NCBI GenBank assembly: GCA_938017515.1
Contig: CALIJJ010000209.1
Span: forward strand, 10,108 to 74,107
Direction: 5' to 3'
Length of the DNA stretch: 64,000 bases
DNA from: an uncultured Pseudanabaenaceae cyanobacterium
Lineage (GTDB): Bacteria > Cyanobacteriota > Cyanobacteriia > PCC-9006 > JAAUQQ01
Positions 1-64,000 of this stretch are shown piece by piece. Under the pieces are notes generated by a model. The model did no database searches. It had not been told where the DNA came from and saw nothing but the letters and a program-made list of their open reading frames with translations. Within the stretch, counting starts at the first letter, position 1. The number at the start of each line of letters is the position of its first letter. The translations under genes were made by a program, and so were the position numbers.

Positions 1-155
1 TTGTGCTCGACTTCCACCGTGCCCTGAACGGGGGTCAGCGTTTCCAAATCCTGGAGATAGTCCTGAACCGGTAACTTGACGCCCCGTTCCGAAATTTGCA
101 GTAACTGGGGAATGGCTATGGGCTTAAGAGCGGAATTCGATCGCTTTTTGTCCAT
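1..155 (-). CDS. Hypothetical protein, partial (N-terminus in window, C-terminus beyond window start)
   Basis: ATG on minus strand at 153-155. Translation MDKKRSNSALKPIAIPQLLQISERGVKLPVQDYLQDLETLTPVQGTVEVEH stays open to position 1. Lies downstream of jag in the same orientation. No recognisable domain. Confidence 0.3.
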   Translation of the reverse strand, partial: MDKKRSNSALKPIAIPQLLQISERGVKLPVQDYLQDLETLTPVQGTVEVEH

Positions 156-361
156 TACAGACCCCCCGTTTCGTCAGTGTCAGCGATTGCAAAGAAGGAG
201 TAGCATCAGGCTCTGACAGATTCTCTGCCTCGATCCCCTGCTACTCCTCCATTTTGCGGTAATGCGGGCGAATTTTTCCGATCGCTTCTATGAAGCGCTT
301 TGGGAAGTGCCATGGGAAGCACCACGGCATGGCGGTAGGGCGCTTGAGTCAACCCGGTTGT

Positions 362-901
362 CTACTGCTCGGAAGAGCGGGGGTGAACCACCAAGCAGCG
401 ATCGGGCTCTTTGCCTCGACTAAAGGTTTCCAGGTCCGGGAAATGGTCCTTAAAAATCGTGTGGACCTGGCGACGCTCTGCTGAGGAAAGGGCATGAATT
501 TCAAATTCCTCCGCTTCCCCAGTCTGGACGGCCGCAGCCGCCTCATCGACCAAGGTTCTCAATTCCGTCAGGCGACGTTCGCGGTAGCCATTGAGGTCCA
601 CAACGAAGGGGAGTTGAGCCTCGGGTTCCATGTGGAGATTGAGTTCGAGGCTGGCCATGTATTGGATGGCGTCCAGGACCGAGCCGCGATCGCCCACCAG
701 CCGTTCCGCCTGCTCATCACTCAGCTGCTCCGAATCAATGGTGAGCCACACCACCTCATCGTGGTCACCTTCCGCAGCAGGGCTATGGGCAAGGGGGGCC
801 GATAGATCACTTTCAATCCGGGCCGAGAATCCGCTCAGTTCCAATAGCTTGCTCAGCCAGGTACTGCCACGTTCGATTTGTTTTTGTGTTGCTTCGCTCA
901 T
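362..901 (-). CDS. jag: Jag/KhpB-type R3H-domain RNA-binding protein (SpoIIIJ-associated protein)
   Basis: 179-aa ORF immediately downstream of yidC on the same strand. C-terminal R3H-like motif (SAERRQVHTIF). Matches the conserved yidC-jag arrangement. Confidence 0.75.
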   Translation of the reverse strand: MSEATQKQIERGSTWLSKLLELSGFSARIESDLSAPLAHSPAAEGDHDEVVWLTIDSEQLSDEQAERLVGDRGSVLDAIQYMASLELNLHMEPEAQLPFVVDLNGYRERRLTELRTLVDEAAAAVQTGEAEEFEIHALSSAERRQVHTIFKDHFPDLETFSRGKEPDRCLVVHPRSSEQ

Positions 902-1017
902 GATTCGCTACCGCTCAGCGTGAGAACCCAATCCCATAAAAAATAGGGACACAGCCATGCTGTACCCCTACAAAATACCAAACCCTACAGAGTTGTATCG
1001 GAAATGGTTGTTATGTC

Positions 1018-2268
1018 TTAGGACTTCTTCGAGCTTTTCTTGCCCTTCTTGCCACCCTTCGAGGCTGGCTTCTTACGACCGCCCTTGGTGGTTTCTTTCG
1101 CTTCTGCTTTGGCCGCTTCCTTCTTAGGATTCTTAGGCTCAAAGGCCATGCGGTTGTTCGCTGCGTTGGCTTGCTTTTGCTGAGCGTCCAGAATGGTCTG
1201 GATATTCTCCGGCAGGGGTTCGCGCATCAAGAAGAAGGTCTGCACGGTCTGGAAGATGTTGGCAATCACCATGTACATCAACACACCGGCAGGCAGGGGG
1301 AAGAACAGGAACATACCTGAGAAAAGAACGGGGGTAATTTTCTGAATCGTCTCCTGCTGGGCTTGCTGAGCATTGTCGGCAGCGGGTGCTGCAGTATTCT
1401 TGCTCGTGGTCAGCTTTTGGCTGACGAAAAGGCTGACACCAAAGGCCAACACCATGGCAACGATGTCGAAGTTGATGCTGCCATCTTCATTGCGAGCGCC
1501 GACGCGACCCAGGGCCTCGATGAAGAGGAAGCCTTTATTGGCTGCAAGACCCGGCACCGTTCCCTGAATGCTGGCATCACCGGGCGCCAAAGCAACAATG
1601 TTGCCATTCTGGTCGATGCTGATTTTGTCTTCACCTTTTGTGATCGTCCATTCCGGCGTCACGTCGGTGTCAGGGTGCTGAGCCGCTAGTTCAGCAAAGG
1701 CCACATCATCAATGGTTTTGAACTCAATGCTGGTGGTGTCGCCCACACCCAACTTGGTGCCACCGGGCAGGATGGCTTCGACTTTGGAGTGAACCCCTTC
1801 ATCGAAGTAAATATTTTGGGGCTTCGTGGCAAAGGCTTTGGGAACCACCTGCTCCATCTTTTCCTGGGGCAGGACTTGAATGTTGGCGGTGTAGTTGATG
1901 TTTGCAAAGGGCGATCCACGCAGGGTTGCAAACAGTGCAAACAGGATCGGCATCTGGAAGAGAACAGGCAGACAGCCCGCGAGGGGGTTGCCCAGTTCTT
2001 TCATCAGATTGCCCAGCTCTTCCTGCTGTTTGGCTGGGTCATCCTTGTAGCGCTCGCGAATCTCCTTTTGGCGCTCCTGCATGATGGGCTGGACCACTTT
2101 GGTCTTGCGCATGTTGCGGATGGAGCCCGCACTAAGCGGAAAGACCGCGAAACGCACAACCAACGTCAAGGCCACGATGGCGAGACCGTAGCTCGGCACC
2201 AATCCATAGAAAAAATCTAGGATGGGGAGCATGACGTTGTTGGACAGAAAACCGATACCAAAATCCAT
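1018..2268 (-). CDS. yidC: Membrane protein insertase YidC/Oxa1 family
   Basis: 416-aa polytopic membrane ORF with a lysine-rich basic C-terminal tail ([10 protein letters not shown]). Shows the family's conserved hydrophobic core. Sits in the rnpA-yidC-jag cluster. Confidence 0.9.
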
Positions 2269-2330
2269 TCGTGTTGGGAGGTGATGTGAACGATTAAACC
2301 TAACTGCTAAACCTAACGACGATGCCTAAC

Positions 2331-2711
2331 TCAGGTGTCCGCGGTTGCAGGCTCTAGCTTGGCCTGCTTGCGGAGAAATTCTTCAACTTCACGGAAGTTG
2401 GGGACGGCCCGCATTTCCAGGCGGGTGCCATCTTGGAGCGTCACGACCATGTCACCCCAGAACCCCAGACCCCGGGGTACGGCGATGATACTTTTAATTT
2501 CCCGATGGATAACATCCCAGCGATCGCGTCCCATCCAACCGCCAATTACTGTCAAACGACGATTGGTGATGCGATAGCGCAGCCAAAGGGCACGGACCAC
2601 CGCACCCACTGTTAGCGGTATACCCAGCACTGTAAAGCCAACCAGAACATTGATAATTAGGTCTCCAATATGAGGACCGCCCTCATAGAAAACCTCTTCA
2701 CGAATGGCCAT
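2331..2711 (-). CDS. PH-domain (bPH_2/YdbS-like) membrane protein
   Basis: 126-aa ORF with two N-terminal TM segments followed by a small soluble domain. Occupies the position between rnpA and yidC that is typical of cyanobacteria. Confidence 0.55.
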   Translation of the reverse strand: MAIREEVFYEGGPHIGDLIINVLVGFTVLGIPLTVGAVVRALWLRYRITNRRLTVIGGWMGRDRWDVIHREIKSIIAVPRGLGFWGDMVVTLQDGTRLEMRAVPNFREVEEFLRKQAKLEPATADT

Positions 2712-3069
2712 CGAGCACCTCGGCTTTTGCCAACAACTGCTCTAATTCTTGCAAAAATTTGTGATAATCGCACTCTAATGCGGCGGGTTTTACGGTAATC
2801 ACTAATAATCTGCCGGGTGATAGACGCGGCAGCAACGTCTGGAACCCTGCCAGGATTTGTCGGCGAATTCGATTGCGAATCACCGCCCGCTTATGGACTT
2901 TCTGACTCACCACCACAGCGACCCGAATGGGCGCTGGTAAGTCAGAAGCTCCCTCAGGACTAGGAACAACTCTTAGTAGCAAATGAGAGGCATGATGACG
3001 TCTGCCTCTCCGATATACCGTGTCAAATTCTTGCCGTCGCCGGAGGCGATGAGCTTTTGGAAGCGCCAC
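2698..3069 (-). CDS. rnpA: Ribonuclease P protein component
   Basis: 123-aa basic protein (MALPKAHRLRRRQEFDTVYRRGRR...) directly downstream of rpmH. The start codon appears to be GTG (minus-strand complement cac at 3067-3069). Overlaps the next gene by 14 nt. Confidence 0.85.
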   Translation of the reverse strand: MALPKAHRLRRRQEFDTVYRRGRRHHASHLLLRVVPSPEGASDLPAPIRVAVVVSQKVHKRAVIRNRIRRQILAGFQTLLPRLSPGRLLVITVKPAALECDYHKFLQELEQLLAKAEVLDGHS

Positions 3070-3103
3070 ACTGTTCTAGATCTTAATCTCGTGAGACCTC
3101 AAC

Positions 3104-3241
3104 CTAAACAGCGAGGCGAGCACGGCCCTTCTTGCGGCGAGCTTTGATCACATTGCGGCCGGTGCGGGTGCGCATGCGAGCCCGGAAACCGGAGGTGCGC
3201 TTCTGTTTGCGGTTTGTACCGCCGAGAGTTCTCTTGGTCAT
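3104..3241 (-). CDS. rpmH: 50S ribosomal protein L34
   Basis: Not in the ORF track because it is under 60 aa. Minus-strand translation [45 protein letters not shown] (45 aa) is the canonical L34 sequence. Lies upstream of rnpA. Confidence 0.9.
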
Positions 3242-3475
3242 GGCACTCAGTTATTAAAAGTCACAGTTGACCAGCATACCGTTCCGGTTTAATGGTCGGC
3301 AAGCGTTTTGCAATCTTTCGGCGATGTTCGTGCGGGATTGAGGGGTAGGGATCATAACTATAGGGGGTGGGCCCAAGCGATCGCCCTGCTTGGAATCAGT
3401 CTGCTCGTTGCCCCCCCGTTAGTGTTAAAACCGTTAGTCCCAGAACCTGTTGTCTCAGAACCGTTAATTCCAGAT

Positions 3476-4858
3476 ATGTCTTCTATGATCACTGCACCGG
3501 TTGCGCCGGGGACCACCAGGCTGGAGACGTTGGAGATGAGCCTGACCGAGCGCTATCGCCAGGTCCGTTGTTTTAGTGAAGCCCTCTGCGCCCCGTTGGA
3601 AACAGAGGACTATGGTGTCCAAAGTATGGCGGACGTGAGTCCACCGAAGTGGCACTTGGGCCATGTGAGTTGGTTCTTTGAGACATTTCTGCTGGTTCCT
3701 CACCTGCCGGGCTATGAGCTGTTTCACCCCAAGTTTGGCTATCTGTTTAATTCCTACTACGAGGCAGTGGGGGAGCGGCACCCTAGGCCCCAGCGGGGTC
3801 TCTTGTCTCGGCCCACGGTGGCAGAGGTCTATCGCTATCGCGCCTATGTAGACGGGGCGATGGAGCGCTTGCTGAATCAGCGGGGACAGGAGCGCGAGAT
3901 TGCGGCTTTGGTGGTGCTAGGGCTGCACCATGAGCAGCAGCATCAGGAATTGCTGGTGACCGATATCAAGCACATCCTGGCGATCAATCCGCTGCGGCCT
4001 GTTTACCGTGAAGATTTGGGCCGCGAAGATTTGGGCCGCGAAGATTTGCATGATCCCGTAGGGGCGAGCATCCCGCGCCCTCCGGCATTGGAATTTGTGA
4101 ATATTGAAGCGGGCATTGTCGAGATGGGTCGCGATGTGTCGGGGTTGGAGGCCAGGTTCGAAGATTTTGCCTTTGATAACGAGGGGCCGAAGCACAAGGT
4201 CTATGTCGGAGAGTTTGCGATCGCCAACCGTCTCGTGACCAACCGCGAGTACCTGGAATTCATCGAAGCAGGCGGCTACCGCCAACCCCAGCATTGGCTC
4301 TCCGAGGGCTGGGGCACCATCCTCAAGGAGCAATGGGAAGCGCCGCTGTACTGGGAGAAGATCAATGATGAGTGGCATGTGATGACCCTGGGGGGTCTGC
4401 AGCCGCTTAATTTGGACGAGCCGGTTTGCCACGTCAGCCTGTATGAAGCAGATGCCTACGCAAGCTGGGCCGAGAAGCGATTGCCCACGGAGGCGGAGTG
4501 GGAGTTGGTCGCGCAGCAGCAGTGGTCTGAGCAAGCCAATGAGCTACGGGACACAGGCAATTGGGTTGAGCAAGACTGTCTCCATCCTCAAGCGTTCCAG
4601 GGGAATCAATCTGGCACCTGCATCCACCAACTCTTCGGCGACGTCTGGGAGTGGACCCAAAGCGCCTACTTGCCCTATCCGGGATTCCAGGTGGCAGAGG
4701 GGGCCATCGGCGAATACAACGGCAAGTTTATGTGCGGACAGCGGGTCCTCCGAGGTGGATCCTGTGCCACATCTGTGAGCCACATCCGTCCGACCTACCG
4801 CAATTTCTTTCCGCCTTCAACGCGGTGGCAGTTCTCGGGCATTCGCCTCGCACGATAA
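3476..4858 (+). CDS. egtB: Ergothioneine biosynthesis sulfoxide synthase EgtB (DinB_2 plus FGE-sulfatase domains)
   Basis: N-terminal DinB-like region with the HLGH motif (KWHLGHVSWFFE). C-terminal FGE/sulfatase-modifying-factor-like region. The track ORF begins at 3308 and the true start is uncertain, at 3308, 3476 or 3536. Followed by egtD. Confidence 0.8.
   Translation: MSSMITAPVAPGTTRLETLEMSLTERYRQVRCFSEALCAPLETEDYGVQSMADVSPPKWHLGHVSWFFETFLLVPHLPGYELFHPKFGYLFNSYYEAVGERHPRPQRGLLSRPTVAEVYRYRAYVDGAMERLLNQRGQEREIAALVVLGLHHEQQHQELLVTDIKHILAINPLRPVYREDLGREDLGREDLHDPVGASIPRPPALEFVNIEAGIVEMGRDVSGLEARFEDFAFDNEGPKHKVYVGEFAIANRLVTNREYLEFIEAGGYRQPQHWLSEGWGTILKEQWEAPLYWEKINDEWHVMTLGGLQPLNLDEPVCHVSLYEADAYASWAEKRLPTEAEWELVAQQQWSEQANELRDTGNWVEQDCLHPQAFQGNQSGTCIHQLFGDVWEWTQSAYLPYPGFQVAEGAIGEYNGKFMCGQRVLRGGSCATSVSHIRPTYRNFFPPSTRWQFSGIRLAR
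4007..4051 (+). repeat. Three 15-bp tandem repeats inside egtB encoding REDLG-REDLG-REDL
   Basis: cgtgaagatttgggc, cgcgaagatttgggc and cgcgaagatttgcat are directly tandem. Confidence 0.8.
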
Positions 4859-4982
4859 ACGACAGGCCTGCCCTGGCTTTGACCCGATGTCAGGGGGATT
4901 TCCGTTCTTGCGTCGAGGACTGAGAAGTGAAACGGTCTTACTAGGGCGTACCGCCTCTGCTGCATCTGCATCCATCATCACT

Positions 4983-5969
4983 ATGATCTCCGTGACTGCT
5001 TCCCTTCAATTGTTCGATTTCCATCCAGCGCTGGAAGATTTTCGAGCTTCGGTACTCCAGGGACTCAAGCAAACGCCGAAGCGCGTGTCTTCGGCGGCTT
5101 GGCTGTATGACCAGCGAGGGGCGGAGTTATTTGATGCGATCACGGTGCTAGATGAGTACTATTTGACGCGCACCGAGATGTCGATTTTTCGGCAGTATGG
5201 CGCCGAGATTGGCGATCGCATCGCCGGTGGTGCCCTGGTGGAATTTGGCAGCGGCAGCAGCAAGAAGATCCGTATCCTGTTTGATGCGCTGAAGGACAAG
5301 GGCAAGGCATTGCCGGTGTATGTCGGGCTAGATATCTCGAAAGAGCATCTGCAGGCCTCCTGTGAGCAGTTGCAGGGGGATTATCCGGAGCTGGAGGCGA
5401 TCGCCATCTGCGCGGACTACACCCAGCCCTTGGAACTGCCCGATGTCTTTCGTCTGCAAACTCGCCCCAAAACCGCTTTCTTTCCCGGCTCGACCATCGG
5501 TAATTTGGAACCAGACCGAGCCGTTGATTTTCTTTCCACTGTGGCGAGTTTGGTGGGCCAGGGCGGTGGCTTGCTGATCGGGGTAGATCTGAAAAAGGAT
5601 AAGTCCATCCTTGAGCCAGCCTACGACGATGCCCAGGGAACCTCGGCTGCGTTTGCGCTCAATCTGTTGGCACGGATAAACCGGGAGTTGGAGGCGGATT
5701 TTAATCTCGACCAGTTTCGCTATGAGGCGATTTACAACGAAACAGCAGGGCGGATCGAGATGTATATCGTTAGCCTGATCGATCAGGTGGTAATGGTTGC
5801 AGGGGAGGCGATCGCGTTTGCCGCAGGAGAGCGACTGCTGACGGAGCATTCCTACAAGTACACACCAGCCGAGTTTCGAGGTTTGGCTGGGCAGGCGAGC
5901 TGGGAAGCACGATCGATCTGGACCGATGCCGAAGCTCAATTTATGGTCATGGACTTAGTTGTTGTCTAG
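4983..5969 (+). CDS. egtD: L-histidine N-alpha-methyltransferase EgtD
   Basis: Matches the EgtD family signature, including a SAM-dependent MTase fold (LVEFGSGSSKK). The track ORF starts at 4887. The internal ATG at 4983 (MISVTASLQLFDF...) fits family length. Immediately downstream of egtB. Confidence 0.8.
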   Translation: MISVTASLQLFDFHPALEDFRASVLQGLKQTPKRVSSAAWLYDQRGAELFDAITVLDEYYLTRTEMSIFRQYGAEIGDRIAGGALVEFGSGSSKKIRILFDALKDKGKALPVYVGLDISKEHLQASCEQLQGDYPELEAIAICADYTQPLELPDVFRLQTRPKTAFFPGSTIGNLEPDRAVDFLSTVASLVGQGGGLLIGVDLKKDKSILEPAYDDAQGTSAAFALNLLARINRELEADFNLDQFRYEAIYNETAGRIEMYIVSLIDQVVMVAGEAIAFAAGERLLTEHSYKYTPAEFRGLAGQASWEARSIWTDAEAQFMVMDLVVV

Positions 5970-6067
5970 GTCCGTGAGCAAATTTGCACCCAGGCAGTAG
6001 CATATAGTCCAATCGCTGCTTCGAATTCTCCGACGATTGTTGTTGCTATCTACTCTCAGCATCCATC

Positions 6068-7783
6068 ATGCGCACCTGGGTTGGTCAGACACTCCAAGAC
6101 GGCAAATATAGCCTCGACTCCGTTCTGGGCGAAGGCGGCTTTGGCATCACATTCAAAGCCACCCATACCTATCTGAATCAAACCGTCGTTGTCAAAACCC
6201 TCAACCAGAAAATTCAGCAGTCCCAGGACTTCGACAAACTGCGCCAGCAGTTCCAAGCCGAGGCCCAACGCCTAGCGCTCTGCAGCCATCCCAATATCGT
6301 CCGCGTCAGCGATTTCTTTAGCCAGCGTGCTCCCGGCAGCGTCCTCACCTTGCCTTTCATGGTGATGGACTATATCCCCGGCAAATCCCTCGAAGAAATT
6401 GTCTTTCCCGATAACCCCCTCGCCGAAGATTTGGCGCTGCACTACACGCGCCAAATTGGCGAAGCACTGCACGTCGTCCATAAAAAGGGTCTCTTGCACC
6501 GCGATATCAAGCCTCAGAACATCATGCGGCGGGCAGGCACCCACGATGTCATCCTGATTGACTTTGGCATTGCCCGGGAGTACCAGCAGGGGCAGGTGGA
6601 TACCCATACGACCATCATTTCGCCGGGATATGCGCCGCTGGAGCAGTACATCGAAGCGGCGGAGCGGACGCCCGCTAGTGATGTCTATGGTTTGGCGGCG
6701 ACACTGTATGCGCTGGTGACGGCGACGGTGCCTATGGCATCTATTTTATTGCAGGCACAACCTTTGAAGGCGCCGCGATCGCTCAATTCCCGTATCTCTT
6801 CCCTCACCAACGCCGCCATCCTCAGCGGTATGGCCCTCGAAGTGGGTCGTCGTCCCACAAGCGTGCGCCGCTGGCTGGAGCAATTGCCGAAGGTCAAGCC
6901 TGACGTTCTCACCCAGCTGACCCAAGCCACACCCGCAGCATCACCGCCCTCCCAGGTCGCGACGGTTGCTGTGGCACCTTATGCCAAAGATACTGGCGTG
7001 GCATCGCCGGGGCAGCGGCCTGCTCAACCGCCGATTCCAACGCCGAAGACCCCGCTGTATGACCCCCAGGCCAATGTCGCGCCATTGCCGAAGACGCAGT
7101 TGCCGGAACCACGGCAGAAAAGACGAAGGACCCCCTGGAAGTTGCTGGGGTGTTTGGCCTTTCTAGGGGTGAGTATTGGGGCGATCGCCGCTATCTTTGC
7201 AGCCCTCTTTGTGTTGCCCAATCGCAGCCTGCCTGGTGTGAGTCGAGGTCCGGAGTCAGGCACAGTGGGCGATCGCCCAGGCAATAGCTCGAACAGCGGT
7301 TCAGCCAATTCGTCAGACCCTGGAGAGGATGGTCGTACAACTGACCGTAAACCGAACCGACCGAGCTTTGCCATAGACCAGCTGCCGCAGTTTTCGGTGG
7401 GTGCAACGGAGCAGCAGGTGGAAGCCAAACTGGGCCAGCCAGACCTCTCTCGCAAAGGCTTTTGGCCCAATACCCAGGCGGAACGCTATGACCTGATTCC
7501 GAATCGAGCGACGTTGGGATTCATTTACGATCGTGATACCCGTCTGCTGCGGCAGACCGAAGCAACGTTTGATGCGGCGGTGGATTTGCCGGTGATGGAG
7601 CGTGCCTTGGATGGACTGTTGGGAGAGCCTGCGACGACCATCGCCCAGGCAAAACTAGCCCAGGTCCGCGTTGGGCAGCTCAAGAGCTACAGCTTTGAGC
7701 AGGGGCCGATGAAAGGAACCTTTGAGTACAACGCAGCTAAGAATCGCGTTTACATGGCGGTTTGGGATGCCAAACTGCACTGA
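6068..7783 (+). CDS. Transmembrane serine/threonine protein kinase
   Basis: N-terminal Hanks kinase domain: Gly loop [17 protein letters not shown] lysine, [10 protein letters not shown] catalytic loop, DFG. Followed by a Pro-rich linker, one TM helix ([25 protein letters not shown]) and a roughly 170-aa extracytoplasmic C-terminal domain. Confidence 0.85.
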
Positions 7784-7851
7784 AGCCGGTTGCTGAAATC
7801 GGCTCTGGGGCAGCTGCTCTAGAATGGGAGAGAACCGCGCCGGAGATTGCC

Positions 7852-8427
7852 ATGACTGCTTTTGTGGTGAACATAAAGCCGACGATTGAGCTGGATGATG
7901 AGCAGTTCTATCAGCTCTGTCGTCAAAATCCCGATCTCAAGTTCGAGCGTAGTGCAACAGGGCAATTAATCATCATGCCACCCACTGGAGGTGAAAGCGG
8001 TCGCAGGAATGCCGACCTTGTGATTGACTTGGGCATCTGGAACCGGCAGGTAGGCTTGGGCGTCGTGCTCGATTCTTCCACGGGCTTCAAACTCCCCAAT
8101 GGCGCGGATCGTTCGCCGGATGTCTCCTGGGTAGAGCTGAGTCGTTGGGTCGCTCTGACGACAGAACAGCGCGAAAAATTTCCACCGATCGCGCCGGATT
8201 TTGTCGTGGAGTTGCGTTCTCGTACGGACAGTCTCGCACCGCTCCAGGAAAAAATGCAGGAGTACATTGCCAACGGCGTCAGGTTGGGGCTGTTGATCAA
8301 CCCGCAGGATAAGCAAGTAGAGGTTTACCGGCCTGGGCAAGCCATGCAGAGGTTAGAGCAACCTGGAAGTGTTGACTGTGAGCCGGAGCTGCCAGGTTTG
8401 GTTTTGAGCCTTACCGGGATTCTGTGA
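7852..8427 (+). CDS. Uma2-family (DUF820) restriction-endonuclease-like protein
   Basis: About 190 aa with the PD-(D/E)xK-like Uma2 core (PDFVVE...). Lies 68 bp downstream of the kinase. The track ORF extends to 7762, but the ATG at 7852 gives typical Uma2 length. Confidence 0.8.
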   Translation: MTAFVVNIKPTIELDDEQFYQLCRQNPDLKFERSATGQLIIMPPTGGESGRRNADLVIDLGIWNRQVGLGVVLDSSTGFKLPNGADRSPDVSWVELSRWVALTTEQREKFPPIAPDFVVELRSRTDSLAPLQEKMQEYIANGVRLGLLINPQDKQVEVYRPGQAMQRLEQPGSVDCEPELPGLVLSLTGIL

Positions 8428-8456
8428 CGGTGTGTCCCTGTCCAGAGGGTGCCGAA

Positions 8457-8783
8457 TTAATAGAAAATGGCCAGCCAAATGGTTTCGACAGCTGGTGTTG
8501 TCCAAGCCACGCGATGTTTGACATGAGCCGGAATATTGACGTGATCTCCTGGCTCCAGCGAAAGCGTGCGGTTTTCAAACTGTAGCTTTGCGGACCCCTG
8601 CACCAAGAGAACCCACTCCGCTTGCGCTTGGTCGTACCAAAAACCATCCTCAGAACAGTGACCCTTGGAGACAATGCGCTCAATCCGAAGCGAGCCGGAT
8701 TGGAGCAGGGTGCGAGCAATTTCCTCAGGCAGATCCGCCGGGATAGCTTCAAAGAGATTGCTCGCCGCTGGTGCAGAAGTCAT
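8457..8783 (-). CDS. Cupin-domain protein
   Basis: 108 aa with the two cupin His-containing motifs (GDHVNIPAHVKHRV). Confidence 0.7.
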   Translation of the reverse strand: MTSAPAASNLFEAIPADLPEEIARTLLQSGSLRIERIVSKGHCSEDGFWYDQAQAEWVLLVQGSAKLQFENRTLSLEPGDHVNIPAHVKHRVAWTTPAVETIWLAIFY

Positions 8784-8801
8784 GACTGAATCACCATCGG
8801 T

Positions 8802-8954
8802 TTACTGCAAGCCAAACCACAGCCAGCCCAGATCGACGGGGGCCGGAACCATGGGACCACGGCTGTCCAAAAACTGCACTAGCAGTAGATAGGCGAGCGC
8901 CAATCCCAAAGAAATCACGCCCGTAATAATTGCGACAACCTTAGAACGATCCAT
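8802..8954 (-). CDS. Small hydrophobic protein (50 aa), possible
   Basis: Sub-threshold ORF MDRSKVVAIITGVISLGLALAYLLLVQFLDSRGPMVPAPVDLGWLWFGLQ. It has one clear TM helix and sits 18 bp upstream of the cupin gene on the same strand. Confidence 0.3.
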   Translation of the reverse strand: MDRSKVVAIITGVISLGLALAYLLLVQFLDSRGPMVPAPVDLGWLWFGLQ

Positions 8955-9081
8955 TAACTCTGCCCAGTCCTGTTAAAGTGCAAATCGCAAGCCATTGCGG
9001 CCCATGGAATTTTTCCCATGGGGCTGCCCGCCTGCGTACCGTCCACTGTAACCTCTGTCTCCTCTCTATTGCTCCTCACCT

Positions 9082-10065
9082 ATGGATGCGATCGCCACCC
9101 CCACGACCGAGCCCACGACCCCTCCTGAAGCGCCGATCGTTGTCCAGATCGATAACCTACGTAAGGTCTATCGCACTGGCTTCTGGATGAATCGTCGGAT
9201 CGAATCCCTCAAGGGAGTCAGCATCACGGTTCGCCGGGGTGAAACCTTTGGCTTGCTGGGGCCGAACGGTGCTGGCAAAACGACACTACTCAAGTCCCTA
9301 TTGGGGTTAGTGCGACCCACGGCTGGGAACGGTCAGCTCCTGGGTGCAAAACTGGGCGATCGCGCCACCCACCAACGCATTGGCTACCTGCCCGAAAATC
9401 CCTACTTCTACGATTACCTCACCGGCTGGGAATTCCTCAAATTCAGCGCTGGAATCTTTGGCATTCCGGGCAAAGTTCAAAAAGAACGGATCGTTCAACT
9501 GTTGGATTTGGTGGGCCTAGCCCAGTCTGCGGCCAAGAAAAAGCAGATGCGTCAATATTCCAAAGGGATGCTCCAGCGCGTTGGTATGGCCCAGGCGCTG
9601 ATCAATGACCCGGACCTTGTCTTTTTGGATGAGCCCATGTCCGGATTAGACCCCCTGGGGCGGGTGCAGATCCGCGAAATCATTCAGACACTGAAGGCCC
9701 AGGGCAAGACGATCTTCTTCAATAGCCATGTGTTGGCGGATGTGGAACAGATCTGCGATCGCGTCGCCATCCTGGCCCAGGGCAATCTTCTCTGTACGGG
9801 TGCCCTTGATGAGTTGCTGGGTACCACCAACCTCTACGCCGTGAAAGGCCGAGGGGGAAACCTGGACCTCCTGGGTCAGTGGCTAGACGACTTAGAGGTA
9901 CTGGAAGATCACTGGCAGGGCCACCTTGCTCGTAATCCCCAGGATTTCATGGCCAGCATGCAACTGATGGGAGCCCAGCTCATTGCGATGAATCTGGCTA
10001 GACCGACGCTGGAAGAATTTTTTGTGCAGCAACTCGAAACGCGGGGGCTTCGCCACAGCACCTAA
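9082..10065 (+). CDS. ABC transporter ATP-binding protein (ABC-2 type)
   Basis: Walker A GPNGAGKTT, signature LSGGMxQR-like (YSKGMLQRVGMAQAL), Walker B LVFLDEP, and H-loop. Confidence 0.85.
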   Translation: MDAIATPTTEPTTPPEAPIVVQIDNLRKVYRTGFWMNRRIESLKGVSITVRRGETFGLLGPNGAGKTTLLKSLLGLVRPTAGNGQLLGAKLGDRATHQRIGYLPENPYFYDYLTGWEFLKFSAGIFGIPGKVQKERIVQLLDLVGLAQSAAKKKQMRQYSKGMLQRVGMAQALINDPDLVFLDEPMSGLDPLGRVQIREIIQTLKAQGKTIFFNSHVLADVEQICDRVAILAQGNLLCTGALDELLGTTNLYAVKGRGGNLDLLGQWLDDLEVLEDHWQGHLARNPQDFMASMQLMGAQLIAMNLARPTLEEFFVQQLETRGLRHST

Positions 10066-10474
10066 TCGCCCCTAAATGGGCGCTCTGCTCTGGGAATGTC
10101 TCGGAATGAGAGCCTTTGGTTGATTTTGCTCCGTTGGCTCATCCCTGGGCCTGCTGTTTCACCCCCATTAAGTATTGAGAGTTATTTCAGTTTCTCAGGA
10201 ATGAGTCAAATTTCTCAGGAATAAATCAAATTTATTCAGCACTTTGTCTACGCTCAAAAGGTCCATTGACTTTTGATTGGGGGGTGATCACCCCCACACC
10301 GTTCTAAAAAATCCTGGGCAATCAGTATTAAAGCTCACTCGGGGTATCTAATGCTTGCCATAGACAGTTCTCCGGGTTAAGCAGTACATTCGAGGCTGCA
10401 AATTTGACCGGCTGTCGCCATGAGCAGGCCTATGAAGGTCCAATGCTTTTGGTAACTGACCAAGGAGGTTCTGC

Positions 10475-11410
10475 TTGAAACCTGTGACGCTGCATCAATT
10501 GAGAGTGTTTGAAGCGGCTGCCAGGCATAATAGCTTCACCCGCGCGGCCGAAGAACTCTATTTGACCCAGCCGACAGTCTCGATCCAGGTCAAACAGCTG
10601 ACCAAAGCGATTGGCATGCCCCTCTTTGAACAGGTGGGAAAGAAGCTGTTTCTGACGGATGCGGGCCGAGAGCTATACGCAGCAAGTAAGGATGTCTTTG
10701 AACGGTTATCTCAGCTAGAGATGACCATGGCTGATTTGCAGGGCATGAAGCAAGGAACGCTGCGTCTTGCGGTCATCACCACAGCCAACTACTTCATTCC
10801 TCGTTTGCTGGGGCCTTTCTGCCAGGAGTATCCAGGCATCAATGTATCTTTGCAGGTGACCAACCACGAGGGCTTGCTGGAACGTCTGAGTGACAACCAG
10901 GACGACCTCTACATCCTCAGCCGCGCACCGTCGGGCAAGGACTATGCGGCACAGCCATTTCTGGATAACCCGCTGGTCGTCATTGCTCCGATTAATCATC
11001 CCCTGGCGGGTAAGAAAGAGATCAGTATTCAGCGCCTCGCAGAGGAGCCCCTAATTATGCGAGAGCAGGGCTCGGGGACGCGGGAAGCAGCCGAAAAACT
11101 CTTTGAAGCGGCTGGGGTCCAGATGAACGTCAAGCTGGACTTGGGCAGCAATGAGGCGATCAAGCAGGCGATTTTGGGGGGCTTGGGCCTGTCGATTTTG
11201 TCGTACCACACGCTGACGTCTCTTGGCGAAACGCCCATGCTGACGGTCTTGGACGTGGAAGGCTTCCCGATTCATCGGCAGTGGCACTTGATGTACCCCC
11301 AGGGGAAGCAGCTCTCTGTGGTCGCTGCCACGTTCCGAGATTATTTGTTGGCGGAAAGCAAGAAGTTGGGCGAAGACATCAACCTGGATCAGGTGATGCG
11401 GGGTCGCTAG
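10475..11410 (+). CDS. LysR-family transcriptional regulator, CbbR subfamily (NdhR/CcmR/CmpR-like)
   Basis: N-terminal HTH (LRVFEAAARHNSFTRAAEELYLTQPTVSIQVKQLTK) closely resembles the cyanobacterial CCM regulators NdhR/CmpR. TTG start at 10475 is preceded by SD aaggagg. Overlaps the pip stop by 4 nt (convergent). Confidence 0.8.
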   Translation: MKPVTLHQLRVFEAAARHNSFTRAAEELYLTQPTVSIQVKQLTKAIGMPLFEQVGKKLFLTDAGRELYAASKDVFERLSQLEMTMADLQGMKQGTLRLAVITTANYFIPRLLGPFCQEYPGINVSLQVTNHEGLLERLSDNQDDLYILSRAPSGKDYAAQPFLDNPLVVIAPINHPLAGKKEISIQRLAEEPLIMREQGSGTREAAEKLFEAAGVQMNVKLDLGSNEAIKQAILGGLGLSILSYHTLTSLGETPMLTVLDVEGFPIHRQWHLMYPQGKQLSVVAATFRDYLLAESKKLGEDINLDQVMRGR

Positions 11411-12357
11411 GCAAGCTGGGCAAAGCGATCGCTTGCCTCTATCAGGGCGCTACGAATCCCTGTTTCTGACATGGAGTGACCGGCATCTCCGACAATCACC
11501 AGCTCTGCTTCGGGCCAGGCTCGGTGCAGGTCCCAGGCTGAGCGCATGGGGCAAACCACATCGTAGCGACCCTGCACAATGACTGCGGGTAAATGGCGGA
11601 TGGTGCCCACATTGCGCAGCAGCTGGTCGTCCGTTTCAAAAAAACCGTTGTTGATGAAGTAGTGGCATTCAATCCGAGCAAAGGCTACTGCGAATTCGTC
11701 TTCGCCAAAGACTTGCATCAGGTTCGCATCGGGTAAGAGCTTGCTGGTGCTGCCCTCCCAGATCGACCAAGCCCGCGCAGCTTCTTGGCGAATTTTGGGG
11801 TCTGGGCTAGTGAGCCGTTTGTAATAGGCTGCCACGAGATTATCCCGTTCCCCCACTGGAATGGGCTTGAGATAGGCTTCCCAGGCATCCGGGAAGATAT
11901 GGCTGGCTCCCTCTTGGTAAAACCATTGGATTTCCTGGCGGCGCAGCATGAAAATACCCCGCAGAATCAGCCCGAGAGAGCGTTCTGGGTGTGTCTGGGC
12001 ATAGGCTAGGGAGAGCGTGCTGCCCCAACTGCCGCCGAAAACCACCCACTGCTCGATCCCCAGATGCTGACGCAACACTTCGATGTCACTGACCAAGTGC
12101 CAAGTGCTGTTGTCGCGTAGTTCTGCGTGGGGGGTACTGTGGCCGCAGCCACGCTGATCGAATTGAATGATGCGCCACTGGCTGGCATCAAAGTATTGTC
12201 GGTAGGAAGGCTGGGATCCTCCGCCGGGCCCGCCGTGCAGGACGATCACCGGGAGGCCGTCGGGATTGCCGCTTTCCTCAAAATAAATCGTGTGCAGGTC
12301 GGAGACCTGAAGCATGCCGCGACCGTAGGGCTCAATAGGGGGATAGAGGTGACGCAT
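11407..12357 (-). CDS. pip: Prolyl aminopeptidase (proline iminopeptidase)
   Basis: Alpha/beta hydrolase with GGSWGS nucleophile elbow. N-terminal MRHLYPPIEPY...HGGPGGG is the classic Pip signature. Confidence 0.85.
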   Translation of the reverse strand: MRHLYPPIEPYGRGMLQVSDLHTIYFEESGNPDGLPVIVLHGGPGGGSQPSYRQYFDASQWRIIQFDQRGCGHSTPHAELRDNSTWHLVSDIEVLRQHLGIEQWVVFGGSWGSTLSLAYAQTHPERSLGLILRGIFMLRRQEIQWFYQEGASHIFPDAWEAYLKPIPVGERDNLVAAYYKRLTSPDPKIRQEAARAWSIWEGSTSKLLPDANLMQVFGEDEFAVAFARIECHYFINNGFFETDDQLLRNVGTIRHLPAVIVQGRYDVVCPMRSAWDLHRAWPEAELVIVGDAGHSMSETGIRSALIEASDRFAQLA

Positions 12358-12606
12358 GGCAGGAAAATCGGGTGAGGTGGAGCCCAGCTTTCGGTCAAGC
12401 TAGGTTGCAGGTGTGTTCAGTCCTAAGGGATACACGTTAAGCTGTCAATACTTGCCCCTTAGGGGGTCCTTTTTGTGGCAATCGTGCTGAGTTCTGTCTT
12501 GACTCGATTTGGGCGCTGTTGTTAGTCGCTCGAACTCAGGCAGAGGCAAAGTCTAGCGCGAATTTCCACCGCAAGCACAAGTCATTTCGGTGCAGAGGGA
12601 GCAAGG

Positions 12607-13614
12607 ATGAATCAAAATCACCCTGGGCTAAGAGTTCCGTCAATTCTTCGCCCGGCTGTTTTGCTATTTGATGGGTTGTCTGGGCGCGATCGCCGTCGTG
12701 CCCGCCATCTAAAGGATGACTTGGAAGCCCTGCGCCAAGAATCGCTCCAATTCGAACAGGACCGGACGGCACTTCAGGAGGAAGTGAGCCAACTGCGCAA
12801 GCGGTTGAAGGGTAGTACCCTAGAGCTCCAGCAAGAATTAAATCAACGATTGGCAGAAACTGAACGTCTCAAGCAATCCCTGCGAGAGCTGCGCCAGGAG
12901 CAGGAGCAGGAGCAGCGCCGTCAGGCTCAATTGCAGGCGCAAATTGCGCAAAAGACGGACCAGTGTGCTCGCCTAGAAAAAGAAATGACAACATCTGCGG
13001 CTGCCAATCAGCAATTGCAGACGGATTTGCTAGAGATTGAGGAACTGGTTCAGCAGACGTGGGATGAAAACATGATGCTGGGGCGGGAAAATCAATCCCT
13101 GCATCAAGACCACACGAGTCAAGATGCTTACTTTCGAGTGGTGGTTGAGCAGCTCGAAGCATTTGAGCAGCGACTACGGGCGAAGGGAGCAGAGGCTTGG
13201 CAGGATTTTCGTGACATTTGGAAAAGCTTAAATCTGCACGAAACGCTCTTTCCCATTGCGCCCCTGGAGACGGTAAACACCGATGATGTCGATCTATCCG
13301 CCTTGCATTTGGCGTTGGTGGGGGGCCATGACTCGACCCGACGGGGCGTCATTGAGTTGCTGTCGAGCCATGGTTTGAAACATGTGGTTGAGGTGGAGCC
13401 CGCTAGCCAGCGCAGGATTAGCCAAAGCCGGGTGAAGGCGAAGATTCAGCACTGTGATTTGGTGGTTGTGATCTCAGGCTATATGAGCCATAAAATGACC
13501 GACATCCTCAATAATCTGGATCAGAATGATGCTTTAGCTGGGAAGCGCTTATATCCCAAGTGTCGGGGTAGTACAGGGGTGGCCCGAGAAATTCTCTTGC
13601 ATCTGCAAGAGTAG
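12607..13614 (+). CDS. Coiled-coil protein with C-terminal DUF2325-like domain
   Basis: The first ~130 aa are heptad-rich (LQEEVSQLRKRL..., QEQEQRRQAQLQAQ). The C-terminal ~100 aa (ALVGGHDSTRRGVIELL...DLVVVISGYMSHKMTDIL) resembles DUF2325. This is recalled from memory and unverified. Confidence 0.55.
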   Translation: MNQNHPGLRVPSILRPAVLLFDGLSGRDRRRARHLKDDLEALRQESLQFEQDRTALQEEVSQLRKRLKGSTLELQQELNQRLAETERLKQSLRELRQEQEQEQRRQAQLQAQIAQKTDQCARLEKEMTTSAAANQQLQTDLLEIEELVQQTWDENMMLGRENQSLHQDHTSQDAYFRVVVEQLEAFEQRLRAKGAEAWQDFRDIWKSLNLHETLFPIAPLETVNTDDVDLSALHLALVGGHDSTRRGVIELLSSHGLKHVVEVEPASQRRISQSRVKAKIQHCDLVVVISGYMSHKMTDILNNLDQNDALAGKRLYPKCRGSTGVAREILLHLQE

Positions 13615-13711
13615 TTGTGTATCCATCTTTTTGGCTCTCAATCCTGAGCGGATGGGAGGTTGTGATGATTTAGCGAAGACAATTCTTTTTTAGACTATTA
13701 TTTTTTAGACA

Positions 13712-14272
13712 ATGATTAAACTCTATGGCGGTGCTCGCAGTCGTGCATCCATTGTTCAGTGGTATTTAGAGGAACTCGAGCTTCCCTACGAGTTTGTCCT
13801 GCTTGACATGGCAGCAGGGGAACATCGCCAAGCGCCCTATACGGACATTAATCCCTTTGGGAAGGTACCGGGTCTGGTAGATGGGGAGGTGACGCTGTTT
13901 GAAACTGGGGCAATTCTGTTGTATCTGGCGGAGCAGTATGGCGAGCTGAAGGGAGCTGACCTTGCAACCCGTTCCATCGCGAACCAGTGGATCCTCTACA
14001 CCAATGCCACATTTGGCCCCGGTGTCTTTGTGGAAGCGACGCGCGACCAAGAGCTGCCGCGCCATATGGCGACCCTAGAAATGATCTTTGCGCAGCAGGC
14101 GTTTGTTGTGGGCGATCGCTTTACAGTTGCAGATGCAGCTTTGGGCTCGATGCTGAACTATGTCCCCATGATGCTGAAGCAAGACCTCAGCGAATACACG
14201 GCGACAACAGCCTATATGCAGCGTATTATGGCGCGACCCGCCTACGCAAAGGTGATGCTGAAGCGTGGCTGA
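13712..14272 (+). CDS. Glutathione S-transferase
   Basis: Thioredoxin-like N-domain (MIKLYGGARSRASIVQWYLEE...) with conserved GST features, plus a helical C-domain. Confidence 0.8.
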   Translation: MIKLYGGARSRASIVQWYLEELELPYEFVLLDMAAGEHRQAPYTDINPFGKVPGLVDGEVTLFETGAILLYLAEQYGELKGADLATRSIANQWILYTNATFGPGVFVEATRDQELPRHMATLEMIFAQQAFVVGDRFTVADAALGSMLNYVPMMLKQDLSEYTATTAYMQRIMARPAYAKVMLKRG

Positions 14273-14416
14273 TCTCTATAAAGCCATAACCCCTATCAAT
14301 AAACAACATTGCATCACTAAACAAATTATTGCGCTCCACTACAGTTGTAGAGCGTAGAGCGATATGTTTTGAGTGTTTCAAATGCTTAACATGTCAGCGC
14401 CTGAGGAGGCTCCACC

Positions 14417-14887
14417 ATGGTTGGCCCCGTTCGTCCGAAATCCCAGTCTTGCCGCTTGATTCCCCACCTGGTCGTCCATGATGCGGAGATGGCGATCGCC
14501 TTCTACCGCAATGCCTTTGGCGCAGAAGAGGTCTATCGCATGCCTACGCCCGAGGGCAGCCAGTTGCTCCACGTCGAAATGCGGGTGGGTGAGCTCTCGA
14601 TCTACCTCTGCGATGAGTTTCCCGAAATGAGCACCCCGTCCCCCCATACGCTCCATGGCTCTCCGGTGACGCTGCATTTGGAGGTTGAGGACGTAGATAA
14701 TTGGTTTGAGCGAGCGATTCGTGCCGGGGCTGCTGTGCTCACCCCCCTGGAGAATATGTTTTGGGGACAGCGCTATGGCAAATTGGTCGATCCCTTTGGC
14801 CATCACTGGTCCATCGCCAGTGCTGTGGACTCTGTTGCCGATGGTGAGATGGGTGAACGTGTAGAACAAGAGATGTTTGCCCTATGA
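14417..14887 (+). CDS. VOC-family (glyoxalase/bleomycin-resistance/PhnB-like) protein
   Basis: Two betaalphabetabetabeta modules with metal-binding His/Glu (HLVVHD, HVEMRV, HHWS). SD gaggagg lies upstream. Confidence 0.75.
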   Translation: MVGPVRPKSQSCRLIPHLVVHDAEMAIAFYRNAFGAEEVYRMPTPEGSQLLHVEMRVGELSIYLCDEFPEMSTPSPHTLHGSPVTLHLEVEDVDNWFERAIRAGAAVLTPLENMFWGQRYGKLVDPFGHHWSIASAVDSVADGEMGERVEQEMFAL

Positions 14888-15918
14888 GCGATCGCGAGCA
14901 TGAGGCTGAACAGGACATTGATGATCCCGTGACAGATGACCCCATGACAGATGACCCCGTGACAGATGACCCGGTCATCAATGAAGAAGATGCTGCTGGG
15001 GTTGACCGTGCGACCATGAGCCCGGATTGGCGTCGTGTCGCACGCCAAGGGAAAAATGACTGGTGGCGCTATGTTCTGGGGATTTTTCTGTTCTTGTTCT
15101 GCTTTCTGCTCGTGGGCGGTATCGGTACAGGCATGGTGCTGTCGGTTAGCTTGCTTGCTGGTGGGGTGCCGGTGGAGGAGTTAACGGTGGCGCTGAAAAA
15201 TTTTTTGATGCGACCCTCGATCGCGGCGTTTGTTGCCAATAATATCTCGTTTGTTTTTGGTGTGTTGGGGCTCATGGTGGTGCTGCCTGTCCTGCATCGC
15301 CGTCCATTTCTGTCGTTATTGGGAGCACGCTTAGGATTCCGGTGGCCCCCTTTTCTTGCCTCCTTTGGGCTTTGGTTTGCCATGCTCTCGATCCTAGGCA
15401 TGCTGGGCTATGCTCTGGAGCCCAATGAATTTATTGTGACGTTTAATCCACGCCTGTGGACCAGTTTGCTGTTGGTGACGATTCCCCTCACCTTTATTCA
15501 GGTGTCCTGTGAAGAGCTATTTTTTCGAGGTTATCTCCTCCAGGGTCTAGGACTGCTGATTCGTTCAAAGATTGTGTTGGCTGTGCTCGGTGCGATTCCG
15601 TTTGCGGTGGTTCATTTCTGGAATCCTGAAATGGATCGAGGCTTGGGCTGGATGGCGTCTTATTATTTGGCTTTTGGCATTGTGGCCAACTGGCTGACGC
15701 TGAAGGAAAACCGATTGGAGCTCGCACTAGGGTTTCACTTAGCGATTAACTATTTTGGAATTCTGATTATCAGCAGTACTGATTCAGTGTTGCCTGCGCC
15801 ATCGATTTTTACGGTGGATGCGACGGGGAGTCCAATGTGGTCGGTGCTGGTGTTTTTGGTCGAATTTGTAATTTTCTATGGTCTCTTTTTCAAGTGGCGC
15901 AGGCGACGGCGTGCGTAA
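14884..15918 (+). CDS. CPBP-family intramembrane metalloprotease (CAAX protease / Abi-like)
   Basis: Polytopic membrane protein with the CPBP motifs EELFFRG and FxxxH. Overlaps the VOC gene by 4 nt (ATGA), so the two are likely co-transcribed. Has an acidic N-terminal DDPVT tandem repeat. Confidence 0.75.
   Translation: MSDREHEAEQDIDDPVTDDPMTDDPVTDDPVINEEDAAGVDRATMSPDWRRVARQGKNDWWRYVLGIFLFLFCFLLVGGIGTGMVLSVSLLAGGVPVEELTVALKNFLMRPSIAAFVANNISFVFGVLGLMVVLPVLHRRPFLSLLGARLGFRWPPFLASFGLWFAMLSILGMLGYALEPNEFIVTFNPRLWTSLLLVTIPLTFIQVSCEELFFRGYLLQGLGLLIRSKIVLAVLGAIPFAVVHFWNPEMDRGLGWMASYYLAFGIVANWLTLKENRLELALGFHLAINYFGILIISSTDSVLPAPSIFTVDATGSPMWSVLVFLVEFVIFYGLFFKWRRRRRA
14920..14980 (+). repeat. 15-bp tandem repeats (about 4 units) encoding DDPVT/DDPMT in the CPBP N-terminus
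   Basis: gatgatcccgtgaca, gatgaccccatgaca, gatgaccccgtgaca and gatgacccggtcatc. Confidence 0.75.
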
Positions 15919-15986
15919 TCTCAATCTGCTGAAGCGCTATGGTAACTGACTGCTGAGGAAAGCAAGGGCGATTCAAGCTTTTTAGG

Positions 15987-16631
15987 TCAGTCGAGTTGCG
16001 ATCGCAATTGACGACGCACTGACCGTAACGCCGGACTCCGCCCCTTCTCAATACTCTCCTGCAACAGCTGTCTTACCAGCTCAATCACCGGAAAATTAGG
16101 AAATACATTACTCTCAGAACACTCTACATATCCCGGCCCCTGTAACCCATAAATCTTCAGTGACCCAGCTTCGTAGCACCATAATTCCTGGACACCAAGC
16201 GTTGCATAGGCTTCAATCCGCGTCTTTGATGTTACATCAATCTCAATGGCAAGATCCGGTGGTGGGTCTACTGTTAGATCAACCCGTCGTTTGCCCCGCA
16301 TCTGAACATGATTCTCGATGTAAAAACATTGATCTGGCTCGATGCCGCTGCTCATTTCTTGTCGCTGAAACGTCGTAGAGCCAAAACACTCGCAATCCAG
16401 CTCCAACTCATCCAGCAAAATTTTGACAAAATCACCGATGAGCTCCTTGTCCACCTCATGTTCGGGCGTTGGCATCCGAATCTCCAGAACGCTTTGATTG
16501 TAGGCAATACGTGAAGCTCGTTGTTCTCCGAGTTCGGCCAAAATACGCTCAAACTCATCCCAGCTCACATCCTGGATTCTCAAGGTCTGACCCGGCAAGA
16601 CATCCAACTGTCGTAATTGCAGTGTGACCAT
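15987..16631 (-). CDS. Uma2-family (DUF820) endonuclease-like protein
   Basis: 214 aa, paralogous in fold signature to the 7852 and 47100 genes (conserved D...E.K core PDLAIEID). Lies 128 bp downstream of the ABC exporter on the same strand. Confidence 0.8.
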   Translation of the reverse strand: MVTLQLRQLDVLPGQTLRIQDVSWDEFERILAELGEQRASRIAYNQSVLEIRMPTPEHEVDKELIGDFVKILLDELELDCECFGSTTFQRQEMSSGIEPDQCFYIENHVQMRGKRRVDLTVDPPPDLAIEIDVTSKTRIEAYATLGVQELWCYEAGSLKIYGLQGPGYVECSESNVFPNFPVIELVRQLLQESIEKGRSPALRSVRRQLRSQLD

Positions 16632-16705
16632 GACATCTCTATCCAGGGGCTACAGGTCCCATTTTACCGGCTATCCAAAGTCTGTCGCCATACATGTGTG
16701 GTTCG

Positions 16706-16735
16706 GTGAGAGGTTGTGCGATGAGAGGTTGTGCG
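16706..16735. repeat. Perfect 15-bp tandem duplication in the ABC-exporter/Uma2 spacer
   Basis: gagaggttgtgcgat repeated twice, directly abutting. Confidence 0.8.
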
Positions 16736-16759
16736 ATGAAGCTCTCCGCTGTCTTGCCG

Positions 16760-18622
16760 CTAAACGTAGCTACTGGCTTGGCGGGTGAACATGTCAGCGT
16801 AGAGACCGTTTTTCTCCATGAGTTCGTCGTGGTTGCCTTCCTCCAAGACTTCTCCATTTTCTAGTACAACAATGCGATCGGCCATCTTGGCCAAGGCCAA
16901 TCGGTGACTCACCACCACCGCCATGCGATCGCGCGTAATCGACCGGAAAATGCTGTAAATTTCCTGCTCGTTTTTCGGGTCTAGCGCTGCTGTGGGTTCA
17001 TCGAAAATCAGGAGTTCAGCACTGTTGAGGCGGATGAGGGCTCGGGCGATCGCAACCCGTTGCCACTGCCCCCCGGACAAATCGACACCATTCTCCAACT
17101 CCTTCCCCAATGGTGTCTCCAGCCCCTGCTCAAACTCCCGCGTCAGCTTGCCAATGCCCGCTTCGTCCAGCACCCGTTGGATGGCATCATCCTCGTCACG
17201 CTTGGCTTGGAAGCCCCAGCCGACGTTGTCCCGCAAACTAGTGGGAAAGCGGGAATAGTCCTGCATGACGACGGCGATGCGATCGCGCAAAGCCTCCAAA
17301 TCCAGCTCCCGATAATCCTTGCCGTTCCAGTAAATCGAGCCCTGGGTGGGGTCATAGAGTCGGCACAGCAACTTTCCGAGGGTGGTTTTTCCCGCGCCAT
17401 TTTCACCAACCAAGGCCACCATCTCACCCGGCTTGATGCGGAAGTTAACGCCTTTCAGGATGGGGCGCTCACCGCCGGGATACTCGAACTTGAGATCCTG
17501 AACCTCAATGCCGGTCTGCTTGACCGGATGATGCTCTCCCCGAGCATCGCCTGTCTGCCAAATATTGGCAGCAAGAGACTTCGGTGGAGAAATGAGCTCG
17601 GGTTGTAAGTCAAACAGTTGGAAAATTGGTTTTGTTGCGAGGGTGACATCGTAGAGATTGCCGATGTTGCCGATGAGCGAGTAGAGGCTACGCTGCATCT
17701 GAGCCACAATGCCGGTATAAAGGGCGATATCCCCCAGGGTAAAACGCCCTTGAACAACGCCGATGACCACATAGACATAGACAAAAGAGCCGCCCACAGC
17801 GCCGATGAACGACCAGGCCCCCATGGCGATCGCACCTTGCTTGCGCACCTTGAGCATGGCAGTGAAGACTTGCTCAAAGAGCGATCGCCACCGTTCGATC
17901 ATGATGGGTTGTAGGGAAAACAGCCGAATCTCTTTCGCATACTTTTCGCTGCGGATTAGGCGGGCATAGATTTCCTTCTCTCGGGAGGCTGCGGCCTGGG
18001 TTTCTTCCACGCGCCAGCTCTTGCGACGGTGGTGAATCTCGACGTAGACCGAAGGAGCCGTGACGCTAATCAGCAGCAGCGGAATCCACCAGGCCAGTGC
18101 GGCAGATAGGGCGATGGAGGGGACAAAGCTGAACAGACCTCGCAGCGTTTGGGTAATCATGATTGAGAGCCGCTGCAACCGTTGCACACCGCGCTGGGTC
18201 AATTCGACGATGTTGAGTAGCTCGGGGCGTTCGAATAGGGCAATGTCGTTGAACGTGGCCAGTTTTTCGAGGACACGGCCTTGGACGACGCCTTGGACGC
18301 GATCGCGCAGGGCGGCAAACAGTAGAATGTCCACGGTCGAAGCAACTTCGATGAGCAATCGCAGCGCCAGGCTGCCTACAATGGCCCAGAGCAGGATTGA
18401 ATCCTGGTTCATCACCGTACGCCAGTCTTCTACGGGTCCACTTTTGAGCAGGGTGGAGAGTTCGTCGATGACGACTTTGCCGAGAAAGAGGGCGATCGCT
18501 GGACCCAGGCCGGTGCCAATATTGAGAAGACCAAGCTGGGCCAATTCCTTGGGGGCCGACTGCACCACCAGCAGTAGGCTGCGGCGCATGGCTTGGGCAG
18601 GCTTTAGATCTGGAATTTGCAT
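16760..18622 (-). CDS. ABC exporter, fused permease/ATPase (MsbA-like type I exporter)
   Basis: Six predicted TM helices then an NBD (Walker A GENGAGKTT, signature LSGGQWQRVAIARAL, Walker B LLIFDEPTAALD). The track ORF runs to 18913, but that 97-aa extension is non-protein-like and overlaps a good + strand ORF. The start is taken at MQIPDL (18622). MRRSL (18589) is an alternative and aligns best with MsbA N-termini. Confidence 0.85.
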   Translation of the reverse strand: MQIPDLKPAQAMRRSLLLVVQSAPKELAQLGLLNIGTGLGPAIALFLGKVVIDELSTLLKSGPVEDWRTVMNQDSILLWAIVGSLALRLLIEVASTVDILLFAALRDRVQGVVQGRVLEKLATFNDIALFERPELLNIVELTQRGVQRLQRLSIMITQTLRGLFSFVPSIALSAALAWWIPLLLISVTAPSVYVEIHHRRKSWRVEETQAAASREKEIYARLIRSEKYAKEIRLFSLQPIMIERWRSLFEQVFTAMLKVRKQGAIAMGAWSFIGAVGGSFVYVYVVIGVVQGRFTLGDIALYTGIVAQMQRSLYSLIGNIGNLYDVTLATKPIFQLFDLQPELISPPKSLAANIWQTGDARGEHHPVKQTGIEVQDLKFEYPGGERPILKGVNFRIKPGEMVALVGENGAGKTTLGKLLCRLYDPTQGSIYWNGKDYRELDLEALRDRIAVVMQDYSRFPTSLRDNVGWGFQAKRDEDDAIQRVLDEAGIGKLTREFEQGLETPLGKELENGVDLSGGQWQRVAIARALIRLNSAELLIFDEPTAALDPKNEQEIYSIFRSITRDRMAVVVSHRLALAKMADRIVVLENGEVLEEGNHDELMEKNGLYADMFTRQASSYV

Positions 18623-18631
18623 AGGCAGCAG

Positions 18632-19585
18632 ATGAAAATTATCCTCAGTCGAAAAGGATTTGACTCCGGGACAGGCAAAGTCCCCAGTCCCATTCTGCCA
18701 ATGGCTGTCCCAACTGGTGTTACCCGTTCGGGTGAGAAAATGGCTCAATTGCCCGATGTATCTATGTCGGGACAGCTCTGCTCCCTCGCGATTCCAGAGA
18801 CCCAGACTGGAAAACATGGTCTGTGCTACCGAGATATCATCGGGGAACCCAAGGTTGCCAAACTCGTCCAGAATTTGACAGGGCAAAAACTCAAAGGCAG
18901 CCACTGCGTGCATCTTGATCCAGACTTAGCGGCTGGCCACCGACCTCGTCTGCCCGGTTGGCGACCCTGTTTTGGCCAAGCCGGAGCCGCAGAGCGACAT
19001 CTCCAAAATCAGGGGGTCGGGCCGGAGGATATTTTTTTGTTTTTTGGGTGGTTTCGGCAAGTGGAGTGGGTGCGGCGGCGCTATCGTTACGTCAAGCATG
19101 CGCCGGATTTACATGTCATCTTTGGTTGGTTGCAGGTGGCAGAGCGGTTGGCAGTGCAGGAGTCGGGCAGACTTCCGCACTGGGCGCGATCGCATCCCCA
19201 CGCCCAGGGCAAACCTTACGCTTCAGCGGATTCACTTTATCTGGCCACCCAGACCCTAAGACTCTCGGGAGAGCCTGGCATCATACCAGGCGGAGGCTGC
19301 TTCCCCGCGTTCCATCCCGCCCTCTGCCTGACCGATCGCGCGGGCCACAAACGGAGTCAGTGGCGCTTGCCTGCCTGGCTTTATCCTTTTCATCCCGGCG
19401 CAGAACGCACGCCGCTCAGTTACCACGGACGATCGGATCGATGGCAACTGAGGGATGATGCCACACTGTTGCAAAGTGTGGGTCGAGGCCAAGAATTTGT
19501 TTTGGATTGCGATGAGTATCCTGAGGCGATCGCCTGGCTAGCTCAACTGTTTAGCCTAGCCGATGGCTCATCAAATAAAATTTAG
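18632..19585 (+). CDS. Hypothetical protein (317 aa), function unknown
   Basis: Long ORF with protein-like composition and a conserved-looking N-terminus (MKIILSRKGFDSGTGKVPSPILP) and the motif IFLFFGWF. I have a vague and unreliable recollection of this N-terminal motif from 'Nmad3'-type proteins. The start lies 10 bp from the divergent ABC start. Confidence 0.5.
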   Translation: MKIILSRKGFDSGTGKVPSPILPMAVPTGVTRSGEKMAQLPDVSMSGQLCSLAIPETQTGKHGLCYRDIIGEPKVAKLVQNLTGQKLKGSHCVHLDPDLAAGHRPRLPGWRPCFGQAGAAERHLQNQGVGPEDIFLFFGWFRQVEWVRRRYRYVKHAPDLHVIFGWLQVAERLAVQESGRLPHWARSHPHAQGKPYASADSLYLATQTLRLSGEPGIIPGGGCFPAFHPALCLTDRAGHKRSQWRLPAWLYPFHPGAERTPLSYHGRSDRWQLRDDATLLQSVGRGQEFVLDCDEYPEAIAWLAQLFSLADGSSNKI

Positions 19586-20149
19586 AATCTCTGCTTTATA
19601 AAAACTATTTTGGAGATTTAATTCTAGCTGGAACTGCCTAAGCATTGATTAGAAATAACTGTGCTGAAGTCGATTTTCTAAATCTAAATGTTGATCAATC
19701 AAACATCCATAAAAATTGCCCCAGGCTTCTTGCCCAGGGCTAAAAACGTGATAGAAAGTGCTTAAGATCAATCAAACAACTACAGGTATCTTACTAAGGG
19801 TTTGCAGAACAGTCGTAGAACGTGATTAACACCATGGTCTCTCAGGAGACTCTGAGCTTAGGGCTTCACCCTTTATAGTCCTTTCACCGACAATCAACGA
19901 AACAATCGAACCGAAATGAAACAATCGAACCAAATCAAACCTAACGAACTTGAACAATAGGGTGAAAGAAGAGGGAATGAAGGAGCCTCATTCTGTTAGT
20001 GTTTCAGCAGTTCTAGGAACTGGTTTGAGCCTTGACGGGAGACGCGGGTCGTTAGCTCTAGTCCGGTTTTGTATCTCTCTTGCGTCTGAATACAAACTAA
20101 CACCTTCAAGGAGAGGTAAAAGCCTGTTTAAGGAATTGTAAAGAGTGGG

Positions 20150-20962
20150 TTAGTGGTGACTCCGACTGAATTTACGAAAGTCTTCATCTCGCTGGCTGAG
20201 CTTGACCCATTTTGTTCCTTGAGCTAGCAGACGCCCGACGAGTTTTTCGCAGGCTGGACGTTCTGTGGCGTAGTGGCCTGCATCAATCAGGATGAGATTG
20301 CGATCGCGGGCTTCCTGGAACTGGTGAAACTTGCAGTCCGAGGTTAAGTAAGCTTCCGCGCCGGTTTTGCACACGGCACCGATGTAGCTCGCACCCGAGC
20401 CCCCCAGGACTGCGACGCGCGTTATGGGTCGCTGGAGGTCCGCTTCGGGGGAATAGATGAGGTCCGGCGGATGGAGCTGGTCGTGGATCTGGTTGAGCAG
20501 CGTTTCCAGGGTCATGGCCTGGGGCAACTGACCCACGCGGCCATAGCCGAGACCGTCTTGGGTGGGTTCTACGGGCTCTGGGTTTTGCAGATCTAAAAGC
20601 TGGCTGAGGACATCAGCGGTGCCATCCGTGACCTGGTCAAAGTTGGTATGGGCTGTGTAGACGCCGATGCCATGCTGGATGGCAAGACGGACCATATCGC
20701 CGATGGGGTCGCCTTTGCGCACAGAGGTCAGCTTGCCAAAGATTAAGGGGTGATGGGCAAAGATGAGATTGATGGGTTCTCCCTGCTGTTTTAGGGCGAT
20801 CGCCTCTTCCATTACAGCCAGGGTTGGCGTCAGGCACACCAGAACGCCAGCGGTTTCATCGAGAATACCGGGTTCAATTTGCCAGCCACAGTTGTCCCAT
20901 TTTTCTTGCCAATGGGGTGGTGCCCAGGTTTCAAACTGTTCAATGAGGGTGGAAATGTTCAT
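20150..20962 (-). CDS. Nif3-family dinuclear-metal-centre protein (YqfO/YbgI-like)
   Basis: N-terminus MNISTLIEQFETWAPPHWQEKWDNCGW, plus conserved His/Glu metal ligands throughout. The track ORF begins at 21034 and the ATG at 20962 fits family alignment. Confidence 0.8.
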   Translation of the reverse strand: MNISTLIEQFETWAPPHWQEKWDNCGWQIEPGILDETAGVLVCLTPTLAVMEEAIALKQQGEPINLIFAHHPLIFGKLTSVRKGDPIGDMVRLAIQHGIGVYTAHTNFDQVTDGTADVLSQLLDLQNPEPVEPTQDGLGYGRVGQLPQAMTLETLLNQIHDQLHPPDLIYSPEADLQRPITRVAVLGGSGASYIGAVCKTGAEAYLTSDCKFHQFQEARDRNLILIDAGHYATERPACEKLVGRLLAQGTKWVKLSQRDEDFRKFSRSHH

Positions 20963-21196
20963 GGCTGTACTCCTTGCGTCATCCTCGGCTAAGCGTTTTC
21001 TGGTCAGCGTTTTGGGGTCAGTATTCTCTGGCAAGCTCCTCTGGATTTAATTATTCACCAGGTCTTACTCACCGAGGGTTAATAAAACGGGGAAAACCGT
21101 AAAGCTCCAGCGCAATTTGTGGGCGATCGCCTGAATCCCCAGAGATTGAACGCTCCTGAGCTGAAGCCCAAGTCAGTGTCCTACGGTTTCAGCAGC

Positions 21197-22399
21197 ATGA
21201 CTCTCTCGATTTTTAGCTCGGTTCCCCGTTTCACGAAAGTACTGTTGCTGACTGGCGTGCTTTCCGTGGGTTGGGGAGGTGCGGCAAAGGCCGATGAGCT
21301 GCTGCGGACCCAGGTGCTGATGCGCGAGAGACCGACCGAGCAAACTCTTGTCGGCCAAGCAACCGTGGCCCAGGATGTTCTTGCCCAGGATATTCTTGCC
21401 CAAGATGTTGTTGCTCAGCAACTGTTAGCCGACTTACCGAACAATAGTCGTGCGCTAGAAGCGCAGACTGCCCTGACTGAGCCTCTGCGTAGTCATGTCC
21501 ACCAGGGGAAGCAGTTATTACGCGCTAGAAAGTATGCAGCAGCAATTGCAAAGTATGACCAAGCCCTAGAGCTCCAGGCAGAGATCCCTGAGGCCTGGTA
21601 CGGTCGCATGTTGGCCCAAAAAGCTCTGGGACAGTCCAAGGAAGCTGTGTTTAGCTACTACGCCTATGCTGAAGCATCGCGAATTGTCGGAGATTTGGAC
21701 ACCGCGCTGGCGGGTTTCGAATGGTTTTTAGCGCGCAGACCGGACTTTTTTGAAGCGGCCTTGGGCAAAAGCATCACCCTGGAGCAGATGGGCAATCCAG
21801 CGGCAGCCCTGCGTAGCTTTGCGATGACGATTGAGATCGATCCCCAGGATCCACGGGGCTGGGAGTACCAGGGTGATCTGATGGCGCGTCTGGAGGACTA
21901 CGAGCGTGCGGCCCAGAGCTATGAGCAGTGGGTGGCGTTGGCCCCCGAGAGTCCTGAGGCCCTGTGGAGCCATGGTCATGTGTTGATTCAGCTGAATCGC
22001 TATGAAGCGGCTCTGGAGCGCTATGTTCGTTTGGCGCAACTTCAGCCTGAGGAGGCGGAACCCCAGCAGCGCCAGGGCTGGATTTTGCTTCAGTTAGGTC
22101 GGTTTCGGGAAGCGGTTGTCCGTTATGATGCGGCGATCGCCTTCGATCCCTCCAAGGCTGCGAACTGGCAGGGGAAGGGCTATGCCCTGGCTCAGCTGAA
22201 CCAGTATGATACTGCCTTAGAAAATCTGACGCAGGCGGTCAAGCTCAATCCCCAGGACGCCTGGAGTTGGCAGCTGCGGGCAGAGATGCTCGAACAATTG
22301 GGCCGTCGTGAGGAGGCCAAGGAGAGTCTGCGCCAGGTGGATATTCTGCGGGAAGTTCAGGTCTTGTCGCGCTCCGAAGATGGGCGATCTTTGGCCTGA
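21197..22399 (+). CDS. TPR-repeat protein with N-terminal signal peptide
   Basis: Signal-like N-terminus (MTLSIFSSVPRFTKVLLLTGVLSVGWGGAAKA). Carries an AQDVLAQDILAQDVVAQ repeat, then at least 8 TPR units (W-LG-Y-A-F-P-type 34-mers). Confidence 0.75.
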   Translation: MTLSIFSSVPRFTKVLLLTGVLSVGWGGAAKADELLRTQVLMRERPTEQTLVGQATVAQDVLAQDILAQDVVAQQLLADLPNNSRALEAQTALTEPLRSHVHQGKQLLRARKYAAAIAKYDQALELQAEIPEAWYGRMLAQKALGQSKEAVFSYYAYAEASRIVGDLDTALAGFEWFLARRPDFFEAALGKSITLEQMGNPAAALRSFAMTIEIDPQDPRGWEYQGDLMARLEDYERAAQSYEQWVALAPESPEALWSHGHVLIQLNRYEAALERYVRLAQLQPEEAEPQQRQGWILLQLGRFREAVVRYDAAIAFDPSKAANWQGKGYALAQLNQYDTALENLTQAVKLNPQDAWSWQLRAEMLEQLGRREEAKESLRQVDILREVQVLSRSEDGRSLA

Positions 22400-22596
22400 T
22401 AAAACCGAGCAGAGCTACGGGTCCAGGTGGTGGCAAAGGCAATAAAAGGAACTAGGGTAAACACACCACCTGCCACCAACGCGTGGTCTTGCAACCAAGG
22501 GCTGGACATCATCACACCAATACCCAGCCCACAATAGATCAACCCAGCCACGGGAATGCCGATGATCAGCGCTGCCATCTTGTCATTGTCGTCCAT
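22357..22596 (-). CDS. Small two-TM membrane protein, possible
   Basis: 79-aa ORF with two hydrophobic helices. Overlaps the TPR gene 3' end by 43 nt. No homology recognised. Confidence 0.3.
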   Translation of the reverse strand: MDDNDKMAALIIGIPVAGLIYCGLGIGVMMSSPWLQDHALVAGGVFTLVPFIAFATTWTRSSARFYQAKDRPSSERDKT

Positions 22597-22696
22597 GGAT
22601 TAGCCTCGACGTTTCCCACCTTCATCTTAAGGGCCGAGCTTCAGTCTGTTCTTTACAATAGGGGGGCTATAGAACTGTTCTTATCAAAACTGTCTG

Positions 22697-23152
22697 ATGA
22701 ATGCCATGGCCGATACTGCTGCGCATACCCCTCCTCAAAAGCCATTTCTGGCCACCGTTCGTGAGTTAGTGAGAGCCTACCAAGCCTTCTCTTCGTACTC
22801 AGAGCATTTTGTGCGGCAGTATGAGCTGACTCCGGCTCAATTTGATGTCATTGCAACCTTGGGCCATACCCAGGGCATGAGTATGGGAGAGATTGGCGAG
22901 AAAACGCTGATTACGAAAGGGACGCTGACGGGAGTGGTCGATCGCCTCAAGAAAAAAGATCTCGTGACCCGAGATATTCCCCCCGAAAATCGACGCTCCG
23001 TGATCGTCAAACTGACGTCCCAGGGGGAAGAACTCTTCCAGCAGGTGTTTCCGGCCCACCTTGCGGATATGGAAACCCACTTTGAAGGCTTTGATGCTTC
23101 GGAGCTGGAGCTGATGCGTGTGATGCTGAATCGATTGCGCAAGGCCTTTTAG
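22697..23152 (+). CDS. MarR-family transcriptional regulator
   Basis: Winged HTH (LTPAQFDVIATLGHTQGMSMGEIGEKTLITKGTLTGVVDRLKKKDLVTR). Contains no cysteine. Confidence 0.85.
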   Translation: MNAMADTAAHTPPQKPFLATVRELVRAYQAFSSYSEHFVRQYELTPAQFDVIATLGHTQGMSMGEIGEKTLITKGTLTGVVDRLKKKDLVTRDIPPENRRSVIVKLTSQGEELFQQVFPAHLADMETHFEGFDASELELMRVMLNRLRKAF

Positions 23153-23283
23153 CCGATCGCAATCGCTCTGCGGGGCTCGCTCCTGCCTTGTACGAGGGAC
23201 TGGGACTACGCGATAGACTGCGCGACGGATTGCTCGACCCGTTTTTTCATGGCATGGGTTGCGGTTTTGAAAGACCAATGCTA

Positions 23284-23329
23284 ATTTCGACATCAGATAG
23301 TTCTAGTTAAGACTATCTGATATCGAAAT
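23284..23329. promoter_or_regulatory. 18-bp inverted repeat with 10-bp spacer, candidate operator upstream of the CDGSH/NDH-2 operon
   Basis: atttcgacatcagatagt ... actatctgatatcgaaat (17/18 complementary). Sits 30 nt upstream of the ATG at 23360, after the MarR gene. Confidence 0.45.
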
Positions 23330-23359
23330 GAATTTAGCCGATTTTGAAGGAGGATATCG

Positions 23360-23536
23360 ATGGCTCAGCAACCCAAACCCCTCGTGCTGGCCCTAGAGGC
23401 TGGAACGCACTGGCTCTGTACCTGCGGGCAGTCTACGAATGCCCCTTATTGCGATGGCAGCCATAAGGGGACAGCTTTTCAGCCCCTCGCACTGGAGTTA
23501 GATACGCCCAAGGAAGTCATTATCACTGCGCCATAA
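23360..23536 (+). CDS. CDGSH iron-sulfur domain protein (58 aa)
   Basis: Sub-threshold ORF MAQQPKPLVLALEAGTHWLCTCGQSTNAPYCDGSHKGTAFQPL... with the C-x-C-x(n)-CDGSH 2Fe-2S motif. SD gaaggagga lies upstream. Its stop overlaps the next start (TAATG). Confidence 0.7.
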   Translation: MAQQPKPLVLALEAGTHWLCTCGQSTNAPYCDGSHKGTAFQPLALELDTPKEVIITAP

Positions 23537-24972
23537 TGACCGTTCCTACCAAGGTAATGAAGCATGAAAGACTGCAACTCCCGCGAGTTGTCATCTTGGG
23601 TGCTGGTTTTGCAGGGCTTGAGGTTGCGCAACAGCTCGCCCAAAAAGCGTTATGCGTCACCCTGATTGATCGCCAAGATCATCACACCTTTCAGCCCTTG
23701 CTGCACCAAGTGGTCACTGCTGAGTTAGAGGCTCAGCAGATTTGTTATCCGATCCGTTCAGCCCTGCGCCGGGCTAGGAATGTCCGATTTGTTCAGGCAG
23801 AAGTCCATCATATTCAGACTCGGCAGCGCCAAGTCAAGACGTCTGCTGGAGGGTTTGACTATGATTTTCTCGTCATTGCGACAGGGGCTACGTCTCACTT
23901 AGAGATACTGCCTGGGTCTCCCAGCGCGGCGGCTCCCAATTCTGTGTTTGGGCTCAAAACAATTGGGGATGCGATCGCGCTCCGCCATCACCTCGCCAAG
24001 GTCTTAGCACGGGCTCATCGGCCGATTAGCGCTGCTCCTGACCTATTCGCGCCTACTCAATTTGAGAGTGTCCAATCTGCTTCTACTCAAGCTGCCCATA
24101 CAACAGTAGAGTCGATGGCTGACCAGACCGTTGTCATTGTTGGTGGCGGGGCCACGGGCGTCGAATTGGCCGGAGCAATCGCGGGATGGTGTAAGCGATC
24201 GCGGCATAACGCAGCTGCATGCTTGCCCCACCCAGCCAAGAAACTCGTGCTGCTCCATTCCAGGGACAGGCTTCTACCTGGCTTTCGTCCGCGTTTGCAG
24301 CGGTATGCCCTGAAGCAGCTCCAGGCCATGGGCGTTGATGTCCATTGTCTGAAACGTGTGCAGCTTCTCTCCTCCCAAGGTGTTCAGCTATCAGATGGTC
24401 AATTGATCCCGACCAAAACGGTGATTTGGACCACAGGAGTGCGGGGAAATCCACCGGCTTGGAAGGGAGAGGGTCCTACAACACATCGACTGCCGGTGCG
24501 CCCCACCCTCCAGTTATTGGAGGATGACCACATCTACGCTGTAGGGGACGTAGCTGCGGGTACCTCTGAAGCCGAGCCCTGGCCGATGCTGGCTTCCGTC
24601 GCTGTTCAGCAGGGGCGTTTCGCAGCACGCAATATTCGGCGTCAGGCCCAGGGTCAACGTCTGAAACCATTTCGAATGCGCCATTGGGGGGCCATGGCCA
24701 TACTGGGTCGCCATGCTGCGGTTGTCCAACTTGGACCCTTGACCCTCACGGGGGTCGTGGCTTGGCTGATCTGGTTGGCTGTGCATCTCATGTTGTTGCG
24801 AGGGATGCGCCAGCGCCTGACAACACTGCTGCGCTGGAGTGAATCGTACCGGTATCGTTCTCCCCGAGTTCGTTCGTCCGTCTCACCGAGCATGACCGCC
24901 TCCATGAGCATGACCACCTCAGCGAGCAGCCGCCCACAGCCTTGTTCCCATCCCATTTTTTGCGCCAAATAG
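23536..24972 (+). CDS. FAD-dependent NAD(P)H:quinone oxidoreductase (type II NADH dehydrogenase-like)
   Basis: Two Rossmann dinucleotide motifs (VVILGAGFAGLE and VVIVGGGATGVELAGA). The overall NDH-2 / pyridine nucleotide-disulfide oxidoreductase layout is present. Confidence 0.8.
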   Translation: MTVPTKVMKHERLQLPRVVILGAGFAGLEVAQQLAQKALCVTLIDRQDHHTFQPLLHQVVTAELEAQQICYPIRSALRRARNVRFVQAEVHHIQTRQRQVKTSAGGFDYDFLVIATGATSHLEILPGSPSAAAPNSVFGLKTIGDAIALRHHLAKVLARAHRPISAAPDLFAPTQFESVQSASTQAAHTTVESMADQTVVIVGGGATGVELAGAIAGWCKRSRHNAAACLPHPAKKLVLLHSRDRLLPGFRPRLQRYALKQLQAMGVDVHCLKRVQLLSSQGVQLSDGQLIPTKTVIWTTGVRGNPPAWKGEGPTTHRLPVRPTLQLLEDDHIYAVGDVAAGTSEAEPWPMLASVAVQQGRFAARNIRRQAQGQRLKPFRMRHWGAMAILGRHAAVVQLGPLTLTGVVAWLIWLAVHLMLLRGMRQRLTTLLRWSESYRYRSPRVRSSVSPSMTASMSMTTSASSRPQPCSHPIFCAK

Positions 24973-25000
24973 TTCTAATTAGTACAAAATAGACATAGCC

Positions 25001-25477
25001 ATGAAACTCACCATTCGCGACATCAATCCTCAGTCCTCGTCCAGAACGCTGCGCTTGGCCAAGCCGACGATTGACCTCGATACAGCGCCCTACGCCATTA
25101 CCTTGCTGCGGGTGAGCTTGGGGCTGCTTTGTCTCGCCCATGGATGCCTCAAGGTGTTCACGTTCACATTGCCAGGGACTGCACAGTTCTTCGCCAGTGT
25201 GGGCCTGCCTGGATTTATGGCCTATCCCGTGGCGATCGCAGAAGGGCTCGGCGGTCTGTTGTTGCTCGCTGGGATTTACAGCCGCTGGGTGGCACTGGCG
25301 CTGTTTCCCATTTTGTTCGTGGCGACGTTTAAGGTGCATGGGGCCAGCGGTTGGTTGTTCACCAACGAAGGGGGCGGCTGGGAATTTCCGGCCTTGTTTG
25401 CGATCGCCACCCTCGTTCAATTCCTCCTCGGCGATGGAGCCTTTGCCCTCACCTCGCGGCTGATGCCCAAGCGATAG
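25001..25477 (+). CDS. DoxX-family membrane protein
   Basis: About 150 aa with 3-4 TM helices and the DoxX-like LLRVSLGLLCLAHGCLK region. Confidence 0.75.
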   Translation: MKLTIRDINPQSSSRTLRLAKPTIDLDTAPYAITLLRVSLGLLCLAHGCLKVFTFTLPGTAQFFASVGLPGFMAYPVAIAEGLGGLLLLAGIYSRWVALALFPILFVATFKVHGASGWLFTNEGGGWEFPALFAIATLVQFLLGDGAFALTSRLMPKR

Positions 25478-25518
25478 GAGGCAAATGAAAGATCGTAGAG
25501 CATGTCCTACAGGAGCGC

Positions 25519-26301
25519 ATGATGGCCAAACTTCCCGCACTGTTCATTTCCCACGGCGCACCGGACCTGCCTATTCGCACGGGGCCAACCCAGGACTTCC
25601 TGCGGCAGGTGCCCCACACGATGCCAACGCCGCGAGCAATCCTAGTCATTACAGCGCATTGGTTGACCGCTCAAGCCGCCGTCAGCACTACCCCTAATCC
25701 GCGAACCCTGTATGACTTTGGAGGCTTTCCAGCGGAACTGCATCGCCTGAGCTATCCGGCGACCGGCAATGGGGCGATCGCCCAAGAGATTGCTCAGGTC
25801 TTGTCTGAGGCGGAGATGCCAGTGCAAATGCACCCCAACCGAGGCTTTGACCACGGCACCTGGACGCCGCTAAGTTTGGCCTATCCCCAGGCGGATATTC
25901 CCGTGATTCAGATGTCTGTGCAACCTAGGCTGGGGCCAGAACACCATTGGCAGTTGGGACAGGCGATCGCCCCACTACGCGATCAAGGGATCCTCATCCT
26001 TGGCAGCGGCGGTGCCACCCATAACCTCGGTGCATTTGCGTCTGACTACGATGCATCACCACCGGACTGGGTGGTGGCCTTTGATGATTGGTTGGCCCAA
26101 ACCATCCAATCCAACGATCGCCACAGCCTACTCAACTATCGACAATGCGCCCCCTTCGCGGTGCCAAACCATCCCAGTGAGGAACATCTCCTGCCGTTAT
26201 TTGTAGCCCTAGGGGCTGGCGATGGGGATAAACCGGGACGGCAACTCCATCGTGGGTTTACCTACGGTGTCTTCAGCATGGCAGCGTTTGCCTTTGATTA
26301 G
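25519..26301 (+). CDS. Class III extradiol ring-cleavage dioxygenase (LigB/YgiD/DOPA 4,5-dioxygenase family)
   Basis: N-terminus MAKLPALFISHGAPDL and conserved His ligands (ITAHW, DHGTW, GSGGATHNL) are typical of YgiD-like enzymes. Confidence 0.8.
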   Translation: MMAKLPALFISHGAPDLPIRTGPTQDFLRQVPHTMPTPRAILVITAHWLTAQAAVSTTPNPRTLYDFGGFPAELHRLSYPATGNGAIAQEIAQVLSEAEMPVQMHPNRGFDHGTWTPLSLAYPQADIPVIQMSVQPRLGPEHHWQLGQAIAPLRDQGILILGSGGATHNLGAFASDYDASPPDWVVAFDDWLAQTIQSNDRHSLLNYRQCAPFAVPNHPSEEHLLPLFVALGAGDGDKPGRQLHRGFTYGVFSMAAFAFD

Positions 26302-26366
26302 ATCGTGAGTCAAATGATTCGTGATTTAACCCAGTTGTAATTTCAAACATGTAGGAGCAACAGACG

Positions 26367-27371
26367 ATGGCCCTTGGACAACTCATCGATGGTCAATGGA
26401 CAACAGACTGGACCGAGCGTGGCGAGTCTGGAGAGTTCCAGCGGATGCCGACGCAATTTCGAGATTGGGTGACGGCGGATGGCTCCAGCGGTTTTAAGGC
26501 AGAAGCAGGTCGCTATCACTTGTATGTTTCCCTGGGCTGTCCCTGGGCCCATCGGACGCTGTTGTTGCGATCGCAAAAGGGGCTCGAAGATGCCATTAGC
26601 ATATCGATTGTGGACCCGGTCATTAGCAATCAGGGCTGGCAATTTTCTGAGCGTTCCGGCTGCATCCCCGATAGCCTTTACCAGGCCGACTACCTCTGGC
26701 AGATCTACGTCAGAGCCTATCCAACCTACAGCGGGCGGGTGACGGTGCCGGTGCTGTGGGATAAACAGACACAGACCATTATCAATAATGAATCGCGTCA
26801 GATTATTCAGATGTTGAACCGTGAGTTCAATGCCTTTTCTGCCGTCCCGGAGCGAGATTTTTACCCAGCGGCATTGCAGGAGGCGTGCGATCGCGCCATC
26901 GATGCCATCTATCCCAGTATCAATAATGGGGTTTACCGCAGTGGCTTTGCCTCATCCCAAGCCGCCTATACTCAAGCCGTGACCGCGCTCTTCCAGGCAC
27001 TGGATTACTGGGAGGGGATGCTGAGCCAACAGCGGTATGTCTGCGGAGACGCGATAACCCTTGCGGACTGGTGCCTGTTTCCGACACTGTTTCGGTTTGA
27101 TCTGGCCTACCACGGTCTGTTTAAGTGCAACCTCAAACGGCTCGTGGATTATCCCAACCTGTGGCGCTACTGCCGCGAACTGTATCAGCAACCCGGTGTT
27201 GCCCAGTGGTGTAGCGCTGAGCATGTTAAGCAGCTCTACTATGCTGGATTGCCAGAGCTGAATCCCACCGGCATTGTTCCGCTAGGGCCAGCGATTGACT
27301 TTGCTGATCGCATTGCAGAAGAAGCTCGGCAGGAGCCACCGCTGGGCGCGATCGCTCCTGCCCTGGCTTAA
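26367..27371 (+). CDS. Xi-class glutathione transferase / glutathionyl-hydroquinone reductase (YqjG/PcpF-like)
   Basis: YVSLGCPWAHRTLL CPxA active-site motif at residue ~58, at ~330 aa total. This is diagnostic of Xi-class GS-hydroquinone reductases. Confidence 0.8.
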   Translation: MALGQLIDGQWTTDWTERGESGEFQRMPTQFRDWVTADGSSGFKAEAGRYHLYVSLGCPWAHRTLLLRSQKGLEDAISISIVDPVISNQGWQFSERSGCIPDSLYQADYLWQIYVRAYPTYSGRVTVPVLWDKQTQTIINNESRQIIQMLNREFNAFSAVPERDFYPAALQEACDRAIDAIYPSINNGVYRSGFASSQAAYTQAVTALFQALDYWEGMLSQQRYVCGDAITLADWCLFPTLFRFDLAYHGLFKCNLKRLVDYPNLWRYCRELYQQPGVAQWCSAEHVKQLYYAGLPELNPTGIVPLGPAIDFADRIAEEARQEPPLGAIAPALA

Positions 27372-28075
27372 CGGAGACCCGACTTAACCGCGCTACCCCG
27401 CTGGCCAAACAGAACTTTTTTGGCTTCTTCGGTCATGGTCGGAGTGGTCGAGACTGCCTGACCTTTTTCGTAGGCTCGAATCACGGCAGGGCGCGCCTGC
27501 ATGGCCTGAAACCAACGTTGGAGGTCGGGGAAGTCTGCCAGGGTTTGCCCCTGTTTTTCGTAGGGGACGATCCAGGGATAGCATGCCATGTCGGCAATGG
27601 AGTAGTCCCCGGCGATGAATTCTTGCCCTACCAACTGTTTGTTCAGCACACCGTAGAGTCGATGGGTTTCATCAACGTAGCGCTTGATGGCGTAATCGAT
27701 GGGGGTGGGAGCGTATTGGCTGAAGTGGTGGTTTTGTCCCAGCATGGGCCCTAGACCGCCGACCTGCCAGAAGAGCCATTCGTTGACGCGGGTTTGCGAT
27801 CGCAGGTCTGTCGGCCAAAACTGACCCGTTTTCTGGGCCAGATAGAGCAAAATTGCGCCGGACTCAAATACGGAAATCGGCTCATCGCCCTCTGCAGGCG
27901 CATGATCCACGAGGGCTGGCATGCGGTTGTTTGGCGAAATTTTGAGGAAGTCGGGCTTGAACTGATCCCCTGCTCCAATATTGACGGGACTGATGCGGTA
28001 GTCGAGCCCAGCTTCTTCCAGAAAAATTGTGATCTTGTGACCGTTTGGTGTGGGCCAGTAGTAGAGGTCCAGCAT
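27368..28075 (-). CDS. Nu-class glutathione S-transferase (YfcG/YghU-like)
   Basis: MLDLYYWPTPNGHKITIFLEEAGLDYRISPVNIGAGDQFKPDFLKISPNNRMPALVDH closely parallels E. coli YfcG. The track ORF starts at 28183 and the ATG at 28075 fits the family. Confidence 0.8.
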   Translation of the reverse strand: MLDLYYWPTPNGHKITIFLEEAGLDYRISPVNIGAGDQFKPDFLKISPNNRMPALVDHAPAEGDEPISVFESGAILLYLAQKTGQFWPTDLRSQTRVNEWLFWQVGGLGPMLGQNHHFSQYAPTPIDYAIKRYVDETHRLYGVLNKQLVGQEFIAGDYSIADMACYPWIVPYEKQGQTLADFPDLQRWFQAMQARPAVIRAYEKGQAVSTTPTMTEEAKKVLFGQRGSAVKSGLR

Positions 28076-28563
28076 GGCAACGTACTCAATGACAGCTTGA
28101 AGAATCCTTCTTAGCTTAGTCTTTAATTCGAAAAAGTGGAAATAAAGTACAATTGTTGCTGATCGTTCAATGACGGCAAACAATTCCGACGGAGTGTTGC
28201 AGGCTGCGATCGCTGCTGGTGTGCATGTCTAGTGGTTGTCGTTGGCAATATTGATCCTCCGGGGCCGCTCACCTGCTCTTGTTGTGATTGGAGTCAAGGT
28301 GCTCCGAAGTTTCCGAAGTGAGAGAAGAGCTTCTGGAGAGGAAATGGCTGGCTTAAGGTCTTGCTTGGCTAATATTCCGATGACGTGAAAGGGTCTGATG
28401 CTTTACCTTTTAGGTCTATCGAAAGGGCTGATATCCACCTAACCTTAAGAAATAAAGTAGATACCATTGTCTCCATGTCTTTATCGTTACAATTTTTACA
28501 CCAGTAAAACTCAGGCCGCATTTCAACTCAGTGCATTAGCACGATTTGTGCGTCAATCTTTCT

Positions 28564-28599
28564 GACCTCCACACGCCCTGTGTGGAGGTCTTGATTTTT
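28564..28599 (+). terminator. Rho-independent terminator (11-bp perfect stem, 5-nt loop, T-run)
   Basis: gacctccacac gccct gtgtggaggtc ttgattttt. No + strand CDS lies upstream. A sigma70-like promoter (TTGTCT-N15-TACAAT, 28467-28493) lies ~75 nt upstream. Confidence 0.55.
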
Positions 28600-28649
28600 A
28601 GGAATTGCTGAGGCGTAAGAATTGAATCACACCTTTGGAGCCTGTATTC

Positions 28650-28870
28650 CAGCTCCTCGGAGGGCAGCGGTGCGCTTACGATTTGACCGTCCGCGATGAT
28701 GTGGTGGCTGCTGCGGACAGAGGAGCGTCGTGCAGGGGGGCTTTGCCCGCAGCGGTATGACATCGATGGTGATGCTGCGGGAGTTGTAACCGATTCCTCG
28801 GTGATCCACCGCTAAGAGGCTCTAAGCTCGATACCCGTTCAACCCATCTGACAGAAGGGGACTGAAATCC
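28650..28870 (-). pseudogene. Frameshifted remnant of a small secreted protein paralogous to the 31645 and 32026 genes
   Basis: DNA 28741-28790 (gatggtgatgctgcgggagttgtaaccga) aligns with 32134-32160 in the intact paralog. Peptide fragments ...GYNSRSITIDV and TAAGKAP... match the paralog in two different frames. No intact signal peptide. Confidence 0.45.
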
Positions 28871-29715
28871 TCGCTGTGGCAATGAGCTTTTGGCTAACGC
28901 CCCCAATTTGGCCCATGTATCGCGGTGGAGTTAAACCAACATCAATGACTATCATCAGGGTTTCAGAATCCGATGTAGCTCATCAATATTCTCGCTAAAG
29001 TGCTGTAACTGAGAACGTATTGATTGGGATGCTCTGGTCTCGTCTCTCAGTTTTGCTGAGGTTTGAGGCTGGGGGCAATCTGGCAAAGAGCTGAGAGTCG
29101 TCGAGCGCTCTTTGATGGTCAATAATGTTGTCGTCGTCTTCATGACTTAACGGTCCACTCAATAACGGTTTAAATAATTAAATAAGTCCCTGAGAAGGGT
29201 CGATGCTTTAGCGAATAGGTCGTTTAACTTAGAACGCTGACCTAAAAAGAGGCTGTCATGACGGAGGATTCTAGCTGGCAGAATTCGCTCCATGAGATCA
29301 GTCCTACCGTTTCCCAGTTACTGATTTGAGCACACAGCGCTTCACGGGCTAGTTCTCTTCTCAACTCCTCTTCAAAGCTTGTGCCGTAGAAGGCAGCCAG
29401 CTCAGATACGCATATAAACAGGGATTGGGCTCTTTGTTGGGGGGTATCCATAAAACAGTACTGTTTATTTTTAGTGACTAAAGCATCATTATTTTTACGG
29501 GAAATTGCTGACCAACCTGGTGACCGAGATCGCTTTTTCCATATTTGGAATGCCATAGAGCTGACAGGATAAGCTCTCGAAGTTCCATCGCTGCATCTCC
29601 GGGGTGCTGACAACCCCTGAAATTCATCGGAGCATCCAGCAGCCCGTTGATCGGTCGTATCGGTTGCATCGTGAGGGCTGAATTGCGAATGTGGGTCCAT
29701 CGTTGAGCACGCCCA

Positions 29716-29743
29716 TAAAAAAGCCCCGCCGGTGAGGGCGGGG
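29716..29743 (-). terminator. Rho-independent terminator downstream of the small repeat-peptide gene
   Basis: On the minus strand: ttccccgcc ctcacc ggcgggg followed by ctttttt. Confidence 0.5.
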
Positions 29744-29784
29744 AATCTTGGTTGTGGGTGTGAGAAAACTTGTGGTCTGGTTGC

Positions 29785-30039
29785 TTAGCCGATGGTTTGA
29801 ATATCGCGCTCGCTACCGCGATAGGAAGCAACGGTTTCCAGGCGACCCGCAGCACGATAAGCGATCGCATTCTCCAGTCTGCCGCTGGCACGGAAGGCAA
29901 GGGTCTCTCCGGCACTAATCCGACCCGTACCGCGATGGGCAACGGCCGCGAAGCTATGGCTAACAGGGCTCGCTGTGAGAACTGTGCTGGCCAGGAAGAG
30001 TGCAGCGGTCGCGAACTTTTGAGTGGTGGGGAGAGCCAT
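29785..30039 (-). CDS. Small secreted tandem-repeat peptide (84 aa precursor)
   Basis: Sec-type signal (MALPTTQKFATAALFLASTVLTASPVSHSFAA). The mature part consists of four ~12-aa repeats A-x-R-x-x-G-R-L-E (AHRGTGRISAGETL / AFRASGRLENAI / AYRAAGRLETV / ASYRGSERDIQTIG). Has its own terminator. The track ORF begins further upstream at 30099. Confidence 0.5.
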   Translation of the reverse strand: MALPTTQKFATAALFLASTVLTASPVSHSFAAVAHRGTGRISAGETLAFRASGRLENAIAYRAAGRLETVASYRGSERDIQTIG

Positions 30040-30498
30040 ATTAGCGCCTGGGGTAGAAGGATTAAGGTGCGTTTGCTTATCTGTATCTACAGAACTCACC
30101 GGTGATCTACGCGCTCGATTGGATATTTGGTGTCGGTAAGAAATTTGGCCTGAGGTGGGCGATTCGGAGGGGGATTGGGGCAGGTATCACCGTCCATGTA
30201 TTGAAAATCAGATAGATATGGTGAGGCAGTCATCGGAGTGGAAATCGTTTTTGGGAAGGCAAGCACGATTGACATCAGCCACTCTGGCAACCGTCCTCGA
30301 ATGAGGATTGGGGTGAAGAGAAACTGAAACGATGCAACCTTCCCATGGCCCAGCGAATAATGGTCCAGCAAAGGTTGCATCGTTTTAGTGCCGAACTCAT
30401 AAGCCTCGGACATCTTGTGATGAAGGGAATCCCCGGAGGGGAGCCTTCCGAGGAATACCTTCATCGATAGTCCTGTGGATAACAGGGGAAGGAGTGGA

Positions 30499-31362
30499 TT
30501 AAGCCGAAACTAAATCAGCCTTGATGACATAGGCATTCTCAACCGTAGCGAGCAAGTCATTGCCCTGGGAGATCTTGGAAGTCCATTGACCATTCGCGAA
30601 AGTCTGCTTGATGTTGTAGTTGTTAGTACTACCGAAGACTCTAAGCTTATCTCCTTCCACCCAATTGAAATCGGTGACTTCAGCGTAGCCATTGCCTTGG
30701 TAGAAGTTACCGGAGGTGCCACCGAGTACGAAGATGTCAGCACCGCTGCCGCCACTGAGGACATCGTACTCAGCTGCATTGAGGGCGCGGGTAGAAGAAC
30801 CCCGGAGAATATCGTTGCCGCTACCGCCGTAGAGTTTGTCAGTGCCAGCACCACCGACGAGAGTGTCCTTGCCACTGCCGCCAAAGAGCTTATCTTTGCC
30901 GGAGCCACCGCTCATGTAGTCATTGCCATAGGATCCCGACATGTAATCATTGCCGGAGCCACCATACATGGTGTCGTTTCCGGAGCCGCCGTACATGGTG
31001 TCGTTGCCGGAGCCACCGCTCATGTAGTCCTTGCCGGAGCCACCGTTCATGTAGTCCTTGCCGGAGCCACCGACCATGTAGTCCTTACCGGAGCCACCAT
31101 AGAGGCTATCGTTTCCGGAGTTGCCGTAAAGGTTATCCTTGCCCTTGCCACCGTAGATGAGGTCATTGCCCTTGCCACCGTAGATGGTGTCATTGCCGTC
31201 GTCGCCGTAGAGCTTGTCAGCGCCGCCGAGTCCTTTGATGAGGTCATTGCCATCGTTGCCATGAATGGTGTCCTTGCCATCTTTGAAGGTGAAGATGAAC
31301 TTGAAAGGATTGCTGCCGGTGAGTGTGTCGTTGGCGGGGGTACCGTTGATAACTTTGCCCAT
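30499..31362 (-). CDS. RTX-type calcium-binding repeat protein (hemolysin-type Ca-binding beta-roll)
   Basis: At least 20 GGxGxDxxx nonapeptide repeats (GGSGNDTMY, GGSGKDYMS...). The C-terminal ~80 aa is non-repetitive and could carry a T1SS signal. No T1SS genes adjacent. Confidence 0.8.
   Translation of the reverse strand: MGKVINGTPANDTLTGSNPFKFIFTFKDGKDTIHGNDGNDLIKGLGGADKLYGDDGNDTIYGGKGNDLIYGGKGKDNLYGNSGNDSLYGGSGKDYMVGGSGKDYMNGGSGKDYMSGGSGNDTMYGGSGNDTMYGGSGNDYMSGSYGNDYMSGGSGKDKLFGGSGKDTLVGGAGTDKLYGGSGNDILRGSSTRALNAAEYDVLSGGSGADIFVLGGTSGNFYQGNGYAEVTDFNWVEGDKLRVFGSTNNYNIKQTFANGQWTSKISQGNDLLATVENAYVIKADLVSA
30780..31230. repeat. 27-bp tandem DNA repeats encoding RTX nonapeptides
   Basis: gccggagccaccgctcatgtagtcctt-type units repeated many times with minor variation. 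Confidence 0.8.
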
Positions 31363-31644
31363 GATGTTGTGTTCCTAAAGAAGTGTGAGTGAGGTGTGTT
31401 CCTCTGTTGGCTATCTCTAGGAGTGGTTGAATCAGAATATGCAGGGGAGAGAGAAAAAAGGGCAAAAAAGAGGGAAAGGAAATGGCGAAGGCCCTTGCAA
31501 TGGTGGGGGAACGGGAGGGCTCATTGAAGGTATATTGAACGCAAAACCAGGGCACTGGATAGCGCCCTGGAAGGTTGGATATGGTTCATGTATGGGGTGG
31601 TGACGGGTCGACCAGCAGACTAGCTTTCAAGAAACGGAGGTAAC

Positions 31645-31917
31645 CTAGTCGTCGTTGTCGAGGTTCTTGAGGAAGCTGCCGACGGAGCGCTCTAGCTCAG
31701 GGGTCGGTGTCTCACCAGCAGCGGTGAGGATATCTTCAACGGAGACTTTGCCGGAATTCAAATTTTGGGTGAGGCTCTGATAGCCATTGATACCGTCGAT
31801 TTGGCCACGGTAGGCGCGGGTGGCAATGTCAAAGGGGGTTGCGGCGAGGGCGGACGCTGAGGCGAGCAGTGTGCCAGTGAAGATCAATGCAGAGAAAGCG
31901 CGGGTGATGGATCGCAT
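31645..31917 (-). CDS. Small secreted protein (90 aa), family of unknown function
   Basis: Signal peptide MRSITRAFSALIFTGTLLASASALA. Mature region ATPFDIATRAYRGQIDGINGYQ...VEDILTAAGETP is paralogous to the 32026 gene. Confidence 0.6.
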   Translation of the reverse strand: MRSITRAFSALIFTGTLLASASALAATPFDIATRAYRGQIDGINGYQSLTQNLNSGKVSVEDILTAAGETPTPELERSVGSFLKNLDNDD

Positions 31918-32025
31918 GATTGCTACTCCGAGGAGATGAGGAATGAAAGGAGAGAGAATGAATAAACTTAGAGAAGCAGTCGGGCTCGAGAGTTGTGTGT
32001 GGAACTTGAGCCCAACTTGCCATCA

Positions 32026-32295
32026 TTACTTGACGTCAGCGATGACGCGGAGGCTGCTGCGAACGGAGGAGCGTAGTGCCGTGGTGGGTTCTTGGCCAGC
32101 AGCCGTGATGATGTCATCAACGGTGATGCTGCGGGAGTTGTAGCCGAGCTCCAGGCGCTCATAGCCAGGGATGCCAGCGAGCTCACCGCGATAGGCTTGC
32201 TGGGCAATGTCAGCGGGGGAAGCGAAGGCGGAGGAAGCTGCGAGCAGCGTACCGACGAAAGCGAAAGCGGAAGCGGTTTGAGTGAAGGATTTCAT
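32026..32295 (-). CDS. Small secreted protein (89 aa), paralog of the 31645 gene
   Basis: Signal MKSFTQTASAFAFVGTLLAASSAFA. Mature SPADIAQQAYRGELAGIPGYERLELGYNSRSITVDDIITAAGQEP shares the AYRG...GY...ITAAG(E/Q)(T/E)P motifs. The track ORF extends to 32382. Confidence 0.6.
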   Translation of the reverse strand: MKSFTQTASAFAFVGTLLAASSAFASPADIAQQAYRGELAGIPGYERLELGYNSRSITVDDIITAAGQEPTTALRSSVRSSLRVIADVK

Positions 32296-32728
32296 GATTT
32301 TGAACTCCGGGGAATGAGTGAAGCGACCAGGCTCAAAGGCTGTTTGGGCCGCTGTGTTTTCTTCGATGTCTGTACTATGCATCGCTTGTCTGAGTTCCCC
32401 TGGAGTCGTAGCTGAAGTGTTCTAGATGATTGGCTGAGATTTTGCTGAGATGACGAAATAACTGACTATTTTGCTGTTGAACTAGGCCTGCCCCCTCGCT
32501 GGTTGCCCTACTGCATCAGCGGAATTCGTGAAGCAAATTCCTGCAAAGGAGCATTCCTTCCAGGTCTGAGGTTTTCTGGATATCACCTCAGGTCCATGGC
32601 TGCGCAATCTTTGTTGAGCAGTCTTATCCTGGTCCGGCGCCTTTTCTTTTCGTGCAGTAAATTGGCAATATTACCTGCGGGTTCATCCCCTCTAGGGCAT
32701 CCTGCAAAGATTTTCAGGGAGACTGTGC

Positions 32729-34405
32729 ATGACTGCGATCGCTGCCCCCGCCGCTACAGCCGAAGCCAAGCTATCCATCCAAGACGCCCCCCATCGGCGC
32801 ACCCCTTATCAACCCCAAAACCACCGCAACGTTCTTTGTATCTTTCCCGAATACACCAAATCCTTCGGGACGCTGCACCATGCCTACCCTCTCACCGGAG
32901 GCCGCGTCAAAGCCTTTATGCCGCCCCAGGGCATCCTCGTGATTGCCGCCTATCTGCCTGAGTGTTGGGACGTTCGCTTCGTTGATGAAAATATCAAACT
33001 CGCCAAGCAATCTGACTACCGCTGGGCCGATGTCGTGATTGTCAGCGGCATGCACATCCAAAAGCCCCAGATTAATCGTATTAACGACCTCGCCCATCGC
33101 TATGGCAAACTCACTCTTGTGGGTGGACCCTCGGTTTCTGGGTGCCCTGAGTACTACCCCGATTTTGATCTGATTCATGTGGGTGAGCTAGGGGATGCGA
33201 CCGATCAGGCCATTGCCTATATCGATCAGCATAAGGACCGCCCCAGCGAGCAGCAGCGCTTTGTTACAGGCGGTGCTTCGAATGCCGTTGGAGATGGCCG
33301 CACCCCCCTCAGCGAGTTTCCCATCCCTGCTTACCATCTGCTCAACATGGACGAATACTTTCTGGGCAGTGTCCAATATTCCAGTGGCTGCCCCTACCGC
33401 TGTGAATTTTGTGATATCCCTGAACTCTATGGCCGTAAGCCTCGGATTAAAACGCCTGAGCAGATTACCCAGGAGTTAGATGCCATGCTGGCGGCAGGCA
33501 GCATTGGGGCAGTGTATTTCGTCGATGATAATTTTGTGGGCGATCGCCGTGCTGCCATGGAGTTGTTGCCGCATCTCATTCAGTGGCAAAAGGAGCGAGG
33601 TTACCCTGTCCAATTTGCCTGCGAAGCGACGCTCAATCTTGCCCAAAGCCCCAAACTGCTGGAGATGATGCGGGAAGCCTATTTTTGTACGGTGTTCTGT
33701 GGCATTGAAACGCCTGAAACCGATGCACTGACCGCAATCTCGAAGCAGCAAAACTTGAGCCTGCCCATTCTGGAGGCGATCGAAATCCTCAATGGCTATG
33801 GGATGGAAGTGGTGTCGGGCATTATTTTGGGATTGGATACAGACACGCCAGAGACGGGCGATCGCATCCTCGATTTCATTCGCCGCTCCAATATCCCCAT
33901 GCTGACGATTAACCTGTTGCAGGCCTTGCCCCGCACCCCGCTCTGGCGTCGCTTAGAGCAGGAAAATCGTCTAGTTGATGATGCAAGTCGTGAGTCCAAC
34001 GTGGACTTCGTCATGCCCTATGAAGAGGTCGTGGACATGTGGCGACGTTGCATCACAGCAGCCTATGATCCGGAATTCCTGTACGAGCGATTTGTCCACA
34101 ACATCAACCATACCTATCGTAATCGGATTAAAGTTCCCAATAGCCCAGCGCGAGCTTCCAAGGCCAATATCAAGAAGGGGCTGACTTACTTGGCAAACAT
34201 CCTGCTGCGCGCTGGCGTCCTCAGCCATTATCGGGAGACGTTTTGGAAATTGGCTTGGCCTGCACTTAAAAAGGGCAAGATCGAACAAATTATCCATGTG
34301 GGTCTCGTTGGGCATCACCTTATTCAATTTTCTAGAGAATGTGCCCGCGGTGAAGCGTCAGCCTCATTTTATTCCCAAAAGCTTCGACAATCGCATGAAT
34401 ACTAA
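32729..34405 (+). CDS. B12-binding radical SAM protein with C-terminal DUF4070-like region
   Basis: The N-terminal cobalamin-binding Rossmann region (PPQGILVIAAYLPECWDVRFVDEN) is a B12-rSAM hallmark. The rSAM CxxxCxxC-type cluster is CPYRCEFCDIP. About 170 aa follow the core (DUF4070-like, recalled). Confidence 0.85.
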   Translation: MTAIAAPAATAEAKLSIQDAPHRRTPYQPQNHRNVLCIFPEYTKSFGTLHHAYPLTGGRVKAFMPPQGILVIAAYLPECWDVRFVDENIKLAKQSDYRWADVVIVSGMHIQKPQINRINDLAHRYGKLTLVGGPSVSGCPEYYPDFDLIHVGELGDATDQAIAYIDQHKDRPSEQQRFVTGGASNAVGDGRTPLSEFPIPAYHLLNMDEYFLGSVQYSSGCPYRCEFCDIPELYGRKPRIKTPEQITQELDAMLAAGSIGAVYFVDDNFVGDRRAAMELLPHLIQWQKERGYPVQFACEATLNLAQSPKLLEMMREAYFCTVFCGIETPETDALTAISKQQNLSLPILEAIEILNGYGMEVVSGIILGLDTDTPETGDRILDFIRRSNIPMLTINLLQALPRTPLWRRLEQENRLVDDASRESNVDFVMPYEEVVDMWRRCITAAYDPEFLYERFVHNINHTYRNRIKVPNSPARASKANIKKGLTYLANILLRAGVLSHYRETFWKLAWPALKKGKIEQIIHVGLVGHHLIQFSRECARGEASASFYSQKLRQSHEY

Positions 34406-34677
34406 GCTTTACCCCGCTTGATTCTGAACAAAACACCTCCAGACCGTAATCTTGGGGTTGCTTAGTGCCTCACCCAATGCAACAGTCTAAACAGTGAAAC
34501 TCGAAAACACAGGCACGCATCCTTCGCTGGTGTTACCATCCTTGGTGGGTGTTGTTGAAACTTTACCCTTGTGATTGACCGATGAAAAATTCAGCGAAGT
34601 CCGTCAGCAACCAAGCTAATAAAATCCGTGCCGTGGTATCACAATCGACGCCTGATGCCCTGGAACGCAAGGCAACT

Positions 34678-34890
34678 ATGCCTTGGGAGGTCGAAGGAGA
34701 ATTTGAGGTAGATGCCCGGGTGGTTAGCCAGGACAAAGGCGAGATCTTAGTGCGAATCACAAAGTCTGGCGCCCAATATTATCTGACGGTTAAGGGCTTT
34801 TTGCCGGGGAAGGTCAACAACCAGCTATGGCGACTTTCCTGTTTGCGAGAGTCTGGGCAGATCGAATTGCTCGATGGTCGCCCTCTCTAA
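34678..34890 (+). CDS. Small hypothetical protein (70 aa; track ORF from 34582)
   Basis: MPWEVEGEFEVDARVVSQDKGEILVRITKSGAQYYLTVKGFLPGKVNNQLWRLSCLRESGQIELLDGRPL. Beta-rich composition. Followed by a strong terminator. Confidence 0.4.
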   Translation: MPWEVEGEFEVDARVVSQDKGEILVRITKSGAQYYLTVKGFLPGKVNNQLWRLSCLRESGQIELLDGRPL

Positions 34891-34922
34891 CGATCATCTC
34901 GTCTCGAATTGTGGCTTTCATG

Positions 34923-34962
34923 GGCTTGCTCACAAAACTGATTGTGAGCAAGCCTTGTTTGT
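34923..34962 (+). terminator. Rho-independent terminator (12-bp perfect stem)
   Basis: ggcttgctcaca aaactgat tgtgagcaagcc ttgtttgt. Lies 30 nt after the 34890 stop. Confidence 0.55.
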
Positions 34963-34966
34963 GGCT

Positions 34967-35017
34967 GAGACCCTCCAGAACCGCTAGGTCTTCTAAAAAC
35001 GTTAGGCCCTCCAAAAC
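34967..35017 (+). promoter_or_regulatory. Two 18-bp direct repeats upstream of the decarboxylase gene
   Basis: ccctccagaaccgctagg (34967-34984) and ccctccaaaaccgctagg (35000-35017). The second ends 38 nt before the start at 35056. Confidence 0.4.
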
Positions 35018-35055
35018 CGCTAGGATCGGGTCATTCCGTTTGCTACATTTTTCCC

Positions 35056-36495
35056 ATGATCTTGCCTGACTCTGCCTTCATCCATCCTGCGGGGGTACAC
35101 CGTAATGCGGTGGAGCAGTTTCTCCAGAAGGCTGTTGCTTTACTGATCGAGGAGATGGGGCAAGCGGAGACGCGATCGCCTCTTCCTACACTGGAAGCGA
35201 TGCCGTCTACGACGCTGCCGCTCCAAGGGCTCAACGAAGCTGACCTGCTGGCCCAGCTCAGAAGCATTCTGCGCCAGTCCATGAATGCGGCGCATCCTGG
35301 CTTTATGGGTCACATGGACTCTATCCCCACCACCGCTTCGATTGTGGGGGATTTGATGGCGGCGGCTTTGAATAACAACATGCTCAGTGTGGAGATGTCA
35401 CCGGTCTTTTCACGGCTGGAACCCCTGTTGCTGCGTCAGATCGCCCAGCGGTTTGGCTTAGCTGATCAGGCGGACGGTGTGCTGGTGAGTGGCGGGAGTT
35501 TGGGGAATTTGCAGGCGATCGCCGTTGCCCGCAATACCCATTTTCCGGTCTTAGAAAAGGGTCTTGCTGGTCTTCAAAAGCCGCCGGTGGTGTTTGCCTC
35601 TGAGGTTGCTCATACATCCATTCAGAAGGCGGCAATGGTGCTGGGACTCGGGAGCCAAGGCGTGGTCTCTGTGCCGGCCAATGCCAATTCTCAAATGGAC
35701 CCGGAGCTGCTGCGGCAGAGCATTATCCGGGCTCAGGAGGCAGGGCAAGCTCCGTTCTGTGTTGTGGCAACTGCCGGGACGACGGTGACGGGAAATGTGG
35801 ACCCGTTGGAGGCGATCGCCGATATTGCCCAGGAATTCGGCCTCTGGTTGCATGTGGATGCCTCCTATGGCGGGGCGGTTGTGTTCTCGCCGGACCATTG
35901 TCATTTGCTCAAGGGCATTGAGCAGGCTGATTCCGTGACATTCAATCCCCAAAAATGGCTGTATGTCACCAAGGTCTGTGCCATGGTGTTGTTTCGCGAT
36001 GGATCAGCCTGGCGTCAGCATTTCCAGATTGCAGCGCCCTACATGGGGAATGCAGGCCCGTGGCATAACTTGGGCGAAAGCAGCATCCAGGGGACACGCC
36101 ATGCGGATGTGTTGAAGTTGTGGCTGTCGTTGCAGCATTTGGGGGAGGCAGGCTACGCGGAAATCATTGGCCATAATTTTCAGATCACGGAGCAGTTTGT
36201 TGCGGCGGTGCGCGATCGCCCCTTTCTACATCTCGCCAGCCAACCGCAGATGAACCTGGTTTGTTTCCGCAGTGAACCTACGACTCTGCCACCGGAGCAG
36301 TGGGATGACTGGAATCTTAAGTTGCAGAAGCATCTTTTGTCCGAGGGAAAAACCTTTCTGTCCCTGCCGTTCTACCGAGGGCAGCGCTGGCTTAAGGCGG
36401 TGTTGCTCAATCCGTTCACGGAGCGATCGCACCTTGATACTTTGTTTGCCTCCCTGGATGAATTCCATGGAGCAATTGGCGCAAAACGCCGATAA
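35056..36495 (+). CDS. Pyridoxal-phosphate-dependent decarboxylase, group II (DDC/GAD/HDC/DABA-decarboxylase family)
   Basis: Fold-type I PLP enzyme with the SxNPQKW lysine motif (FNPQKWLYV), an H-to-Q variant of the usual NPHK. Length and topology match group II decarboxylases. Confidence 0.8.
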   Translation: MILPDSAFIHPAGVHRNAVEQFLQKAVALLIEEMGQAETRSPLPTLEAMPSTTLPLQGLNEADLLAQLRSILRQSMNAAHPGFMGHMDSIPTTASIVGDLMAAALNNNMLSVEMSPVFSRLEPLLLRQIAQRFGLADQADGVLVSGGSLGNLQAIAVARNTHFPVLEKGLAGLQKPPVVFASEVAHTSIQKAAMVLGLGSQGVVSVPANANSQMDPELLRQSIIRAQEAGQAPFCVVATAGTTVTGNVDPLEAIADIAQEFGLWLHVDASYGGAVVFSPDHCHLLKGIEQADSVTFNPQKWLYVTKVCAMVLFRDGSAWRQHFQIAAPYMGNAGPWHNLGESSIQGTRHADVLKLWLSLQHLGEAGYAEIIGHNFQITEQFVAAVRDRPFLHLASQPQMNLVCFRSEPTTLPPEQWDDWNLKLQKHLLSEGKTFLSLPFYRGQRWLKAVLLNPFTERSHLDTLFASLDEFHGAIGAKRR

Positions 36496-36642
36496 AAATC
36501 GGGTTCTCCAACGGCTCTGATGGCCTCTGGAAAACCCGACGCTATAACTCTAAAGGGTGGCTCAAGGAAGATACTCTGACTCCTAAGGGTGGTGCCTCCT
36601 GTCTCGACACCACCCTTAGGAGAAAGCTTGATGAAAAAGCGC

Positions 36643-39600
36643 TTAAAGAATCGCTTGCCAAGCTGCATCAAATGGAGTGAGCACTGTGCCCTGTCCCGGC
36701 AGAGCATTAGAGCTGGTGCGAACGGCTCCATTCATTGTCCAGGCTTCGCTGTTGCTACCGTCCGCACTGCGGAAGGCAATCAGCGGCGTGGTGCTGCCTA
36801 GGGCCTCCAGGCTTCCTGTTCCGATAATATCGAGACCTGTGGTCTTAGACAGAGGATTCTGGCCATCGGTCACTGCTACGCGGTCACCAGTCGTATTAGC
36901 CCCGTTCATGAACTGGATGCTCAAAGCACCTGCAGCATCGCTAAAGAGCAGGTCATAGGAGCCGTTGTTATCGAAGTCGCCTGTGGCTTCCAGCGTGAGA
37001 GACGAAATATCGCCCACGGTTAGCTCAACGGCATTGGGAGAGCCAAGCTGAGCGGGATCGGAGTTGGTATACCACACCGAAATTTTCTTGGTCTCGCCGT
37101 TATACCAGAGGATATCGGAGAGAGAGTCGCCATTGAAATCGCCAGTACCCTTGATGGTCCAGTTTTTGTCCGTGACGCTCTTGAGGGCGACGGCACTGCC
37201 AACGGAGGCTGTGGTGCCCTGGGCACTGCCGCCCAACCACAGAACGTTTTGCCCAGTGGCGGTATTACGCCAAACAATATCCGCTGAATTCTTGCCGTCG
37301 AAGTTTCCGACCCCTTGGATGGCCCATCTGGCGTCTTGAATAAACGGACCAAAGCTGGCAACGGTGGGTGTTGTTGGATTCGATAGGTCGGTGAGAACCA
37401 GGCGATTTTCGCCGGTTGTCGTGTTGCGGAAGACGATGTCGCTGGAGCGATCGCCATTGAAATCATCGGGAACGGGAGGTACCGCATCACCGACGTCCAG
37501 CTGAAAGGTCTGCGTTGCTTCGACCAATCCCGGTCCGCCTATCTGGGGGTCATCCAGATTAACGGTGACGTTATAAGTGGTGTTGGGCGTAATGCTGACA
37601 CCCGGTTTAATCTGCAATGATGGTGTTGCACTGGTCGGATTAGCAACCTCAAACAGGTCGGCATTGATGCCCGTCAGCGAGTACTCGAGTGTACCGCCAC
37701 CATCAGGGTCAGTCACAGCAATATCAGCCACCTTGATACCTTGGGCAGTATTCGCACTGCCTGAAATCTGGCTCACGCCATTTTCTAGAACAAACGTGGG
37801 GGCATCATTGACGTTGGTGAAGGTCACATTGGAAACGGCTGCTGGTGTCGTGGCCGCCACTACACCATCGCTCACAGACACGTTGTAGGTGGGTGCAACT
37901 TCGCCACCGTCATGGACAAACTGAATCGCGTTATCCTTCACCTGCTGCTGGGTGAAGCTTGTGATTGCGCTGCCTGCTGCACTCACAAGCTCAAATTGTC
38001 CCCCCGTCACTGTTGAGACCGTGAACGTTAGGTTTTCGTCTCCCGTATTGGAGTCCACCGCAGCAAGGAAATCCGAGGTGAACGGAATCGTGGCTCCCTC
38101 TTCAATGGTCAGCGTGTTGGTTGTGATTTGAGGAGCTTCGCTAGCATCCACAATCGAGAATTGGAACTTCTCAATCCGGTTGAAGTCCGCAAAGGCGGCA
38201 TTGCCGCTTTGTCCACCGTCGTCAGTACCATCCGTCAAAACCAATGTGATTTCGACGGCACCTGTTGCCCCTTGAACTGGCGTAATCTCGATGCTCTGAG
38301 AGCCCGGGTTACCAACAACTGCAACTGTGGCGATATTTTGGTCGCTACTAGCGGCAGTGAAGCTGAGGGCACTCGCCACGGCATTGTCTAGCTGGTCGAT
38401 ATCGCCCACCGCAACGGGGATGCTAACGGCAGCTGAGTTTTGAATGACAGTCTGGTCTGTGAACTCCGTCGCAAAGAACAGCGGGTTATCAATGGTGATC
38501 TGGACGGTTGGATTGTCAGATTCATTGGCTCTCTGAGTCAGAAAGTCAGTGATAACCTGGGGCACTTCTCCCGAGAGCTGGTTTTTGGTGAGGCGGAAGG
38601 TCGTGATATTGGACAGTTGTGCCAGTTCGGCTGGAATACTGCCCGTGAGGTCATTGTCACTGAGGCCCAAAACAGTCAGCGCGGTTAGATTCCCGAGGGA
38701 AGCAGGAATCTCACCGGTGAGCGTATTGAACGCAAGCTGCAAAAGACCCAGGTTGACGAGATTCCCGAGGGAAGCAGGAATCTCACCCGTGAGTTGGTTA
38801 CTCGTTAAGTCGAGCCTGGATAAGCCGATTAACTGTCCTAGTTCCGTCGGAATGGGGCCAGAGAGCTGGTTGTTGTTCAGCTGCAATCGCTCTAGGTTGG
38901 CGAGATTGCCCAAAGAAGTGGGAATCCCGCCCGTCAATTGGTTGTCACCGAGAATGATCTCCGTAACACGGTCGTTTGCGACGGTGATGCCAAACCAGCC
39001 TTCCACCACGCTCGATTCCGGTGGGGTGTTGCTGCTGAAATCGTGATCTACCCAGCCTGTGTTGTTGGTCCAGTTTGCACCGCCCGTATTCTGGTACAGG
39101 TCTCTGAGTGCATCATAATCAGCCTGGTTGAGGGGAGCAAAGACGCCAGCATAGGTGGCTTGGACTGCAGGCGCGATCGCCAGCTCAACCACTGGGTTGC
39201 CCACAGTGACTTCCAGATTCCAGTCACCGCCTTGCTCCGCATTACCCGTGCGGGTCTTGGAGGCTGCGATCGCTGCCCCTGTCAACGCATGCAGCTTTTC
39301 TAGGAACTCACTCCCTGCGTCACCTGCGGCCACATTACAACCGTAGAGCAGCAGCGAAGGTGCATCATCTTGCGAGAACCAGCGACTCAACTGTGCGCTC
39401 TGCGCATCCAATGTGCTGAGGCTCAGTTCTCCATTGCCCAAATACAAGCAGCCCGGAGCACCGTGGGAAATGATGTGGATTTGAGAGAGGTGCCGGTGCT
39501 GCTGTAGAAGCGCTGTAATTTGGGCGACCCCATCCCGTGTCTGATCTAATACCGCAATGTGGTGCTCTGCGGCGATGCCCGCCACCAGCGATTCAGACGC

Positions 39601-39711
39601 ACTAATTTTAGAATCTAAAATAACAAGAACATCGGAAGAGTCCTTGCTGGTATTGGCTTTAATACTGTCAAGCTGCTGCATAGGGTTAGACAGGGATAGC
39701 TTGTGAGACAT
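36643..39711 (-). CDS. Large multidomain surface protein: DUF4347-like N-domain, plant-type LRRs, cadherin-like domains, FG-GAP/VCBS repeats
   Basis: The N-terminal ~190 aa resembles DUF4347 (recalled). Five 24-aa LRRs of plant-specific type follow (LxxLxLxxNxLxGxIPxxLGxLxxL). Then comes a Thr/Val-rich beta-sandwich (cadherin/Big-like) region. The C-terminus has FG-GAP-like repeats (DFNGDRSSDIVFRN, DFDGKNSADIVWRN, DFNGDSLSDILWYN, DFDNNGSYDLLFSD). Confidence 0.8.
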   Translation of the reverse strand: MSHKLSLSNPMQQLDSIKANTSKDSSDVLVILDSKISASESLVAGIAAEHHIAVLDQTRDGVAQITALLQQHRHLSQIHIISHGAPGCLYLGNGELSLSTLDAQSAQLSRWFSQDDAPSLLLYGCNVAAGDAGSEFLEKLHALTGAAIAASKTRTGNAEQGGDWNLEVTVGNPVVELAIAPAVQATYAGVFAPLNQADYDALRDLYQNTGGANWTNNTGWVDHDFSSNTPPESSVVEGWFGITVANDRVTEIILGDNQLTGGIPTSLGNLANLERLQLNNNQLSGPIPTELGQLIGLSRLDLTSNQLTGEIPASLGNLVNLGLLQLAFNTLTGEIPASLGNLTALTVLGLSDNDLTGSIPAELAQLSNITTFRLTKNQLSGEVPQVITDFLTQRANESDNPTVQITIDNPLFFATEFTDQTVIQNSAAVSIPVAVGDIDQLDNAVASALSFTAASSDQNIATVAVVGNPGSQSIEITPVQGATGAVEITLVLTDGTDDGGQSGNAAFADFNRIEKFQFSIVDASEAPQITTNTLTIEEGATIPFTSDFLAAVDSNTGDENLTFTVSTVTGGQFELVSAAGSAITSFTQQQVKDNAIQFVHDGGEVAPTYNVSVSDGVVAATTPAAVSNVTFTNVNDAPTFVLENGVSQISGSANTAQGIKVADIAVTDPDGGGTLEYSLTGINADLFEVANPTSATPSLQIKPGVSITPNTTYNVTVNLDDPQIGGPGLVEATQTFQLDVGDAVPPVPDDFNGDRSSDIVFRNTTTGENRLVLTDLSNPTTPTVASFGPFIQDARWAIQGVGNFDGKNSADIVWRNTATGQNVLWLGGSAQGTTASVGSAVALKSVTDKNWTIKGTGDFNGDSLSDILWYNGETKKISVWYTNSDPAQLGSPNAVELTVGDISSLTLEATGDFDNNGSYDLLFSDAAGALSIQFMNGANTTGDRVAVTDGQNPLSKTTGLDIIGTGSLEALGSTTPLIAFRSADGSNSEAWTMNGAVRTSSNALPGQGTVLTPFDAAWQAIL

Positions 39712-39916
39712 GAAGTTTATTCCTAAAAGATAAATGTGAGAGAAGCGTTTACGGACTACTGCCTGTATAAAATTATATTTTTTAGTGCTCGAATATATAA
39801 AAGTTCTGTCTAAGAATTTGGCTGTTTTGTTGTGGAATTGATGAATTTCCCGGCTTGAATCACCCCTCTCCTCGGTCAGATGGCTGACAGGGGAAGCGCT
39901 TCAGCTTTTTTGCCAT

Positions 39917-39960
39917 AAAAAAATGAGGGAGCACCCCTCGGCATACTCCCTCGTCTTTTT
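39917..39960. terminator. Bidirectional rho-independent terminator
   Basis: A-run, gagggag cacccctcggcata ctccctc, T-run. On the minus strand it terminates the 40042 gene. Confidence 0.5.
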
Positions 39961-40041
39961 ACGGATTGTCTGGACTGTGCTTACATCGCTCCCCATCCCG
40001 AAGGCAGCTTGCGGTAGAAATTTTGGGGGGACAAAGCAAGC

Positions 40042-40668
40042 TCAGGCCAACCAGAGCAGACTTAAGGCGGCCAGAGCAATACCTCCCAACGCCAGCCAAG
40101 CAAAACGGTTGTCTGGCAAGGCCACTTGGGTCGGATCCACAGGGTCTGGAATCCAGGGTTCCGGTTCCGGCTCTTTGCGTTTGACCGAGCCGCTACCCCA
40201 GCGGTAGTTGTTTTTGCCGTCCTCGGTTTCTGATAGGTCAGGAATCTCGACCACCCACTCGGGTTTGGTCTTCAGGATGGGGGCTTCTAAGACGTAGAGG
40301 AGTCCCTTGGCTTGGCCCCGAATTTCGCGATCGCTGTGCTTGGTGAGCACACGGCAGAGGGTTTGGGCCGAGATGCGATCGCCTGCTCCTTCGTAGGAGC
40401 TCACCAACAGCATTTGGATCTCACCGCTGAGTCGAGTCTGAGGCGTGGCTTCGGCGGCGGCGCTTTCTAGGGCTGCGATCGCCAAGCGATACTGCCCTCC
40501 CGAGAAAGCACGCTGACCCCGAGCAAAATCGGCTGCCACCTGAGCCTGCTTGGCGGCGGCGGCTTCGTCGTTGTCGGTTCGGTATTGGTCAGAGTTTTGA
40601 GCTGCGGCCTGGGCACGATCCGCGTCTTGGGTTTCGCGGGTGGGGTTGACGTTGCGATCGTCGGTCAT
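40042..40668 (-). CDS. Hypothetical protein with C-terminal TM anchor
   Basis: MTDDRNVNPTRETQDADRAQAAAQ... Low-complexity Ala/Gln N-terminus, TPR-like middle, C-terminal helix AWLALGGIALAALSLLWLA. The track ORF starts at 40824 and the ATG at 40668 is chosen. Confidence 0.5.
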   Translation of the reverse strand: MTDDRNVNPTRETQDADRAQAAAQNSDQYRTDNDEAAAAKQAQVAADFARGQRAFSGGQYRLAIAALESAAAEATPQTRLSGEIQMLLVSSYEGAGDRISAQTLCRVLTKHSDREIRGQAKGLLYVLEAPILKTKPEWVVEIPDLSETEDGKNNYRWGSGSVKRKEPEPEPWIPDPVDPTQVALPDNRFAWLALGGIALAALSLLWLA

Positions 40669-40915
40669 AGCAATGGAAAGGGCAGCAGCATGGACGCACG
40701 GTTCTATTATCCCGTTTTTAGCCACATTGGCGATTGGTGGTTGCTTAGGGCAGCCTGTGCTGGAATCTGGCAACACCATTGATGATGGTGCAGGATAAGT
40801 GCTTATGGACAACGAACTTGGCAAACAATAGGCTTTTCTCTGGTGTTATCCCGTGGAGTCATTGCTCAAGCATTCCGGGGGCTCTCTAGCCAGATAGTTG
40901 CTACAGCATAAATTT

Positions 40916-41377
40916 CTATTCGCCGGAGAGCTGGAGCAAGACCGTGCGCGATCTGGGTCCATCCAAATCAAAAAACAGCACCGACTGATACCGCCCCAAA
41001 CCTAATGCCCCATCAATCACCGGAATCACCTCGCTGGTGCTCAGCGTCATCGCCATCAAATGGGAGTGAGCATTGATCGGTTCATCCGCCGGAATATTGG
41101 GCCGCAGGTCCAAGCGATTGTGGCGATAATCGCGGGGCTTTTCGGGAAAGCCAATGCCCTCGGGCGGAGCCAATGTCTTGAGATAAAACTGGATATCCTC
41201 AAACAGCAGCGGCTCGTCCTCGTTGATCGCCAATGCCGTGGTGGTGTGTTTGGAAAACAGCAGCACCTGACCATTGCGCAGCCCACTCTCGGCCAGGACC
41301 TGCTTGATCTCCGGGGTGATATTGCGAATGCTGATGCCGGGCTCGGTGTCGAGGCTGAGGCGCTGGTTGATGATCAT
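40916..41377 (-). CDS. YjbQ-family (UPF0047) secondary thiamine-phosphate synthase-like protein
   Basis: HTTTALAINEDEP...HSHLMAMTLSTSEVIPV...LGRYQSVLFFDLDGPRSRTV matches YjbQ conserved blocks. Confidence 0.75.
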   Translation of the reverse strand: MIINQRLSLDTEPGISIRNITPEIKQVLAESGLRNGQVLLFSKHTTTALAINEDEPLLFEDIQFYLKTLAPPEGIGFPEKPRDYRHNRLDLRPNIPADEPINAHSHLMAMTLSTSEVIPVIDGALGLGRYQSVLFFDLDGPRSRTVLLQLSGE

Positions 41378-41476
41378 AGCGGGGCAGGTTTTGGCGTGGA
41401 TCGTGGGGTTGGGCTTCACGATTATCGGCTAAACCTGCCCCTACCGTTGCCAGACTGTGATGGCGAAAATAATTTC

Positions 41477-42403
<927 letters not shown>

Positions 42404-43096
42404 TCACTACCTATGGCCCCTGAAATATCACTATAGCGATCGATGCTGTCAACGGAGGGAATGCCGCTAGTCGCGGACTTAAATATAAGCAGTCTTTGTC
42501 GTTTGACTTGCCTGTGAAACAAGTCTAGACGGTTGGCTACCGAAGACGCTGGAAGCTAACCCCATTCTTGCCACGCCTCGTACGAAGCCGAGGGCAGGAG
42601 CGCTAGCGAACTACTTACGTCCACTGCCACGATGTAGGCTATTTTGCGACATCCGCAGGGGAGCGGAGAAGAGAGCCGTGCCCAATTCAATATTCATCAT
42701 GATCTAGGAAGATCTCCGTAGAGGGTTACTCCTAGATTCACGGAGCCGATCAAAAAATCAGGATGGACTCTCAGAATATTTATTGAATTCACGTGCTCCT
42801 TATTACTATTCCCTGACCGTAGAGTTATCTATGCAAACGGACCAAAATAGCTTGAAGCGTGCTTGAAAAGGTCCAGGCCAGGGCTTGCCGACAATGCTCG
42901 CCGACAATGCTCGCTGGCAACGCTGGTAGACAATGCCTGTAGCCTCGATGCGATCGCACTGGGGCAATCACCCAAATCTCCCAAAGCCATCGTGAATTCG
43001 CCCGCTGTGGCAAAATCGATGGGGGCTTTGTTACTGGCCATGGGTGCCAAGGACAAAGCTTCTCTTGTTTGGCCTCGATCTCATCCCTTTGTTTCT

Positions 43097-45823
<2,727 letters not shown>

Positions 45824-46040
45824 TTGCCGGGTAGTGCCGTTTTTCTGGACAATCCTCCCTCGTGCATTTTATGCGGATTGACTGGAGTTTTGTCCGTAGA
45901 CAGATCCATCATGAAGTGAAAGTGTTTGTCTCATGAGATTAGGCGTGATGCCGATCACTTGCCCTATGATCAGAAGACAGCCCCATGCTTATCCATCTCT
46001 GTCGATTACTGTCGATTAACGATCTACCCCCCTATTCTCC

Positions 46041-46514
46041 ATGTTGTACCTGGCTGACGTTAGGCACGATTCCACTGAGAAAATGCTTACGCTCAAGTTG
46101 CTTGCCCAGCAGCAGGCAGAGACTGCCTGGAAAGTTTTGTCTGAGCAGGAGATCGTCGAACTCAGATCTGGGGAGGCGCCGGTGTCTGTGGGGATTGCCC
46201 TAGTGGAACTGTCGGACGATCGCAAAACGGCGCAGGTGCAGGATGCCACGGATTGGCTGCTGAGCGTGGTGCGGAGTTTTCTCGCAACGGGCGTGACGGC
46301 GGAGTTTTTGCAGCATGAATCGGAGCGGGCGGAACAGTGGCGGCAGTCGCTGACGTTGCAGAGCCAAGAGCTGGGACGACGCACGCTGGAGCTGGAAGCC
46401 CGCATGGGACAGATTCAAGAATTGGAAGAAAAGCTGCAGCAGGATCGGCAGGATTTGGATGGAGCCGAAGTTGCTGAAGCAGGGACAGAGGAAGGCGCGG
46501 ATGCGATCGGCTAG
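46041..46514 (+). CDS. Hypothetical coiled-coil protein
   Basis: 157-aa ORF with a Q/E/R-rich helical C-half (QSQELGRRTLELEARMGQIQELEEKLQQDRQDL). Confidence 0.45.
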   Translation: MLYLADVRHDSTEKMLTLKLLAQQQAETAWKVLSEQEIVELRSGEAPVSVGIALVELSDDRKTAQVQDATDWLLSVVRSFLATGVTAEFLQHESERAEQWRQSLTLQSQELGRRTLELEARMGQIQELEEKLQQDRQDLDGAEVAEAGTEEGADAIG

Positions 46515-46581
46515 GGAGCGTTGTTGTCGTCGTGGGGCTTTGGGCTTTCTCGGAGCGTCCTAGAATGGAGGTATCGCTGTC

Positions 46582-46965
46582 TTGCTTTTTTCGGAGATTG
46601 CTATGCCTTCGATCGCCACGTCTCGTGTGACCGCGTCTGATGTCTGCTCGTCTGTGTCTGAAACCACTGCTGATGATCCTTGGCAGTCTGTCGTGAAAGA
46701 TTCTCCTGTTTTGACAGAGCCAGAGCTTGTCCAAGTCCCTGTAACCAGTCCGAAGCGGTCTCCGCTGCGTGATTCTCCAGCACTGCCGCTGATTTTGATG
46801 ATTTGGTTTACGGTTGTTGTTCTCCGGGCTGCCGTTGAGCTGACGCTTGAGTTGGGCGTCGCCATTTTTGCGCTGGTTCGTTGGGCCGTACATCGCTATC
46901 AAGCTCAGCAGCCCTCCGAGATGAATGCAGCTCCGCGCCTTGAGCCGCTGGCTACGGCTGGTTAA
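46582..46965 (+). CDS. Hypothetical membrane protein
   Basis: 127-aa ORF with an S/T/P-rich N-terminus and one or two TM helices (LPLILMIWFTVVVLRAAVELTLELGVAIFALV). Confidence 0.4.
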   Translation: MLFSEIAMPSIATSRVTASDVCSSVSETTADDPWQSVVKDSPVLTEPELVQVPVTSPKRSPLRDSPALPLILMIWFTVVVLRAAVELTLELGVAIFALVRWAVHRYQAQQPSEMNAAPRLEPLATAG

Positions 46966-47099
46966 AAGCAATAGCTCAGACGGTTCTGAGCCCTTAACGT
47001 TTGAAGCCCTCTCTTCCAGAACTGCGAAGGGAGGGCTTGTTGTATGAAATGGATAGTTGCTTCAGCAGGACTTGAAGGTTAAGAAAGAACGCAGCTCCC

Positions 47100-47654
47100 C
47101 TAAATGCGTGCTTGCTGAAAAATCCAAGCAGGCAAAATCTCCAACCCCGGTAGCCACTCATCTGTCAATGCAGTATCGCCAACAAAGGTTCGCGGTGTGG
47201 CATCTGGGTAGAAAACCGTTATGCTGCGAGCCTTGCTATCCACAACCCACACTCGCTTTACTCCAGCCTCGATGTAGTCTTCTGCCTTTCGCGATAGCTG
47301 TCCAAATGGCTGCCCCGGAGAAATAATTTCGATCACCAGGTCGGGTGCGATCGAACAGGGACCATCCTCATCCCAGTCGGAAGGAAACCGCTCCCGACTC
47401 AAATACAACACATCAGGGACTGGAACCCATGTCTCACTGTGACGTGTCAGGGTCACGGCCAATTCTGGAAAAGCCTCCCCCGATTCTCCGGCCCAGACGG
47501 TCAGTTGCGAGAGGAATATGCGGGTTAAGCGAGCATGGAATTTCTTGGGAGACATTTTGGGCACGGCTTGTCCGTCAACCAACTCGTAAGTGACGCCATC
47601 CTCCGACAGTTCCAGAAAATCTTGCAGGGAGAGTTGTTGAACCGCAGTAACCAT
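47100..47654 (-). CDS. Uma2-family (DUF820) endonuclease-like protein
   Basis: 184 aa with the Uma2 core (APDLVIEIISP...). Lies 70 bp downstream of the ABC1 kinase on the same strand. Confidence 0.8.
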   Translation of the reverse strand: MVTAVQQLSLQDFLELSEDGVTYELVDGQAVPKMSPKKFHARLTRIFLSQLTVWAGESGEAFPELAVTLTRHSETWVPVPDVLYLSRERFPSDWDEDGPCSIAPDLVIEIISPGQPFGQLSRKAEDYIEAGVKRVWVVDSKARSITVFYPDATPRTFVGDTALTDEWLPGLEILPAWIFQQARI

Positions 47655-47724
47655 GAGCCATGCCTCGCATCAGATGTACCGACGGGGTCAACAACATGTT
47701 AACCCACCCAAATCTGGCTCAGCT

Positions 47725-49869
47725 CTACACCTTCTGAAGGCTGCCAGGTTTTGCATCCGCCTGACTACTCGCCAGCAAAACTTCCCGAATCAACCGCGCT
47801 GCCGTCTTCTGCGCCAGATTCCCCGCCACTTGCTGACCCATGCTCTGCAGCTCCGGCTTCGTCAGTAACCGGGGAATCAACGGCAACACCTTCATCGGGT
47901 CAAAGCCCTGGGTCTCGCGCAGAATCGTCAGGATGCGCTGCACCCGCTCCAGACTCTCTGCCTCCTGCTGGGGCAAAGCAGCTTGTGTGGCGGTCGTCGC
48001 CGGGACCGCCTGCCCCGTCAGCTCCCGCAGGCGATCGCCCACCGAGCGAATATTCGATGTCATCTGCTGCAGCGTATTGCGTCCCAACGCATCCAAACTA
48101 TTCACGACCTCATCAACCAAGCGCTCACGGATAAATTCACCCCGCTCCGAGAACAAAAAGTCGATGGTTTGGTCCAGCACATGCTCCACATCGTAATCAT
48201 CACTATTGCGGGCATTGCTCAGGAGATTCTCCAAGCGGTTCCAGCGGAAGGAGCCATCCTTAAACAGCAAATCCCGCAACGATGCCCGCAACTCCGGTGA
48301 CGGATCCGTCAACAAGCGCTTCGAGATGTAGGGATAGGCCTTACTCAACACTTTGAACTCAGGATCCACATTGATCGCGATCCCTTCTAGGGTCACGAGC
48401 GATCGAATAATCAGCGCATAGTAGGCCGGAACCCGGAAGGGATACTCATACATCAACGCCGAGAGCTGATCCGTCATGCTCTTGAAATTCAGCTCTGCCA
48501 CACTGCTGCCAAGCGCATTGTTAAACACCTGGGCCAGAGCCGGGATAATCGGTGTTAAGTCAGTCTCCGGCGTGAGGAAATCGAGCTTGACGTAATCCTG
48601 GGCCAGCATGTCAAAGTCGCGATTGACCAAGTGCACCACCGCCTCGATGAGCCCATAGCGCTGATAGGGCTTAATCTCGCTCATCATGCCGAAGTCGAGA
48701 TAGGCCAAGCGACCATCCGGCATGGCTAGGAGGTTGCCGGGGTGGGGGTCAGCATGGAAAAAGCCATGTTCCAGGAGCTGACGGAGGGAGCACTGCACGC
48801 CCAGTTCGATCAGTTTGGTGGGGTCGTTACCCTGGGCTGCGATCGCCTCCATATTGGTCAGCTTCAGCCCCGTGATCCACTCCATCGTCAGGACCCGTCG
48901 TCCCGTGTAGGGCCAATAGATCTTAGGAACGTAAATATCCTTGAGATGACCGTAGAGTTCGCCAAACCGCTCAGCGTTTTGCCCCTCTTGGGTGTAGTCC
49001 ATCTCGTCAAAGATGCGCTCGCCAAACTCATCCATGATGGCGACGAGATCGCTCTTGAGCTTGGAACCCAGGTTCTCCATCGCCCAGCTCGCCAACCCGC
49101 GCAGGATATAAATATCCAACGTAATTTTGTCCGCGAGACCGGGGCGTTGCACCTTCACCGCCACTTCTTCGCCGGTTTTGAGTTTGCCCTTGTACACCTG
49201 ACCCAGGGAGGCTGCTGCCACAGGCGTTGGACTCAGCTCGGCATAGATATCGTAGGGATGGGCACCCAGTTCCTCTTGAATAAACTGAAAGGCAATTTCG
49301 TTTGGGAAGGCCGGGAGCTGATCCTGGAGCCGGGTCATCTCCTCCAGATAAATCGGTGGCAGCAAATCCGGGCGGGTCGAAAGGGCCTGGCCAATTTTGA
49401 TAAAAGCAGGGCCGAAGTTGGTGAGGATTTCTCGCATCCGCACGGCCCGCTTGCGCTCGTTCTTTTTGATGCGGCCCGTTTGCTTATCCCAAACCAGGCT
49501 GAGCACAAAAAAGAGAATCGGGCGTAGGACGTTGAAACAGCGGAAAAAAACTTGGGCTGGGCGATCTTTGTAGTGATCGGCGATCGCCTCCGGGTCATAG
49601 CCCAGCAGCATCTCATTCACCGCCTTGTGCTCGGAGGCGTTGGGGGGCAATGTCTGATGTTGCAGCGGGTTTTCAGACAGGGATGCGGGGACGGTCACGA
49701 CGCTCGCTGCCGTGGTGGTGTGGGCTGAACCGGCAGGTCCATTCCTGGGTGTCACAACCGAGGAGCCGGAATTGGAGCGCGTCAGCGGTTGGACTTCTAC
49801 AGGCATGGGTGGTGCAGTGCAATGCTTACTCCACACATTGTAACAATCTATTTCAAAGGGCCGACTCAT
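47725..49869 (-). CDS. ABC1/UbiB-family atypical protein kinase
   Basis: FGPAFIKIGQALSTRPDLLP, AAASLGQVY, VAVKVQRPG and DPHPGN motifs. The N-terminal ~85 aa of the track ORF is S/T-rich low complexity. The true start may be MLLGYDPEAIADHY (about 49611). Confidence 0.85.
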   Translation of the reverse strand: MSRPFEIDCYNVWSKHCTAPPMPVEVQPLTRSNSGSSVVTPRNGPAGSAHTTTAASVVTVPASLSENPLQHQTLPPNASEHKAVNEMLLGYDPEAIADHYKDRPAQVFFRCFNVLRPILFFVLSLVWDKQTGRIKKNERKRAVRMREILTNFGPAFIKIGQALSTRPDLLPPIYLEEMTRLQDQLPAFPNEIAFQFIQEELGAHPYDIYAELSPTPVAAASLGQVYKGKLKTGEEVAVKVQRPGLADKITLDIYILRGLASWAMENLGSKLKSDLVAIMDEFGERIFDEMDYTQEGQNAERFGELYGHLKDIYVPKIYWPYTGRRVLTMEWITGLKLTNMEAIAAQGNDPTKLIELGVQCSLRQLLEHGFFHADPHPGNLLAMPDGRLAYLDFGMMSEIKPYQRYGLIEAVVHLVNRDFDMLAQDYVKLDFLTPETDLTPIIPALAQVFNNALGSSVAELNFKSMTDQLSALMYEYPFRVPAYYALIIRSLVTLEGIAINVDPEFKVLSKAYPYISKRLLTDPSPELRASLRDLLFKDGSFRWNRLENLLSNARNSDDYDVEHVLDQTIDFLFSERGEFIRERLVDEVVNSLDALGRNTLQQMTSNIRSVGDRLRELTGQAVPATTATQAALPQQEAESLERVQRILTILRETQGFDPMKVLPLIPRLLTKPELQSMGQQVAGNLAQKTAARLIREVLLASSQADAKPGSLQKV

Positions 49870-49962
49870 CCATATTAATTATTTCGCTGGACTAGGCCAA
49901 ATGTTTTACTGCATCCCGGGGAACCTGGCAGAATAACCCTAGGTGCCTTTTGTGAGGGGTCC

Positions 49963-52002
49963 ATGCTCCAGTCTCTGAGTATTCAAAATTTCGCCCTCGT
50001 CGATCGCCTGGAATTAGAGTTGGGCGCCGGTCTGCATGTCATTACCGGTGAAACAGGGGCGGGCAAGTCGATCATTTTGGATGCGCTTGACGCAGTGCTA
50101 GGGGGGCGTGTGCCCGGAAAGATGGTTCGTACCGGAGAATCGCGGGCGCACCTGGAAGCCACATTCAAAATGCTGCCCTCCCTCGCGGACTGGCTAGAAG
50201 AGCATGAAATTGAGCTGCTCGAAGATGCCATGGTGGTGTGCAGTCGTGAGATCGTCGCCAATGGCAACAGCTCCCGCAGCCGCTCCCGGGTGAATGGTGT
50301 GGTGGTGAATCGGCAGCAAATGGAAAGCCTGCGCGAGCGCCTTGTCGAAATTACTGCCCAGGGACAAACCGTACAGCTGGGTCAGGCGGCGCGGCAGCGG
50401 GAATGGCTCGATAGCTTTGGCGGGGCGGGTCTTTTGGCCCAGCGCCAGAAGGTTGCGGTCGTTTATGGCCGGTATCAAAGTGCCTTCAAGCTCTTAGAGC
50501 ACCGTCGCAATAGTGAAGGGCAGCGCCTCCAGCAGCTCGATATGTATCAGTTTCAGGCGAAGGAAATGGAGGATGCGGGCTTAGAAGATCCCAACGAACT
50601 CAATGCTCTCCAGCAAGAACACCAGCGCCTGGGCCATGCCGTGGAGCTGCAACAGCAGAGTTTCCAGGTCTATAACCTGCTCTACGAAAACGAAGATGGT
50701 AATGCCTGTGCTGATTTGCTCGGTAAGGCGGAGTCGGTTCTTCAGGACATGCTGCCCTACGATGATGGCCTGAAGAATCTGGTGGACCTGGTGAATGAAG
50801 CCATCACCCAGGTGCAGGAAGCCGGGTTACAGATGAACAGCTATGGCAGTGGCTTGGAGACTGATCCGGCGCGTTTGGCCGAGATTGATACTCGCATCTC
50901 TGAGCTGAAGCAGATTTGTCGTAAGTACGGTCCTAGCCTGGAAGATGCGATCGCCTACTACAAAAAAATCCGCCATGAACTCGATGCGTTTGGTGACGAA
51001 GGCCAGACCATCGAAGCGCTGCAAGCAGCCGTTGATAAGGCTGAGGCGGAGCTGACCAAGGTATGTAAAAAGCTCACGTCCCTGCGCAAAGCGGCGGCTA
51101 AGACTCTGGAGGCCAAGCTGCTGGAGGAACTCAAACCCCTTGCCATGGATAAGGTGAAATTCCAGGTGCAGCTGGCTCCCATGTCGCCCACGGCCAACGG
51201 CGCCGACCACATTTGTTTTTTGCTCAGTCCCAATCCGGGGGAGCCGCTTCAGCCCCTGAGTGAGACCGCATCCGGTGGTGAGATGAGCCGGTTTTTGCTG
51301 GCGCTCAAATCCTGTTTCTCGGCCATTGATCCGGTGGGAACGCTGGTGTTTGATGAGATTGATACCGGCGTCTCTGGACGGGTATCCCAGGCGATCGCCG
51401 ATAAATTGTGCCAGCTCGGCAAAAGCCACCAGGTTCTCTGTGTGACCCATCAGCCCCTGATTGCAGCCGTCGCAGAGCATCATTTTCGGGTGCGAAAAGA
51501 AGTTTTGGATAGCGATCGCACCGTTGTTCGCATTCAAGCGCTGACGGATCGAGAGGCACGACGGCAGGAATTGGCAGAGTTAGCGGGGGGCAAGTCAGCC
51601 CAGGAGGCGATCGCCTTTGCAGAGTCCCTGCTGGAGCAAGCCGCTGGCACCCCAAAAAAGCCCGCCGCAACAAAACGCAGCGCGGCCCAGCGTAAGCCAG
51701 CGGCATCGGTGCAGGCACCCCCTGAAGCTGTGACCCTTGAAGCCGTTATCGCTAAAGTTGTGACCCCTGAAGTTGTGACCCCTGAAGTTGTGACCTCCAA
51801 ACAAGCTATTGCCCCTGAAGCAGAATCCACCCAACCTCAAAAAACAGCGACCAAGGCTGGAACGTCGAAAAAAGTGGCTGTGAAAAAGGTCACTCCTAAG
51901 AAGGGAGCCGCGAAAGGCGCTGCTAAAGGCGCTGCTAAAAAAGCCGCGAAGACAGCGGCGAAATCTGGACTCGAACAGCCGACCCTCGATTTTCCACTAT
52001 GA
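49963..52002 (+). CDS. recN: DNA repair protein RecN with C-terminal Lys/Ala/Pro-rich extension
   Basis: SMC-like: N-terminal Walker A GETGAGKS, long coiled coil, C-terminal signature/Walker B (LVFDEIDTGVSG). It carries an extra ~115-aa tail (PKKPAATKRSAAQRKPAAS...KKVAVKKVTPKKGAAKGAAKGAAKKAAKTAAK) containing a VVTPE triple repeat. Confidence 0.9.
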   Translation: MLQSLSIQNFALVDRLELELGAGLHVITGETGAGKSIILDALDAVLGGRVPGKMVRTGESRAHLEATFKMLPSLADWLEEHEIELLEDAMVVCSREIVANGNSSRSRSRVNGVVVNRQQMESLRERLVEITAQGQTVQLGQAARQREWLDSFGGAGLLAQRQKVAVVYGRYQSAFKLLEHRRNSEGQRLQQLDMYQFQAKEMEDAGLEDPNELNALQQEHQRLGHAVELQQQSFQVYNLLYENEDGNACADLLGKAESVLQDMLPYDDGLKNLVDLVNEAITQVQEAGLQMNSYGSGLETDPARLAEIDTRISELKQICRKYGPSLEDAIAYYKKIRHELDAFGDEGQTIEALQAAVDKAEAELTKVCKKLTSLRKAAAKTLEAKLLEELKPLAMDKVKFQVQLAPMSPTANGADHICFLLSPNPGEPLQPLSETASGGEMSRFLLALKSCFSAIDPVGTLVFDEIDTGVSGRVSQAIADKLCQLGKSHQVLCVTHQPLIAAVAEHHFRVRKEVLDSDRTVVRIQALTDREARRQELAELAGGKSAQEAIAFAESLLEQAAGTPKKPAATKRSAAQRKPAASVQAPPEAVTLEAVIAKVVTPEVVTPEVVTSKQAIAPEAESTQPQKTATKAGTSKKVAVKKVTPKKGAAKGAAKGAAKKAAKTAAKSGLEQPTLDFPL

Positions 52003-52045
52003 CGCCCGGTTGAGAGGGCCCTGAATCTGAATCTGTTGTCTGGAT

Positions 52046-52528
52046 TTAGGGACTTGGTAATGAGCCCTGGATAACGAGGACAGAACAGGGAGCGTGGTGC
52101 ACAACATAGTTGCTAATACTACCCATCATCAGCTCTGACAAGCCTGTGCGACCTCGACGACCCAAGAGAATCAGGTCGATAGTCCAGTCCTTCGCCTTTT
52201 GGCAAATCGTGGTCGCGGGATCGGCGATGTCGCATTGGAGCACCGCCTTAACCCCCGCCTGTTGGGCTGTTGTCTGATATTGCGTGAGGGTCGTCCGTAC
52301 TCGCTGTAGCTCAATTTGCAGTGTCTCTATGTCCAGGGCCGCAATGTCAAAGTGGGGCATGGCGCTGAAGTCGCTCACGGCATCCAGCGGTGGCCTGGGC
52401 GTCCACTGTAAATAGCTGGCGAGATACAGCTCACTGTTTTCGTGTTTCGCTAAATCCAGGGCCTGGTCGAAGATCGCTTGTCCGGTTTTGGAGGGATCTA
52501 ATGCAACTAAAATTTTATGGAATGCCAT
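52046..52528 (-). CDS. Universal stress protein (UspA family)
   Basis: MAFHKILVALDPS...GSISNYVVHHAPCSVLVIQ with ATP-binding G-2x-G-9x-G(S/T) motif. Confidence 0.8.
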   Translation of the reverse strand: MAFHKILVALDPSKTGQAIFDQALDLAKHENSELYLASYLQWTPRPPLDAVSDFSAMPHFDIAALDIETLQIELQRVRTTLTQYQTTAQQAGVKAVLQCDIADPATTICQKAKDWTIDLILLGRRGRTGLSELMMGSISNYVVHHAPCSVLVIQGSLPSP

Positions 52529-52619
52529 TGTTTTGCAGCCTCAGATCTGTGATGGCCACGGAAGACCACCATGGGCGCGGTGCTCTATGGCTTGTTGCTC
52601 TGTCGCATTGCTTTGTTCT

Positions 52620-54158
52620 CTAAGGTGATTGTAAAACCTTCAAGGCTTGCCGTTGACTCATGCCCGGGAGAATATCGGAACGATACAGCATCTGAATCAA
52701 CTGTTGGTCGAGGCCACTAAATTGTGTGGTGGCTGTCCAGTCTTGATAAAAAATGCTGTCCTTATGGCTAAAGGAATCCTGCATCAGACCCAGGGCTTGG
52801 GTCAGTTCTTCGCGGATGAGATGCGATCGCTCCCGTTGGCTGATCGAATTGCTGGAAATGAGCACCTTGGCCTTACGCAGATAGCCCTGCTCATCGGACC
52901 AAGCCCAGAAAAAACCATAGTTGGTGGGTAAATAGCTGGGTTCATAGCGACTGAACTGAGATTCTGGGACAAAAAAGATGTCGAAGTTTGGGGCTGGGCT
53001 GCCGTCCTTGTCTGGGTTTGGTTTGAGGGACGTTGATGGCTGGAGGCTTGTGCCCAAATCACTTTTTTCTAAGGTGGATTTGGCCTGCTCCAGTTTGATG
53101 CGGCTCGCGTTGCGACGACTGGATGGGGGACTGTTGGAGGCGAGCGGATTGGGAACCTTGCTGGCGTTGGTTTGGGGCGGGCTGGGGGGCGGGGTGGCAA
53201 GGTCTTGGCGATGGGAAAGCGCTTCGGTGTTGATGAGGGCGATCGTCACACCGTTCAGCAGCCCATTGAGTTCTTCAACCACCTGGTTCAGGGTTGTGAT
53301 GTCGGCCTGACTGGGATTGCCATGCACCCGTATGCGAATGTCATCTTCCCACTTGCGAATCATGGGGACGGTCTCACTGAATTCCCCTGTAAAGGCCACT
53401 TCAGAAAAATAGTTGAGGGCAGCCCGGTCAGGAATGACCGTTGCCCGTTTTTGTGAACTGGGGCGTAGTGCTTTGGCGGCGGATTGCTCCTCTGAGAGGG
53501 CTCCGCTTGGTGAACCGGCTTGGTCTGTTTGCTCCGTCTGGTCGTGCTGGTCTGGTGGGCTTGGGCGGTCAGCCGGAGACTGGCTCAGATCGGGGAACAG
53601 GAGTTGGCTCAAGTTCAACCCTTGGTTGGGTAATAGGGGAGATCTAGGGGACCATGCTTGCTCTGGGACGGACACCGGGCTTGGACCTGGAGCTTGGCGA
53701 GAATGCTTGTCTGACGACCGTTTTGCTGAGGGAGACGGTCTTGGATCGGAGAAGGCGGGGGCAGTGAAGCTCCGCGTTTCCTGGTTCGATGATGCTTGAT
53801 TTGAGGTTGTGCCGGAATGAAGTGAGAGTGCCTGACTGAGTAATTGCCCTTGTTCTGAAGGTCGATGTCCAGAAGTTCGATGCTCTGCTGAGTGGTCATC
53901 CTTCTCCGTCTCGCTTGAGCCGGGGGACAGTGTTGCCCGTAGCGACTGGATCTGTCGCTGAGACCAGTTCCAAGGTCGAGCCCAGACCTGGTTGTCCTGC
54001 CTGAGGTCGGAGTGCTCTGAAGCCAACAGAGCAGAGATGCCTGAACCGAAGGATAGTGGCATCTCTTCCAGCCATCCATTGGCCAGAGCCGAAGCACTCA
54101 TCAACGCGACACCTGCCACGCTAGAGGAGACCAGAAAGGAGACTCGGGAAAAGAGCAT
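52620..54158 (-). CDS. Secreted/periplasmic protein with long Ser/Pro-rich linker and conserved C-terminal domain (possibly DUF2927-like)
   Basis: Signal-like N-terminus, then a ~230-aa low-complexity S/P/Q region. The globular C-terminus holds IRKWEDDIRIRVHG, NFDIFFVPESQF and YGFFWAW. The DUF assignment is from memory. Confidence 0.55.
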   Translation of the reverse strand: MLFSRVSFLVSSSVAGVALMSASALANGWLEEMPLSFGSGISALLASEHSDLRQDNQVWARPWNWSQRQIQSLRATLSPGSSETEKDDHSAEHRTSGHRPSEQGQLLSQALSLHSGTTSNQASSNQETRSFTAPAFSDPRPSPSAKRSSDKHSRQAPGPSPVSVPEQAWSPRSPLLPNQGLNLSQLLFPDLSQSPADRPSPPDQHDQTEQTDQAGSPSGALSEEQSAAKALRPSSQKRATVIPDRAALNYFSEVAFTGEFSETVPMIRKWEDDIRIRVHGNPSQADITTLNQVVEELNGLLNGVTIALINTEALSHRQDLATPPPSPPQTNASKVPNPLASNSPPSSRRNASRIKLEQAKSTLEKSDLGTSLQPSTSLKPNPDKDGSPAPNFDIFFVPESQFSRYEPSYLPTNYGFFWAWSDEQGYLRKAKVLISSNSISQRERSHLIREELTQALGLMQDSFSHKDSIFYQDWTATTQFSGLDQQLIQMLYRSDILPGMSQRQALKVLQSP

Positions 54159-54206
54159 GGTGAACCAACCAAGGAGAGCGAGGGAGGCGTAATGGCTGCA
54201 TCAAGC

Positions 54207-54243
54207 AAAAAAGTGGGGACAAGTCCATTGGACCTGTCCCCAC
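54207..54243 (-). terminator. Orphan rho-independent terminator (13-bp stem, one mismatch, then TTTTTT on minus strand)
   Basis: + strand reads aaaaaa gtggggacaagtc cattg gacctgtccccac. It lies ~340 nt downstream of the argH stop with no intervening ORF of 60 aa or more. Confidence 0.45.
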
Positions 54244-54581
54244 GTCAAGCTAAAGAGGCAGAGAGTTCTCTGTTCCGTACCTTATTGATTATAGTACAAA
54301 TAAACTATAAAAGTGGGGATCAGAGAAAATGCTTCCCGGGAGGCGGGAAATCCAATGTCCTCTGATTGTATAAAAAATAACTTTGTATTTGGAAGGCGCA
54401 ATAAATCCTTAGCTGCGATCGCAGCTTCACCCATTGACGTTCTCCTCAATGCAGTCTAGGCGTATGGGCCACAAAACTGAAGGGGCTGTTGTGTTGGCGG
54501 AGAAACGTATCTTTATGGGGAAGTGCGCAGGCTTAGATGTAGTTATAGGTACTCTTTGGCCTGCGTCTTCTGAGGAGTGGT

Positions 54582-56006
54582 CTAGCTGTGCTCGGCCAGC
54601 CGTGTTTTGGATCGTTCCAGGGCCTGTCTGACCTGTTCAAAGCCTGTGCCGCCGTAGCTGTTGCGTGCTGCAACCACCTGCTTGGGCTCGATCGCCGCGT
54701 AGATATCTGATTCGAACTTAGGGTGGAGCGCCTGCCACTCCTCCAGTGTCAAATCCTTCAGCAGTTTATTTTGGGCTAGGCTCGTGCGAACGACCTTGCC
54801 CACGAGGTTATAGGCCTCGCGGAAGGGAACTCCCTTGGAGGCTAAGTAATCCGCAACATCCGTGGCGTTGGAAAAGTCTTCTGCCACAGCTTCTGCCAAC
54901 CGTTGGGGGCGAAACTCAAGGCCCTCTGCAAGCAGGATGCTCATGGCTTCGAGGCAGCCTGAGACTGTTTTGACCGTATCGAACAGCCCTTCTTTGTCTT
55001 CTTGGAGGTCTTTGTTGTAGGCAAGGGGGATGCCCTTGAGGATCACCAGCATGGCTTGTAGGTGGCCAAAGACTCGCCCGGTTTTTCCCCGCACTAGCTC
55101 GGGGATGTCAGGGTTTTTCTTTTGGGGCATGATGCTGGAGCCCGTGGAGCAGTTGTCCTTGAGGCGGATGAAGCGAAATTCCTCGGAGGCCCAGATGATG
55201 AGTTCTTCGGAGAGGCGGCTGAGGTGGACCAGGATGAGGCTGGAGGCAGAGAGGAATTCGATGGCGAAGTCGCGATCGCTCACCGCATCCAAACTATTGC
55301 CATAAACCCCGTCAAACCCCAACAGCTCGGCACTATAGTGCCGGTCAATGGGAAATGTTGTGCCCGCCAGCGCACCAGCACCCAGCGGAGACTGATTCAC
55401 ACGCTTGAGTGCATCGCCCAGGCGCTCATAGTCCCGTTGGGCCATTTCAAAGTAGGCCAGCAGATGGTGCGCTAGGCTGACGGGCTGGGCGCGTTGTAAG
55501 TGGGTGTAGCCGGGAATTAATGTTTCGACATTGGCCTCGGCGAGGGAGACCAGGACAGACTGGAACTGCTTGAGCTGCTGACGAATGCCGTGGATCTTGT
55601 CTCGTAGATAAAGCCGAATGTCGGTGCCGACTTGGTCATTGCGCGATCGCGCGGTGTGGATCTTTTTGCCGACATCGCCGAGGATTTCCGTCAGGCGATG
55701 CTCCACGGCAAAGTGCACATCTTCGTCATCGACCGTGGGCTGAAGGCTTCCATCCCGATATTCTTGCCGCACCTGCTCGAGCCCTGAGACGAGTTGTTCA
55801 GCCTCCGCAGCGGTGATGATACCGGTGTGGGCCAGCATCTTGGCATGGGCTTGGGAGCCGGTGATATCGTACTCAATCAGTTCGATATCGAAAAAGATAC
55901 TGGCATTGAAGCGGGCGATCGCCGGATTCAAGGCAGACTCGAAACGCTGGCTCCACGTGTTCGGGGTCGAAGGAGTGGGCTGCTCGGAATTGGATTGCTG
56001 GGGCAT
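54582..56006 (-). CDS. argH: Argininosuccinate lyase
   Basis: Fumarase/aspartase superfamily. The [12 protein letters not shown] signature is present. 474 aa. Confidence 0.95.
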
Positions 56007-56227
56007 TAACCGTAGGACGTAAGACTCTTAAAGATATATCCAATCACAACGCCAATCAGAAGTGCCCAGAGCTGTCCCGATTCGACGAAGGCTCCGAAGG
56101 CTCCCTGCATATCTCCCAGGATGTCCTGGTTAAATTGTTGAGCCAGAATCAGATTCTCGGTGGCCACGGTTTGAGAAGCCGGTAGGTAGGCCGAGCCGGT
56201 TGCTTGATTCCCTGGGAATGCGTTCAT
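56006..56227 (-). CDS. Small hypothetical protein with C-terminal TM helix
   Basis: 73 aa. Its stop overlaps the argH start. C-terminal [14 protein letters not shown]. Confidence 0.4.
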
Positions 56228-56434
56228 ATTTGGAGGACTCCAGATCGTGAAGATTGAGGTTACAAGCCCAATTCAGAGACGCAGTGTGAGAACTGGGCCT
56301 GAATTGGTGCCGATTGTACTATGGCAATTCAGAATTGTCGGCGCTTTGCAGCAAAATTCGAGATTTTGAGTAATTTAGCTGCGAAAATTCCTTAGACCTG
56401 TGGCGAAAAAGACGGTACTGCAGGGGGTCTGTAC

Positions 56435-57916
56435 CTAGACTTCAGGTTTCACTTTCATGACAACCAAGGTCATGTCATCGTCATTTTGTTTGTTGGAGCC
56501 GACGAATTGCCGGATGCGATCGAACAGGGTCTCCAAAATACGCTGGGGTTGGTCATAGCGCTGGCAGGCCCACTGCACGGCACGGATGAGATTATCTTCG
56601 TCAAAGCGATCGCCCGTTGGCGATGCCGCATCCGTAAAGCCATCGGTGTAAAACACAACGACATCGCCGGGCTCCAGCTTGATCTTGCCGTCCTCGTACT
56701 GACTATCCTCATCCAAACCAACCAACATGCCTAGGGTGTCGAGTCGATGCATACTCTGACTCGCAAAACGCCAGAGCAACGGTGGATTATGAGCAGCGTT
56801 GCTGTAGGACAAGGTGCGTGAATCGGGATCATATTCCGAATAAAACAGCGTGACAAAGCGATTAGAGTTTTCCAGATCGGTGTACATCACCCGGTTGAGG
56901 TGCTGCAAAATGCGTGCTGGACTATGGCCGTTGAGCACCTCTGCCCGCAGCATGCCCCGCAGCATGGTCATAATCAGCCCTGCTGGAACGCCCTTACCCA
57001 TGACATCGCCAATGGTGATGCCCCAAGGCTCCTGACTGGCAGTGGCGGCTTTGCTGGCTTTGGTTTGGTCAGATTTTGTAGGGATGAAATCGTAGTAATC
57101 GCCGCCGACACGACTGGCGGTTTTGCAGCGGGCAGCCAGGTCTAAGCCGTCGATCTTAGGGCAGTGGCGGGGGAAGAGCTGACGCTGAATTTCGGCGCCA
57201 ATTTCCAGTTCGCGATCGAGCCGTTCCTTTTGCCGTAGCTCCGTTGTCAGTTCATCTTGCTCGATGGCCACTGCCGTTTGGTCAGCGACAAATCGCACCA
57301 GCTTCTGACGTTTCTCCGTCCAGCGGTAGATCGGGTCATAGCTAAAGACATACAGGCGCCCCCGTTCTACTGCGCGATTCAGTACCGCTGTGCCGAAGAG
57401 CTGAACACCGGCTCCCAAGGTGTCGGAGACCCGTTCATCCAAGGCCGTCATCAGGCTATTCGTGGAGGCTGCGAGTGCGCCGTTTCCGTCCTGAGACTGA
57501 CCGGGAAGGCTGCTGGCATTTTCGGCAAAATGCTTGGCAAACTGCACTGAGAACTGCCGAGTGACGTCCTCAAGGGAGGATTGAATATTGCTGCACCGCT
57601 CATCGTTAGAGCAATGAAACCGCTCTAGGCGAACTTCTCCATCCGGTCGGCAAATAATCAGGGCGCCGCCATCTGCTTTGGTGGCTCGACTGGCCACCAT
57701 GGGAATCAGTTCTAAAAACTGATTCAGGTTGGTGAAGCTACGCAGAGCAAAACCGAGGGAACTGAAGAGGTCTTGGGTACTGCTCTGTTCACGATTGAGT
57801 CGTGCAACCAATTCCTTGAGAGCAACAACAGGAGTCGTCTCGTTTGGAGACGCACCCATGGGGTTGGTCGTGGGGTTTGGCTTTTGGATAGGCACGGATG
57901 TCATATTAACGAACAA
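56435..57916 (-). CDS. GAF-domain PP2C-type (SpoIIE-family) serine phosphatase
   Basis: N-terminal GAF-like region, then PP2C motifs (GDYYDF, GDVMGKGVPAGL, VVFYTDGFTDA, DDMTLVVMK). Confidence 0.8.
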   Translation of the reverse strand: MFVNMTSVPIQKPNPTTNPMGASPNETTPVVALKELVARLNREQSSTQDLFSSLGFALRSFTNLNQFLELIPMVASRATKADGGALIICRPDGEVRLERFHCSNDERCSNIQSSLEDVTRQFSVQFAKHFAENASSLPGQSQDGNGALAASTNSLMTALDERVSDTLGAGVQLFGTAVLNRAVERGRLYVFSYDPIYRWTEKRQKLVRFVADQTAVAIEQDELTTELRQKERLDRELEIGAEIQRQLFPRHCPKIDGLDLAARCKTASRVGGDYYDFIPTKSDQTKASKAATASQEPWGITIGDVMGKGVPAGLIMTMLRGMLRAEVLNGHSPARILQHLNRVMYTDLENSNRFVTLFYSEYDPDSRTLSYSNAAHNPPLLWRFASQSMHRLDTLGMLVGLDEDSQYEDGKIKLEPGDVVVFYTDGFTDAASPTGDRFDEDNLIRAVQWACQRYDQPQRILETLFDRIRQFVGSNKQNDDDMTLVVMKVKPEV

Positions 57917-58313
57917 ACCGGATTTGGGCTGCTCAGCGTCAGGAATTGATTACTTGGAGAGCAGGCGACTGGGTAATGACCTTGCACACTGCAATGGCAT
58001 GGGCGGTTGTTCAATAGGCCTGAAAATCTTGGCCGCCGAAAATATGCCCCATAGTAATAGCGTGAATTGGTTGAATTGCCAATAGCATTCCCACGAAACC
58101 CAAAAGTAAGCGAGATGACCGCTGTGGATCAGAGCCCTGAGCCTGTCTACTGGGGCGAAGGGATTGGTCAGGAAGCTTGAAATAATATCTTTATGGGAAT
58201 GAAAAGCTCATGTTGCTGGCTGGTGTGAGAGGGTTTGGGGCCGGCATGCCAATGTTGGGCTCGTCCCCTGGCCCATCTACCGAGGCGTGAGCTTTTTACG
58301 ATAGTTTCGCGCT

Positions 58314-58349
58314 AAAAAAACGGATCGGACTGGAAATCAGTCCGATCCG
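58314..58349 (-). terminator. Rho-independent terminator of ftsY (12-bp perfect stem)
   Basis: On the minus strand: cggatcggactg atttc cagtccgatccg followed by ttttttt. Lies 25 nt after the ftsY stop. Confidence 0.6.
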
Positions 58350-58373
58350 TTCCGCAATCTAGGGCAAACGCCG

Positions 58374-60233
58374 TTAACCGCTGAGCAATGCCTCAACAAA
58401 TTCATAGCTAGAGAAGGGGCGCAGGTCTCCAATGCCCTCCCCGGCACCAATGAAGCGAATTGGAAGACCGAGCTGACGGACCACGGCCAGGGCGACACCG
58501 CCTCGGGCTGTTCCATCGAGCTTGGTGAGAACGACCCCGCTGAGGTCGGCAGCTTGGGCAAAGACTTCGGCTTGGCGCAGGCCGTTTTGACCCAGGGTGG
58601 CATCGAGCACGAGGAGTGACTCGATCTTGGCGCCGGGGGCTTTTTTGTCGATAATGCGGCGAACTTTTGAGAGTTCGTCCATCAGGTTCTTTTTATTCTG
58701 CAGACGACCGGCGGTATCGACCAGTAATAATTCAGTGTTGCGAGATTGGGCGGCGGCGATCGCGTCAAAGACAACGGCTGCTGGATCCGTATTCTGCCCG
58801 GGGTTAGAAATGACTTCAATGCCACTGCGATCGCCCCACACTTGGACTTGTTGCACGGCAGCGGCGCGGAAGGTGTCTGCCGCCGCAATCAGGCAGCGAT
58901 ATTCGGACTTGGTGGCCAAGTGAGCCAGCTTACCGATGGTGGTGGTTTTGCCTGCGCCGTTGACGCCGGTCATCAGCCAGATATTGAGCTGTTCCTTCTC
59001 GGGGGCCAGCACGATACTGTCGTCGTCTTTGATGGGGCTGTCTAGCAGCTCGCGGATGAGACGTTTGAGGTAGGCGATCGCCTGGGCTGGGGGCAGCGCC
59101 TCTTCCCGCAGCTTGGCTTGGAGCGATTCAATGATGTAGTCCGTGGCATCTACGCCGACGTCCGCTTGCAACAGCAAGGATTCGATTTCTAGGACCGCAT
59201 CATCGTTGAGAGGCCCTTGCCCCACAACCGCCTTGAGCTGGTTCACCAGACTACGGCGGGTTTTGCCGAGGCCCTGGCGGAGTTTATTGAGCCAGGTAAT
59301 TTCTTCGTAGGAAATCTCGTCGGGGCGACGTCCTTGGGCGGCGAGAACTTCGGCGGACCAGAGGAAATCTTCGTCAAACGTGATGCGAGGCCCAGAGTCG
59401 AGTTCTGGCTCATCGTCCTCTTCGGGTTCTGGCTCCGGTTCTTCGATGGCCGTGGCTTTGAGGCGTTCTAATCGCTCAGCACGCTCTGCTTCGGCCCGAG
59501 CCAAGATGCTGAGGGGGGCCGCAGTAGCTGGGGGTTCTGGCTCTGGTTCTGACTCCGGTTCTGGCGATGCTGCTGCTTGTGTCGTCACAGACTCAGCAGC
59601 TTCTGGCTCCACTACCTTAGGTTGGCTGTCTGCTGTGGGAGCGTCCTCTGAGTGAGGTTCATCCGCAGATGTCGTTTCATCAGGGGTTGCTGGATCGGGT
59701 TGCTCAGACGCTGAGCTGAGTTCAGGCTCGGACTCCGCGGGGCTTGGCTCGGGTTCCGGCGCTGGCTCGGGTTCTGGCTCAACCCCCTCAGCTGCGACAT
59801 CCGAGGGCTCGGGTTCTCTTGAGGGCTCGGGTTCCGGCTCGTTTATCGATGCTGTTTCCGTTGCAGATTCAGCTTCGGGGTCGGAAACATCATCTGTGGC
59901 TTCATCTGTGGCTTCATCTGTGGTTTCTGGACCTATGCCGCCATCTGTTGGGGAATCTTCCGTTTGAGAATCTTCTGCCTGAGCTTCAGTACTCGTTGCT
60001 GGGCTTGCTTCAGATTCCTCGGTTTGCTTGCGTTTGATATTCGCAAAAGCTGCCTTGGCCCAGGCTAGGGATTCGTCATCCGCTTCAGAAGCTGTCTCCT
60101 CAGACTCATCTGAGGTATCCGCTTCAGAGGCTTCCGTTGCTTGTTCCTCTTGTTCGCTTGCCTCTGGGGCTGAATTCTTCTCTTCTTCAGCCTGTTCGCC
60201 CGAAAATTTGCGACGGAACCAATCGAAAGCCAT
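58374..60233 (-). CDS. ftsY: Signal recognition particle receptor FtsY with long acidic N-terminal domain
   Basis: C-terminal NG domain (GVNGAGKTTTIGKLA, DTAGRLQ). It is preceded by ~300 aa of E/D/P-rich low complexity (PEPEPAPEPEPSP, TDEATDEATDD). Confidence 0.9.
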   Translation of the reverse strand: MAFDWFRRKFSGEQAEEEKNSAPEASEQEEQATEASEADTSDESEETASEADDESLAWAKAAFANIKRKQTEESEASPATSTEAQAEDSQTEDSPTDGGIGPETTDEATDEATDDVSDPEAESATETASINEPEPEPSREPEPSDVAAEGVEPEPEPAPEPEPSPAESEPELSSASEQPDPATPDETTSADEPHSEDAPTADSQPKVVEPEAAESVTTQAAASPEPESEPEPEPPATAAPLSILARAEAERAERLERLKATAIEEPEPEPEEDDEPELDSGPRITFDEDFLWSAEVLAAQGRRPDEISYEEITWLNKLRQGLGKTRRSLVNQLKAVVGQGPLNDDAVLEIESLLLQADVGVDATDYIIESLQAKLREEALPPAQAIAYLKRLIRELLDSPIKDDDSIVLAPEKEQLNIWLMTGVNGAGKTTTIGKLAHLATKSEYRCLIAAADTFRAAAVQQVQVWGDRSGIEVISNPGQNTDPAAVVFDAIAAAQSRNTELLLVDTAGRLQNKKNLMDELSKVRRIIDKKAPGAKIESLLVLDATLGQNGLRQAEVFAQAADLSGVVLTKLDGTARGGVALAVVRQLGLPIRFIGAGEGIGDLRPFSSYEFVEALLSG

Positions 60234-60319
60234 AGATCACGCGGTTGCTTTATTACAAGTTCAGGAGTGTTTCGTGCCCTTCAGGGACGAGCTATCGGTG
60301 AGCTGCAGAACGCGCACCA

Positions 60320-60958
60320 TTATGAGGAGGCAGAGGCCTCGGGTTCAATGGTCTTGGGTCCATCAACAACACGACGCAGCACGCCATTGATAAATCGTCT
60401 GCCCTCTTCATCACTGTATCGTTTTGCTAGCTCCACAGCTTCATCGATGGCAACCTTGTGGGGGAGTCCCATGAATTCCATCTCTGCGACGGCAATGCGT
60501 AGGATGTCTTGGTCCACGCGAGGAAGACGACTGAGACGCCAGTTCACCATGGATGCGCCCAGTTTTTCATCCACTGCTTCCCGATTGGTTTTGACGCAGC
60601 GGCTGACCTGCAACGCATAGGACTGAACCTCCTGCTGATTGGTCATTTGCAGCATTTCTGGGAATTCCAAGGCCCGGGCCGTTCGATTGATGGCTCGGCG
60701 GGTCAGTTCGCTGGCTTCCTGGACCGTTGCTTTGCTGCTGTTGAGGGTGACAGCATCCACTTCTAGGGAGAAAAGGCGATCGCCACTTTGACTAATTTCA
60801 TCACTGGCGGTGGCCAAGAGATCCTGTGCTTCTGCGGTGAGCACCCGAATCGCAGCCAAAATCATTTCCTGGAGGGTGACATTCTTTTCGACAGCGCTTT
60901 TGGAAAACTGACTGAGGCTCAAGAGGGCCAATTCGCGGGCAATTTGTCGAGCTTGCAT
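60320..60958 (-). CDS. nusB: Transcription antitermination factor NusB
   Basis: All-helical ~210-aa protein with NusB signature blocks (ARELALLSLSQ, RLPRVDQDILRIAVAEM). Lies 86 bp upstream of ftsY. Confidence 0.85.
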   Translation of the reverse strand: MQARQIARELALLSLSQFSKSAVEKNVTLQEMILAAIRVLTAEAQDLLATASDEISQSGDRLFSLEVDAVTLNSSKATVQEASELTRRAINRTARALEFPEMLQMTNQQEVQSYALQVSRCVKTNREAVDEKLGASMVNWRLSRLPRVDQDILRIAVAEMEFMGLPHKVAIDEAVELAKRYSDEEGRRFINGVLRRVVDGPKTIEPEASASS

Positions 60959-61118
60959 AACGGAAGTGGGGGTGACGGAGAGCAGGCGGAAGGCCAGTGC
61001 AGAAGAACGAATCGCTGGGATGACTCGTGTTTAGAAGAACTAGTGTGCCAGAGCATGAATGCCCGTGGACCGGGGAACGATGTTTTCGACCCGGTTGCCC
61101 AGCATTAGTCTCGCAGCA

Positions 61119-61868
61119 TTAGGATGGCTCTTCTTCCAGCGAAGGCAAGGGGAGACGGCGATCGACCGGCAGCGATTTGGCCACACGCGGCTTCACAGGT
61201 TCGGACCGGTTGAGGCTTTCAGGATCCACAATTCCGCCGGAGATCAAAATCTTGAATGCATTTTCCACGGACATGGAGGTTTGAATGACATCTTTCTCCG
61301 GGACAATGGCATACCAACCACTGGTGGGGTTGGGGGTCGTTGGGATAAAAACGCTGATGAGGGTTTGAGCGGGGTCGGGGTTGAGGGCCGCAGCAACGCC
61401 CCCGGTGACAAAACCGATGGTCCACATACTTCGTCGGGGATACTCCACCAGCACCACACGACTGAAACGGCTACCGGAGCCCAGCACGGTGGAGAGGAGC
61501 TGTTTCAGGGTTGTATAGACTGATCCAGCGAGGGGAATGGCCTTCAGCGTGCGTTCTCCAAAGTCCAGCAACCAACGACCCGCAATATTGCGAGCCATCA
61601 GGCCAATAATCAAAATGCTGAACAGGGGTACCGCAAGACCGATGGTGAGGTTGAGCAAATCGCCCAAGAGGGGATTGAGCTCAATAAAGGGATTGAGTTG
61701 TTTCGGAATGCTGGTCAAAAAATCGACCACCCAACGGGCCACCGTGATGGTGAGCCAGATGGTCGTGGCGAGGGGAATGACCACCAGTAGGCCCGCAATC
61801 AAATCATTTTTCAGATCCTGGCGCAGGCGTTGGGCGAGTGTAAGTCCGTTTTCCTCTGGCAGAGACAT
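61119..61868 (-). CDS. DUF502-family membrane protein
   Basis: N-terminal TM pair and the conserved GxVxTxPxxxSGWY-type region (FIPTTPNPTSGWYAIVPEKDV). Upstream of nusB, as in many cyanobacteria. Confidence 0.75.
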   Translation of the reverse strand: MSLPEENGLTLAQRLRQDLKNDLIAGLLVVIPLATTIWLTITVARWVVDFLTSIPKQLNPFIELNPLLGDLLNLTIGLAVPLFSILIIGLMARNIAGRWLLDFGERTLKAIPLAGSVYTTLKQLLSTVLGSGSRFSRVVLVEYPRRSMWTIGFVTGGVAAALNPDPAQTLISVFIPTTPNPTSGWYAIVPEKDVIQTSMSVENAFKILISGGIVDPESLNRSEPVKPRVAKSLPVDRRLPLPSLEEEPS

Positions 61869-62019
61869 TCAGATGACGAAAGCGTGAGCAGTGCTTAGGC
61901 TGAAGTTTCGGAAGCTCAAGAGGCAAGGCCAAGACTACCCAGGACAACACCCGAGAGATGATGGAATCGCGCTCAAAAGCTCCAGAAGCCTTACCGGGCC
62001 TTGGAGCTTTACGATTATC

Positions 62020-62973
62020 TCAGGTTTGTTGTAATTCTACGAGATCAGCCGAACCGTCAAGCTGCCCGATAGGTTTGCCGTGATCCCCAGATTGGGGTGA
62101 TGGGTCTAGTCCTGGACCTGCAGACGGAGGATGGAGCGGGGTGGCATAAACGTCGTCATAGGGGCGGTGCTGAATCTCCCAAACCTTCAAGACAATGATG
62201 TATTCGTAGAACATTTGCAGCAGACACCAGCGCAGTCCTGCCTGTCCATCCAAGAACCCCCGCAAAAAGAAATACATATAGATGAAACGAATCAGGGGCC
62301 GAAGGGGAGTGCGTTGGGAGATGTCCTTGAGGGCATGACGCCGTTCAATTTCGGTTTTACCAAAGAGGGCGGATTTCCAATCCAGACGGCCATGGCTGAG
62401 CTGACGGATGGTTTCGTTCGCTTCGTCAGTGGAGTAGCGATTGTGCTTATCGAGCCAGCGGCTGAGTCCCTTGCCGGAGGTGTAGTGGGGATAGGTTTCC
62501 TTGAGGAAGCCTGTGGTTCCGTCGCAGACTTCCCGTTCGGTGTGACCATAGTCGTCGAACCAGACATGTTGGGGATTGAGCAGACGCATCTGATAGCGCG
62601 GGTACTGGGTGCTGTGGCGAATCCAGTGACCCATGAACATGACCCGTTCGGCAGCGAAGAAACCTACGTGGTCAGTTGTTTTGATGATGTCGCAGCATTC
62701 CTGGAACAGTTCCGGTGTCATGCGTTCATCGGCTTCTAGGATGTAGACCCAGTCGTACTTTGCTGGCACCTCTCGCAACATCCAGGTGCGCTGTTTGCCG
62801 TGGCTTTCAAATTTGTGGGGAATGAAGCGAACGGGATATTGCTGTGCGATCGCGGCGGTGCGATCGCTGCTCAGCGAATCCACCACGATGATGTCGTCCG
62901 AGAGCTGGGCCGATTCAATGCAGGCTGCAATGTCTCGCTCTTCGTTATAGGTCAGGATATAAATCGAGAACAT
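62020..62973 (-). CDS. Family 2 glycosyltransferase
   Basis: MFSIYILTYNEERDI...VVDSLSSDRT...DxD (ILEADE). GT-A fold. Confidence 0.8.
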   Translation of the reverse strand: MFSIYILTYNEERDIAACIESAQLSDDIIVVDSLSSDRTAAIAQQYPVRFIPHKFESHGKQRTWMLREVPAKYDWVYILEADERMTPELFQECCDIIKTTDHVGFFAAERVMFMGHWIRHSTQYPRYQMRLLNPQHVWFDDYGHTEREVCDGTTGFLKETYPHYTSGKGLSRWLDKHNRYSTDEANETIRQLSHGRLDWKSALFGKTEIERRHALKDISQRTPLRPLIRFIYMYFFLRGFLDGQAGLRWCLLQMFYEYIIVLKVWEIQHRPYDDVYATPLHPPSAGPGLDPSPQSGDHGKPIGQLDGSADLVELQQT

Positions 62974-63271
62974 GACAGACTACTCCAGCCTTAAAACATC
63001 AATGTCTTAGTAGACGCCCGTTGGAACTAAATCGAGCTTGCTTGCCCTGCTTGGGTTCGTGAACATCCTTTGTTATGCCCCGTGGTCAACCCCGCCTGCT
63101 TCGTTTAGGATGCCCGTCCTGGTTGCTTCAGTTGCCATTTTTAAGGGGGCTCAGCATTGCTGAGCCCCCTGTGTTGGGTGGGCCTATCGTCAGACATCCG
63201 ACTCTAGAGGAGCTGTCGATAGACTCACGTCATCATGGCGAGTCTTGGAGAGGACGAGTCGTGGAGAGGTC

Positions 63272-64000
63272 CTATTGACGCATGCCGCGGAGACCCGTCC
63301 AGCCGACAACGGCGTAGGCGATCGCCAGTAGTAAGCCACTCAAACCAGTCCGCAGGGTTGATTTCAGTGCGGCAGACTCGGCACCCCCGGTGGCCTGTTC
63401 TCGGCGCTTCTGAATTTCATCCTTGAGACGATTCTCCTCTTCCTGTGCCTTTTCCTGCAGGTAAGCATCAATGGAAGCGGGTTGATCCTGGAACTGCTGG
63501 AGCAGCTTCACCTGATCATCCTGAATCTGTCCACTCGAAATAGCCTGCGTCAGCGCCTCTTCATTTTGGAGTAGGGCTTGGATACGACCGCGTTCCTGCT
63601 GGACCTGGTTGGCAACGGCTCCCGAAAGGCCGGTTTCCGCTTGGGTTGCCTGTTCTGTAATCGTGGTGAGCTGCTGCTGTTGTGCAGCACGGGCGTTCGT
63701 AATGTGGAAGGGCACCAAGAGCAGGAAGATCAAGCCCAGCAAGCTTGCCAAACCCAGAGATGCCATGCGCATCCCGGAAAGACCGGGCATGCGACGACCG
63801 TCCATATGTTCACTGATCCAACTGCCCACCAGCAGGAATGTGATGCCGACCAAAGGCACAATGCCTCGATCCACCATTTGCCCCGCTAGGCCAATTTTCC
63901 ACTGGAGGTCACCAAAGTTGGGCGGTAAGAGCAAAATGACGTAGTCGAGGAGGGACGTCAAAATGAGGACAATGCCCGCAATAATCAAGGTCCGGGCGGC
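63272..64000 (-). CDS. Membrane protein with coiled-coil segment, partial (N-terminus beyond window end)
   Basis: The reading frame stays open to the window edge, and the apparent M at 63988 is a TTG codon. Has two or more TM helices, a Q-rich coiled coil and a C-terminal TM helix. Confidence 0.5.
   Translation of the reverse strand, partial: AARTLIIAGIVLILTSLLDYVILLLPPNFGDLQWKIGLAGQMVDRGIVPLVGITFLLVGSWISEHMDGRRMPGLSGMRMASLGLASLLGLIFLLLVPFHITNARAAQQQQLTTITEQATQAETGLSGAVANQVQQERGRIQALLQNEEALTQAISSGQIQDDQVKLLQQFQDQPASIDAYLQEKAQEEENRLKDEIQKRREQATGGAESAALKSTLRTGLSGLLLAIAYAVVGWTGLRGMRQ

What the first reader, a model, noticed from the sequence alone, without database searches (positions are those of the whole stretch)
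18589..19585. Unknown 317-aa ORF starting 10 bp from the divergent start of an ABC exporter
The + strand ORF 18632-19585 has good protein-like composition and conserved-looking motifs (MKIILSRKGFDSGTG, IFLFFGWF), but no family I can assign with confidence. Its ATG lies 10 nt from the most upstream plausible ABC start (18622), or 43 nt from the MRRSL start (18589), on the opposite strand. The divergent promoters must therefore lie inside coding sequence, or one transcript is leaderless. The track's 97-aa N-terminal extension of the ABC gene (to 18913) is shadow sequence across this ORF. The ORF is a single orphan gene, followed by an AT-rich non-coding tract. I have a faint memory of the N-terminal motif from 'Nmad3' nucleotide-modification-associated proteins, and this must be treated as unverified.
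Basis: partly seen in the sequence, partly recalled or inferred. Interest (0 to 1): 0.55.

Follow-up and report, generated by a model that had tools for sequence, protein, structure and literature searches.

The report
Solo Nmad3-family gene, head-to-head with ABC exporter
The ORF is a real gene for an ordinary, stand-alone member of the large, named but biochemically uncharacterised Nmad3 family; its predicted core resembles domains that recognise modified DNA/RNA bases, and its start codon lies only 9 bases from that of a divergent ABC exporter gene.

Summary
ORF 18632-19585 (+) is a real 317-aa gene. The ABC exporter starts at 18622 (-), so the two ATGs are separated by 9 nt. The 97-aa upstream "extension" of the ABC gene is shadow sequence.

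The protein matches Pfam PF18754 (Nmad3) at 233 bits against a cut-off of 27. It has more than 6,700 homologues in many phyla.

No relative has a solved structure. PADLOC, PHROGs, NCBIfam and 50,697 phage genomes gave no hit.

The only recurrent partner is Nmad2. It is adjacent in 13 of 80 genomes, and fusions exist. It is absent from this window, whose neighbours are housekeeping genes. ABC and Uma2 co-occurrence is not conserved.

Verdict: a new member of a known, uncharacterised kind, of modest interest.

In passing: the "AT-rich non-coding tract" holds a conserved, structured element of about 400 nt on the minus strand, downstream of NIF3. It has no Rfam match and is a candidate new cyanobacterial sRNA.

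The parts
18632..19585 (+). Nmad3-family gene (317 aa plus stop)
   Evidence: Pfam PF18754 at 233.3 bits, E 4.5e-69. The N-terminus aligns with 120 homologues. dN/dS is about 0.15 against L082. An independent gene call agrees.
18701..18766 (+). Lineage-specific 22-residue insertion (residues 24-45), probably a flexible loop
   Evidence: These columns are gaps in more than 80% of 131 family representatives. The insertion is present only here and in P0002. It is the lowest-confidence part of the model, with block pLDDT 56-76.
18911..18925 (+). Invariant HLDPD motif (H94, D96, P97, D98), a candidate catalytic or metal-binding site
   Evidence: H94, D96, P97 and D98 are 96-100% conserved, and L95 is 90% conserved, in 131 representatives clustered at 50% identity. 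They are invariant in the 120 close homologues. The catalytic role is inferred.
18905..19300 (+). Approximate extent of the predicted PUA-like (EVE/YTH/ASCH-type) beta-barrel core, about residues 92-223, to which the N-terminal strand (residues 2-7) probably contributes
19193..19201 (+). Conserved HPH motif (H188, P189, H190)
   Evidence: H188 99%, P189 90% and H190 100% conserved.
19484..19498 (+). Conserved RGQEF motif (R285, G286, Q287, E288, F289)
   Evidence: G286, Q287 and E288 are 100% conserved and F289 99% in representatives. R285 is 90% or more conserved among the 120 close homologues.
16760..18622 (-). Divergent neighbour: fused TMD-NBD ABC exporter, 620 aa, MsbA-like but below every equivalog cut-off
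   Evidence: PF00005 at 115 bits. The best NCBIfam match is MsbA_lipidA at 267 bits against a cut-off of 602. The start at 18622 is supported by 4 of 4 synonymous changes in codons 1-11 and by an independent gene call.
18623..18631 (.). 9-nt spacer (aggcagcag) between the two divergent start codons
   Evidence: Read directly from the sequence. The relative L082 has 6 nt, aggcag.
18623..18913 (-). Shadow ORF: the 97-codon upstream extension of the ABC frame, which is not translated
   Evidence: 3 synonymous against 49 non-synonymous codon changes in this frame, compared with 22 and 30 in the Nmad3 frame. It overlaps the homologue-supported Nmad3 N-terminus.
18638..18643 (-). Possible -10 box (GATAAT on the minus strand) for the ABC gene, lying inside Nmad3 codons 3-4. 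Speculative.
   Evidence: Read from the sequence only. It ends 15 nt upstream of the ABC ATG and is identical in L082, but it is also constrained by the conserved Ile-Ile codons. The formal promoter scan found no site.

Best explanation
The ORF encodes a stand-alone ("solo") member of the Nmad3 family, Pfam PF18754 "nucleotide modification associated domain 3".

Shown:
- Family membership.
- Purifying selection on the gene.
- A confident single-domain-like AlphaFold model. Its core is most similar to PUA-like barrels of the EVE/YTH/ASCH type. Those are the folds that hold a flipped-out modified base (m6A, 5mC/5hmC) in readers such as YTH proteins, THYN1, McrB-N and VcaM4I.
- A set of family-invariant polar residues: R7, K8, D11, H94-x-D96-P-D98, R106, Q116, H123, D133, H161, H188-P-H190, H265, Q287-E288.

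Inferred:
- Such a dense invariant His/Asp/Glu set is typical of a catalytic, probably metal-dependent, site rather than a passive reader.
- The protein therefore most likely binds a modified nucleobase, either in a free nucleotide or nucleoside or flipped out of DNA or RNA, in the barrel pocket and chemically processes it (hydrolysis or further modification).
- In about one genome in six it works with Nmad2, either in a translationally coupled operon or as a fusion. Here, as in its whole clade (Chloroflexota, cyanobacteria and allied lineages), it acts alone in a housekeeping neighbourhood.

Gene arrangement: the gene is arranged head-to-head with an unrelated ABC exporter, with 9 nt between the ATGs. 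Each gene's promoter must therefore lie in the other's coding sequence, or the leaders are only a few nucleotides long. This is an inference and no TSS data exist.

My confidence by step: family membership about 0.98; PUA-like core about 0.75; enzyme acting on a modified base or nucleotide about 0.4.
For: Family and selection:
- Pfam 233 bits against a cut-off of 27, covering the full model, split by the insertion.
- More than 6,738 homologues and 1,938 clusters at 50% identity.
- Invariant motifs.
- dN/dS about 0.15.

Structure:
- AF2 pLDDT 90.8, pTM 0.90.
- Weak Foldseek hits point to the same proteins: THYN1, PH1033, McrB-N.

Nmad2 link:
- Adjacent in 13 of 80 loci, in both gene orders, with overlapping stop and start codons.
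- Fusions P0141, P0146 and P0250.
- A Burkholderia plasmid operon.
- Nmad2 is a component of the experimentally validated E. coli defence system "NTTI", alongside a 5-hmdU DNA kinase (PMC13092281).

Solo status here:
- No Nmad2 in the 64-kb window by tblastn.
- Neighbours within about 10 kb are LysR, GST, hydrolase, CAAX protease, Uma2, ABC, NIF3, TPR, MarR and NDH-2.
- The window's clade in the tree is entirely solo.
Against: - No biochemical or genetic data exist for any Nmad3 protein. Literature searches gave nothing.
- I could not inspect coordinates, so it is not shown that the invariant residues line the barrel pocket.
- The "nucleotide modification" label is guilt by association from other genomes. 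No such genes are near this copy.
- The window protein departs from two nearly invariant positions: P53A (Pro in 99%) and G132E (Gly in 88%).
Confidence: 0.6

Rival explanations
1. Nmad3 is an anti-phage or anti-mobile-element immunity protein. It would use the EVE/YTH-like barrel to sense hypermodified foreign DNA, as McrB-N and VcaM4I do, with the rest of the protein acting as effector.
For: - The fold resembles readers of modification-dependent restriction enzymes.
- Distribution is patchy and the tree does not follow taxonomy.
- This copy diverges faster than its flanks from the nearest relative: dN 0.215 against 0.04-0.05, and 4-fold sites differ at 53% against 33-34%.
- Some homologues sit next to defence-type or mobile-element genes: MmeI, PIN, caspase and CHAT in L085; AbiJ-NTD4 and recombinases in C. 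butyricum; HNH and Dcm in B. toyonensis; ArdC, metallophosphoesterase and HD in Burkholderia.
- Its partner family Nmad2 is part of a validated defence system.
Against: - No PADLOC model matches.
- No recognisable nuclease or other effector domain.
- This copy and other cyanobacterial copies lie among housekeeping genes.
- About 50% identity is retained across phyla, which is more typical of a metabolic enzyme.
- No homologue was found in 50,697 phage genomes, so there is no sign of a phage counter-copy.
Confidence: 0.25
2. Nmad3 is a non-catalytic reader or regulator. It would bind modified RNA or DNA, as YTH and EVE proteins do, without chemistry.
For: The closest structural matches are non-enzymatic readers: YTH, THYN1 and PH1033.
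Against:
- The protein is twice the size of a reader domain.
Confidence: 0.1
3. The ORF is not a gene. The 717-aa ABC reading frame is the real product and the + strand ORF is its shadow.
For: One automatic annotation of a 99.5%-identical contig (L088) called a 717-aa ABC gene and only a 182-aa Nmad3 fragment.
Against: - Thousands of homologues align to the + strand ORF from its first Met.
- Substitutions in the overlap are 3 synonymous and 49 non-synonymous in the ABC-extension frame.
- Synonymous-only change begins exactly at the 18622 ATG.
- An identical contig was annotated as 620 aa plus 317 aa.
Confidence: 0.01

Closest known systems
Pfam PF18754, Nmad3 (nucleotide modification associated domain 3)
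   Same: Full-length match far above the gathering threshold. All family-invariant motifs are present. Length and architecture are typical apart from one loop insertion.
   Different: This is a solo copy in a housekeeping neighbourhood. It has a 22-residue lineage-specific insertion and two unusual substitutions (P53A, G132E). The family has no experimentally known function. From my own memory, the name comes from comparative genomics by the Aravind group in 2013; that paper is not in the library.
EVE / YTH / ASCH PUA-like modified-base-binding domains (PH1033, THYN1, Mmi1/YTHDC1, McrB N-terminal domain, VcaM4I)
   Different: - No detectable sequence similarity, and Foldseek is not significant.
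- Nmad3 is about twice as long, with an insertion of about 80 residues after the first strand and a C-terminal extension of about 100 residues.
- It carries invariant His/Asp/Glu motifs that I do not recall from reader domains.
- It is not fused to a nuclease, GTPase or other effector.
ASCH-fold enzymes such as E. coli YqfB (N4-acetylcytidine amidohydrolase)
Pfam PF18753, Nmad2, and the Nmad2-Nmad3 two-gene module
   Same: Nmad2 is the only recurrent genomic partner of Nmad3. The two occur as adjacent, often overlapping genes in 13 of 80 loci, in fusions in both orders, and in a plasmid operon. Nmad2 occurs in the validated defence system "NTTI" (PMC13092281).
   Different: No Nmad2 is present in this 64-kb window. 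Homology between Nmad2 and Nmad3 was tested and not demonstrated: hhalign probability is below 1%.

Membership tests
Nmad3 (Pfam PF18754) | Score above the curated gathering threshold over the whole model | tested here: met
   233.3 bits against a cut-off of 27. There are two matched stretches; the best one covers model positions 23-247 of 247 at residues 46-292, and the other stretch lies before the 22-residue insertion.
Nmad3 (Pfam PF18754) | Family-invariant motifs: N-terminal SRKGFD, HLDPD, FGQ..AE.HL, D.F.F.GWF, H..FGW, HPH, YH, GQEF | tested here: met
   All are present. The only departures at positions at least 80% conserved are P53A and G132E.
Nmad3 (Pfam PF18754) | Genomic association with nucleotide-modification genes or Nmad2, the context that gave the family its name | tested here: not met
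   No Nmad2 in the window by tblastn. Neighbours within about 10 kb are unrelated housekeeping genes. This is a property of context, not of the protein. 67 of 80 homologous loci are also solo.
PUA-like superfamily (EVE/YTH/ASCH) | Pseudo-barrel fold superposable on solved EVE, YTH or ASCH domains | tested here: met
PUA-like superfamily (EVE/YTH/ASCH) | Sequence-profile similarity to the Pfam EVE, ASCH or YTH models | tested here: not met
   None of 120 family members hits any PUA-clan model, even at E up to 5. A PDB profile search gave no relevant hit.
PUA-like superfamily (EVE/YTH/ASCH) | Aromatic cage or pocket that holds the modified base | not testable with these tools
   Model coordinates could not be inspected. 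Many invariant Trp and Phe residues exist (W110, F135, F141, W166, W244, W302), but their position in 3D is unknown to me.
Known anti-phage defence systems (PADLOC-DB v2) | Match to a defence-system protein model, or location in a defence island | tested here: not met
   No PADLOC hit for the window protein or for Nmad2-Nmad3 fusions. No defence genes are in the neighbourhood except a Uma2-family gene.
Phage-encoded base-hypermodification pathways | Homologues encoded in phage genomes | tested here: not met
   tblastn against 50,697 phage records gave no match. There was no PHROG hit and no significant BFVD structural match.

The most novel reading that the evidence does not exclude
Nmad3 is a previously unrecognised class of stand-alone enzyme built on an EVE/YTH-type modified-base-binding barrel with a His/Asp metal centre. 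It would be, for example, a hydrolase or glycosylase that removes or remodels a modified base in DNA, RNA or the nucleotide pool. Solo copies like this one would carry the whole activity, and Nmad2 would be an optional accessory subunit. Its faster divergence than the flanking genes would then reflect an arms race with modified-base phages.
Probability: 0.3. Interest if true: 0.6.

Novelty: new member of a known kind. Interest (0 to 1): 0.3.

Why it matters
For annotation:
- The locus shows how a long shadow ORF can displace a real gene. Nearly identical DNA was annotated in two incompatible ways in public assemblies.
- The correct model is a 620-aa ABC exporter and a 317-aa Nmad3 gene, with start codons 9 nt apart.

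For biology:
- Nmad3 is a large, widely distributed family (about 1,900 clusters at 50% identity, many phyla) with no known activity.
- Three results give concrete handles for the first biochemical experiments. The core looks like a modified-base-binding barrel. The protein carries an invariant His/Asp/Glu set. Its only conserved partner is Nmad2, which belongs to a validated defence system.
- This particular copy adds little beyond being a clean solo example in a cyanobacterium.

Tried and rejected
Searches that gave nothing:
- NCBIfam, PADLOC and PHROGs: no hit for the protein.
- Sequence-profile search of PDB: only chance hits.
- Foldseek against PDB and BFVD: nothing significant. The afdb50 library was unavailable.
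- Pfam scan of all 120 members at E up to 5: no recurrent second family and no link to the PUA clan.
- Sigma-70 promoter scan of 18300-20300: no sites.
- Literature searches for Nmad3, PF18754 and the Nmad names: nothing on Nmad3. The paper I believe introduced the names is not held.

Hypotheses tested and rejected or left open:
- Homology between Nmad2 and Nmad3. Four motifs occur in the same order, but hhalign probability is below 1%. Inconclusive, not claimed.
- ABC-exporter co-occurrence. Apart from the window and its identical contig, only the immediate relative L082 shares the ABC-Nmad3-NIF3 order. Other ABC hits in the 80 loci are generic ATPases at arbitrary distances. Rejected.
- Uma2 co-occurrence. 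Found in 1 of 80 loci. Rejected.
- A third conserved gene in the Nmad2-Nmad3 loci. None found; the other "clusters" were high-GC shadow ORFs.
- Nmad3 as a pseudogene in the strain of contig L088. Rejected: I found no difference in the overlap, and the single difference inside the gene (19379 C to T) lies within the ORF that was still called, so it is not a stop. The short gene call is an artefact of gene calling.

For the downstream tract:
- Rfam at gathering and relaxed thresholds: no hit.
- Thermodynamic z-scores: no signal.
- Coding test of small ORFs: negative.
- Two metagenome pattern scans: nothing, then one chance match.
Full report

Yes. The + strand ORF runs from ATG 18632 to the stop at 19585 and encodes 317 aa beginning MKIILSRKGFDSGTG. 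The ORF listing extends it to a TTG at 18617. However, the 120 closest homologues all align from the same Met-Lys-Ile-Ile, so the ATG is the start.

An independent gene caller on an identical public contig (L081, Logan ERR9287624) gives the same model: ABC 620 aa, Nmad3 317 aa, NIF3 270 aa.

The nearest relative is contig L082, whose Nmad3 protein is 70% identical. It keeps the order ABC-Nmad3-NIF3, which lets the reading frames be tested by substitution pattern:
- Between the MRRSL Met (18589) and the upstream ATG (18622), 4 of 11 codons differ, and all 4 changes are synonymous in the ABC frame. The ABC protein therefore starts at 18622 (MQIPDLKPAQAMRRSL...).
- In the overlap 18632-18913, changed codons are 22 synonymous and 30 non-synonymous in the Nmad3 frame, but 3 and 49 in the ABC-extension frame.

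The 97-codon extension is therefore shadow sequence. Its ATG (18913-18911, minus strand) is simply the complement of the CAT codon for the invariant His94 of Nmad3.

The two real start codons are separated by 9 nt (18623-18631, aggcagcag), and by 6 nt in L082.

A 99.5%-identical contig (L088) was automatically annotated the wrong way, as a 717-aa ABC gene plus a 182-aa Nmad3 fragment. I found no sequence difference in the overlap.

**2. What is it?**

The protein matches Pfam PF18754 (Nmad3) at 233 bits, E 4.5e-69, against a cut-off of 27. UniRef already uses the name "Nmad3 family putative nucleot..." for a cyanobacterial homologue (name cut off in the output).

The family is large:
- More than 6,738 proteins in the word-indexed search.
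- 1,938 clusters at 50% identity, 513 of them with E up to 1e-30.
- At least 555 hits among species-representative genomes. These include Chloroflexota, Acidobacteriota, cyanobacteria, Marinobacter, Halomonas, actinobacteria, Bacillus, planctomycetes and others.

The gene is under purifying selection, with dN/dS about 0.15 against L082.

This copy has two peculiarities:
- A 22-residue insertion (residues 24-45), shared only with P0002 and modelled with low confidence.
- Two substitutions at nearly invariant positions, P53A and G132E.

By NIF3 homologue names, the organism is a Leptolyngbya-type filamentous cyanobacterium.

**3. What is known about the family?**

Essentially nothing experimental.
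- Literature searches for Nmad3, PF18754 and the domain name returned no paper on Nmad3. The comparative-genomics paper that I believe coined the names is not in the library.
- NCBIfam, PADLOC and PHROGs have no model that matches.
- No solved structure is related by sequence.
- No homologue occurs in 50,697 phage genomes. Only 6 of 72,556 plasmids carry one, all of them replicons of 0.36-3.2 Mb.

**4. Structure**

AlphaFold2 with a 120-sequence alignment gives a confident model: pLDDT 90.8, pTM 0.90.

- YTH: Mmi1, YTHDC1, YTHDC2, YTHDF1, CPSF30.
- The McrB N-terminal domain bound to m5C DNA.
- The EVE-HNH enzyme VcaM4I.
- ASCH.

In these hits 97-139 residues are aligned. For the small single-domain targets this is most of the target domain.

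Foldseek finds the same proteins (THYN1, PH1033, McrB-N) among its top-ranked hits, but not significantly. No sequence-profile link to EVE, ASCH or YTH exists. I therefore rate the fold assignment at about 0.75.

The sequence logic agrees with the fold. An N-terminal strand (KIILSR) is followed later by FGQAGAAERHL...GxxDIFLFFGWF...HVIFGWLQV. From my memory of EVE domains, this parallels their W.GVRNYQARN...GD.V.FYHS...ivGia.V pattern.

Nmad3 is about twice the size of an EVE domain. It has an insertion of about 80 residues after strand 1 and a C-terminal extension of about 100 residues.

**5. Conserved residues**

Across 131 representatives (50%-identity clusters), the most conserved polar positions are H94, D96, D98, R106, Q116, H123, D133, H161, H188, H190, H265, Q287 and E288. 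Each is at least 93% conserved. The N-terminal S6, R7, K8, G9 and D11 are also conserved; their 87% figure probably reflects truncated entries, since they are 90-100% conserved among the 120 full-length close homologues. Many Trp and Phe residues are conserved as well.

Five His, three Asp and a Glu in short motifs (HLDPD, HPH, GQEF) look like a catalytic, probably metal-binding, site. That they sit in the barrel pocket is an inference I could not check, because coordinates are not exposed.

**6. Genomic context**

In 80 homologous loci (flanks of up to 10 kb), no neighbour is conserved across phyla except Nmad2 (PF18753).
- Nmad2 is immediately adjacent in 13 of 80 loci. It lies upstream in 11 and downstream in 2, often with overlapping stop and start codons.
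- Fusions exist in both orders: P0141, P0146 and P0250.
- A Burkholderia plasmid carries metallophosphoesterase, Nmad3, Nmad2, a hypothetical gene and an HD-domain gene in a row.
- Nmad2 is a component of the validated E. coli defence system "NTTI" of the DefensePredictor study, together with a 5-hmdU DNA kinase (PMC13092281).

In a neighbour-joining tree, the Nmad2-linked Nmad3 genes form three groups among solo lineages. The window's clade (cyanobacteria, Chloroflexota and allied lineages) is entirely solo. The tree does not follow taxonomy.

The window has no Nmad2 in 64 kb. Its neighbours are housekeeping genes. Two other cyanobacterial copies also sit among unrelated housekeeping genes.

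Some homologues lie in defence-like or mobile contexts:
- MmeI, PIN, caspase and CHAT.
- AbiJ-NTD4 and recombinases, and HNH and Dcm.

Orthologous ABC neighbours exist only in L082, and Uma2 is found in 1 of 80 loci.

**7. How it most likely works**

The best-supported reading has three steps.
- Shown by prediction: a PUA-like barrel that captures a modified base.
- Inferred: an invariant His/Asp/Glu site that does chemistry on it.
- Shown by context: the protein acts alone here and with Nmad2 elsewhere.

Whether the cellular role is immunity against modified-base phages or nucleotide and RNA housekeeping is open. The defence reading has three points in its favour: the fold relatives, the Nmad2 link, and the fact that this gene has diverged from L082 much more than its flanks. 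The figures are dN 0.215 against 0.04-0.05, and 4-fold sites differing at 53% against 33-34%, which is above the roughly 38% difference seen in the unconstrained part of the spacer. Against it are the housekeeping context, the absence of an effector domain and the high cross-phylum conservation.

**8. The head-to-head arrangement**

With 9 nt (6 nt in L082) between divergent ATGs, there is no room for promoters or ordinary leaders. Each promoter must lie in the partner's coding sequence, giving overlapping antisense 5' ends, or the mRNAs are leaderless or have leaders of only a few nucleotides.

The consensus scan finds no sigma-70-type site. By eye, GATAAT (18643-18638, minus strand, inside the Ile-Ile codons of Nmad3) ends 15 nt upstream of the ABC ATG and is conserved in L082. 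It is also constrained by coding, so this is only a lead. TSS mapping is needed.

There is no evidence that the two genes are functionally linked.

**9. Side finding: the "AT-rich non-coding tract"**

Between the window and L082 the first 120 nt or so after the Nmad3 stop are only about 62% identical. From 19705 to 20150 identity is 75-98% per 60-nt window (mostly 80-87%). The stretch 19721-19780 is 98% identical and holds a minus-strand intrinsic terminator.

No small ORF shows coding-type conservation, and 1-nt indels occur.

The same element of about 360-400 nt follows NIF3 orthologues in three further cyanobacterial contigs:
- L087.
- L086, which carries two tandem copies, the second just upstream of rpmI-rplT.
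- L092.

In every contig examined the next downstream gene is different. L091 and L093 carry a different sequence after NIF3.

A six-sequence alignment supports several helices:
- A helix AGACGC/GCGUCU with two fully compensated positions and no broken pair.
- A GUCUC-CUGA-GAGAC hairpin.
- A terminator with compensatory changes.

Overall, 93.8% of cells are paired, against 32-45% when partners are slid. Seven pairs have double-sided changes, against 0-4 in the slid controls.

A -10-like hexamer (TAGTTT, TAACTT or TAGATT) precedes a conserved AUUCAG by about 7 nt. This is my reading of the sequences.

Rfam 15 has no match in any of the loci. The single-sequence folding energy is unremarkable.

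This is a candidate new cyanobacterial sRNA or structured 3'UTR. The evidence is preliminary, with six copies, two of them nearly identical.

**10. Verdict**

The finding is real but largely explained. It is a correctly delimited, solo member of a known, named and uncharacterised family, arranged unusually tightly against an unrelated ABC exporter. Novelty: a new member of a known kind. Interest is modest (0.3). What remains interesting is the unknown chemistry of the whole Nmad3 family rather than anything particular to this locus.

Noticed in passing
window 19707-20104 (minus strand); also L082:2324-2715(-), L087:3288-3671(+), L086:5877-6237(+) and 6462-6839(+), L092:3447-3804(+): A conserved non-coding element of about 360-400 nt lies directly downstream of the NIF3 gene and ends in an intrinsic terminator. 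It is found in five Leptolyngbya-type cyanobacterial contigs, and the next gene differs in each. Three helices show compensatory changes: 93.8% of cells are paired against 32-45% in slid controls, and 7 pairs have double-sided changes. It has no Rfam 15 match and no coding signature. It is a candidate new sRNA or structured 3'UTR.
   Followed up: partly
window 18632-19582 compared with flanks 17384-18622 and 20153-20962: Against the nearest relative (L082), the Nmad3 gene is much more diverged than its flanks. dN is 0.215 and dS 1.39, against 0.048 and 0.65 (ABC) and 0.040 and 0.585 (NIF3). Four-fold sites differ at 53%, against 33-34% in the flanks. GC3 is 0.55, against 0.64-0.66. Synonymous divergence exceeds that of the unconstrained spacer, which suggests allele replacement by recombination or relaxed synonymous constraint.
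   Followed up: partly
L088 (Logan ERR9287622), equivalent to window about 17150-23950: A 99.5%-identical strain contig was auto-annotated with a 717-aa ABC gene and a truncated 182-aa Nmad3 gene. An identical contig (L081/L089) got 620 aa and 317 aa. I found no sequence difference in the overlap. This is an example of a shadow ORF displacing a real gene in public annotation. L088 also carries a 15-nt length difference somewhere right of window 21200, which I did not locate.
   Followed up: partly
L095 (Burkholderia sp. MBR-1 plasmid pMBR01, NZ_CP053612.1 141052-147206): The gene row is metallophosphoesterase, Nmad3, Nmad2 (its start overlaps the Nmad3 stop), a hypothetical gene and an HD-domain protein. 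An ArdC gene lies two genes upstream of the metallophosphoesterase. Nmad2 together with a metallophosphatase is reminiscent of the domain list for validated systems in DefensePredictor Fig. 3C.
   Followed up: partly
L086:5877-6839: Two tandem, diverged copies of the NIF3-downstream RNA-like element occur in one 6.1-Mb cyanobacterial genome. The second copy ends about 65 nt before the rpmI (L35) start. A leader or attenuator role for rpmI-rplT cannot be excluded.
   Followed up: no
window 14884-15918 (+): A CAAX-protease-like (Rce1-like) membrane protein has an N-terminal acidic tandem peptide repeat, DDPVTDDPMTDDPVTDDPV.
   Followed up: no

What the first reader, a model, noticed from the sequence alone, without database searches (positions are those of the whole stretch)
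22697..28183. MarR-headed cluster resembling a quinone/catechol detoxification regulon
Nearly all genes of this cluster are co-directional, in this order:
- MarR regulator
- CDGSH Fe-S protein
- type-II NADH:quinone oxidoreductase
- DoxX
- LigB/YgiD-type extradiol dioxygenase
- Xi-class GST (glutathionyl-hydroquinone reductase, CPWA motif)
- Nu-class YfcG-like GST, convergent

In Bacillus subtilis the MarR/DUF24 regulators MhqR, YodB and CatR control exactly these kinds of genes. These include the DoxX-like MhqP/CatD, the ring-cleavage dioxygenases MhqA/MhqE/CatE and quinone reductases. They act in response to quinones and catechols. The cyanobacterial MarR here has no cysteine at all, so any sensing would not be thiol-based. 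Together with the ergothioneine genes elsewhere in the window, this is a coherent candidate electrophile/quinone stress module.
Basis: partly seen in the sequence, partly recalled or inferred. Interest (0 to 1): 0.55.

Follow-up and report, generated by a model that had tools for sequence, protein, structure and literature searches.

The report
Conserved MarR-controlled quinone-stress gene cluster
A cyanobacterial repressor gene sits beside five redox and ring-opening enzyme genes that carry its conserved binding sites, forming a probable quinone-stress defence unit like known bacterial ones but run by a regulator family that I could not find described.

Summary
All seven ORFs and the inverted repeat are real and correctly placed. 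Comparative genomics turns the juxtaposition into a predicted regulon.

- **Regulator family.** The cysteine-free MarR belongs to a tightly conserved family. Identity is 60-80% across cyanobacteria and 50-59% in Betaproteobacteria.
- **Operator.** Members are accompanied by one palindrome, ATAGTTCTA-N2-TAGAACTAT. In the 64-kb window the three best matches lie just upstream of marR, the CDGSH gene and doxX.
- **Synteny.** marR-LigB-Xi GST is the cyanobacterial core. CDGSH-NDH-2-DoxX is an add-on module. The full six-gene order and three-operator layout recur in a Trichormus MAG contig (Nostocales).
- **Not supported.** The convergent Nu-class GST and the distant ergothioneine genes have no operator, and the Nu GST has poor synteny.
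- **Family placement.** The regulator is not an MhqR orthologue. Its sequence match to MhqR is weak and the operator is different.
- **Function, inferred.** A quinone or hydroquinone response is inferred from E. coli, where hydroquinone induces yqjF and ygiD through YhaJ. It is also inferred from Synechocystis Slr0605, which protects against benzoquinone.

Verdict: a new variant of a known kind, of moderate interest.

The parts
22675..22692 (.). Degenerate operator copy (CTGTTCTTATCAAAACTG) 5 nt upstream of the marR ATG. Candidate autoregulatory site.
   Evidence: Third-best position-weight-matrix score in the whole 64-kb window, 16.2 bits. Relatives carry a clearer box at the same place. The Trichormus contig L144 has one at 17.2 bits.
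22697..23152 (+). marR: a cysteine-free MarR-family repressor. An alternative start at 22706 gives the 148-aa form called in sister contigs.
   Evidence: PF01047, 53.9 bits. AlphaFold model with pLDDT 89 and a canonical MarR fold. 2541 homologues, 60-80% identical in cyanobacteria. No conserved Cys.
23259..23287 (+). Promoter-like hexamers TTGCGG (23259-23264), a 17-nt spacer, then TAATTT (23282-23287). They lie just upstream of operator 1. Inferred, not mapped.
   Evidence: Assigned by eye from the alignment with relatives, which show TTGACA/TTGTCA, 16-17 nt, TAnnnT, followed within a few nt by the box. The tool's strict sigma-70 scan did not call it.
23284..23329 (.).
   Evidence: The arms form a perfect palindrome in sister-strain contigs L081 and L082. 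The outer arms are specific to this species; only the centre is conserved across taxa.
23298..23315 (.). Operator 1 (TAGTTCTAGTTAAGACTA), the conserved core, 45 nt upstream of the CDGSH start codon.
   Evidence: 2 mismatches to TAGTTCTANNTAGAACTA. 24.4 bits, second-best in the window. The same box sits between marR and the next gene in 19 of the 31 closest cyanobacterial loci.
23360..23536 (+). 58-aa single-domain CDGSH [2Fe-2S] protein. Its stop codon overlaps the NDH-2 start (TAATG), which suggests translational coupling.
   Evidence: PF09360; sequence. CDGSH genes recur next to marR orthologues in 6 cyanobacterial and 6 proteobacterial loci.
23536..24972 (+). Type-II NAD(P)H:quinone oxidoreductase (NDH-2). 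Compared with relatives it has an insertion at about residues 163-197 and a Ser-rich C-terminal tail.
   Evidence: Pyr_redox_2, 159 bits. Matches 9MQY at E 1e-46 through the C-terminal membrane helices. Cyanobacterial homologues at 44-53% identity sit in marR-(CDGSH)-NDH2-DoxX clusters.
24970..24987 (.). Operator 2 (TAGTTCTAATTAGTACAA). It overlaps the NDH-2 stop codon and lies 14 nt upstream of the doxX ATG, flanked by TTGCGC (24960-24965) and TACAAA (24983-24988).
   Evidence: Best score in the window, 27.0 bits; 2 mismatches. The same position is occupied in L015, L016, L020 and L144 (23.9 bits).
25001..25477 (+). DoxX-family membrane protein.
   Evidence: PF07681, 68 bits. In E. coli the DoxX gene yqjF is adjacent to yqjG.
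25519..26301 (+). LigB-superfamily extradiol dioxygenase of the YgiD / 4,5-DOPA dioxygenase type.
   Evidence: PF02900, 120 bits. NF007914 at 201.8 bits, below its cut-off of 233. PDB 8IN2 and 2PW6. Present next to marR in 20 of 30 close cyanobacterial loci.
26367..27371 (+). Xi-class GST, a glutathionyl-hydroquinone reductase.
   Evidence: CPWAHR motif. 6GZF at E 5.5e-105 and YqjG at E 8e-97. Present in 14 of 30 close cyanobacterial loci.
27368..28075 (-). Nu-class YfcG-like GST, convergent, its 3' end overlapping gstXi by 4 nt. A neighbour, not a demonstrated regulon member.
   Evidence: NF010579 at 274.6 bits, below its cut-off of 332. No operator upstream. The only true homologues near marR are 5.7 and 6.8 kb away, in L026 and L008; the GSTnu counts include cross-hits of the GSTnu profile on Xi GST genes (L023, L031).

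Best explanation
This is a conserved repressor-operator unit.

**Repressor and sites.** The cysteine-free MarR dimer binds an 18-20-bp palindrome, consensus ATAGTTCTA-N2-TAGAACTAT, at three places:
- in front of its own gene (22675-22692, a degenerate copy);
- at the start of the CDGSH/NDH-2 transcription unit (23298-23315);
- in front of doxX-ligB-gstXi (24970-24987).
The second and third sites overlap promoter-like elements, so bound repressor would block transcription.

**Signal.** A small redox-active aromatic compound, such as a benzoquinone, hydroquinone or catechol, is proposed to bind non-covalently. The pocket would lie between helices alpha1', alpha2 and alpha5, and binding would release the repressor.

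**Induced proteins and their proposed roles:**
- NDH-2, possibly with its translationally coupled CDGSH [2Fe-2S] partner, reduces quinones by two electrons.
- DoxX is a membrane protein of a family linked to quinone-dependent redox reactions.
- The Xi GST strips glutathione from glutathionyl-hydroquinone adducts.
- The LigB/YgiD-type dioxygenase opens catecholic rings.

**Shown here:** gene identities, synteny, operator conservation and operator placement.

**Inferred:** DNA binding by this protein, repression, the identity of the inducer and the enzyme substrates.
For: **Operator**
- TAGTTCTANNTAGAACTA with up to 3 mismatches gives 3 window hits against 0.08 expected.
- The matrix top 3 of 64 kb fall at the 5' ends of doxX, the CDGSH gene and marR.
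- In 80 marR loci from one genome per species there are 74 sites, 66 of them within 1 kb of marR. Shuffles give about 5.
- An unbiased exact scan of metagenomes found 59 sites, 33 of them next to a MarR-family gene.
- These MarRs share the recognition-helix motif K-x-T-L-T-G/S even at 21-30% identity.
- Residues 69-80 are conserved (the same majority residue in at least 85% of sequences) in both the cyanobacterial and the proteobacterial orthologues.

**Synteny**
- LigB occurs in 20 of 30 close cyanobacterial loci and Xi GST in 14 of 30, always on the marR strand.
- The identical six-gene order is seen in Trichormus (L144) and in L145.
- The same three-operator layout recurs there.

**No thiol switch**
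- The protein has 0 Cys, and no Cys column is conserved in the family.
- The nearest solved MarR folds are ligand-binding sensors: MftR, BpsR, PecS and HpaR.

**Function by analogy with experiments**
- E. coli yqjF (DoxX, adjacent to yqjG) and ygiD are induced by hydroquinone or catechol through YhaJ (PMC5031710).
- Synechocystis Xi GST Slr0605 has glutathionyl-hydroquinone reductase activity and protects against benzoquinone (PMC11673678).
- MhqR senses quinones without a thiol (PMC6798810, PMC12893000).
- The CDGSH protein mitoNEET passes electrons from reduced flavin to ubiquinone (PMC9490426).
Against: - No expression, binding or ligand data exist for this protein or for any member of its family in the literature I could search.
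- The site upstream of marR is degenerate in this genome, at 16 bits.
- The promoter hexamers are assigned by eye. The strict promoter scan called none.
- Operator 2 lies only 14 nt from the doxX ATG, so the transcript would be nearly leaderless or the site would act as a roadblock.
- Betaproteobacterial orthologues control cytochrome b561 and YceI lipocalins instead. That system is linked to lipid-peroxyl-radical defence (PMC9113575), so the shared signal may not be a free quinone.
- The physiological substrate of YgiD-type dioxygenases is unknown.
Confidence: 0.6

Rival explanations
1. The same repressor-operator unit exists, but it answers an endogenous membrane signal rather than external quinones or catechols. 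Candidates are an oxidised or damaged prenylquinone (plastoquinone) or a lipid-peroxidation product arising under photo-oxidative stress. On this reading NDH-2, CDGSH and DoxX would service the membrane quinone pool, and the Xi GST and LigB would remove breakdown products.
For: - Orthologues at 50-59% identity with the same recognition helix and operator head cytochrome b561-YceI-YceI operons in Betaproteobacteria (24 and 26 of 36 loci).
- That operon (lcoA-bcnA-bcnB) protects against lipid peroxyl radicals, and YceI homologues bind ubiquinone-8 (PMC9113575).
- NDH-2 and DoxX are membrane-associated.
- More distant MarRs with the same box control ergothioneine-importer-like and PNPOx-like antioxidant genes.
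Against: - The cyanobacterial core (LigB plus Xi GST) is soluble and acts on small aromatic compounds.
- E. coli homologues respond to externally added hydroquinone (PMC5031710).
- No data tie the cyanobacterial genes to light or plastoquinone state.
Confidence: 0.25
2. The cluster is a substrate-induced catabolic or biosynthetic route for a catecholic metabolite, for example ring cleavage of L-DOPA or a homoprotocatechuate-like compound, possibly towards betalamic-acid-type pigments. The MarR would sense the substrate as HpaR does, rather than acting as a stress defence.
For: - The best NCBIfam match of the MarR is HpaR (52.8 bits).
- HpaR, BpsR and NadR are among its nearest folds.
- The dioxygenase is closest to 4,5-DOPA dioxygenases.
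- An Anabaena cylindrica homologue makes betalamic acid in vitro (PMC7533325).
Against: - The HpaR score is far below its cut-off of 121.
- No downstream catabolic genes (dehydrogenase, hydrolase, isomerase, transporter) accompany the dioxygenase in any of the loci.
- The constant partner is a glutathionyl-hydroquinone reductase, which is a detoxification enzyme.
- Proteobacterial orthologues control non-catabolic genes.
Confidence: 0.1
3. The juxtaposition is fortuitous. The inverted repeat is a terminator, an RNA hairpin or a repeat element rather than a protein-binding site.
For: - The 46-bp repeat follows marR and could fold as a hairpin.
- Its outer arms are species-specific.
- The terminator and promoter scans gave nothing decisive.
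Against: - The conserved part is the centre of the repeat. It is conserved in sequence, not just in pairing.
- It has no T-run.
- It recurs upstream of genes, including in tandem 21 bp apart upstream of marR in 13 proteobacterial loci.
- Sites are enriched about 15-fold over shuffles.
- Rfam finds no RNA family.
- Synteny holds from Leptolyngbya-like taxa to Nostocales.
Confidence: 0.03

Closest known systems
MhqR regulon of Bacillus subtilis and Staphylococcus aureus (MarR-type quinone-sensing repressor)
   Same: - A MarR-family repressor heads or adjoins ring-cleavage dioxygenase and quinone-handling genes.
- A palindromic operator overlaps the transcription start.
- Sensing works without a cysteine, by quinone binding in a pocket (PMC6798810, PMC12893000).
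- A DoxX-like protein (MhqP) belongs to the B. subtilis regulon; this point is from my own knowledge.
   Different: - The regulator is not an orthologue. It scores 36 bits (E 6e-8) against S. aureus MhqR (9QDR/9SMZ), ranks 22nd among solved MarRs, and MhqR is absent from the Foldseek top 50.
- The operator is TATCTCGAA-ATCGAAATA, against ATAGTTCTA-N2-TAGAACTAT here.
- The MhqR dioxygenases are VOC/glyoxalase type, not LigB.
- The MhqR reductases are azoreductases and nitroreductases, not NDH-2.
- The low-molecular-weight thiol is bacillithiol there and glutathione here.
Escherichia coli YhaJ regulon (yqjF-yqjG, ygiD, yhaK and others)
   Same: - The effector families are the same: DoxX (YqjF) immediately upstream of the Xi GST YqjG, and the LigB-type YgiD.
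- yqjF and ygiD are induced by hydroquinone, catechol and 1,2,4-trihydroxybenzene (PMC5031710).
   Different: - The regulator is a LysR-type activator with a T-N11-A box, not a MarR repressor.
- The genes are scattered on the chromosome.
- There is no NDH-2 or CDGSH member.
OseR (Streptococcus suis) and SPD_1645 (S. pneumoniae): MarR repressors of the ergothioneine importer
   Same: - The published OseR palindrome AAAATAGTCAA-N4-TTGACTATTTT shares the frame ATAGT-N10-ACTAT with the box found here (PMC12341727).
- Metagenomic MarR-ABC ATPase-permease/OpuAC operons of the same architecture carry the exact box.
- The theme is antioxidant defence. In the pneumococcus the operon is tied to quinone stress (PMC9732360).
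   Different: - These MarRs are only about 21-25% identical to the window MarR.
- OseR uses a Cys35 thiol switch, and the window protein has no Cys.
- The targets are transporters, not enzymes.
lcoA-bcnA-bcnB (cytochrome b561 plus YceI lipocalins) of Betaproteobacteria
   Same: In Gallionella, Aquitalea, Chromobacterium and related genomes this operon is headed by an orthologue of the window MarR. The orthologue is 50-59% identical and has the same recognition helix and operator.
   Different: - The effector genes are entirely different, and the described role is defence against lipid peroxyl radicals (PMC9113575).
- That paper does not describe the regulator.
- The operators occur as a tandem pair upstream of marR.
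YodB / QsrR / CatR (DUF24, HxlR-type quinone sensors)
   Same: They control quinone reductases, DoxX-like CatD and the dioxygenase CatE in response to quinones and catechol.
   Different: They belong to a different protein family (HxlR type) and sense through a conserved N-terminal cysteine. Neither feature is present here.

Membership tests
MarR family transcription factors | Winged helix-turn-helix MarR domain and the six-helix dimer-forming fold | tested here: met
   PF01047 at 53.9 bits, cut-off 24.6. AlphaFold model with pLDDT 89 and helices a1-a6 plus a b-wing. The top 50 Foldseek hits are all MarR proteins.
MarR family transcription factors | A 16-20-bp (pseudo)palindromic operator near the regulated promoters, often including the regulator's own | tested here: met
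   Comparative only. The box ATAGTTCTA-N2-TAGAACTAT sits at marR, the CDGSH gene and doxX. It is conserved next to orthologues. Binding itself was not tested.
MhqR (Firmicutes quinone-sensing MarR) | Orthology to B. subtilis or S. aureus MhqR | tested here: not met
   S. aureus MhqR (9QDR/9SMZ) scores 36.2 bits, E 5.8e-8, rank 22 of the solved MarRs. It is not among the 50 best Foldseek matches. JGI's label 'MhqR' on relatives is an automated name.
MhqR (Firmicutes quinone-sensing MarR) | The 9-9-bp MhqR operator TATCTCGAA-ATCGAAATA | tested here: not met
   The conserved box here is ATAGTTCTA-N2-TAGAACTAT, against the published MhqR box (PMC6798810). The resemblance of the outer arm (ATTTCGA) is species-specific and not conserved.
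MhqR (Firmicutes quinone-sensing MarR) | Cysteine-independent sensing through a quinone pocket (F11, F39, E43, H111 in S. aureus MhqR) | tested here: inconclusive
   There is no Cys and no conserved Cys column. F49 (a2) and H121 (a5) are conserved across phyla, at positions plausibly equivalent to F39 and H111. No residue-level alignment to 9QDR could be obtained.
MhqR (Firmicutes quinone-sensing MarR) | Derepression by methylhydroquinone, benzoquinone or catechol | not testable with these tools
   Needs EMSA or ITC and expression data.
YodB/QsrR/CatR (DUF24, HxlR type) | HxlR-type domain and a conserved redox-active N-terminal Cys | tested here: not met
   Pfam gives MarR families only. The protein has zero Cys.
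E. coli YhaJ hydroquinone regulon | Effector genes yqjF (DoxX), yqjG (Xi GST) and ygiD (LigB) | tested here: met
   Homologues of all three are in the cluster. The yqjF-yqjG adjacency was verified in K-12.
E. coli YhaJ hydroquinone regulon | LysR-type activator YhaJ with a T-N11-A box | tested here: not met
   The regulator here is a MarR. The window's only LysR gene that I identified (10475-11410) is 12 kb away.
Xi-class GST / glutathionyl-hydroquinone reductase | Catalytic Cys in the CPWA motif and full-length homology to YqjG and PcpF | tested here: met
   SLGCPWAHRT aligns with the same motif of 6GZF and YqjG. E 5.5e-105 and 8e-97. Activity was not tested.
Type-II NADH dehydrogenase (NDH-2) | Two dinucleotide-binding GxGxxG folds plus a C-terminal membrane-anchoring region | tested here: met
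   GAGFAG and GGGATG motifs. Pyr_redox_2 at 159 bits. Aligns to 9MQY up to residue 438. NDH2_C scores 23.8 bits, below its cut-off of 27.7.
CDGSH iron-sulfur domain proteins | Motif C-x-C-x2-(S/T)-x3-P-x-C-D-G-(S/A/T)-H | tested here: met
   CTCGQSTNAPYCDGSH. PF09360 at 40 bits, cut-off 29.5.
YgiD / 4,5-DOPA extradiol dioxygenase (LigB superfamily) | Equivalog-level match to NF007914 | tested here: not met
   201.8 bits against a cut-off of 233. Family-level homology is clear: PF02900 at 120 bits; 8IN2 at E 5e-56; YgiD (2PW6) at E 1e-48.
Nu-class GST (YfcG) | Equivalog-level match to NF010579 | tested here: not met
   274.6 bits against a cut-off of 332. YfcG-like, not an equivalog.
OseR-type MarR (ergothioneine-uptake repressor) | Cys35 thiol switch and adjacency to EgtUV | tested here: not met
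   No Cys and no transporter in the cluster. Only the operator frame ATAGT-N10-ACTAT is shared (PMC12341727).

The most novel reading that the evidence does not exclude
The window MarR may belong to a broad MarR clade found in several phyla. This clade would have kept one DNA-reading head (K-x-T-L-T-G/S) and one operator frame (ATAGT-N10-ACTAT). It would have been rewired repeatedly onto different antioxidant modules:
- ergothioneine import in low-GC (probably Firmicutes) contigs;
- PNPOx-like flavoproteins;
- LigB plus Xi GST, with or without CDGSH, NDH-2 and DoxX, in cyanobacteria;
- cytochrome b561 plus YceI lipocalins in Betaproteobacteria.

The cysteine-free cyanobacterial and proteobacterial branch would share a conserved a1/a2/a5 pocket. 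It would sense one common ligand derived from membrane quinones or lipid oxidation. Small CDGSH proteins would be dedicated redox partners in that response.
Probability: 0.3. Interest if true: 0.65.

Novelty: new variant of a known kind. Interest (0 to 1): 0.45.

Why it matters
**For cyanobacterial redox regulation.** A 2026 review of cyanobacterial redox regulators lists only one MarR-type factor, ChlR (PMC13421787). If the prediction holds, it adds a second MarR-type redox regulator with a defined operator. Its regulon could then be computed in any genome.

**For poorly understood gene families.** It gives a physiological context to bacterial single-domain CDGSH proteins, to DoxX, to YgiD-type dioxygenases and to one NDH-2 clade. 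All would be tied to quinone or hydroquinone stress.

**For regulatory evolution.** The same effector trio (DoxX, Xi GST, YgiD) is under a LysR activator in E. coli and a MarR repressor in cyanobacteria. That makes a clean case of convergent regulatory wiring.

**For testing.** The operator shared with the regulator of the betaproteobacterial lcoA-bcnA operon suggests an immediately testable candidate regulator for that system. I found no regulator described for it.

**For application.** A cysteine-free, ligand-gated repressor with a compact operator could also serve as a quinone or hydroquinone biosensor part.

Tried and rejected
- **Greedy longest-ORF gene calling** picked antisense shadows, for example 22799-23293(-) instead of marR. 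I replaced it with a codon-usage scorer.
- **Strict promoter and terminator scan** gave nothing in the intergenic regions. The promoter hexamers are therefore by-eye inferences.
- **Rfam** on the whole window gave no hits, so an RNA-element reading was dropped.
- **Residue-level comparison with S. aureus MhqR** was not possible. PDB ids are not accepted by protein comparison, and the paper's alignments are images.
- **Literature search for the operator sequence** returned only unrelated DNMT3 oligonucleotides.
- **Literature search for a MarR regulating YceI or cytochrome b561** found none.
- **Site at 19619-19636** (3 mismatches, 9.5 bits). It lies between convergent genes with no gene to regulate. 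I treat it as probably chance, although it is conserved in sister strains.
- **Nu-class GST as a regulon member.** Rejected for lack of an operator and of synteny.
- **Ergothioneine genes as part of the module.** The genes are confirmed but there is no operator.
- **Organism name.** Not recoverable. The closest named relative is a Leptolyngbyaceae MAG.
- **Resemblance of the repeat's outer arm (ATTTCGA...) to the MhqR box.** Considered and rejected, because it is not conserved outside this species.

Full report
**1. Observation**

Pfam and NCBIfam confirm each family.

- A 151-aa MarR protein without any cysteine.
- A 58-aa CDGSH protein with the motif CTCGQSTNAPYCDGSH. Its stop codon overlaps the start of the next gene (TAATG).
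- A 478-aa NDH-2.
  - It has the motifs GAGFAG and GGGATG.
  - Its best solved relative is 9MQY, E 1e-46, aligned through the C-terminal membrane helices.
- A DoxX protein.
- A LigB-superfamily dioxygenase closest to the 4,5-DOPA dioxygenases and E. coli YgiD. NF007914 scores 201.8 bits, below its cut-off of 233.
- A Xi-class GST with the CPWAHR motif. YqjG matches at E 8e-97.
- A convergent YfcG-like GST. NF010579 scores 274.6 bits, below its cut-off of 332.

The inverted repeat 23284-23301 / 23312-23329 is real. EgtB and EgtD lie at 3308-5969. Rfam finds nothing in the window. Two contigs of the same species, with 99% identical MarR, show the same gene order.

**2. The regulator family and its operator**

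The MarR has 2541 homologues at E <= 1e-10. The listed best hits come from cyanobacteria and are 60-80% identical, with a mean column identity of 77% in a 29-sequence alignment.

A scan of one genome per species returned 80 loci. About 45 are cyanobacterial. About 35 are mostly Betaproteobacteria (Gallionella, Aquitalea, Chromobacterium, Sulfuricella and others) at 50-59% identity.

Reading the intergenic DNA of these loci revealed one palindrome, consensus ATAGTTCTA-N2-TAGAACTAT. It lies between marR and the next gene, and in a looser form upstream of marR.

*In the loci*
- With up to 3 mismatches there are 74 sites in 1.23 Mb of loci.
- 66 of them are within 1 kb of marR. Shuffled sequence gives about 5.

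*In the window*
- The pattern gives 3 hits against 0.08 expected.
- A position weight matrix built from the cyanobacterial sites puts its three best scores of the whole 64 kb at three gene starts:
  - 24970-24987, 27.0 bits, 14 nt before doxX and overlapping the NDH-2 stop codon;
  - 22675-22692, 16.2 bits, 5 nt before marR.

Those arms are conserved only in this species (a perfect palindrome in L081 and L082).

In 13 proteobacterial loci two boxes sit 21 bp apart upstream of marR.

*Unbiased test*
- I scanned the metagenome collection for the exact 18 specified bases and found 59 places. 33 have a MarR-family gene within about 1 kb.
- Eight are true orthologues. They are followed by LigB-Xi GST, DoxX, CDGSH or cytochrome b561-YceI-YceI.
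- The others are MarRs only 21-32% identical. They still share the recognition-helix motif K-x-T-L-T-G/S and the wing DxRR.
- Residues 69-80 of the window protein (KTLITKGTLTGV) are conserved in cyanobacterial and proteobacterial orthologues alike, with the same majority residue in at least 85% of each group.

Two things vary together: the box and a particular MarR reading head. That is the main argument that this protein binds this box. Binding itself was not tested.

**3. Synteny**

Among the 30 closest cyanobacterial loci with enough flanking DNA:

| Gene near marR | Loci (of 30) |
|---|---|
| LigB | 20 |
| Xi GST | 14 |
| DoxX | 4 |
| CDGSH | 4 |
| NDH-2 | 1 |

All lie on the marR strand, and 22 of 30 loci hold at least one of them.

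The core is marR-LigB-Xi GST. CDGSH, NDH-2 and DoxX form an add-on module. In L039 the two modules each have their own MarR paralogue.

The reverse test starts from the NDH-2. Its nearest homologues are only about 54% identical.
- A Trichormus contig (L144) has marR-CDGSH-NDH2-DoxX-LigB-Xi GST, the window's exact order.
- L145 has the same order, with an uncalled CDGSH gene.
- A Kaiparowitsia contig (L143) has marR-NDH2-DoxX.
- A 40%-identical non-cyanobacterial NDH-2 has an unrelated context.

In L144 the three best matrix scores again fall before doxX, marR and the CDGSH gene. In L145 the same three positions score best, though weakly.

The Nu-class GST is different. It has no operator. True homologues near marR occur only in L026 and L008, at 5.7 and 6.8 kb. 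The other GSTnu hits are cross-hits on Xi GST genes.

**4. Promoter context (inference)**

Relatives show TTGACA/TTGTCA, 16-17 nt, TAnnnT, and then the box a few nucleotides downstream. This is the position where a repressor would occlude the transcription start.

In the window the equivalent elements are TTGCGG (23259-23264), 17 nt, then TAATTT (23282-23287), 10 nt before operator 1. Operator 2 lies between TTGCGC (24960-24965) and TACAAA (24983-24988).

The tool's strict scan did not call these, and no transcript ends are known.

**5. How it probably works**

The protein has no cysteine, and the family has no conserved Cys column. A thiol switch of the OhrR, QsrR or OseR type is therefore excluded.

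The AlphaFold model (pLDDT 89) is a canonical MarR. Its nearest solved folds are sensors of small aromatic ligands: MftR and PecS (urate), BpsR (6-hydroxynicotinate), HpaR and NadR.

Outside the DNA-binding head, 20-odd residues are conserved across both phyla. They include R22, Y28, F31, S35 and R40 in a1; Q48, F49 and D50 in a2; and F114, F118, P119 and H121 in a5. These are the helices that form the ligand pocket in S. aureus MhqR and other MarRs (PMC12893000).

I therefore propose ligand-gated derepression.

The likely ligand class is inferred from what the regulated proteins do elsewhere.
- E. coli yqjF (DoxX, directly upstream of the glutathionyl-hydroquinone reductase gene yqjG) and ygiD are induced by hydroquinone, catechol and 1,2,4-trihydroxybenzene via YhaJ (PMC5031710).
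- The Synechocystis Xi GST Slr0605 has glutathionyl-hydroquinone reductase activity and is needed for benzoquinone tolerance (PMC11673678).
- NDH-2 enzymes reduce quinones with NAD(P)H.
- The CDGSH protein mitoNEET moves electrons from reduced flavin to ubiquinone or oxygen (PMC9490426).
- A cyanobacterial YgiD homologue cleaves the catechol ring of DOPA (PMC7533325).

Together these suggest a sequence of steps:
1. two-electron reduction of quinones;
2. removal of glutathione from quinone-glutathione adducts;
3. ring opening.

**6. Rivals**

- **Endogenous signal (0.25).** The betaproteobacterial orthologues govern cytochrome b561-YceI-YceI.
  - This is the lcoA-bcnA-bcnB system, linked to lipid peroxyl radicals and ubiquinone binding (PMC9113575).
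  - The shared signal may therefore be an endogenous membrane quinone or a lipid-oxidation product rather than an external quinone.
- **Catabolic or pigment route (0.1).** An HpaR-style substrate-induced pathway for a catecholic metabolite is possible but lacks any downstream pathway genes.
- **Chance or RNA hairpin (0.03).** Essentially excluded.

**7. Comparison with known systems**

It works like the MhqR regulon of Firmicutes but is not a member.
- S. aureus MhqR (9QDR/9SMZ) scores only 36 bits, rank 22, and is not in the Foldseek top 50.
- The MhqR box TATCTCGAA-ATCGAAATA is different (PMC6798810).
- The effector families differ.
- JGI's 'MhqR' names on relatives are automated.

It is not a DUF24 regulator. 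Its effector set matches the E. coli YhaJ regulon, but the regulator type differs.

Its operator frame, ATAGT-N10-ACTAT, matches the published palindrome of OseR, the Cys-switch MarR that represses ergothioneine uptake in S. suis (PMC12341727). About a dozen metagenomic MarR-ABC ATPase-permease/OpuAC operons carry the exact box.

The window's own egtBD genes have no box.

I found no description of this cyanobacterial regulator or of the box in the searchable literature. A 2026 review lists ChlR as the only MarR-type redox regulator of cyanobacteria (PMC13421787).

**8. Verdict**

  - The regulon and the operator are strongly supported by comparative evidence, and non-thiol sensing is consistent with it.
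  - The quinone signal is plausible but inferred.
  - Membership of the Nu GST and the ergothioneine genes, and MhqR-type identity, are not supported.
- Novelty: a new variant of a known kind.
- Interest: 0.45.

Noticed in passing
L084-L142 (metagenome contigs); box positions as listed: The exact box ATAGTTCTANNTAGAACTAT occurs 59 times in the metagenome collection, and 33 of the sites are next to a MarR-family gene. About a dozen are low-GC MarR-ABC ATPase-permease/OpuAC operons with the architecture of the ergothioneine importer operon (OseR/EgtUV). About seven are MarR plus a PNPOx-like flavoprotein. These MarRs are only 21-32% identical to the window protein but share the K-x-T-L-T-G/S recognition helix.
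   Followed up: partly
L041, L047-L051, L053-L056, L058-L068, L073, L074, L077-L080 (positions about 9930-12000): Betaproteobacterial orthologues of the MarR (50-59% identity) are followed by cytochrome b561 and one or two YceI lipocalin genes, the lcoA-bcnA-bcnB arrangement. In 13 loci they are preceded by two operator boxes 21 bp apart. The paper describing that operon does not name a regulator.
   Followed up: partly
window 23360-23538; L015, L016, L020, L025, L035, L039, L038, L045, L051, L053, L061, L079, L126, L130, L144, L145: A small single-domain CDGSH iron-sulfur protein is a recurrent member of this MarR's neighbourhood in both cyanobacteria and Proteobacteria. This holds with or without NDH-2. 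In the window its stop codon overlaps the NDH-2 start (TAATG). This gives a functional hint for bacterial CDGSH proteins.
   Followed up: partly
L039 7106-12600: A Nostocales MAG has two MarR paralogues in tandem. One heads CDGSH-NDH2-DoxX and the other heads Xi GST-LigB. The two modules that are fused under one MarR in the window exist as separate units there.
   Followed up: no
window 13680-13697: The fifth-best matrix score in the window (6.4 bits, AATTCTTTTTTAGACTAT) lies 15 nt upstream of a 186-aa GST (13712-14272). That gene is followed by a glyoxalase/VOC-family protein (14417-14887) and an Rce1-like protease (14884-15918). It is too weak to call, but it sits in front of MhqA/E-like gene types.
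   Followed up: no
window 19619-19636: A weak operator-like site (3 mismatches, 9.5 bits) sits in a 565-nt gap between the convergent Nmad3-like and NIF3 genes. It is conserved in both sister-strain contigs. There is no gene for it to regulate and no Rfam hit in the gap.
   Followed up: partly
window 3308-5969: EgtB (DinB_2 plus FGE-sulfatase) and EgtD (Methyltransf_33) are adjacent ergothioneine biosynthesis genes. No operator-like site lies near them.
   Followed up: yes
window 27368-27371: The Xi GST and Nu GST genes converge and their 3' ends overlap by 4 nt. No terminator can lie between them, so transcription of one must run into the other.
   Followed up: no
window 23291 and 23311; L081 about 7013; L082 about 10606: Strain-level polymorphism in the repeat. 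The sister strains have T at the window's C23291, which makes the 18-nt arms perfectly complementary. L082 has A at the window's G23311, which brings the right half-site one base closer to the consensus.
   Followed up: yes
window 24022-24126 and 24850-24972 (NDH-2 residues about 163-197 and 440-478): Compared with its relatives (415-450 aa) and with 9MQY, this NDH-2 carries an insertion between the two Rossmann halves and a Ser/Thr/Met-rich C-terminal tail. The tail ends inside operator 2.
   Followed up: no
window 22357-22596 (-): A 79-aa predicted membrane protein with no Pfam match lies divergent from marR. It overlaps the 3' end of the TPR gene (21119-22399). It is called as an 84-aa gene in the sister contigs.
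   Followed up: no
L144 8980-11013; L145 811-2970: In the Trichormus contig L144 and in contig L145 (organism not named) the cassette is flanked by TetR regulators and further detoxification-type genes (GST, PNPOx-like, glyoxalase). This suggests larger stress-gene neighbourhoods.
   Followed up: no

What the first reader, a model, noticed from the sequence alone, without database searches (positions are those of the whole stretch)
31645..32295. Tandem pair of paralogous ~90-aa Sec-secreted proteins of unknown family beside an RTX protein
Two adjacent co-oriented genes encode signal peptide plus ~65-aa mature proteins. They share the motifs DIA..AYRG.(I/L).GI.GY and (V/I)(E/D)DI(L/I)TAAG(E/Q)(T/E)P. 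A third, degraded copy lies 3 kb away and an RTX Ca-binding protein lies between. The family is not recognisable to me. Duplication, decay and association with a secreted RTX protein suggest an accessory secreted module, for example matrix, adhesion or an interbacterial role.
Basis: seen in the sequence. Interest (0 to 1): 0.5.

Follow-up and report, generated by a model that had tools for sequence, protein, structure and literature searches.

The report
Paired orphan secreted cyanobacterial mini-proteins
Two adjacent genes encode small exported all-helical proteins of an unnamed, so far cyanobacteria-only family; they sit behind a conserved control region with phased repeats, they are not tied to the RTX gene next door, and their function is unknown but can now be tested.

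Summary
Gene B (32026-32295, minus strand) and gene A (31645-31917, minus) are 50% identical paralogues. Each has a Sec-type signal peptide and a cysteine-free mature domain of about 64 aa. A frameshifted 3' fragment of a B-type gene lies at 28683-28793, and an RTX gene lies between.

The RTX link is not supported. RTX is absent from all other contexts, and a terminator-like hairpin separates it from B-A.

Every B-type gene, in eight different contexts, carries a conserved 5' element of about 150 nt. It has four TCAGCnAA boxes in an 11-nt register. The same element precedes a related short secreted peptide gene. Phased TCAG boxes also precede a distant Leptolyngbya homologue that sits beside a two-component system.

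All three known copies of an 84-aa exported HRGTGR (PatX-like) protein lie downstream of B-type genes.

Most likely these are regulator-switched periplasmic or extracellular accessory proteins. The biochemical role is unproven.

The parts
32026..32295 (-). Gene B. 89 aa: signal peptide (1-25, AFA|S) plus a 64-aa four-helix mature domain.
   Evidence: ORF and sequence. 17 close homologues at 71-100% identity. dN/dS 0.07-0.5. AF2 model has helices 27-35, 45-53, 59-65 and 72-88, with mature-part pLDDT about 91. GGAG Shine-Dalgarno at 32308-32305.
31645..31917 (-). Gene A. 90 aa, paralogue of B (50% identity): signal peptide (1-25, ALA|A) plus an acidic 65-aa mature domain ending NLDNDD.
   Evidence: A forms its own orthologue group (13 clusters, 60-100% identity). 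The 108-nt spacer from B lacks the 5' element, so A is probably co-transcribed with B.
32296..32482 (-). Conserved 5' element (promoter plus 5'UTR) of the B-A unit. It holds four TCAGCnAA boxes whose 5' ends on the minus strand are at 32448, 32437, 32415 and 32393 (spacing 11/22/22 nt). A putative -10 CATAGT lies at 32379-32374, followed by an invariant CATCGAAG and then the SD.
   Evidence: Alignments A5 and A6. nhmmer E 1e-30 to 1e-48 in all B-type loci and before S-type genes; there is a single copy in the window. The 11-nt register is shown. TCAG count and phasing exceed the shuffles: 22/20000 for count and 0/20000 for phasing. No Rfam match.
31547..31570 (-). Terminator-like hairpin plus T-run, 75 nt downstream of the gene A stop codon. 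It ends the B-A unit before the RTX gene.
   Evidence: 10-bp stem, 7 GC pairs, tail TTTTGCGTTC.
28683..28793 (-). Pseudogene fragment: the 3' part of a B-type gene, frameshifted, with no 5' half and no 5' element.
   Evidence: blastn 78% identity, E 1.4e-21 to B nt 149-266. tblastn pieces fall in two frames. Sequence read.
29785..30039 (-). Linked neighbour (not a family member): an 84-aa exported protein with HRGTGR directly after the signal peptide, followed by three degenerate repeats (FRASGR, YRAAGR, YRGSER). PatX-like.
   Evidence: Orthologues lie downstream of B-type genes in L003 and L004. Only two clusters were found in the 5.8-billion-protein search. It has its own terminator at 29743-29724. 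About 130 nt upstream is conserved. PatX biology comes from PMC12756182.
30499..31362 (-). RTX calcium-binding repeat protein. It is interposed between A and the PatX-like gene and is judged NOT part of the module.
   Evidence: PF00353, E 8e-75. Absent from all other family contexts. Separated from B-A by the hairpin.

Best explanation
A and B are tandem paralogues of an unannotated protein family seen so far only in cyanobacteria. Each is made with a Sec/SPase-I signal peptide and exported across the plasma membrane. The mature product is a cysteine-free, acidic, compact four-helix domain of about 7 kDa with no catalytic-looking residues. I read it as a non-enzymatic binding or modulator protein of the periplasm or cell surface.

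B and A form one transcription unit. It is driven by a dedicated, strongly conserved 5' element whose four TCAGCnAA boxes sit on one face of the DNA helix (11-nt register). The unit ends at a hairpin before the RTX gene.

The inferred mechanism is that a DNA-binding regulator switches the unit on or off in response to a signal. This regulator most plausibly recognises direct repeats, as a two-component response regulator does. The exported mini-proteins then act in the envelope, by analogy with small helical periplasmic accessory proteins that are outputs and modulators of envelope two-component systems.

The family diversifies by tandem duplication, decay and relocation together with its 5' element.

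Shown here: paralogy, purifying selection, signal-peptide architecture, a confident helical model, absence of any known family or fold match, the conserved phased element, and non-conservation of the RTX neighbour. Inferred only: actual export and cleavage, the transcription start, the identity of the regulator, and the envelope-accessory function.
For: - Paralogy: E 2e-21.
- Purifying selection: dN/dS mostly 0.1-0.3.
- Signal-peptide architecture in 49/56 members; no Cys; pI 4.3 and 5.1.
- Family size: 67 clusters at E<1e-3 among 1.84 billion representatives. All are signal peptide, then a variable linker, then a C-terminal domain.
- Named members occur only in Leptolyngbya, Elainellaceae, Tolypothrix/Scytonema, Coleofasciculaceae and Chroococcales, and all are 'hypothetical'.
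- AF2 models: domain pLDDT about 91 for B and about 98 for P0054, all-helical.
- The 5' element is conserved in 8 unrelated contexts, and also precedes S-type genes. Core identity between the window and L005 is 66% although dS is about 2.
- TCAG phasing exceeds 20000/20000 shuffles. The same holds upstream of the Leptolyngbya boryana homologue, where 8 TCAG lie in 220 nt, six of them on 11-nt spacings (-136/-125 and -89/-78/-67/-56). That gene is directly followed by a HisKA kinase and an OmpR-type regulator.
- A hairpin terminator follows A.
- An independent tandem pair exists in a Chroococcales MAG.
Against: - No experimental datum on export, cleavage, transcription start or expression.
- The putative -10 places the last TCAG box between -35 and -10. 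That fits a repressor, or a different start site, as well as an activator.
- A two-component system is adjacent in only one lineage. The Tolypothrix homologue lacks TCAG boxes and sits between TetR genes.
- No response regulator was found among the 10 additional window ORFs checked.
- The analogy to CpxP/Spy/ZraP is functional only. There is no sequence or fold match.
- Small helical domains give little functional information.
Confidence: 0.5

Rival explanations
1. PatX-linked developmental module. B-type proteins work together with the exported HRGTGR-repeat (PatX-like) peptide encoded downstream, for example as periplasmic carriers, protectors or antagonists of the HetR-inhibiting morphogen, or as co-secreted intercellular signals of the filament.
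For: - All three known copies of the 84-aa HRGTGR-repeat protein lie 0.5-2 kb downstream of a B-type gene on the same strand: the window, L003 and L004.
- hetR lies about 9 kb away on the same strand.
- PatX must be exported and is processed in the periplasm, and HRGTGR is its active hexapeptide (PMC12756182).
- The PatX-like upstream region contains CAG(G/A)CCAAAT, reminiscent of the CAGCCAAT box of the B element.
Against: - Five other B-type contexts (L005, L018, L019, L020, L021), the A-type locus L008, and all wide-family loci lack any RG(S/T)GR ORF nearby.
- A and B carry no RG(S/T)GR motif.
- The family also occurs in a Chroococcales MAG. That order is mostly unicellular.
- There is no evidence of interaction.
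Confidence: 0.15
2. Divergent stand-alone member of the phycobilisome-linker / DUF4214 helical superfamily, acting as a protein-protein scaffold domain outside the cytoplasm.
For: - The family profile's best PDB sequence hits are ApcE (E 0.004; three of its four linker repeats align on the same AYRxxF...L..L.nG.It..d.I motif at conditional E about 1e-3, and the fourth scores negative) and CpcL (E 0.095).
- hhalign against 10 linker fragments gives P 1.8e-4, probability 49%, over 42 columns.
- DUF4214 domains of secreted proteins are reported to resemble a phycobilisome linker (PDB 2KY4) (PMC3371716).
Against: - No member reaches even E<10 against PF00427 or PF13946.
- Foldseek against PDB gives a best E of 1.5.
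- The hhalign target was chosen after seeing the hit.
Confidence: 0.15
3. Fast-evolving secreted effector, bacteriocin or immunity-type accessory gene family carried on mobile DNA.
For: - Genomic contexts vary while the cassette (element plus gene) stays conserved.
- One B-type gene sits 1.2 kb from a Rep_1 rolling-circle replication gene on a 4.3-kb contig.
- Tandem paralogues, a pseudogene fragment, and a short S-type variant sharing the leader and promoter. This resembles peptide families with a conserved leader and a variable mature part.
Against: - No toxin, transporter or immunity partner is conserved nearby.
- Purifying selection rather than diversifying selection.
- No PADLOC or PHROG hit.
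- No double-glycine leader.
Confidence: 0.1
4. One reading: an accessory module of the neighbouring RTX protein (matrix, adhesion or interbacterial role).
For: Physical proximity and the same strand in this genome only.
Against: - There is no RTX gene next to any other family member.
- A terminator-like hairpin lies between A and RTX.
- The export routes differ.
- RTX-repeat proteins are very numerous in cyanobacterial genomes (general knowledge), so adjacency by chance is likely.
Confidence: 0.04
5. Precursor peptides (RiPP-like) for the divergently transcribed B12-binding radical SAM enzyme (32729-34405).
For: Divergent adjacency in the window. The enzyme has B12-binding, Radical_SAM and DUF4070 domains, with a weak resemblance to RiPP rSAM ApyD.
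Against: - The rSAM neighbour is present only in the near-identical contigs L001 and L002 and is absent from all other contexts.
- A and B have Sec signal peptides and fold as a confident globular domain.
- The intergenic space is occupied by the conserved B element.
Confidence: 0.02

Closest known systems
CpxP / Spy / ZraP-type periplasmic accessory proteins of envelope two-component systems (Enterobacteria)
   Same: Small, Sec-exported, all-alpha, non-enzymatic periplasmic proteins. Their genes are controlled through direct-repeat operator boxes and can lie next to the cognate two-component system. The Leptolyngbya boryana homologue lies next to a HisKA plus OmpR pair.
   Different: No sequence, motif (LTXXQ) or fold similarity. 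The mature domain is about half the size. The regulator is unidentified. A two-component neighbour is seen in one lineage only. This resemblance is a working analogy from general knowledge, not a tested membership.
PatX / PatS / HetN RG(S/T)GR morphogen precursors of filamentous cyanobacteria
   Same: Small Sec-exported products in a hetR-containing filamentous cyanobacterium. A PatX-like HRGTGR gene is the recurrent downstream neighbour of B-type genes (PMC12756182).
   Different: A and B lack the RG(S/T)GR motif (they have YRGQIDG and YRGELAG). They fold into a stable helical domain rather than being a short processed peptide. Most family members have no PatX-like neighbour.
Phycobilisome linker domain (PF00427) and DUF4214 (PF13946)
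   Same: Motif pattern A-Y-R-x-x-(F/L) ... L ... L-x-x-G-x-I-(T/S)-x-x-(D/E)-x-I, and a helix-loop-helix-helix order. DUF4214 also occurs in secreted proteins.
Leader-conserved secreted peptide families (e.g. class II bacteriocin or pheromone genes controlled by direct-repeat-binding response regulators)
   Same: The promoter element and signal peptide are shared between genes whose mature parts differ: the B-type 64-aa domain versus the S-type 28-aa peptide. Direct repeats have 11/22-nt spacing.
   Different: Sec-type leader, not a double-glycine leader. No dedicated transporter, kinase or immunity gene is conserved nearby. The comparison rests on general knowledge.

Membership tests
Sec/SPase I-exported proteins | N-terminal basic n-region, hydrophobic h-region of about 10-20 residues, small residues at -3/-1 | tested here: met
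   A: MRSITRAFSALIFTGTLLASASALA|A. B: MKSFTQTASAFAFVGTLLAASSAFA|S. Maximum Kyte-Doolittle value 1.9. 49/56 family members share the architecture. No dedicated predictor such as SignalP was available.
Sec/SPase I-exported proteins | Actual translocation and cleavage | not testable with these tools
   Needs proteomics or reporter fusions.
RTX / type I secretion accessory module | Conserved co-occurrence and co-transcription with an RTX or T1SS gene | tested here: not met
   No RTX neighbour in L003-L021 or L142. A hairpin terminator lies between A and RTX.
Phycobilisome linker (PF00427) / DUF4214 (PF13946) | Match to the Pfam models at gathering score | tested here: not met
   None of 53 members matches either model, even at E<10.
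Phycobilisome linker (PF00427) / DUF4214 (PF13946) | Profile-level homology | tested here: inconclusive
   hmmsearch against PDB: ApcE E 0.004, CpcL E 0.095. hhalign P 1.8e-4, probability 49%.
Phycobilisome linker (PF00427) / DUF4214 (PF13946) | Shared fold | tested here: not met
PatS/PatX/HetN morphogens | RG(S/T)GR (HRGTGR) motif | tested here: not met
   Absent from A and B. Present in the 84-aa neighbour (29785-30039) and in a 29-aa ORF upstream of hetR.
RiPP precursor of a radical SAM maturase | Conserved adjacency of precursor and maturase; leader/core organisation | tested here: not met
   The rSAM is present only in the same-species contigs L001 and L002. The proteins are Sec signal peptide plus a folded domain.
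CpxP/Spy/ZraP (LTXXQ) periplasmic modulators | LTXXQ motifs or Pfam match | tested here: not met
   No Pfam hit at E<1.
CpxP/Spy/ZraP (LTXXQ) periplasmic modulators | Gene controlled by, and adjacent to, a two-component system | tested here: inconclusive
   Phased TCAG boxes occur in the narrow family and in L. boryana, which has an adjacent HisKA plus OmpR pair. The Tolypothrix homologue has neither, and no adjacent two-component system was seen in the other contexts.
Known RNA families (for the 5' element) | Rfam covariance-model match | tested here: not met
   No meaningful hit at E<1. Predicted UTR hairpins are not more stable than shuffles, z -0.15 to -1.6.

The most novel reading that the evidence does not exclude
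The conserved TCAG-box element defines a small regulon of Sec-exported mini-proteins and peptides in filamentous cyanobacteria: the B-type and A-type helical domains and the 28-aa S-type peptides. This regulon is genetically coupled to a multi-repeat exported PatX-like HRGTGR precursor. It would be a previously unrecognised periplasmic or intercellular signalling layer acting alongside the HetR-PatX patterning system, with A and B as carriers, modulators or receptor ligands of the morphogen.
Probability: 0.12. Interest if true: 0.75.

Novelty: new variant of a known kind. Interest (0 to 1): 0.42.

Why it matters
Small exported proteins of cyanobacteria are poorly annotated. This work defines a coherent, unnamed family with four notable properties:
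- a confidently predicted helical domain that has no solved-structure relative;
- a portable and strongly conserved cis-regulatory element with helically phased boxes, which gives a direct handle (DNA-affinity capture, reporter fusions) for finding the regulator and the inducing signal;
- a recurrent link to an unusual multi-repeat PatX-like HRGTGR precursor near hetR;
- a related short secreted peptide type that shares the leader and promoter.

If the link to PatX or to a two-component system is real, it would add exported components to the study of filament signalling or envelope sensing. If not, the result is still a clean definition of a new domain of unknown function, and a correction of the RTX hypothesis.

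Tried and rejected
1. Pfam, NCBIfam, PADLOC and PHROG scans of A, B and wider family members gave no family.
3. The phycobilisome-linker / DUF4214 lead has weak profile support and no structural support. I kept it as a low-probability rival.
4. RTX association was rejected on context and the terminator.
5. The RiPP / radical SAM idea was rejected on context.
6. The search for related loci with the broad alignments failed because no stretch was conserved enough. The B-only alignment found just two distant MAG homologues among GTDB species representatives.
7. A metagenome scan with a 15-base piece of the 5' element returned only chance matches. None of the 120 loci carries the full element by nhmmer.
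8. Rfam gave no match for the element. The 5'UTR hairpins are not significantly stable.
9. DIF1 (TCCGGA) motifs are not upstream of A, B or the PatX-like gene.
10. I first read the 54-aa ORF after B in L018 as a decayed A copy. I revised this to a conserved S-type peptide once orthologues were found in L003 and L008.
11. I looked for recurrent kinase or regulator neighbours. One occurs in L. boryana (a two-component system), and a phytochrome kinase follows the L005/L006 gene. There is none elsewhere.
12. The GH9 fusion (P0041) keeps part of the signal-peptide c-region internally. It looks like a secondary fusion and is not informative for function.

Full report
**1. The observation**

On the minus strand, gene B (32026-32295, 89 aa) and gene A (31645-31917, 90 aa) are separated by 108 nt.

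Each starts with a basic residue at position 2, a hydrophobic stretch of about 17 residues and an A-x-A site. That leaves mature products of 65 aa (pI 4.3) and 64 aa (pI 5.1) without cysteine.

The "third degraded copy" is a frameshifted 3' fragment of a B-type gene at 28683-28793. It is 78% identical at the DNA level to nt 149-266 of B, E 1.4e-21.

The 287-aa RTX-repeat protein (30499-31362; PF00353, E 8e-75) lies between.

**2. They are real genes in a real, unnamed family**

Word-indexed searches found 17 B-type and 13 A-type clusters. These form two orthologue groups at 60-100% identity, almost all from metagenomes. Eight B orthologues from different contigs give pairwise dN/dS of 0.07-0.51, mostly 0.1-0.3.

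An exhaustive profile search of 1.84 billion representatives found 67 clusters at E<1e-3. Most are proteins of 100-125 aa built as signal peptide, then a variable low-complexity linker, then a C-terminal domain with the consensus PFxLAxxAYRGxLxxxGIPGYxxLxxxxxxGxITAxDxIxAA. A few hits to long repeat proteins are spurious.

The members that carry names come from Leptolyngbya, Elainellaceae, Tolypothrix/Scytonema, Coleofasciculaceae and a Chroococcales MAG. All are labelled "hypothetical protein".

No Pfam, NCBIfam, PADLOC or PHROG model matches A, B or the wider members.

The window itself comes from a hetR-bearing, and therefore presumably filamentous, cyanobacterium.

**3. Structure**

AlphaFold2 with the family alignment predicts four helices for B (27-35, 45-53, 59-65, 72-88), with pLDDT about 91 over the mature part. 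For the Leptolyngbya-type member P0054 it predicts five helices with pLDDT about 98.

The family profile's best PDB sequence hits are phycobilisome-linker domains. ApcE scores E 0.004, with three of its four linker repeats aligning on the same motif at conditional E about 1e-3, and CpcL scores E 0.095. hhalign against ten linker fragments gives P 1.8e-4 and 49% probability. DUF4214 domains in secreted proteins have been likened to a linker structure (PMC3371716).

However, no Pfam-level match and no structural match supports this. I keep it as a weak lead only.

**4. Context: the RTX link fails**

I read about a dozen distinct contexts. The RTX gene, the divergent B12/radical-SAM gene and the other neighbours recur only in L001 and L002, which are near-identical copies of the window.

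Elsewhere the genes sit next to an alpha-amylase, a phytochrome kinase, CobS and patatin, GatB, a methyltransferase, a Rep_1 replication gene, TetR genes or a two-component system.

A terminator-like hairpin (31570-31547) follows gene A, before the RTX gene. The RTX-accessory reading and a RiPP reading are therefore rejected.

Tandem pairs arise repeatedly. An independent pair of wide-type members exists in the Chroococcales MAG (L011 784-1140 and 1362-1718).

**5. What is conserved: a portable 5' element**

The roughly 150-190 nt upstream of every B-type gene is strongly conserved in all eight contexts. nhmmer finds it with E 1e-30 to 1e-48 in every such locus, and only once in the window, at 32293-32482.

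Its 95-nt core averages 76% pairwise identity. Between the window and L005 it is still 66% identical, although synonymous sites in the coding region are saturated there (dS about 2).

Written in 11-nt units, the core reads:
- TCAGCaAA.tC
- TCAGCCAATCA
- T....AAc...
- TCAGctAcgAC
- .cc.gGg.aac
- TCAGacAA.C.
- CtgCATaGT-A
- caGaCATCGAA

So there are four TCAGCnAA boxes at offsets 0, 11, 33 and 55, which is the same face of the helix. They are followed by a -10-like CATAGT, an invariant CATCGAAG and the GGAG ribosome-binding site. In the window the boxes start at 32448, 32437, 32415 and 32393.

The box count and the 11-nt phasing exceed shuffles: 22/20000 for count and 0/20000 for phasing.

The element is not a known RNA family. 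Its predicted UTR hairpins are not significantly stable. Indels that are not multiples of three rule out coding.

The same element precedes a third, short gene type that I call S-type. It consists of an A/B-like signal peptide plus about 28 aa with the pattern SxIxQQ(F/Y)NxFP..(W)NND. It occurs in L003 and L008, and an S-type gene follows B in L018.

Units driven by the element are therefore B-A (the window), S-A (L008), B-S (L018), S alone and B alone.

The only distant homologue with a two-component system next to it is in Leptolyngbya boryana, where a HisKA kinase and an OmpR-type regulator lie directly downstream. That gene has eight TCAG in the 220 nt upstream, including -136/-125 and -89/-78/-67/-56. 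None of 20000 shuffles reaches this.

A Tolypothrix homologue has no such boxes and lies between TetR genes. The regulator therefore probably differs between lineages.

**6. The PatX-like neighbour**

Downstream of the cluster lies an 84-aa ORF (29785-30039). It encodes a signal peptide followed immediately by HRGTGR and three degenerate repeats (FRASGR, YRAAGR, YRGSER). It has its own terminator and a conserved upstream region of about 130 nt.

HRGTGR is exactly the PatX-derived hexapeptide shown to bind and inhibit HetR after Sec export and periplasmic processing (PMC12756182).

The protein is rare: two clusters in the 5.8-billion-protein search, plus L004. All three known copies lie 0.5-2 kb downstream of a B-type gene. 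hetR itself is at 41477-42403, about 9 kb from B.

The converse does not hold. Five other B-type contexts, the A-type locus and all wide-family loci lack any RG(S/T)GR ORF. This is a genuine but partial linkage.

**7. Interpretation**

Shown:
- a pair of paralogous genes under purifying selection that encode signal-peptide-bearing, cysteine-free, acidic, confidently helical mini-domains of an unnamed family seen so far only in cyanobacteria;
- a B-A unit with a dedicated, portable element of phased direct repeats and a terminator;
- no conserved RTX, rSAM or other enzymatic partner.

Inferred:
- The proteins are exported by Sec and act non-enzymatically in the periplasm or at the cell surface.
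- Their expression is switched by a direct-repeat-binding regulator, most plausibly a response regulator.
- By functional analogy they behave like small helical periplasmic outputs or modulators of envelope signalling systems (CpxP/Spy/ZraP logic), though they are not members of that family.

The alternatives are ranked in the rivals section: a PatX-linked signalling accessory, a divergent linker/DUF4214-like scaffold, a mobile effector or immunity family, an RTX accessory and a RiPP precursor.

**8. Novelty and score**

The proteins are already deposited as hypothetical proteins, but no family, fold, regulator or function has been described for them. The portable TCAG-box element, the S-type relatives and the linkage to a multi-repeat PatX-like precursor are new observations.

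The kind of thing, small Sec-exported accessory proteins with lineage-specific duplication, is familiar. I therefore class it as a new variant of a known kind, of moderate interest. There is a minority chance that it belongs to the intercellular signalling apparatus of filamentous cyanobacteria.

Noticed in passing
window 29785-30039 (-); orthologues L003 10800-11054 and L004 1234-1482: An 84-aa exported protein with the exact PatX hexapeptide HRGTGR right after the signal-peptide cleavage site, followed by three degenerate copies (FRASGR, YRAAGR/FRASGR, YRGSER/H). It is a multi-repeat PatX-like precursor, unlike the 56-aa single-motif Nostoc PatX. About 130 nt upstream are conserved in all three loci, overlapping the 3' end of the doubtful 122-aa ORF 30096-30464.
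   Followed up: partly
window 42611-42700 (-), about 210 nt upstream of hetR (41477-42403, -): A 29-aa ORF, MMNIELGTALFSAPLRMSQNSLHRGSGRK, ending in HRGSGRK. It is a PatS/PatX-type RGSGR peptide gene directly upstream of hetR, so this genome appears to carry two HRG(S/T)GR genes.
   Followed up: partly
L003 7180-7341; L008 7719-7883 (also L009, L010); L018 643-807: 'S-type' genes of 53-54 aa. Each has a signal peptide nearly identical to those of A/B, plus a mature peptide of about 28 aa with the pattern SxIxQQ(F/Y)NxFP..(W)NND. In L003 and L008 it is preceded by the same TCAG-box element. In L018 it lies 140 nt after a B-type gene, and in L008 126 nt before an A-type gene. There is none in the window.
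   Followed up: partly
L013 7780-8000 (Leptolyngbya boryana), gene 8001-8363, then 8513-10308: A distant family member (about 30% identity) has eight TCAG boxes in the 220 nt upstream, phased at 11 nt. It is followed on the same strand by a HisKA/HATPase kinase and an OmpR-type response regulator, which are candidates for the cognate regulator.
   Followed up: partly
L016 2062-4308 / L017 (protein P0041, 748 aa): A GH9 glycoside hydrolase without a signal peptide carries an A-type domain at its C-terminus, including the c-region of the former signal peptide (STSAFVLTPF...). It is seen in two samples and looks like a fusion created by deletion.
   Followed up: no
L021 1066-1335 and 2569-3564: A B-type gene with its 5' element lies 1.2 kb from a Rep_1 (PF01446) rolling-circle replication gene on a 4.3-kb contig. 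The cassette may also travel on small plasmids.
   Followed up: no
window 32729-36495 (+): A cluster transcribed divergently from B: a B12-binding radical SAM protein with DUF4070 (558 aa), a 102-aa ORF without family, and a PLP-dependent decarboxylase (479 aa). It is conserved only in the same-species contigs L001 and L002. Function not examined.
   Followed up: no
window 36643-39711 (-); L005 1-5033 (-): A large DUF4347 / LRR / cadherin-like protein with FG-GAP/VCBS-like C-terminal repeats lies about 4 kb from B. Another DUF4347 / FG-GAP protein lies about 5 kb from the B-type gene of L005. This may be coincidence.
   Followed up: no
L011 784-1140 and 1362-1718: An independent tandem pair of wide-type family members in a Chroococcales MAG. 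Tandem duplication recurs in this family.
   Followed up: partly
L142 5368-7190 (Tolypothrix bouteillei): The family gene sits between a 125-aa TetR_C fragment and a 207-aa TetR gene, as if inserted into or beside a TetR locus. Its upstream region has GACAA...TTGTC inverted repeats instead of TCAG boxes.
   Followed up: no
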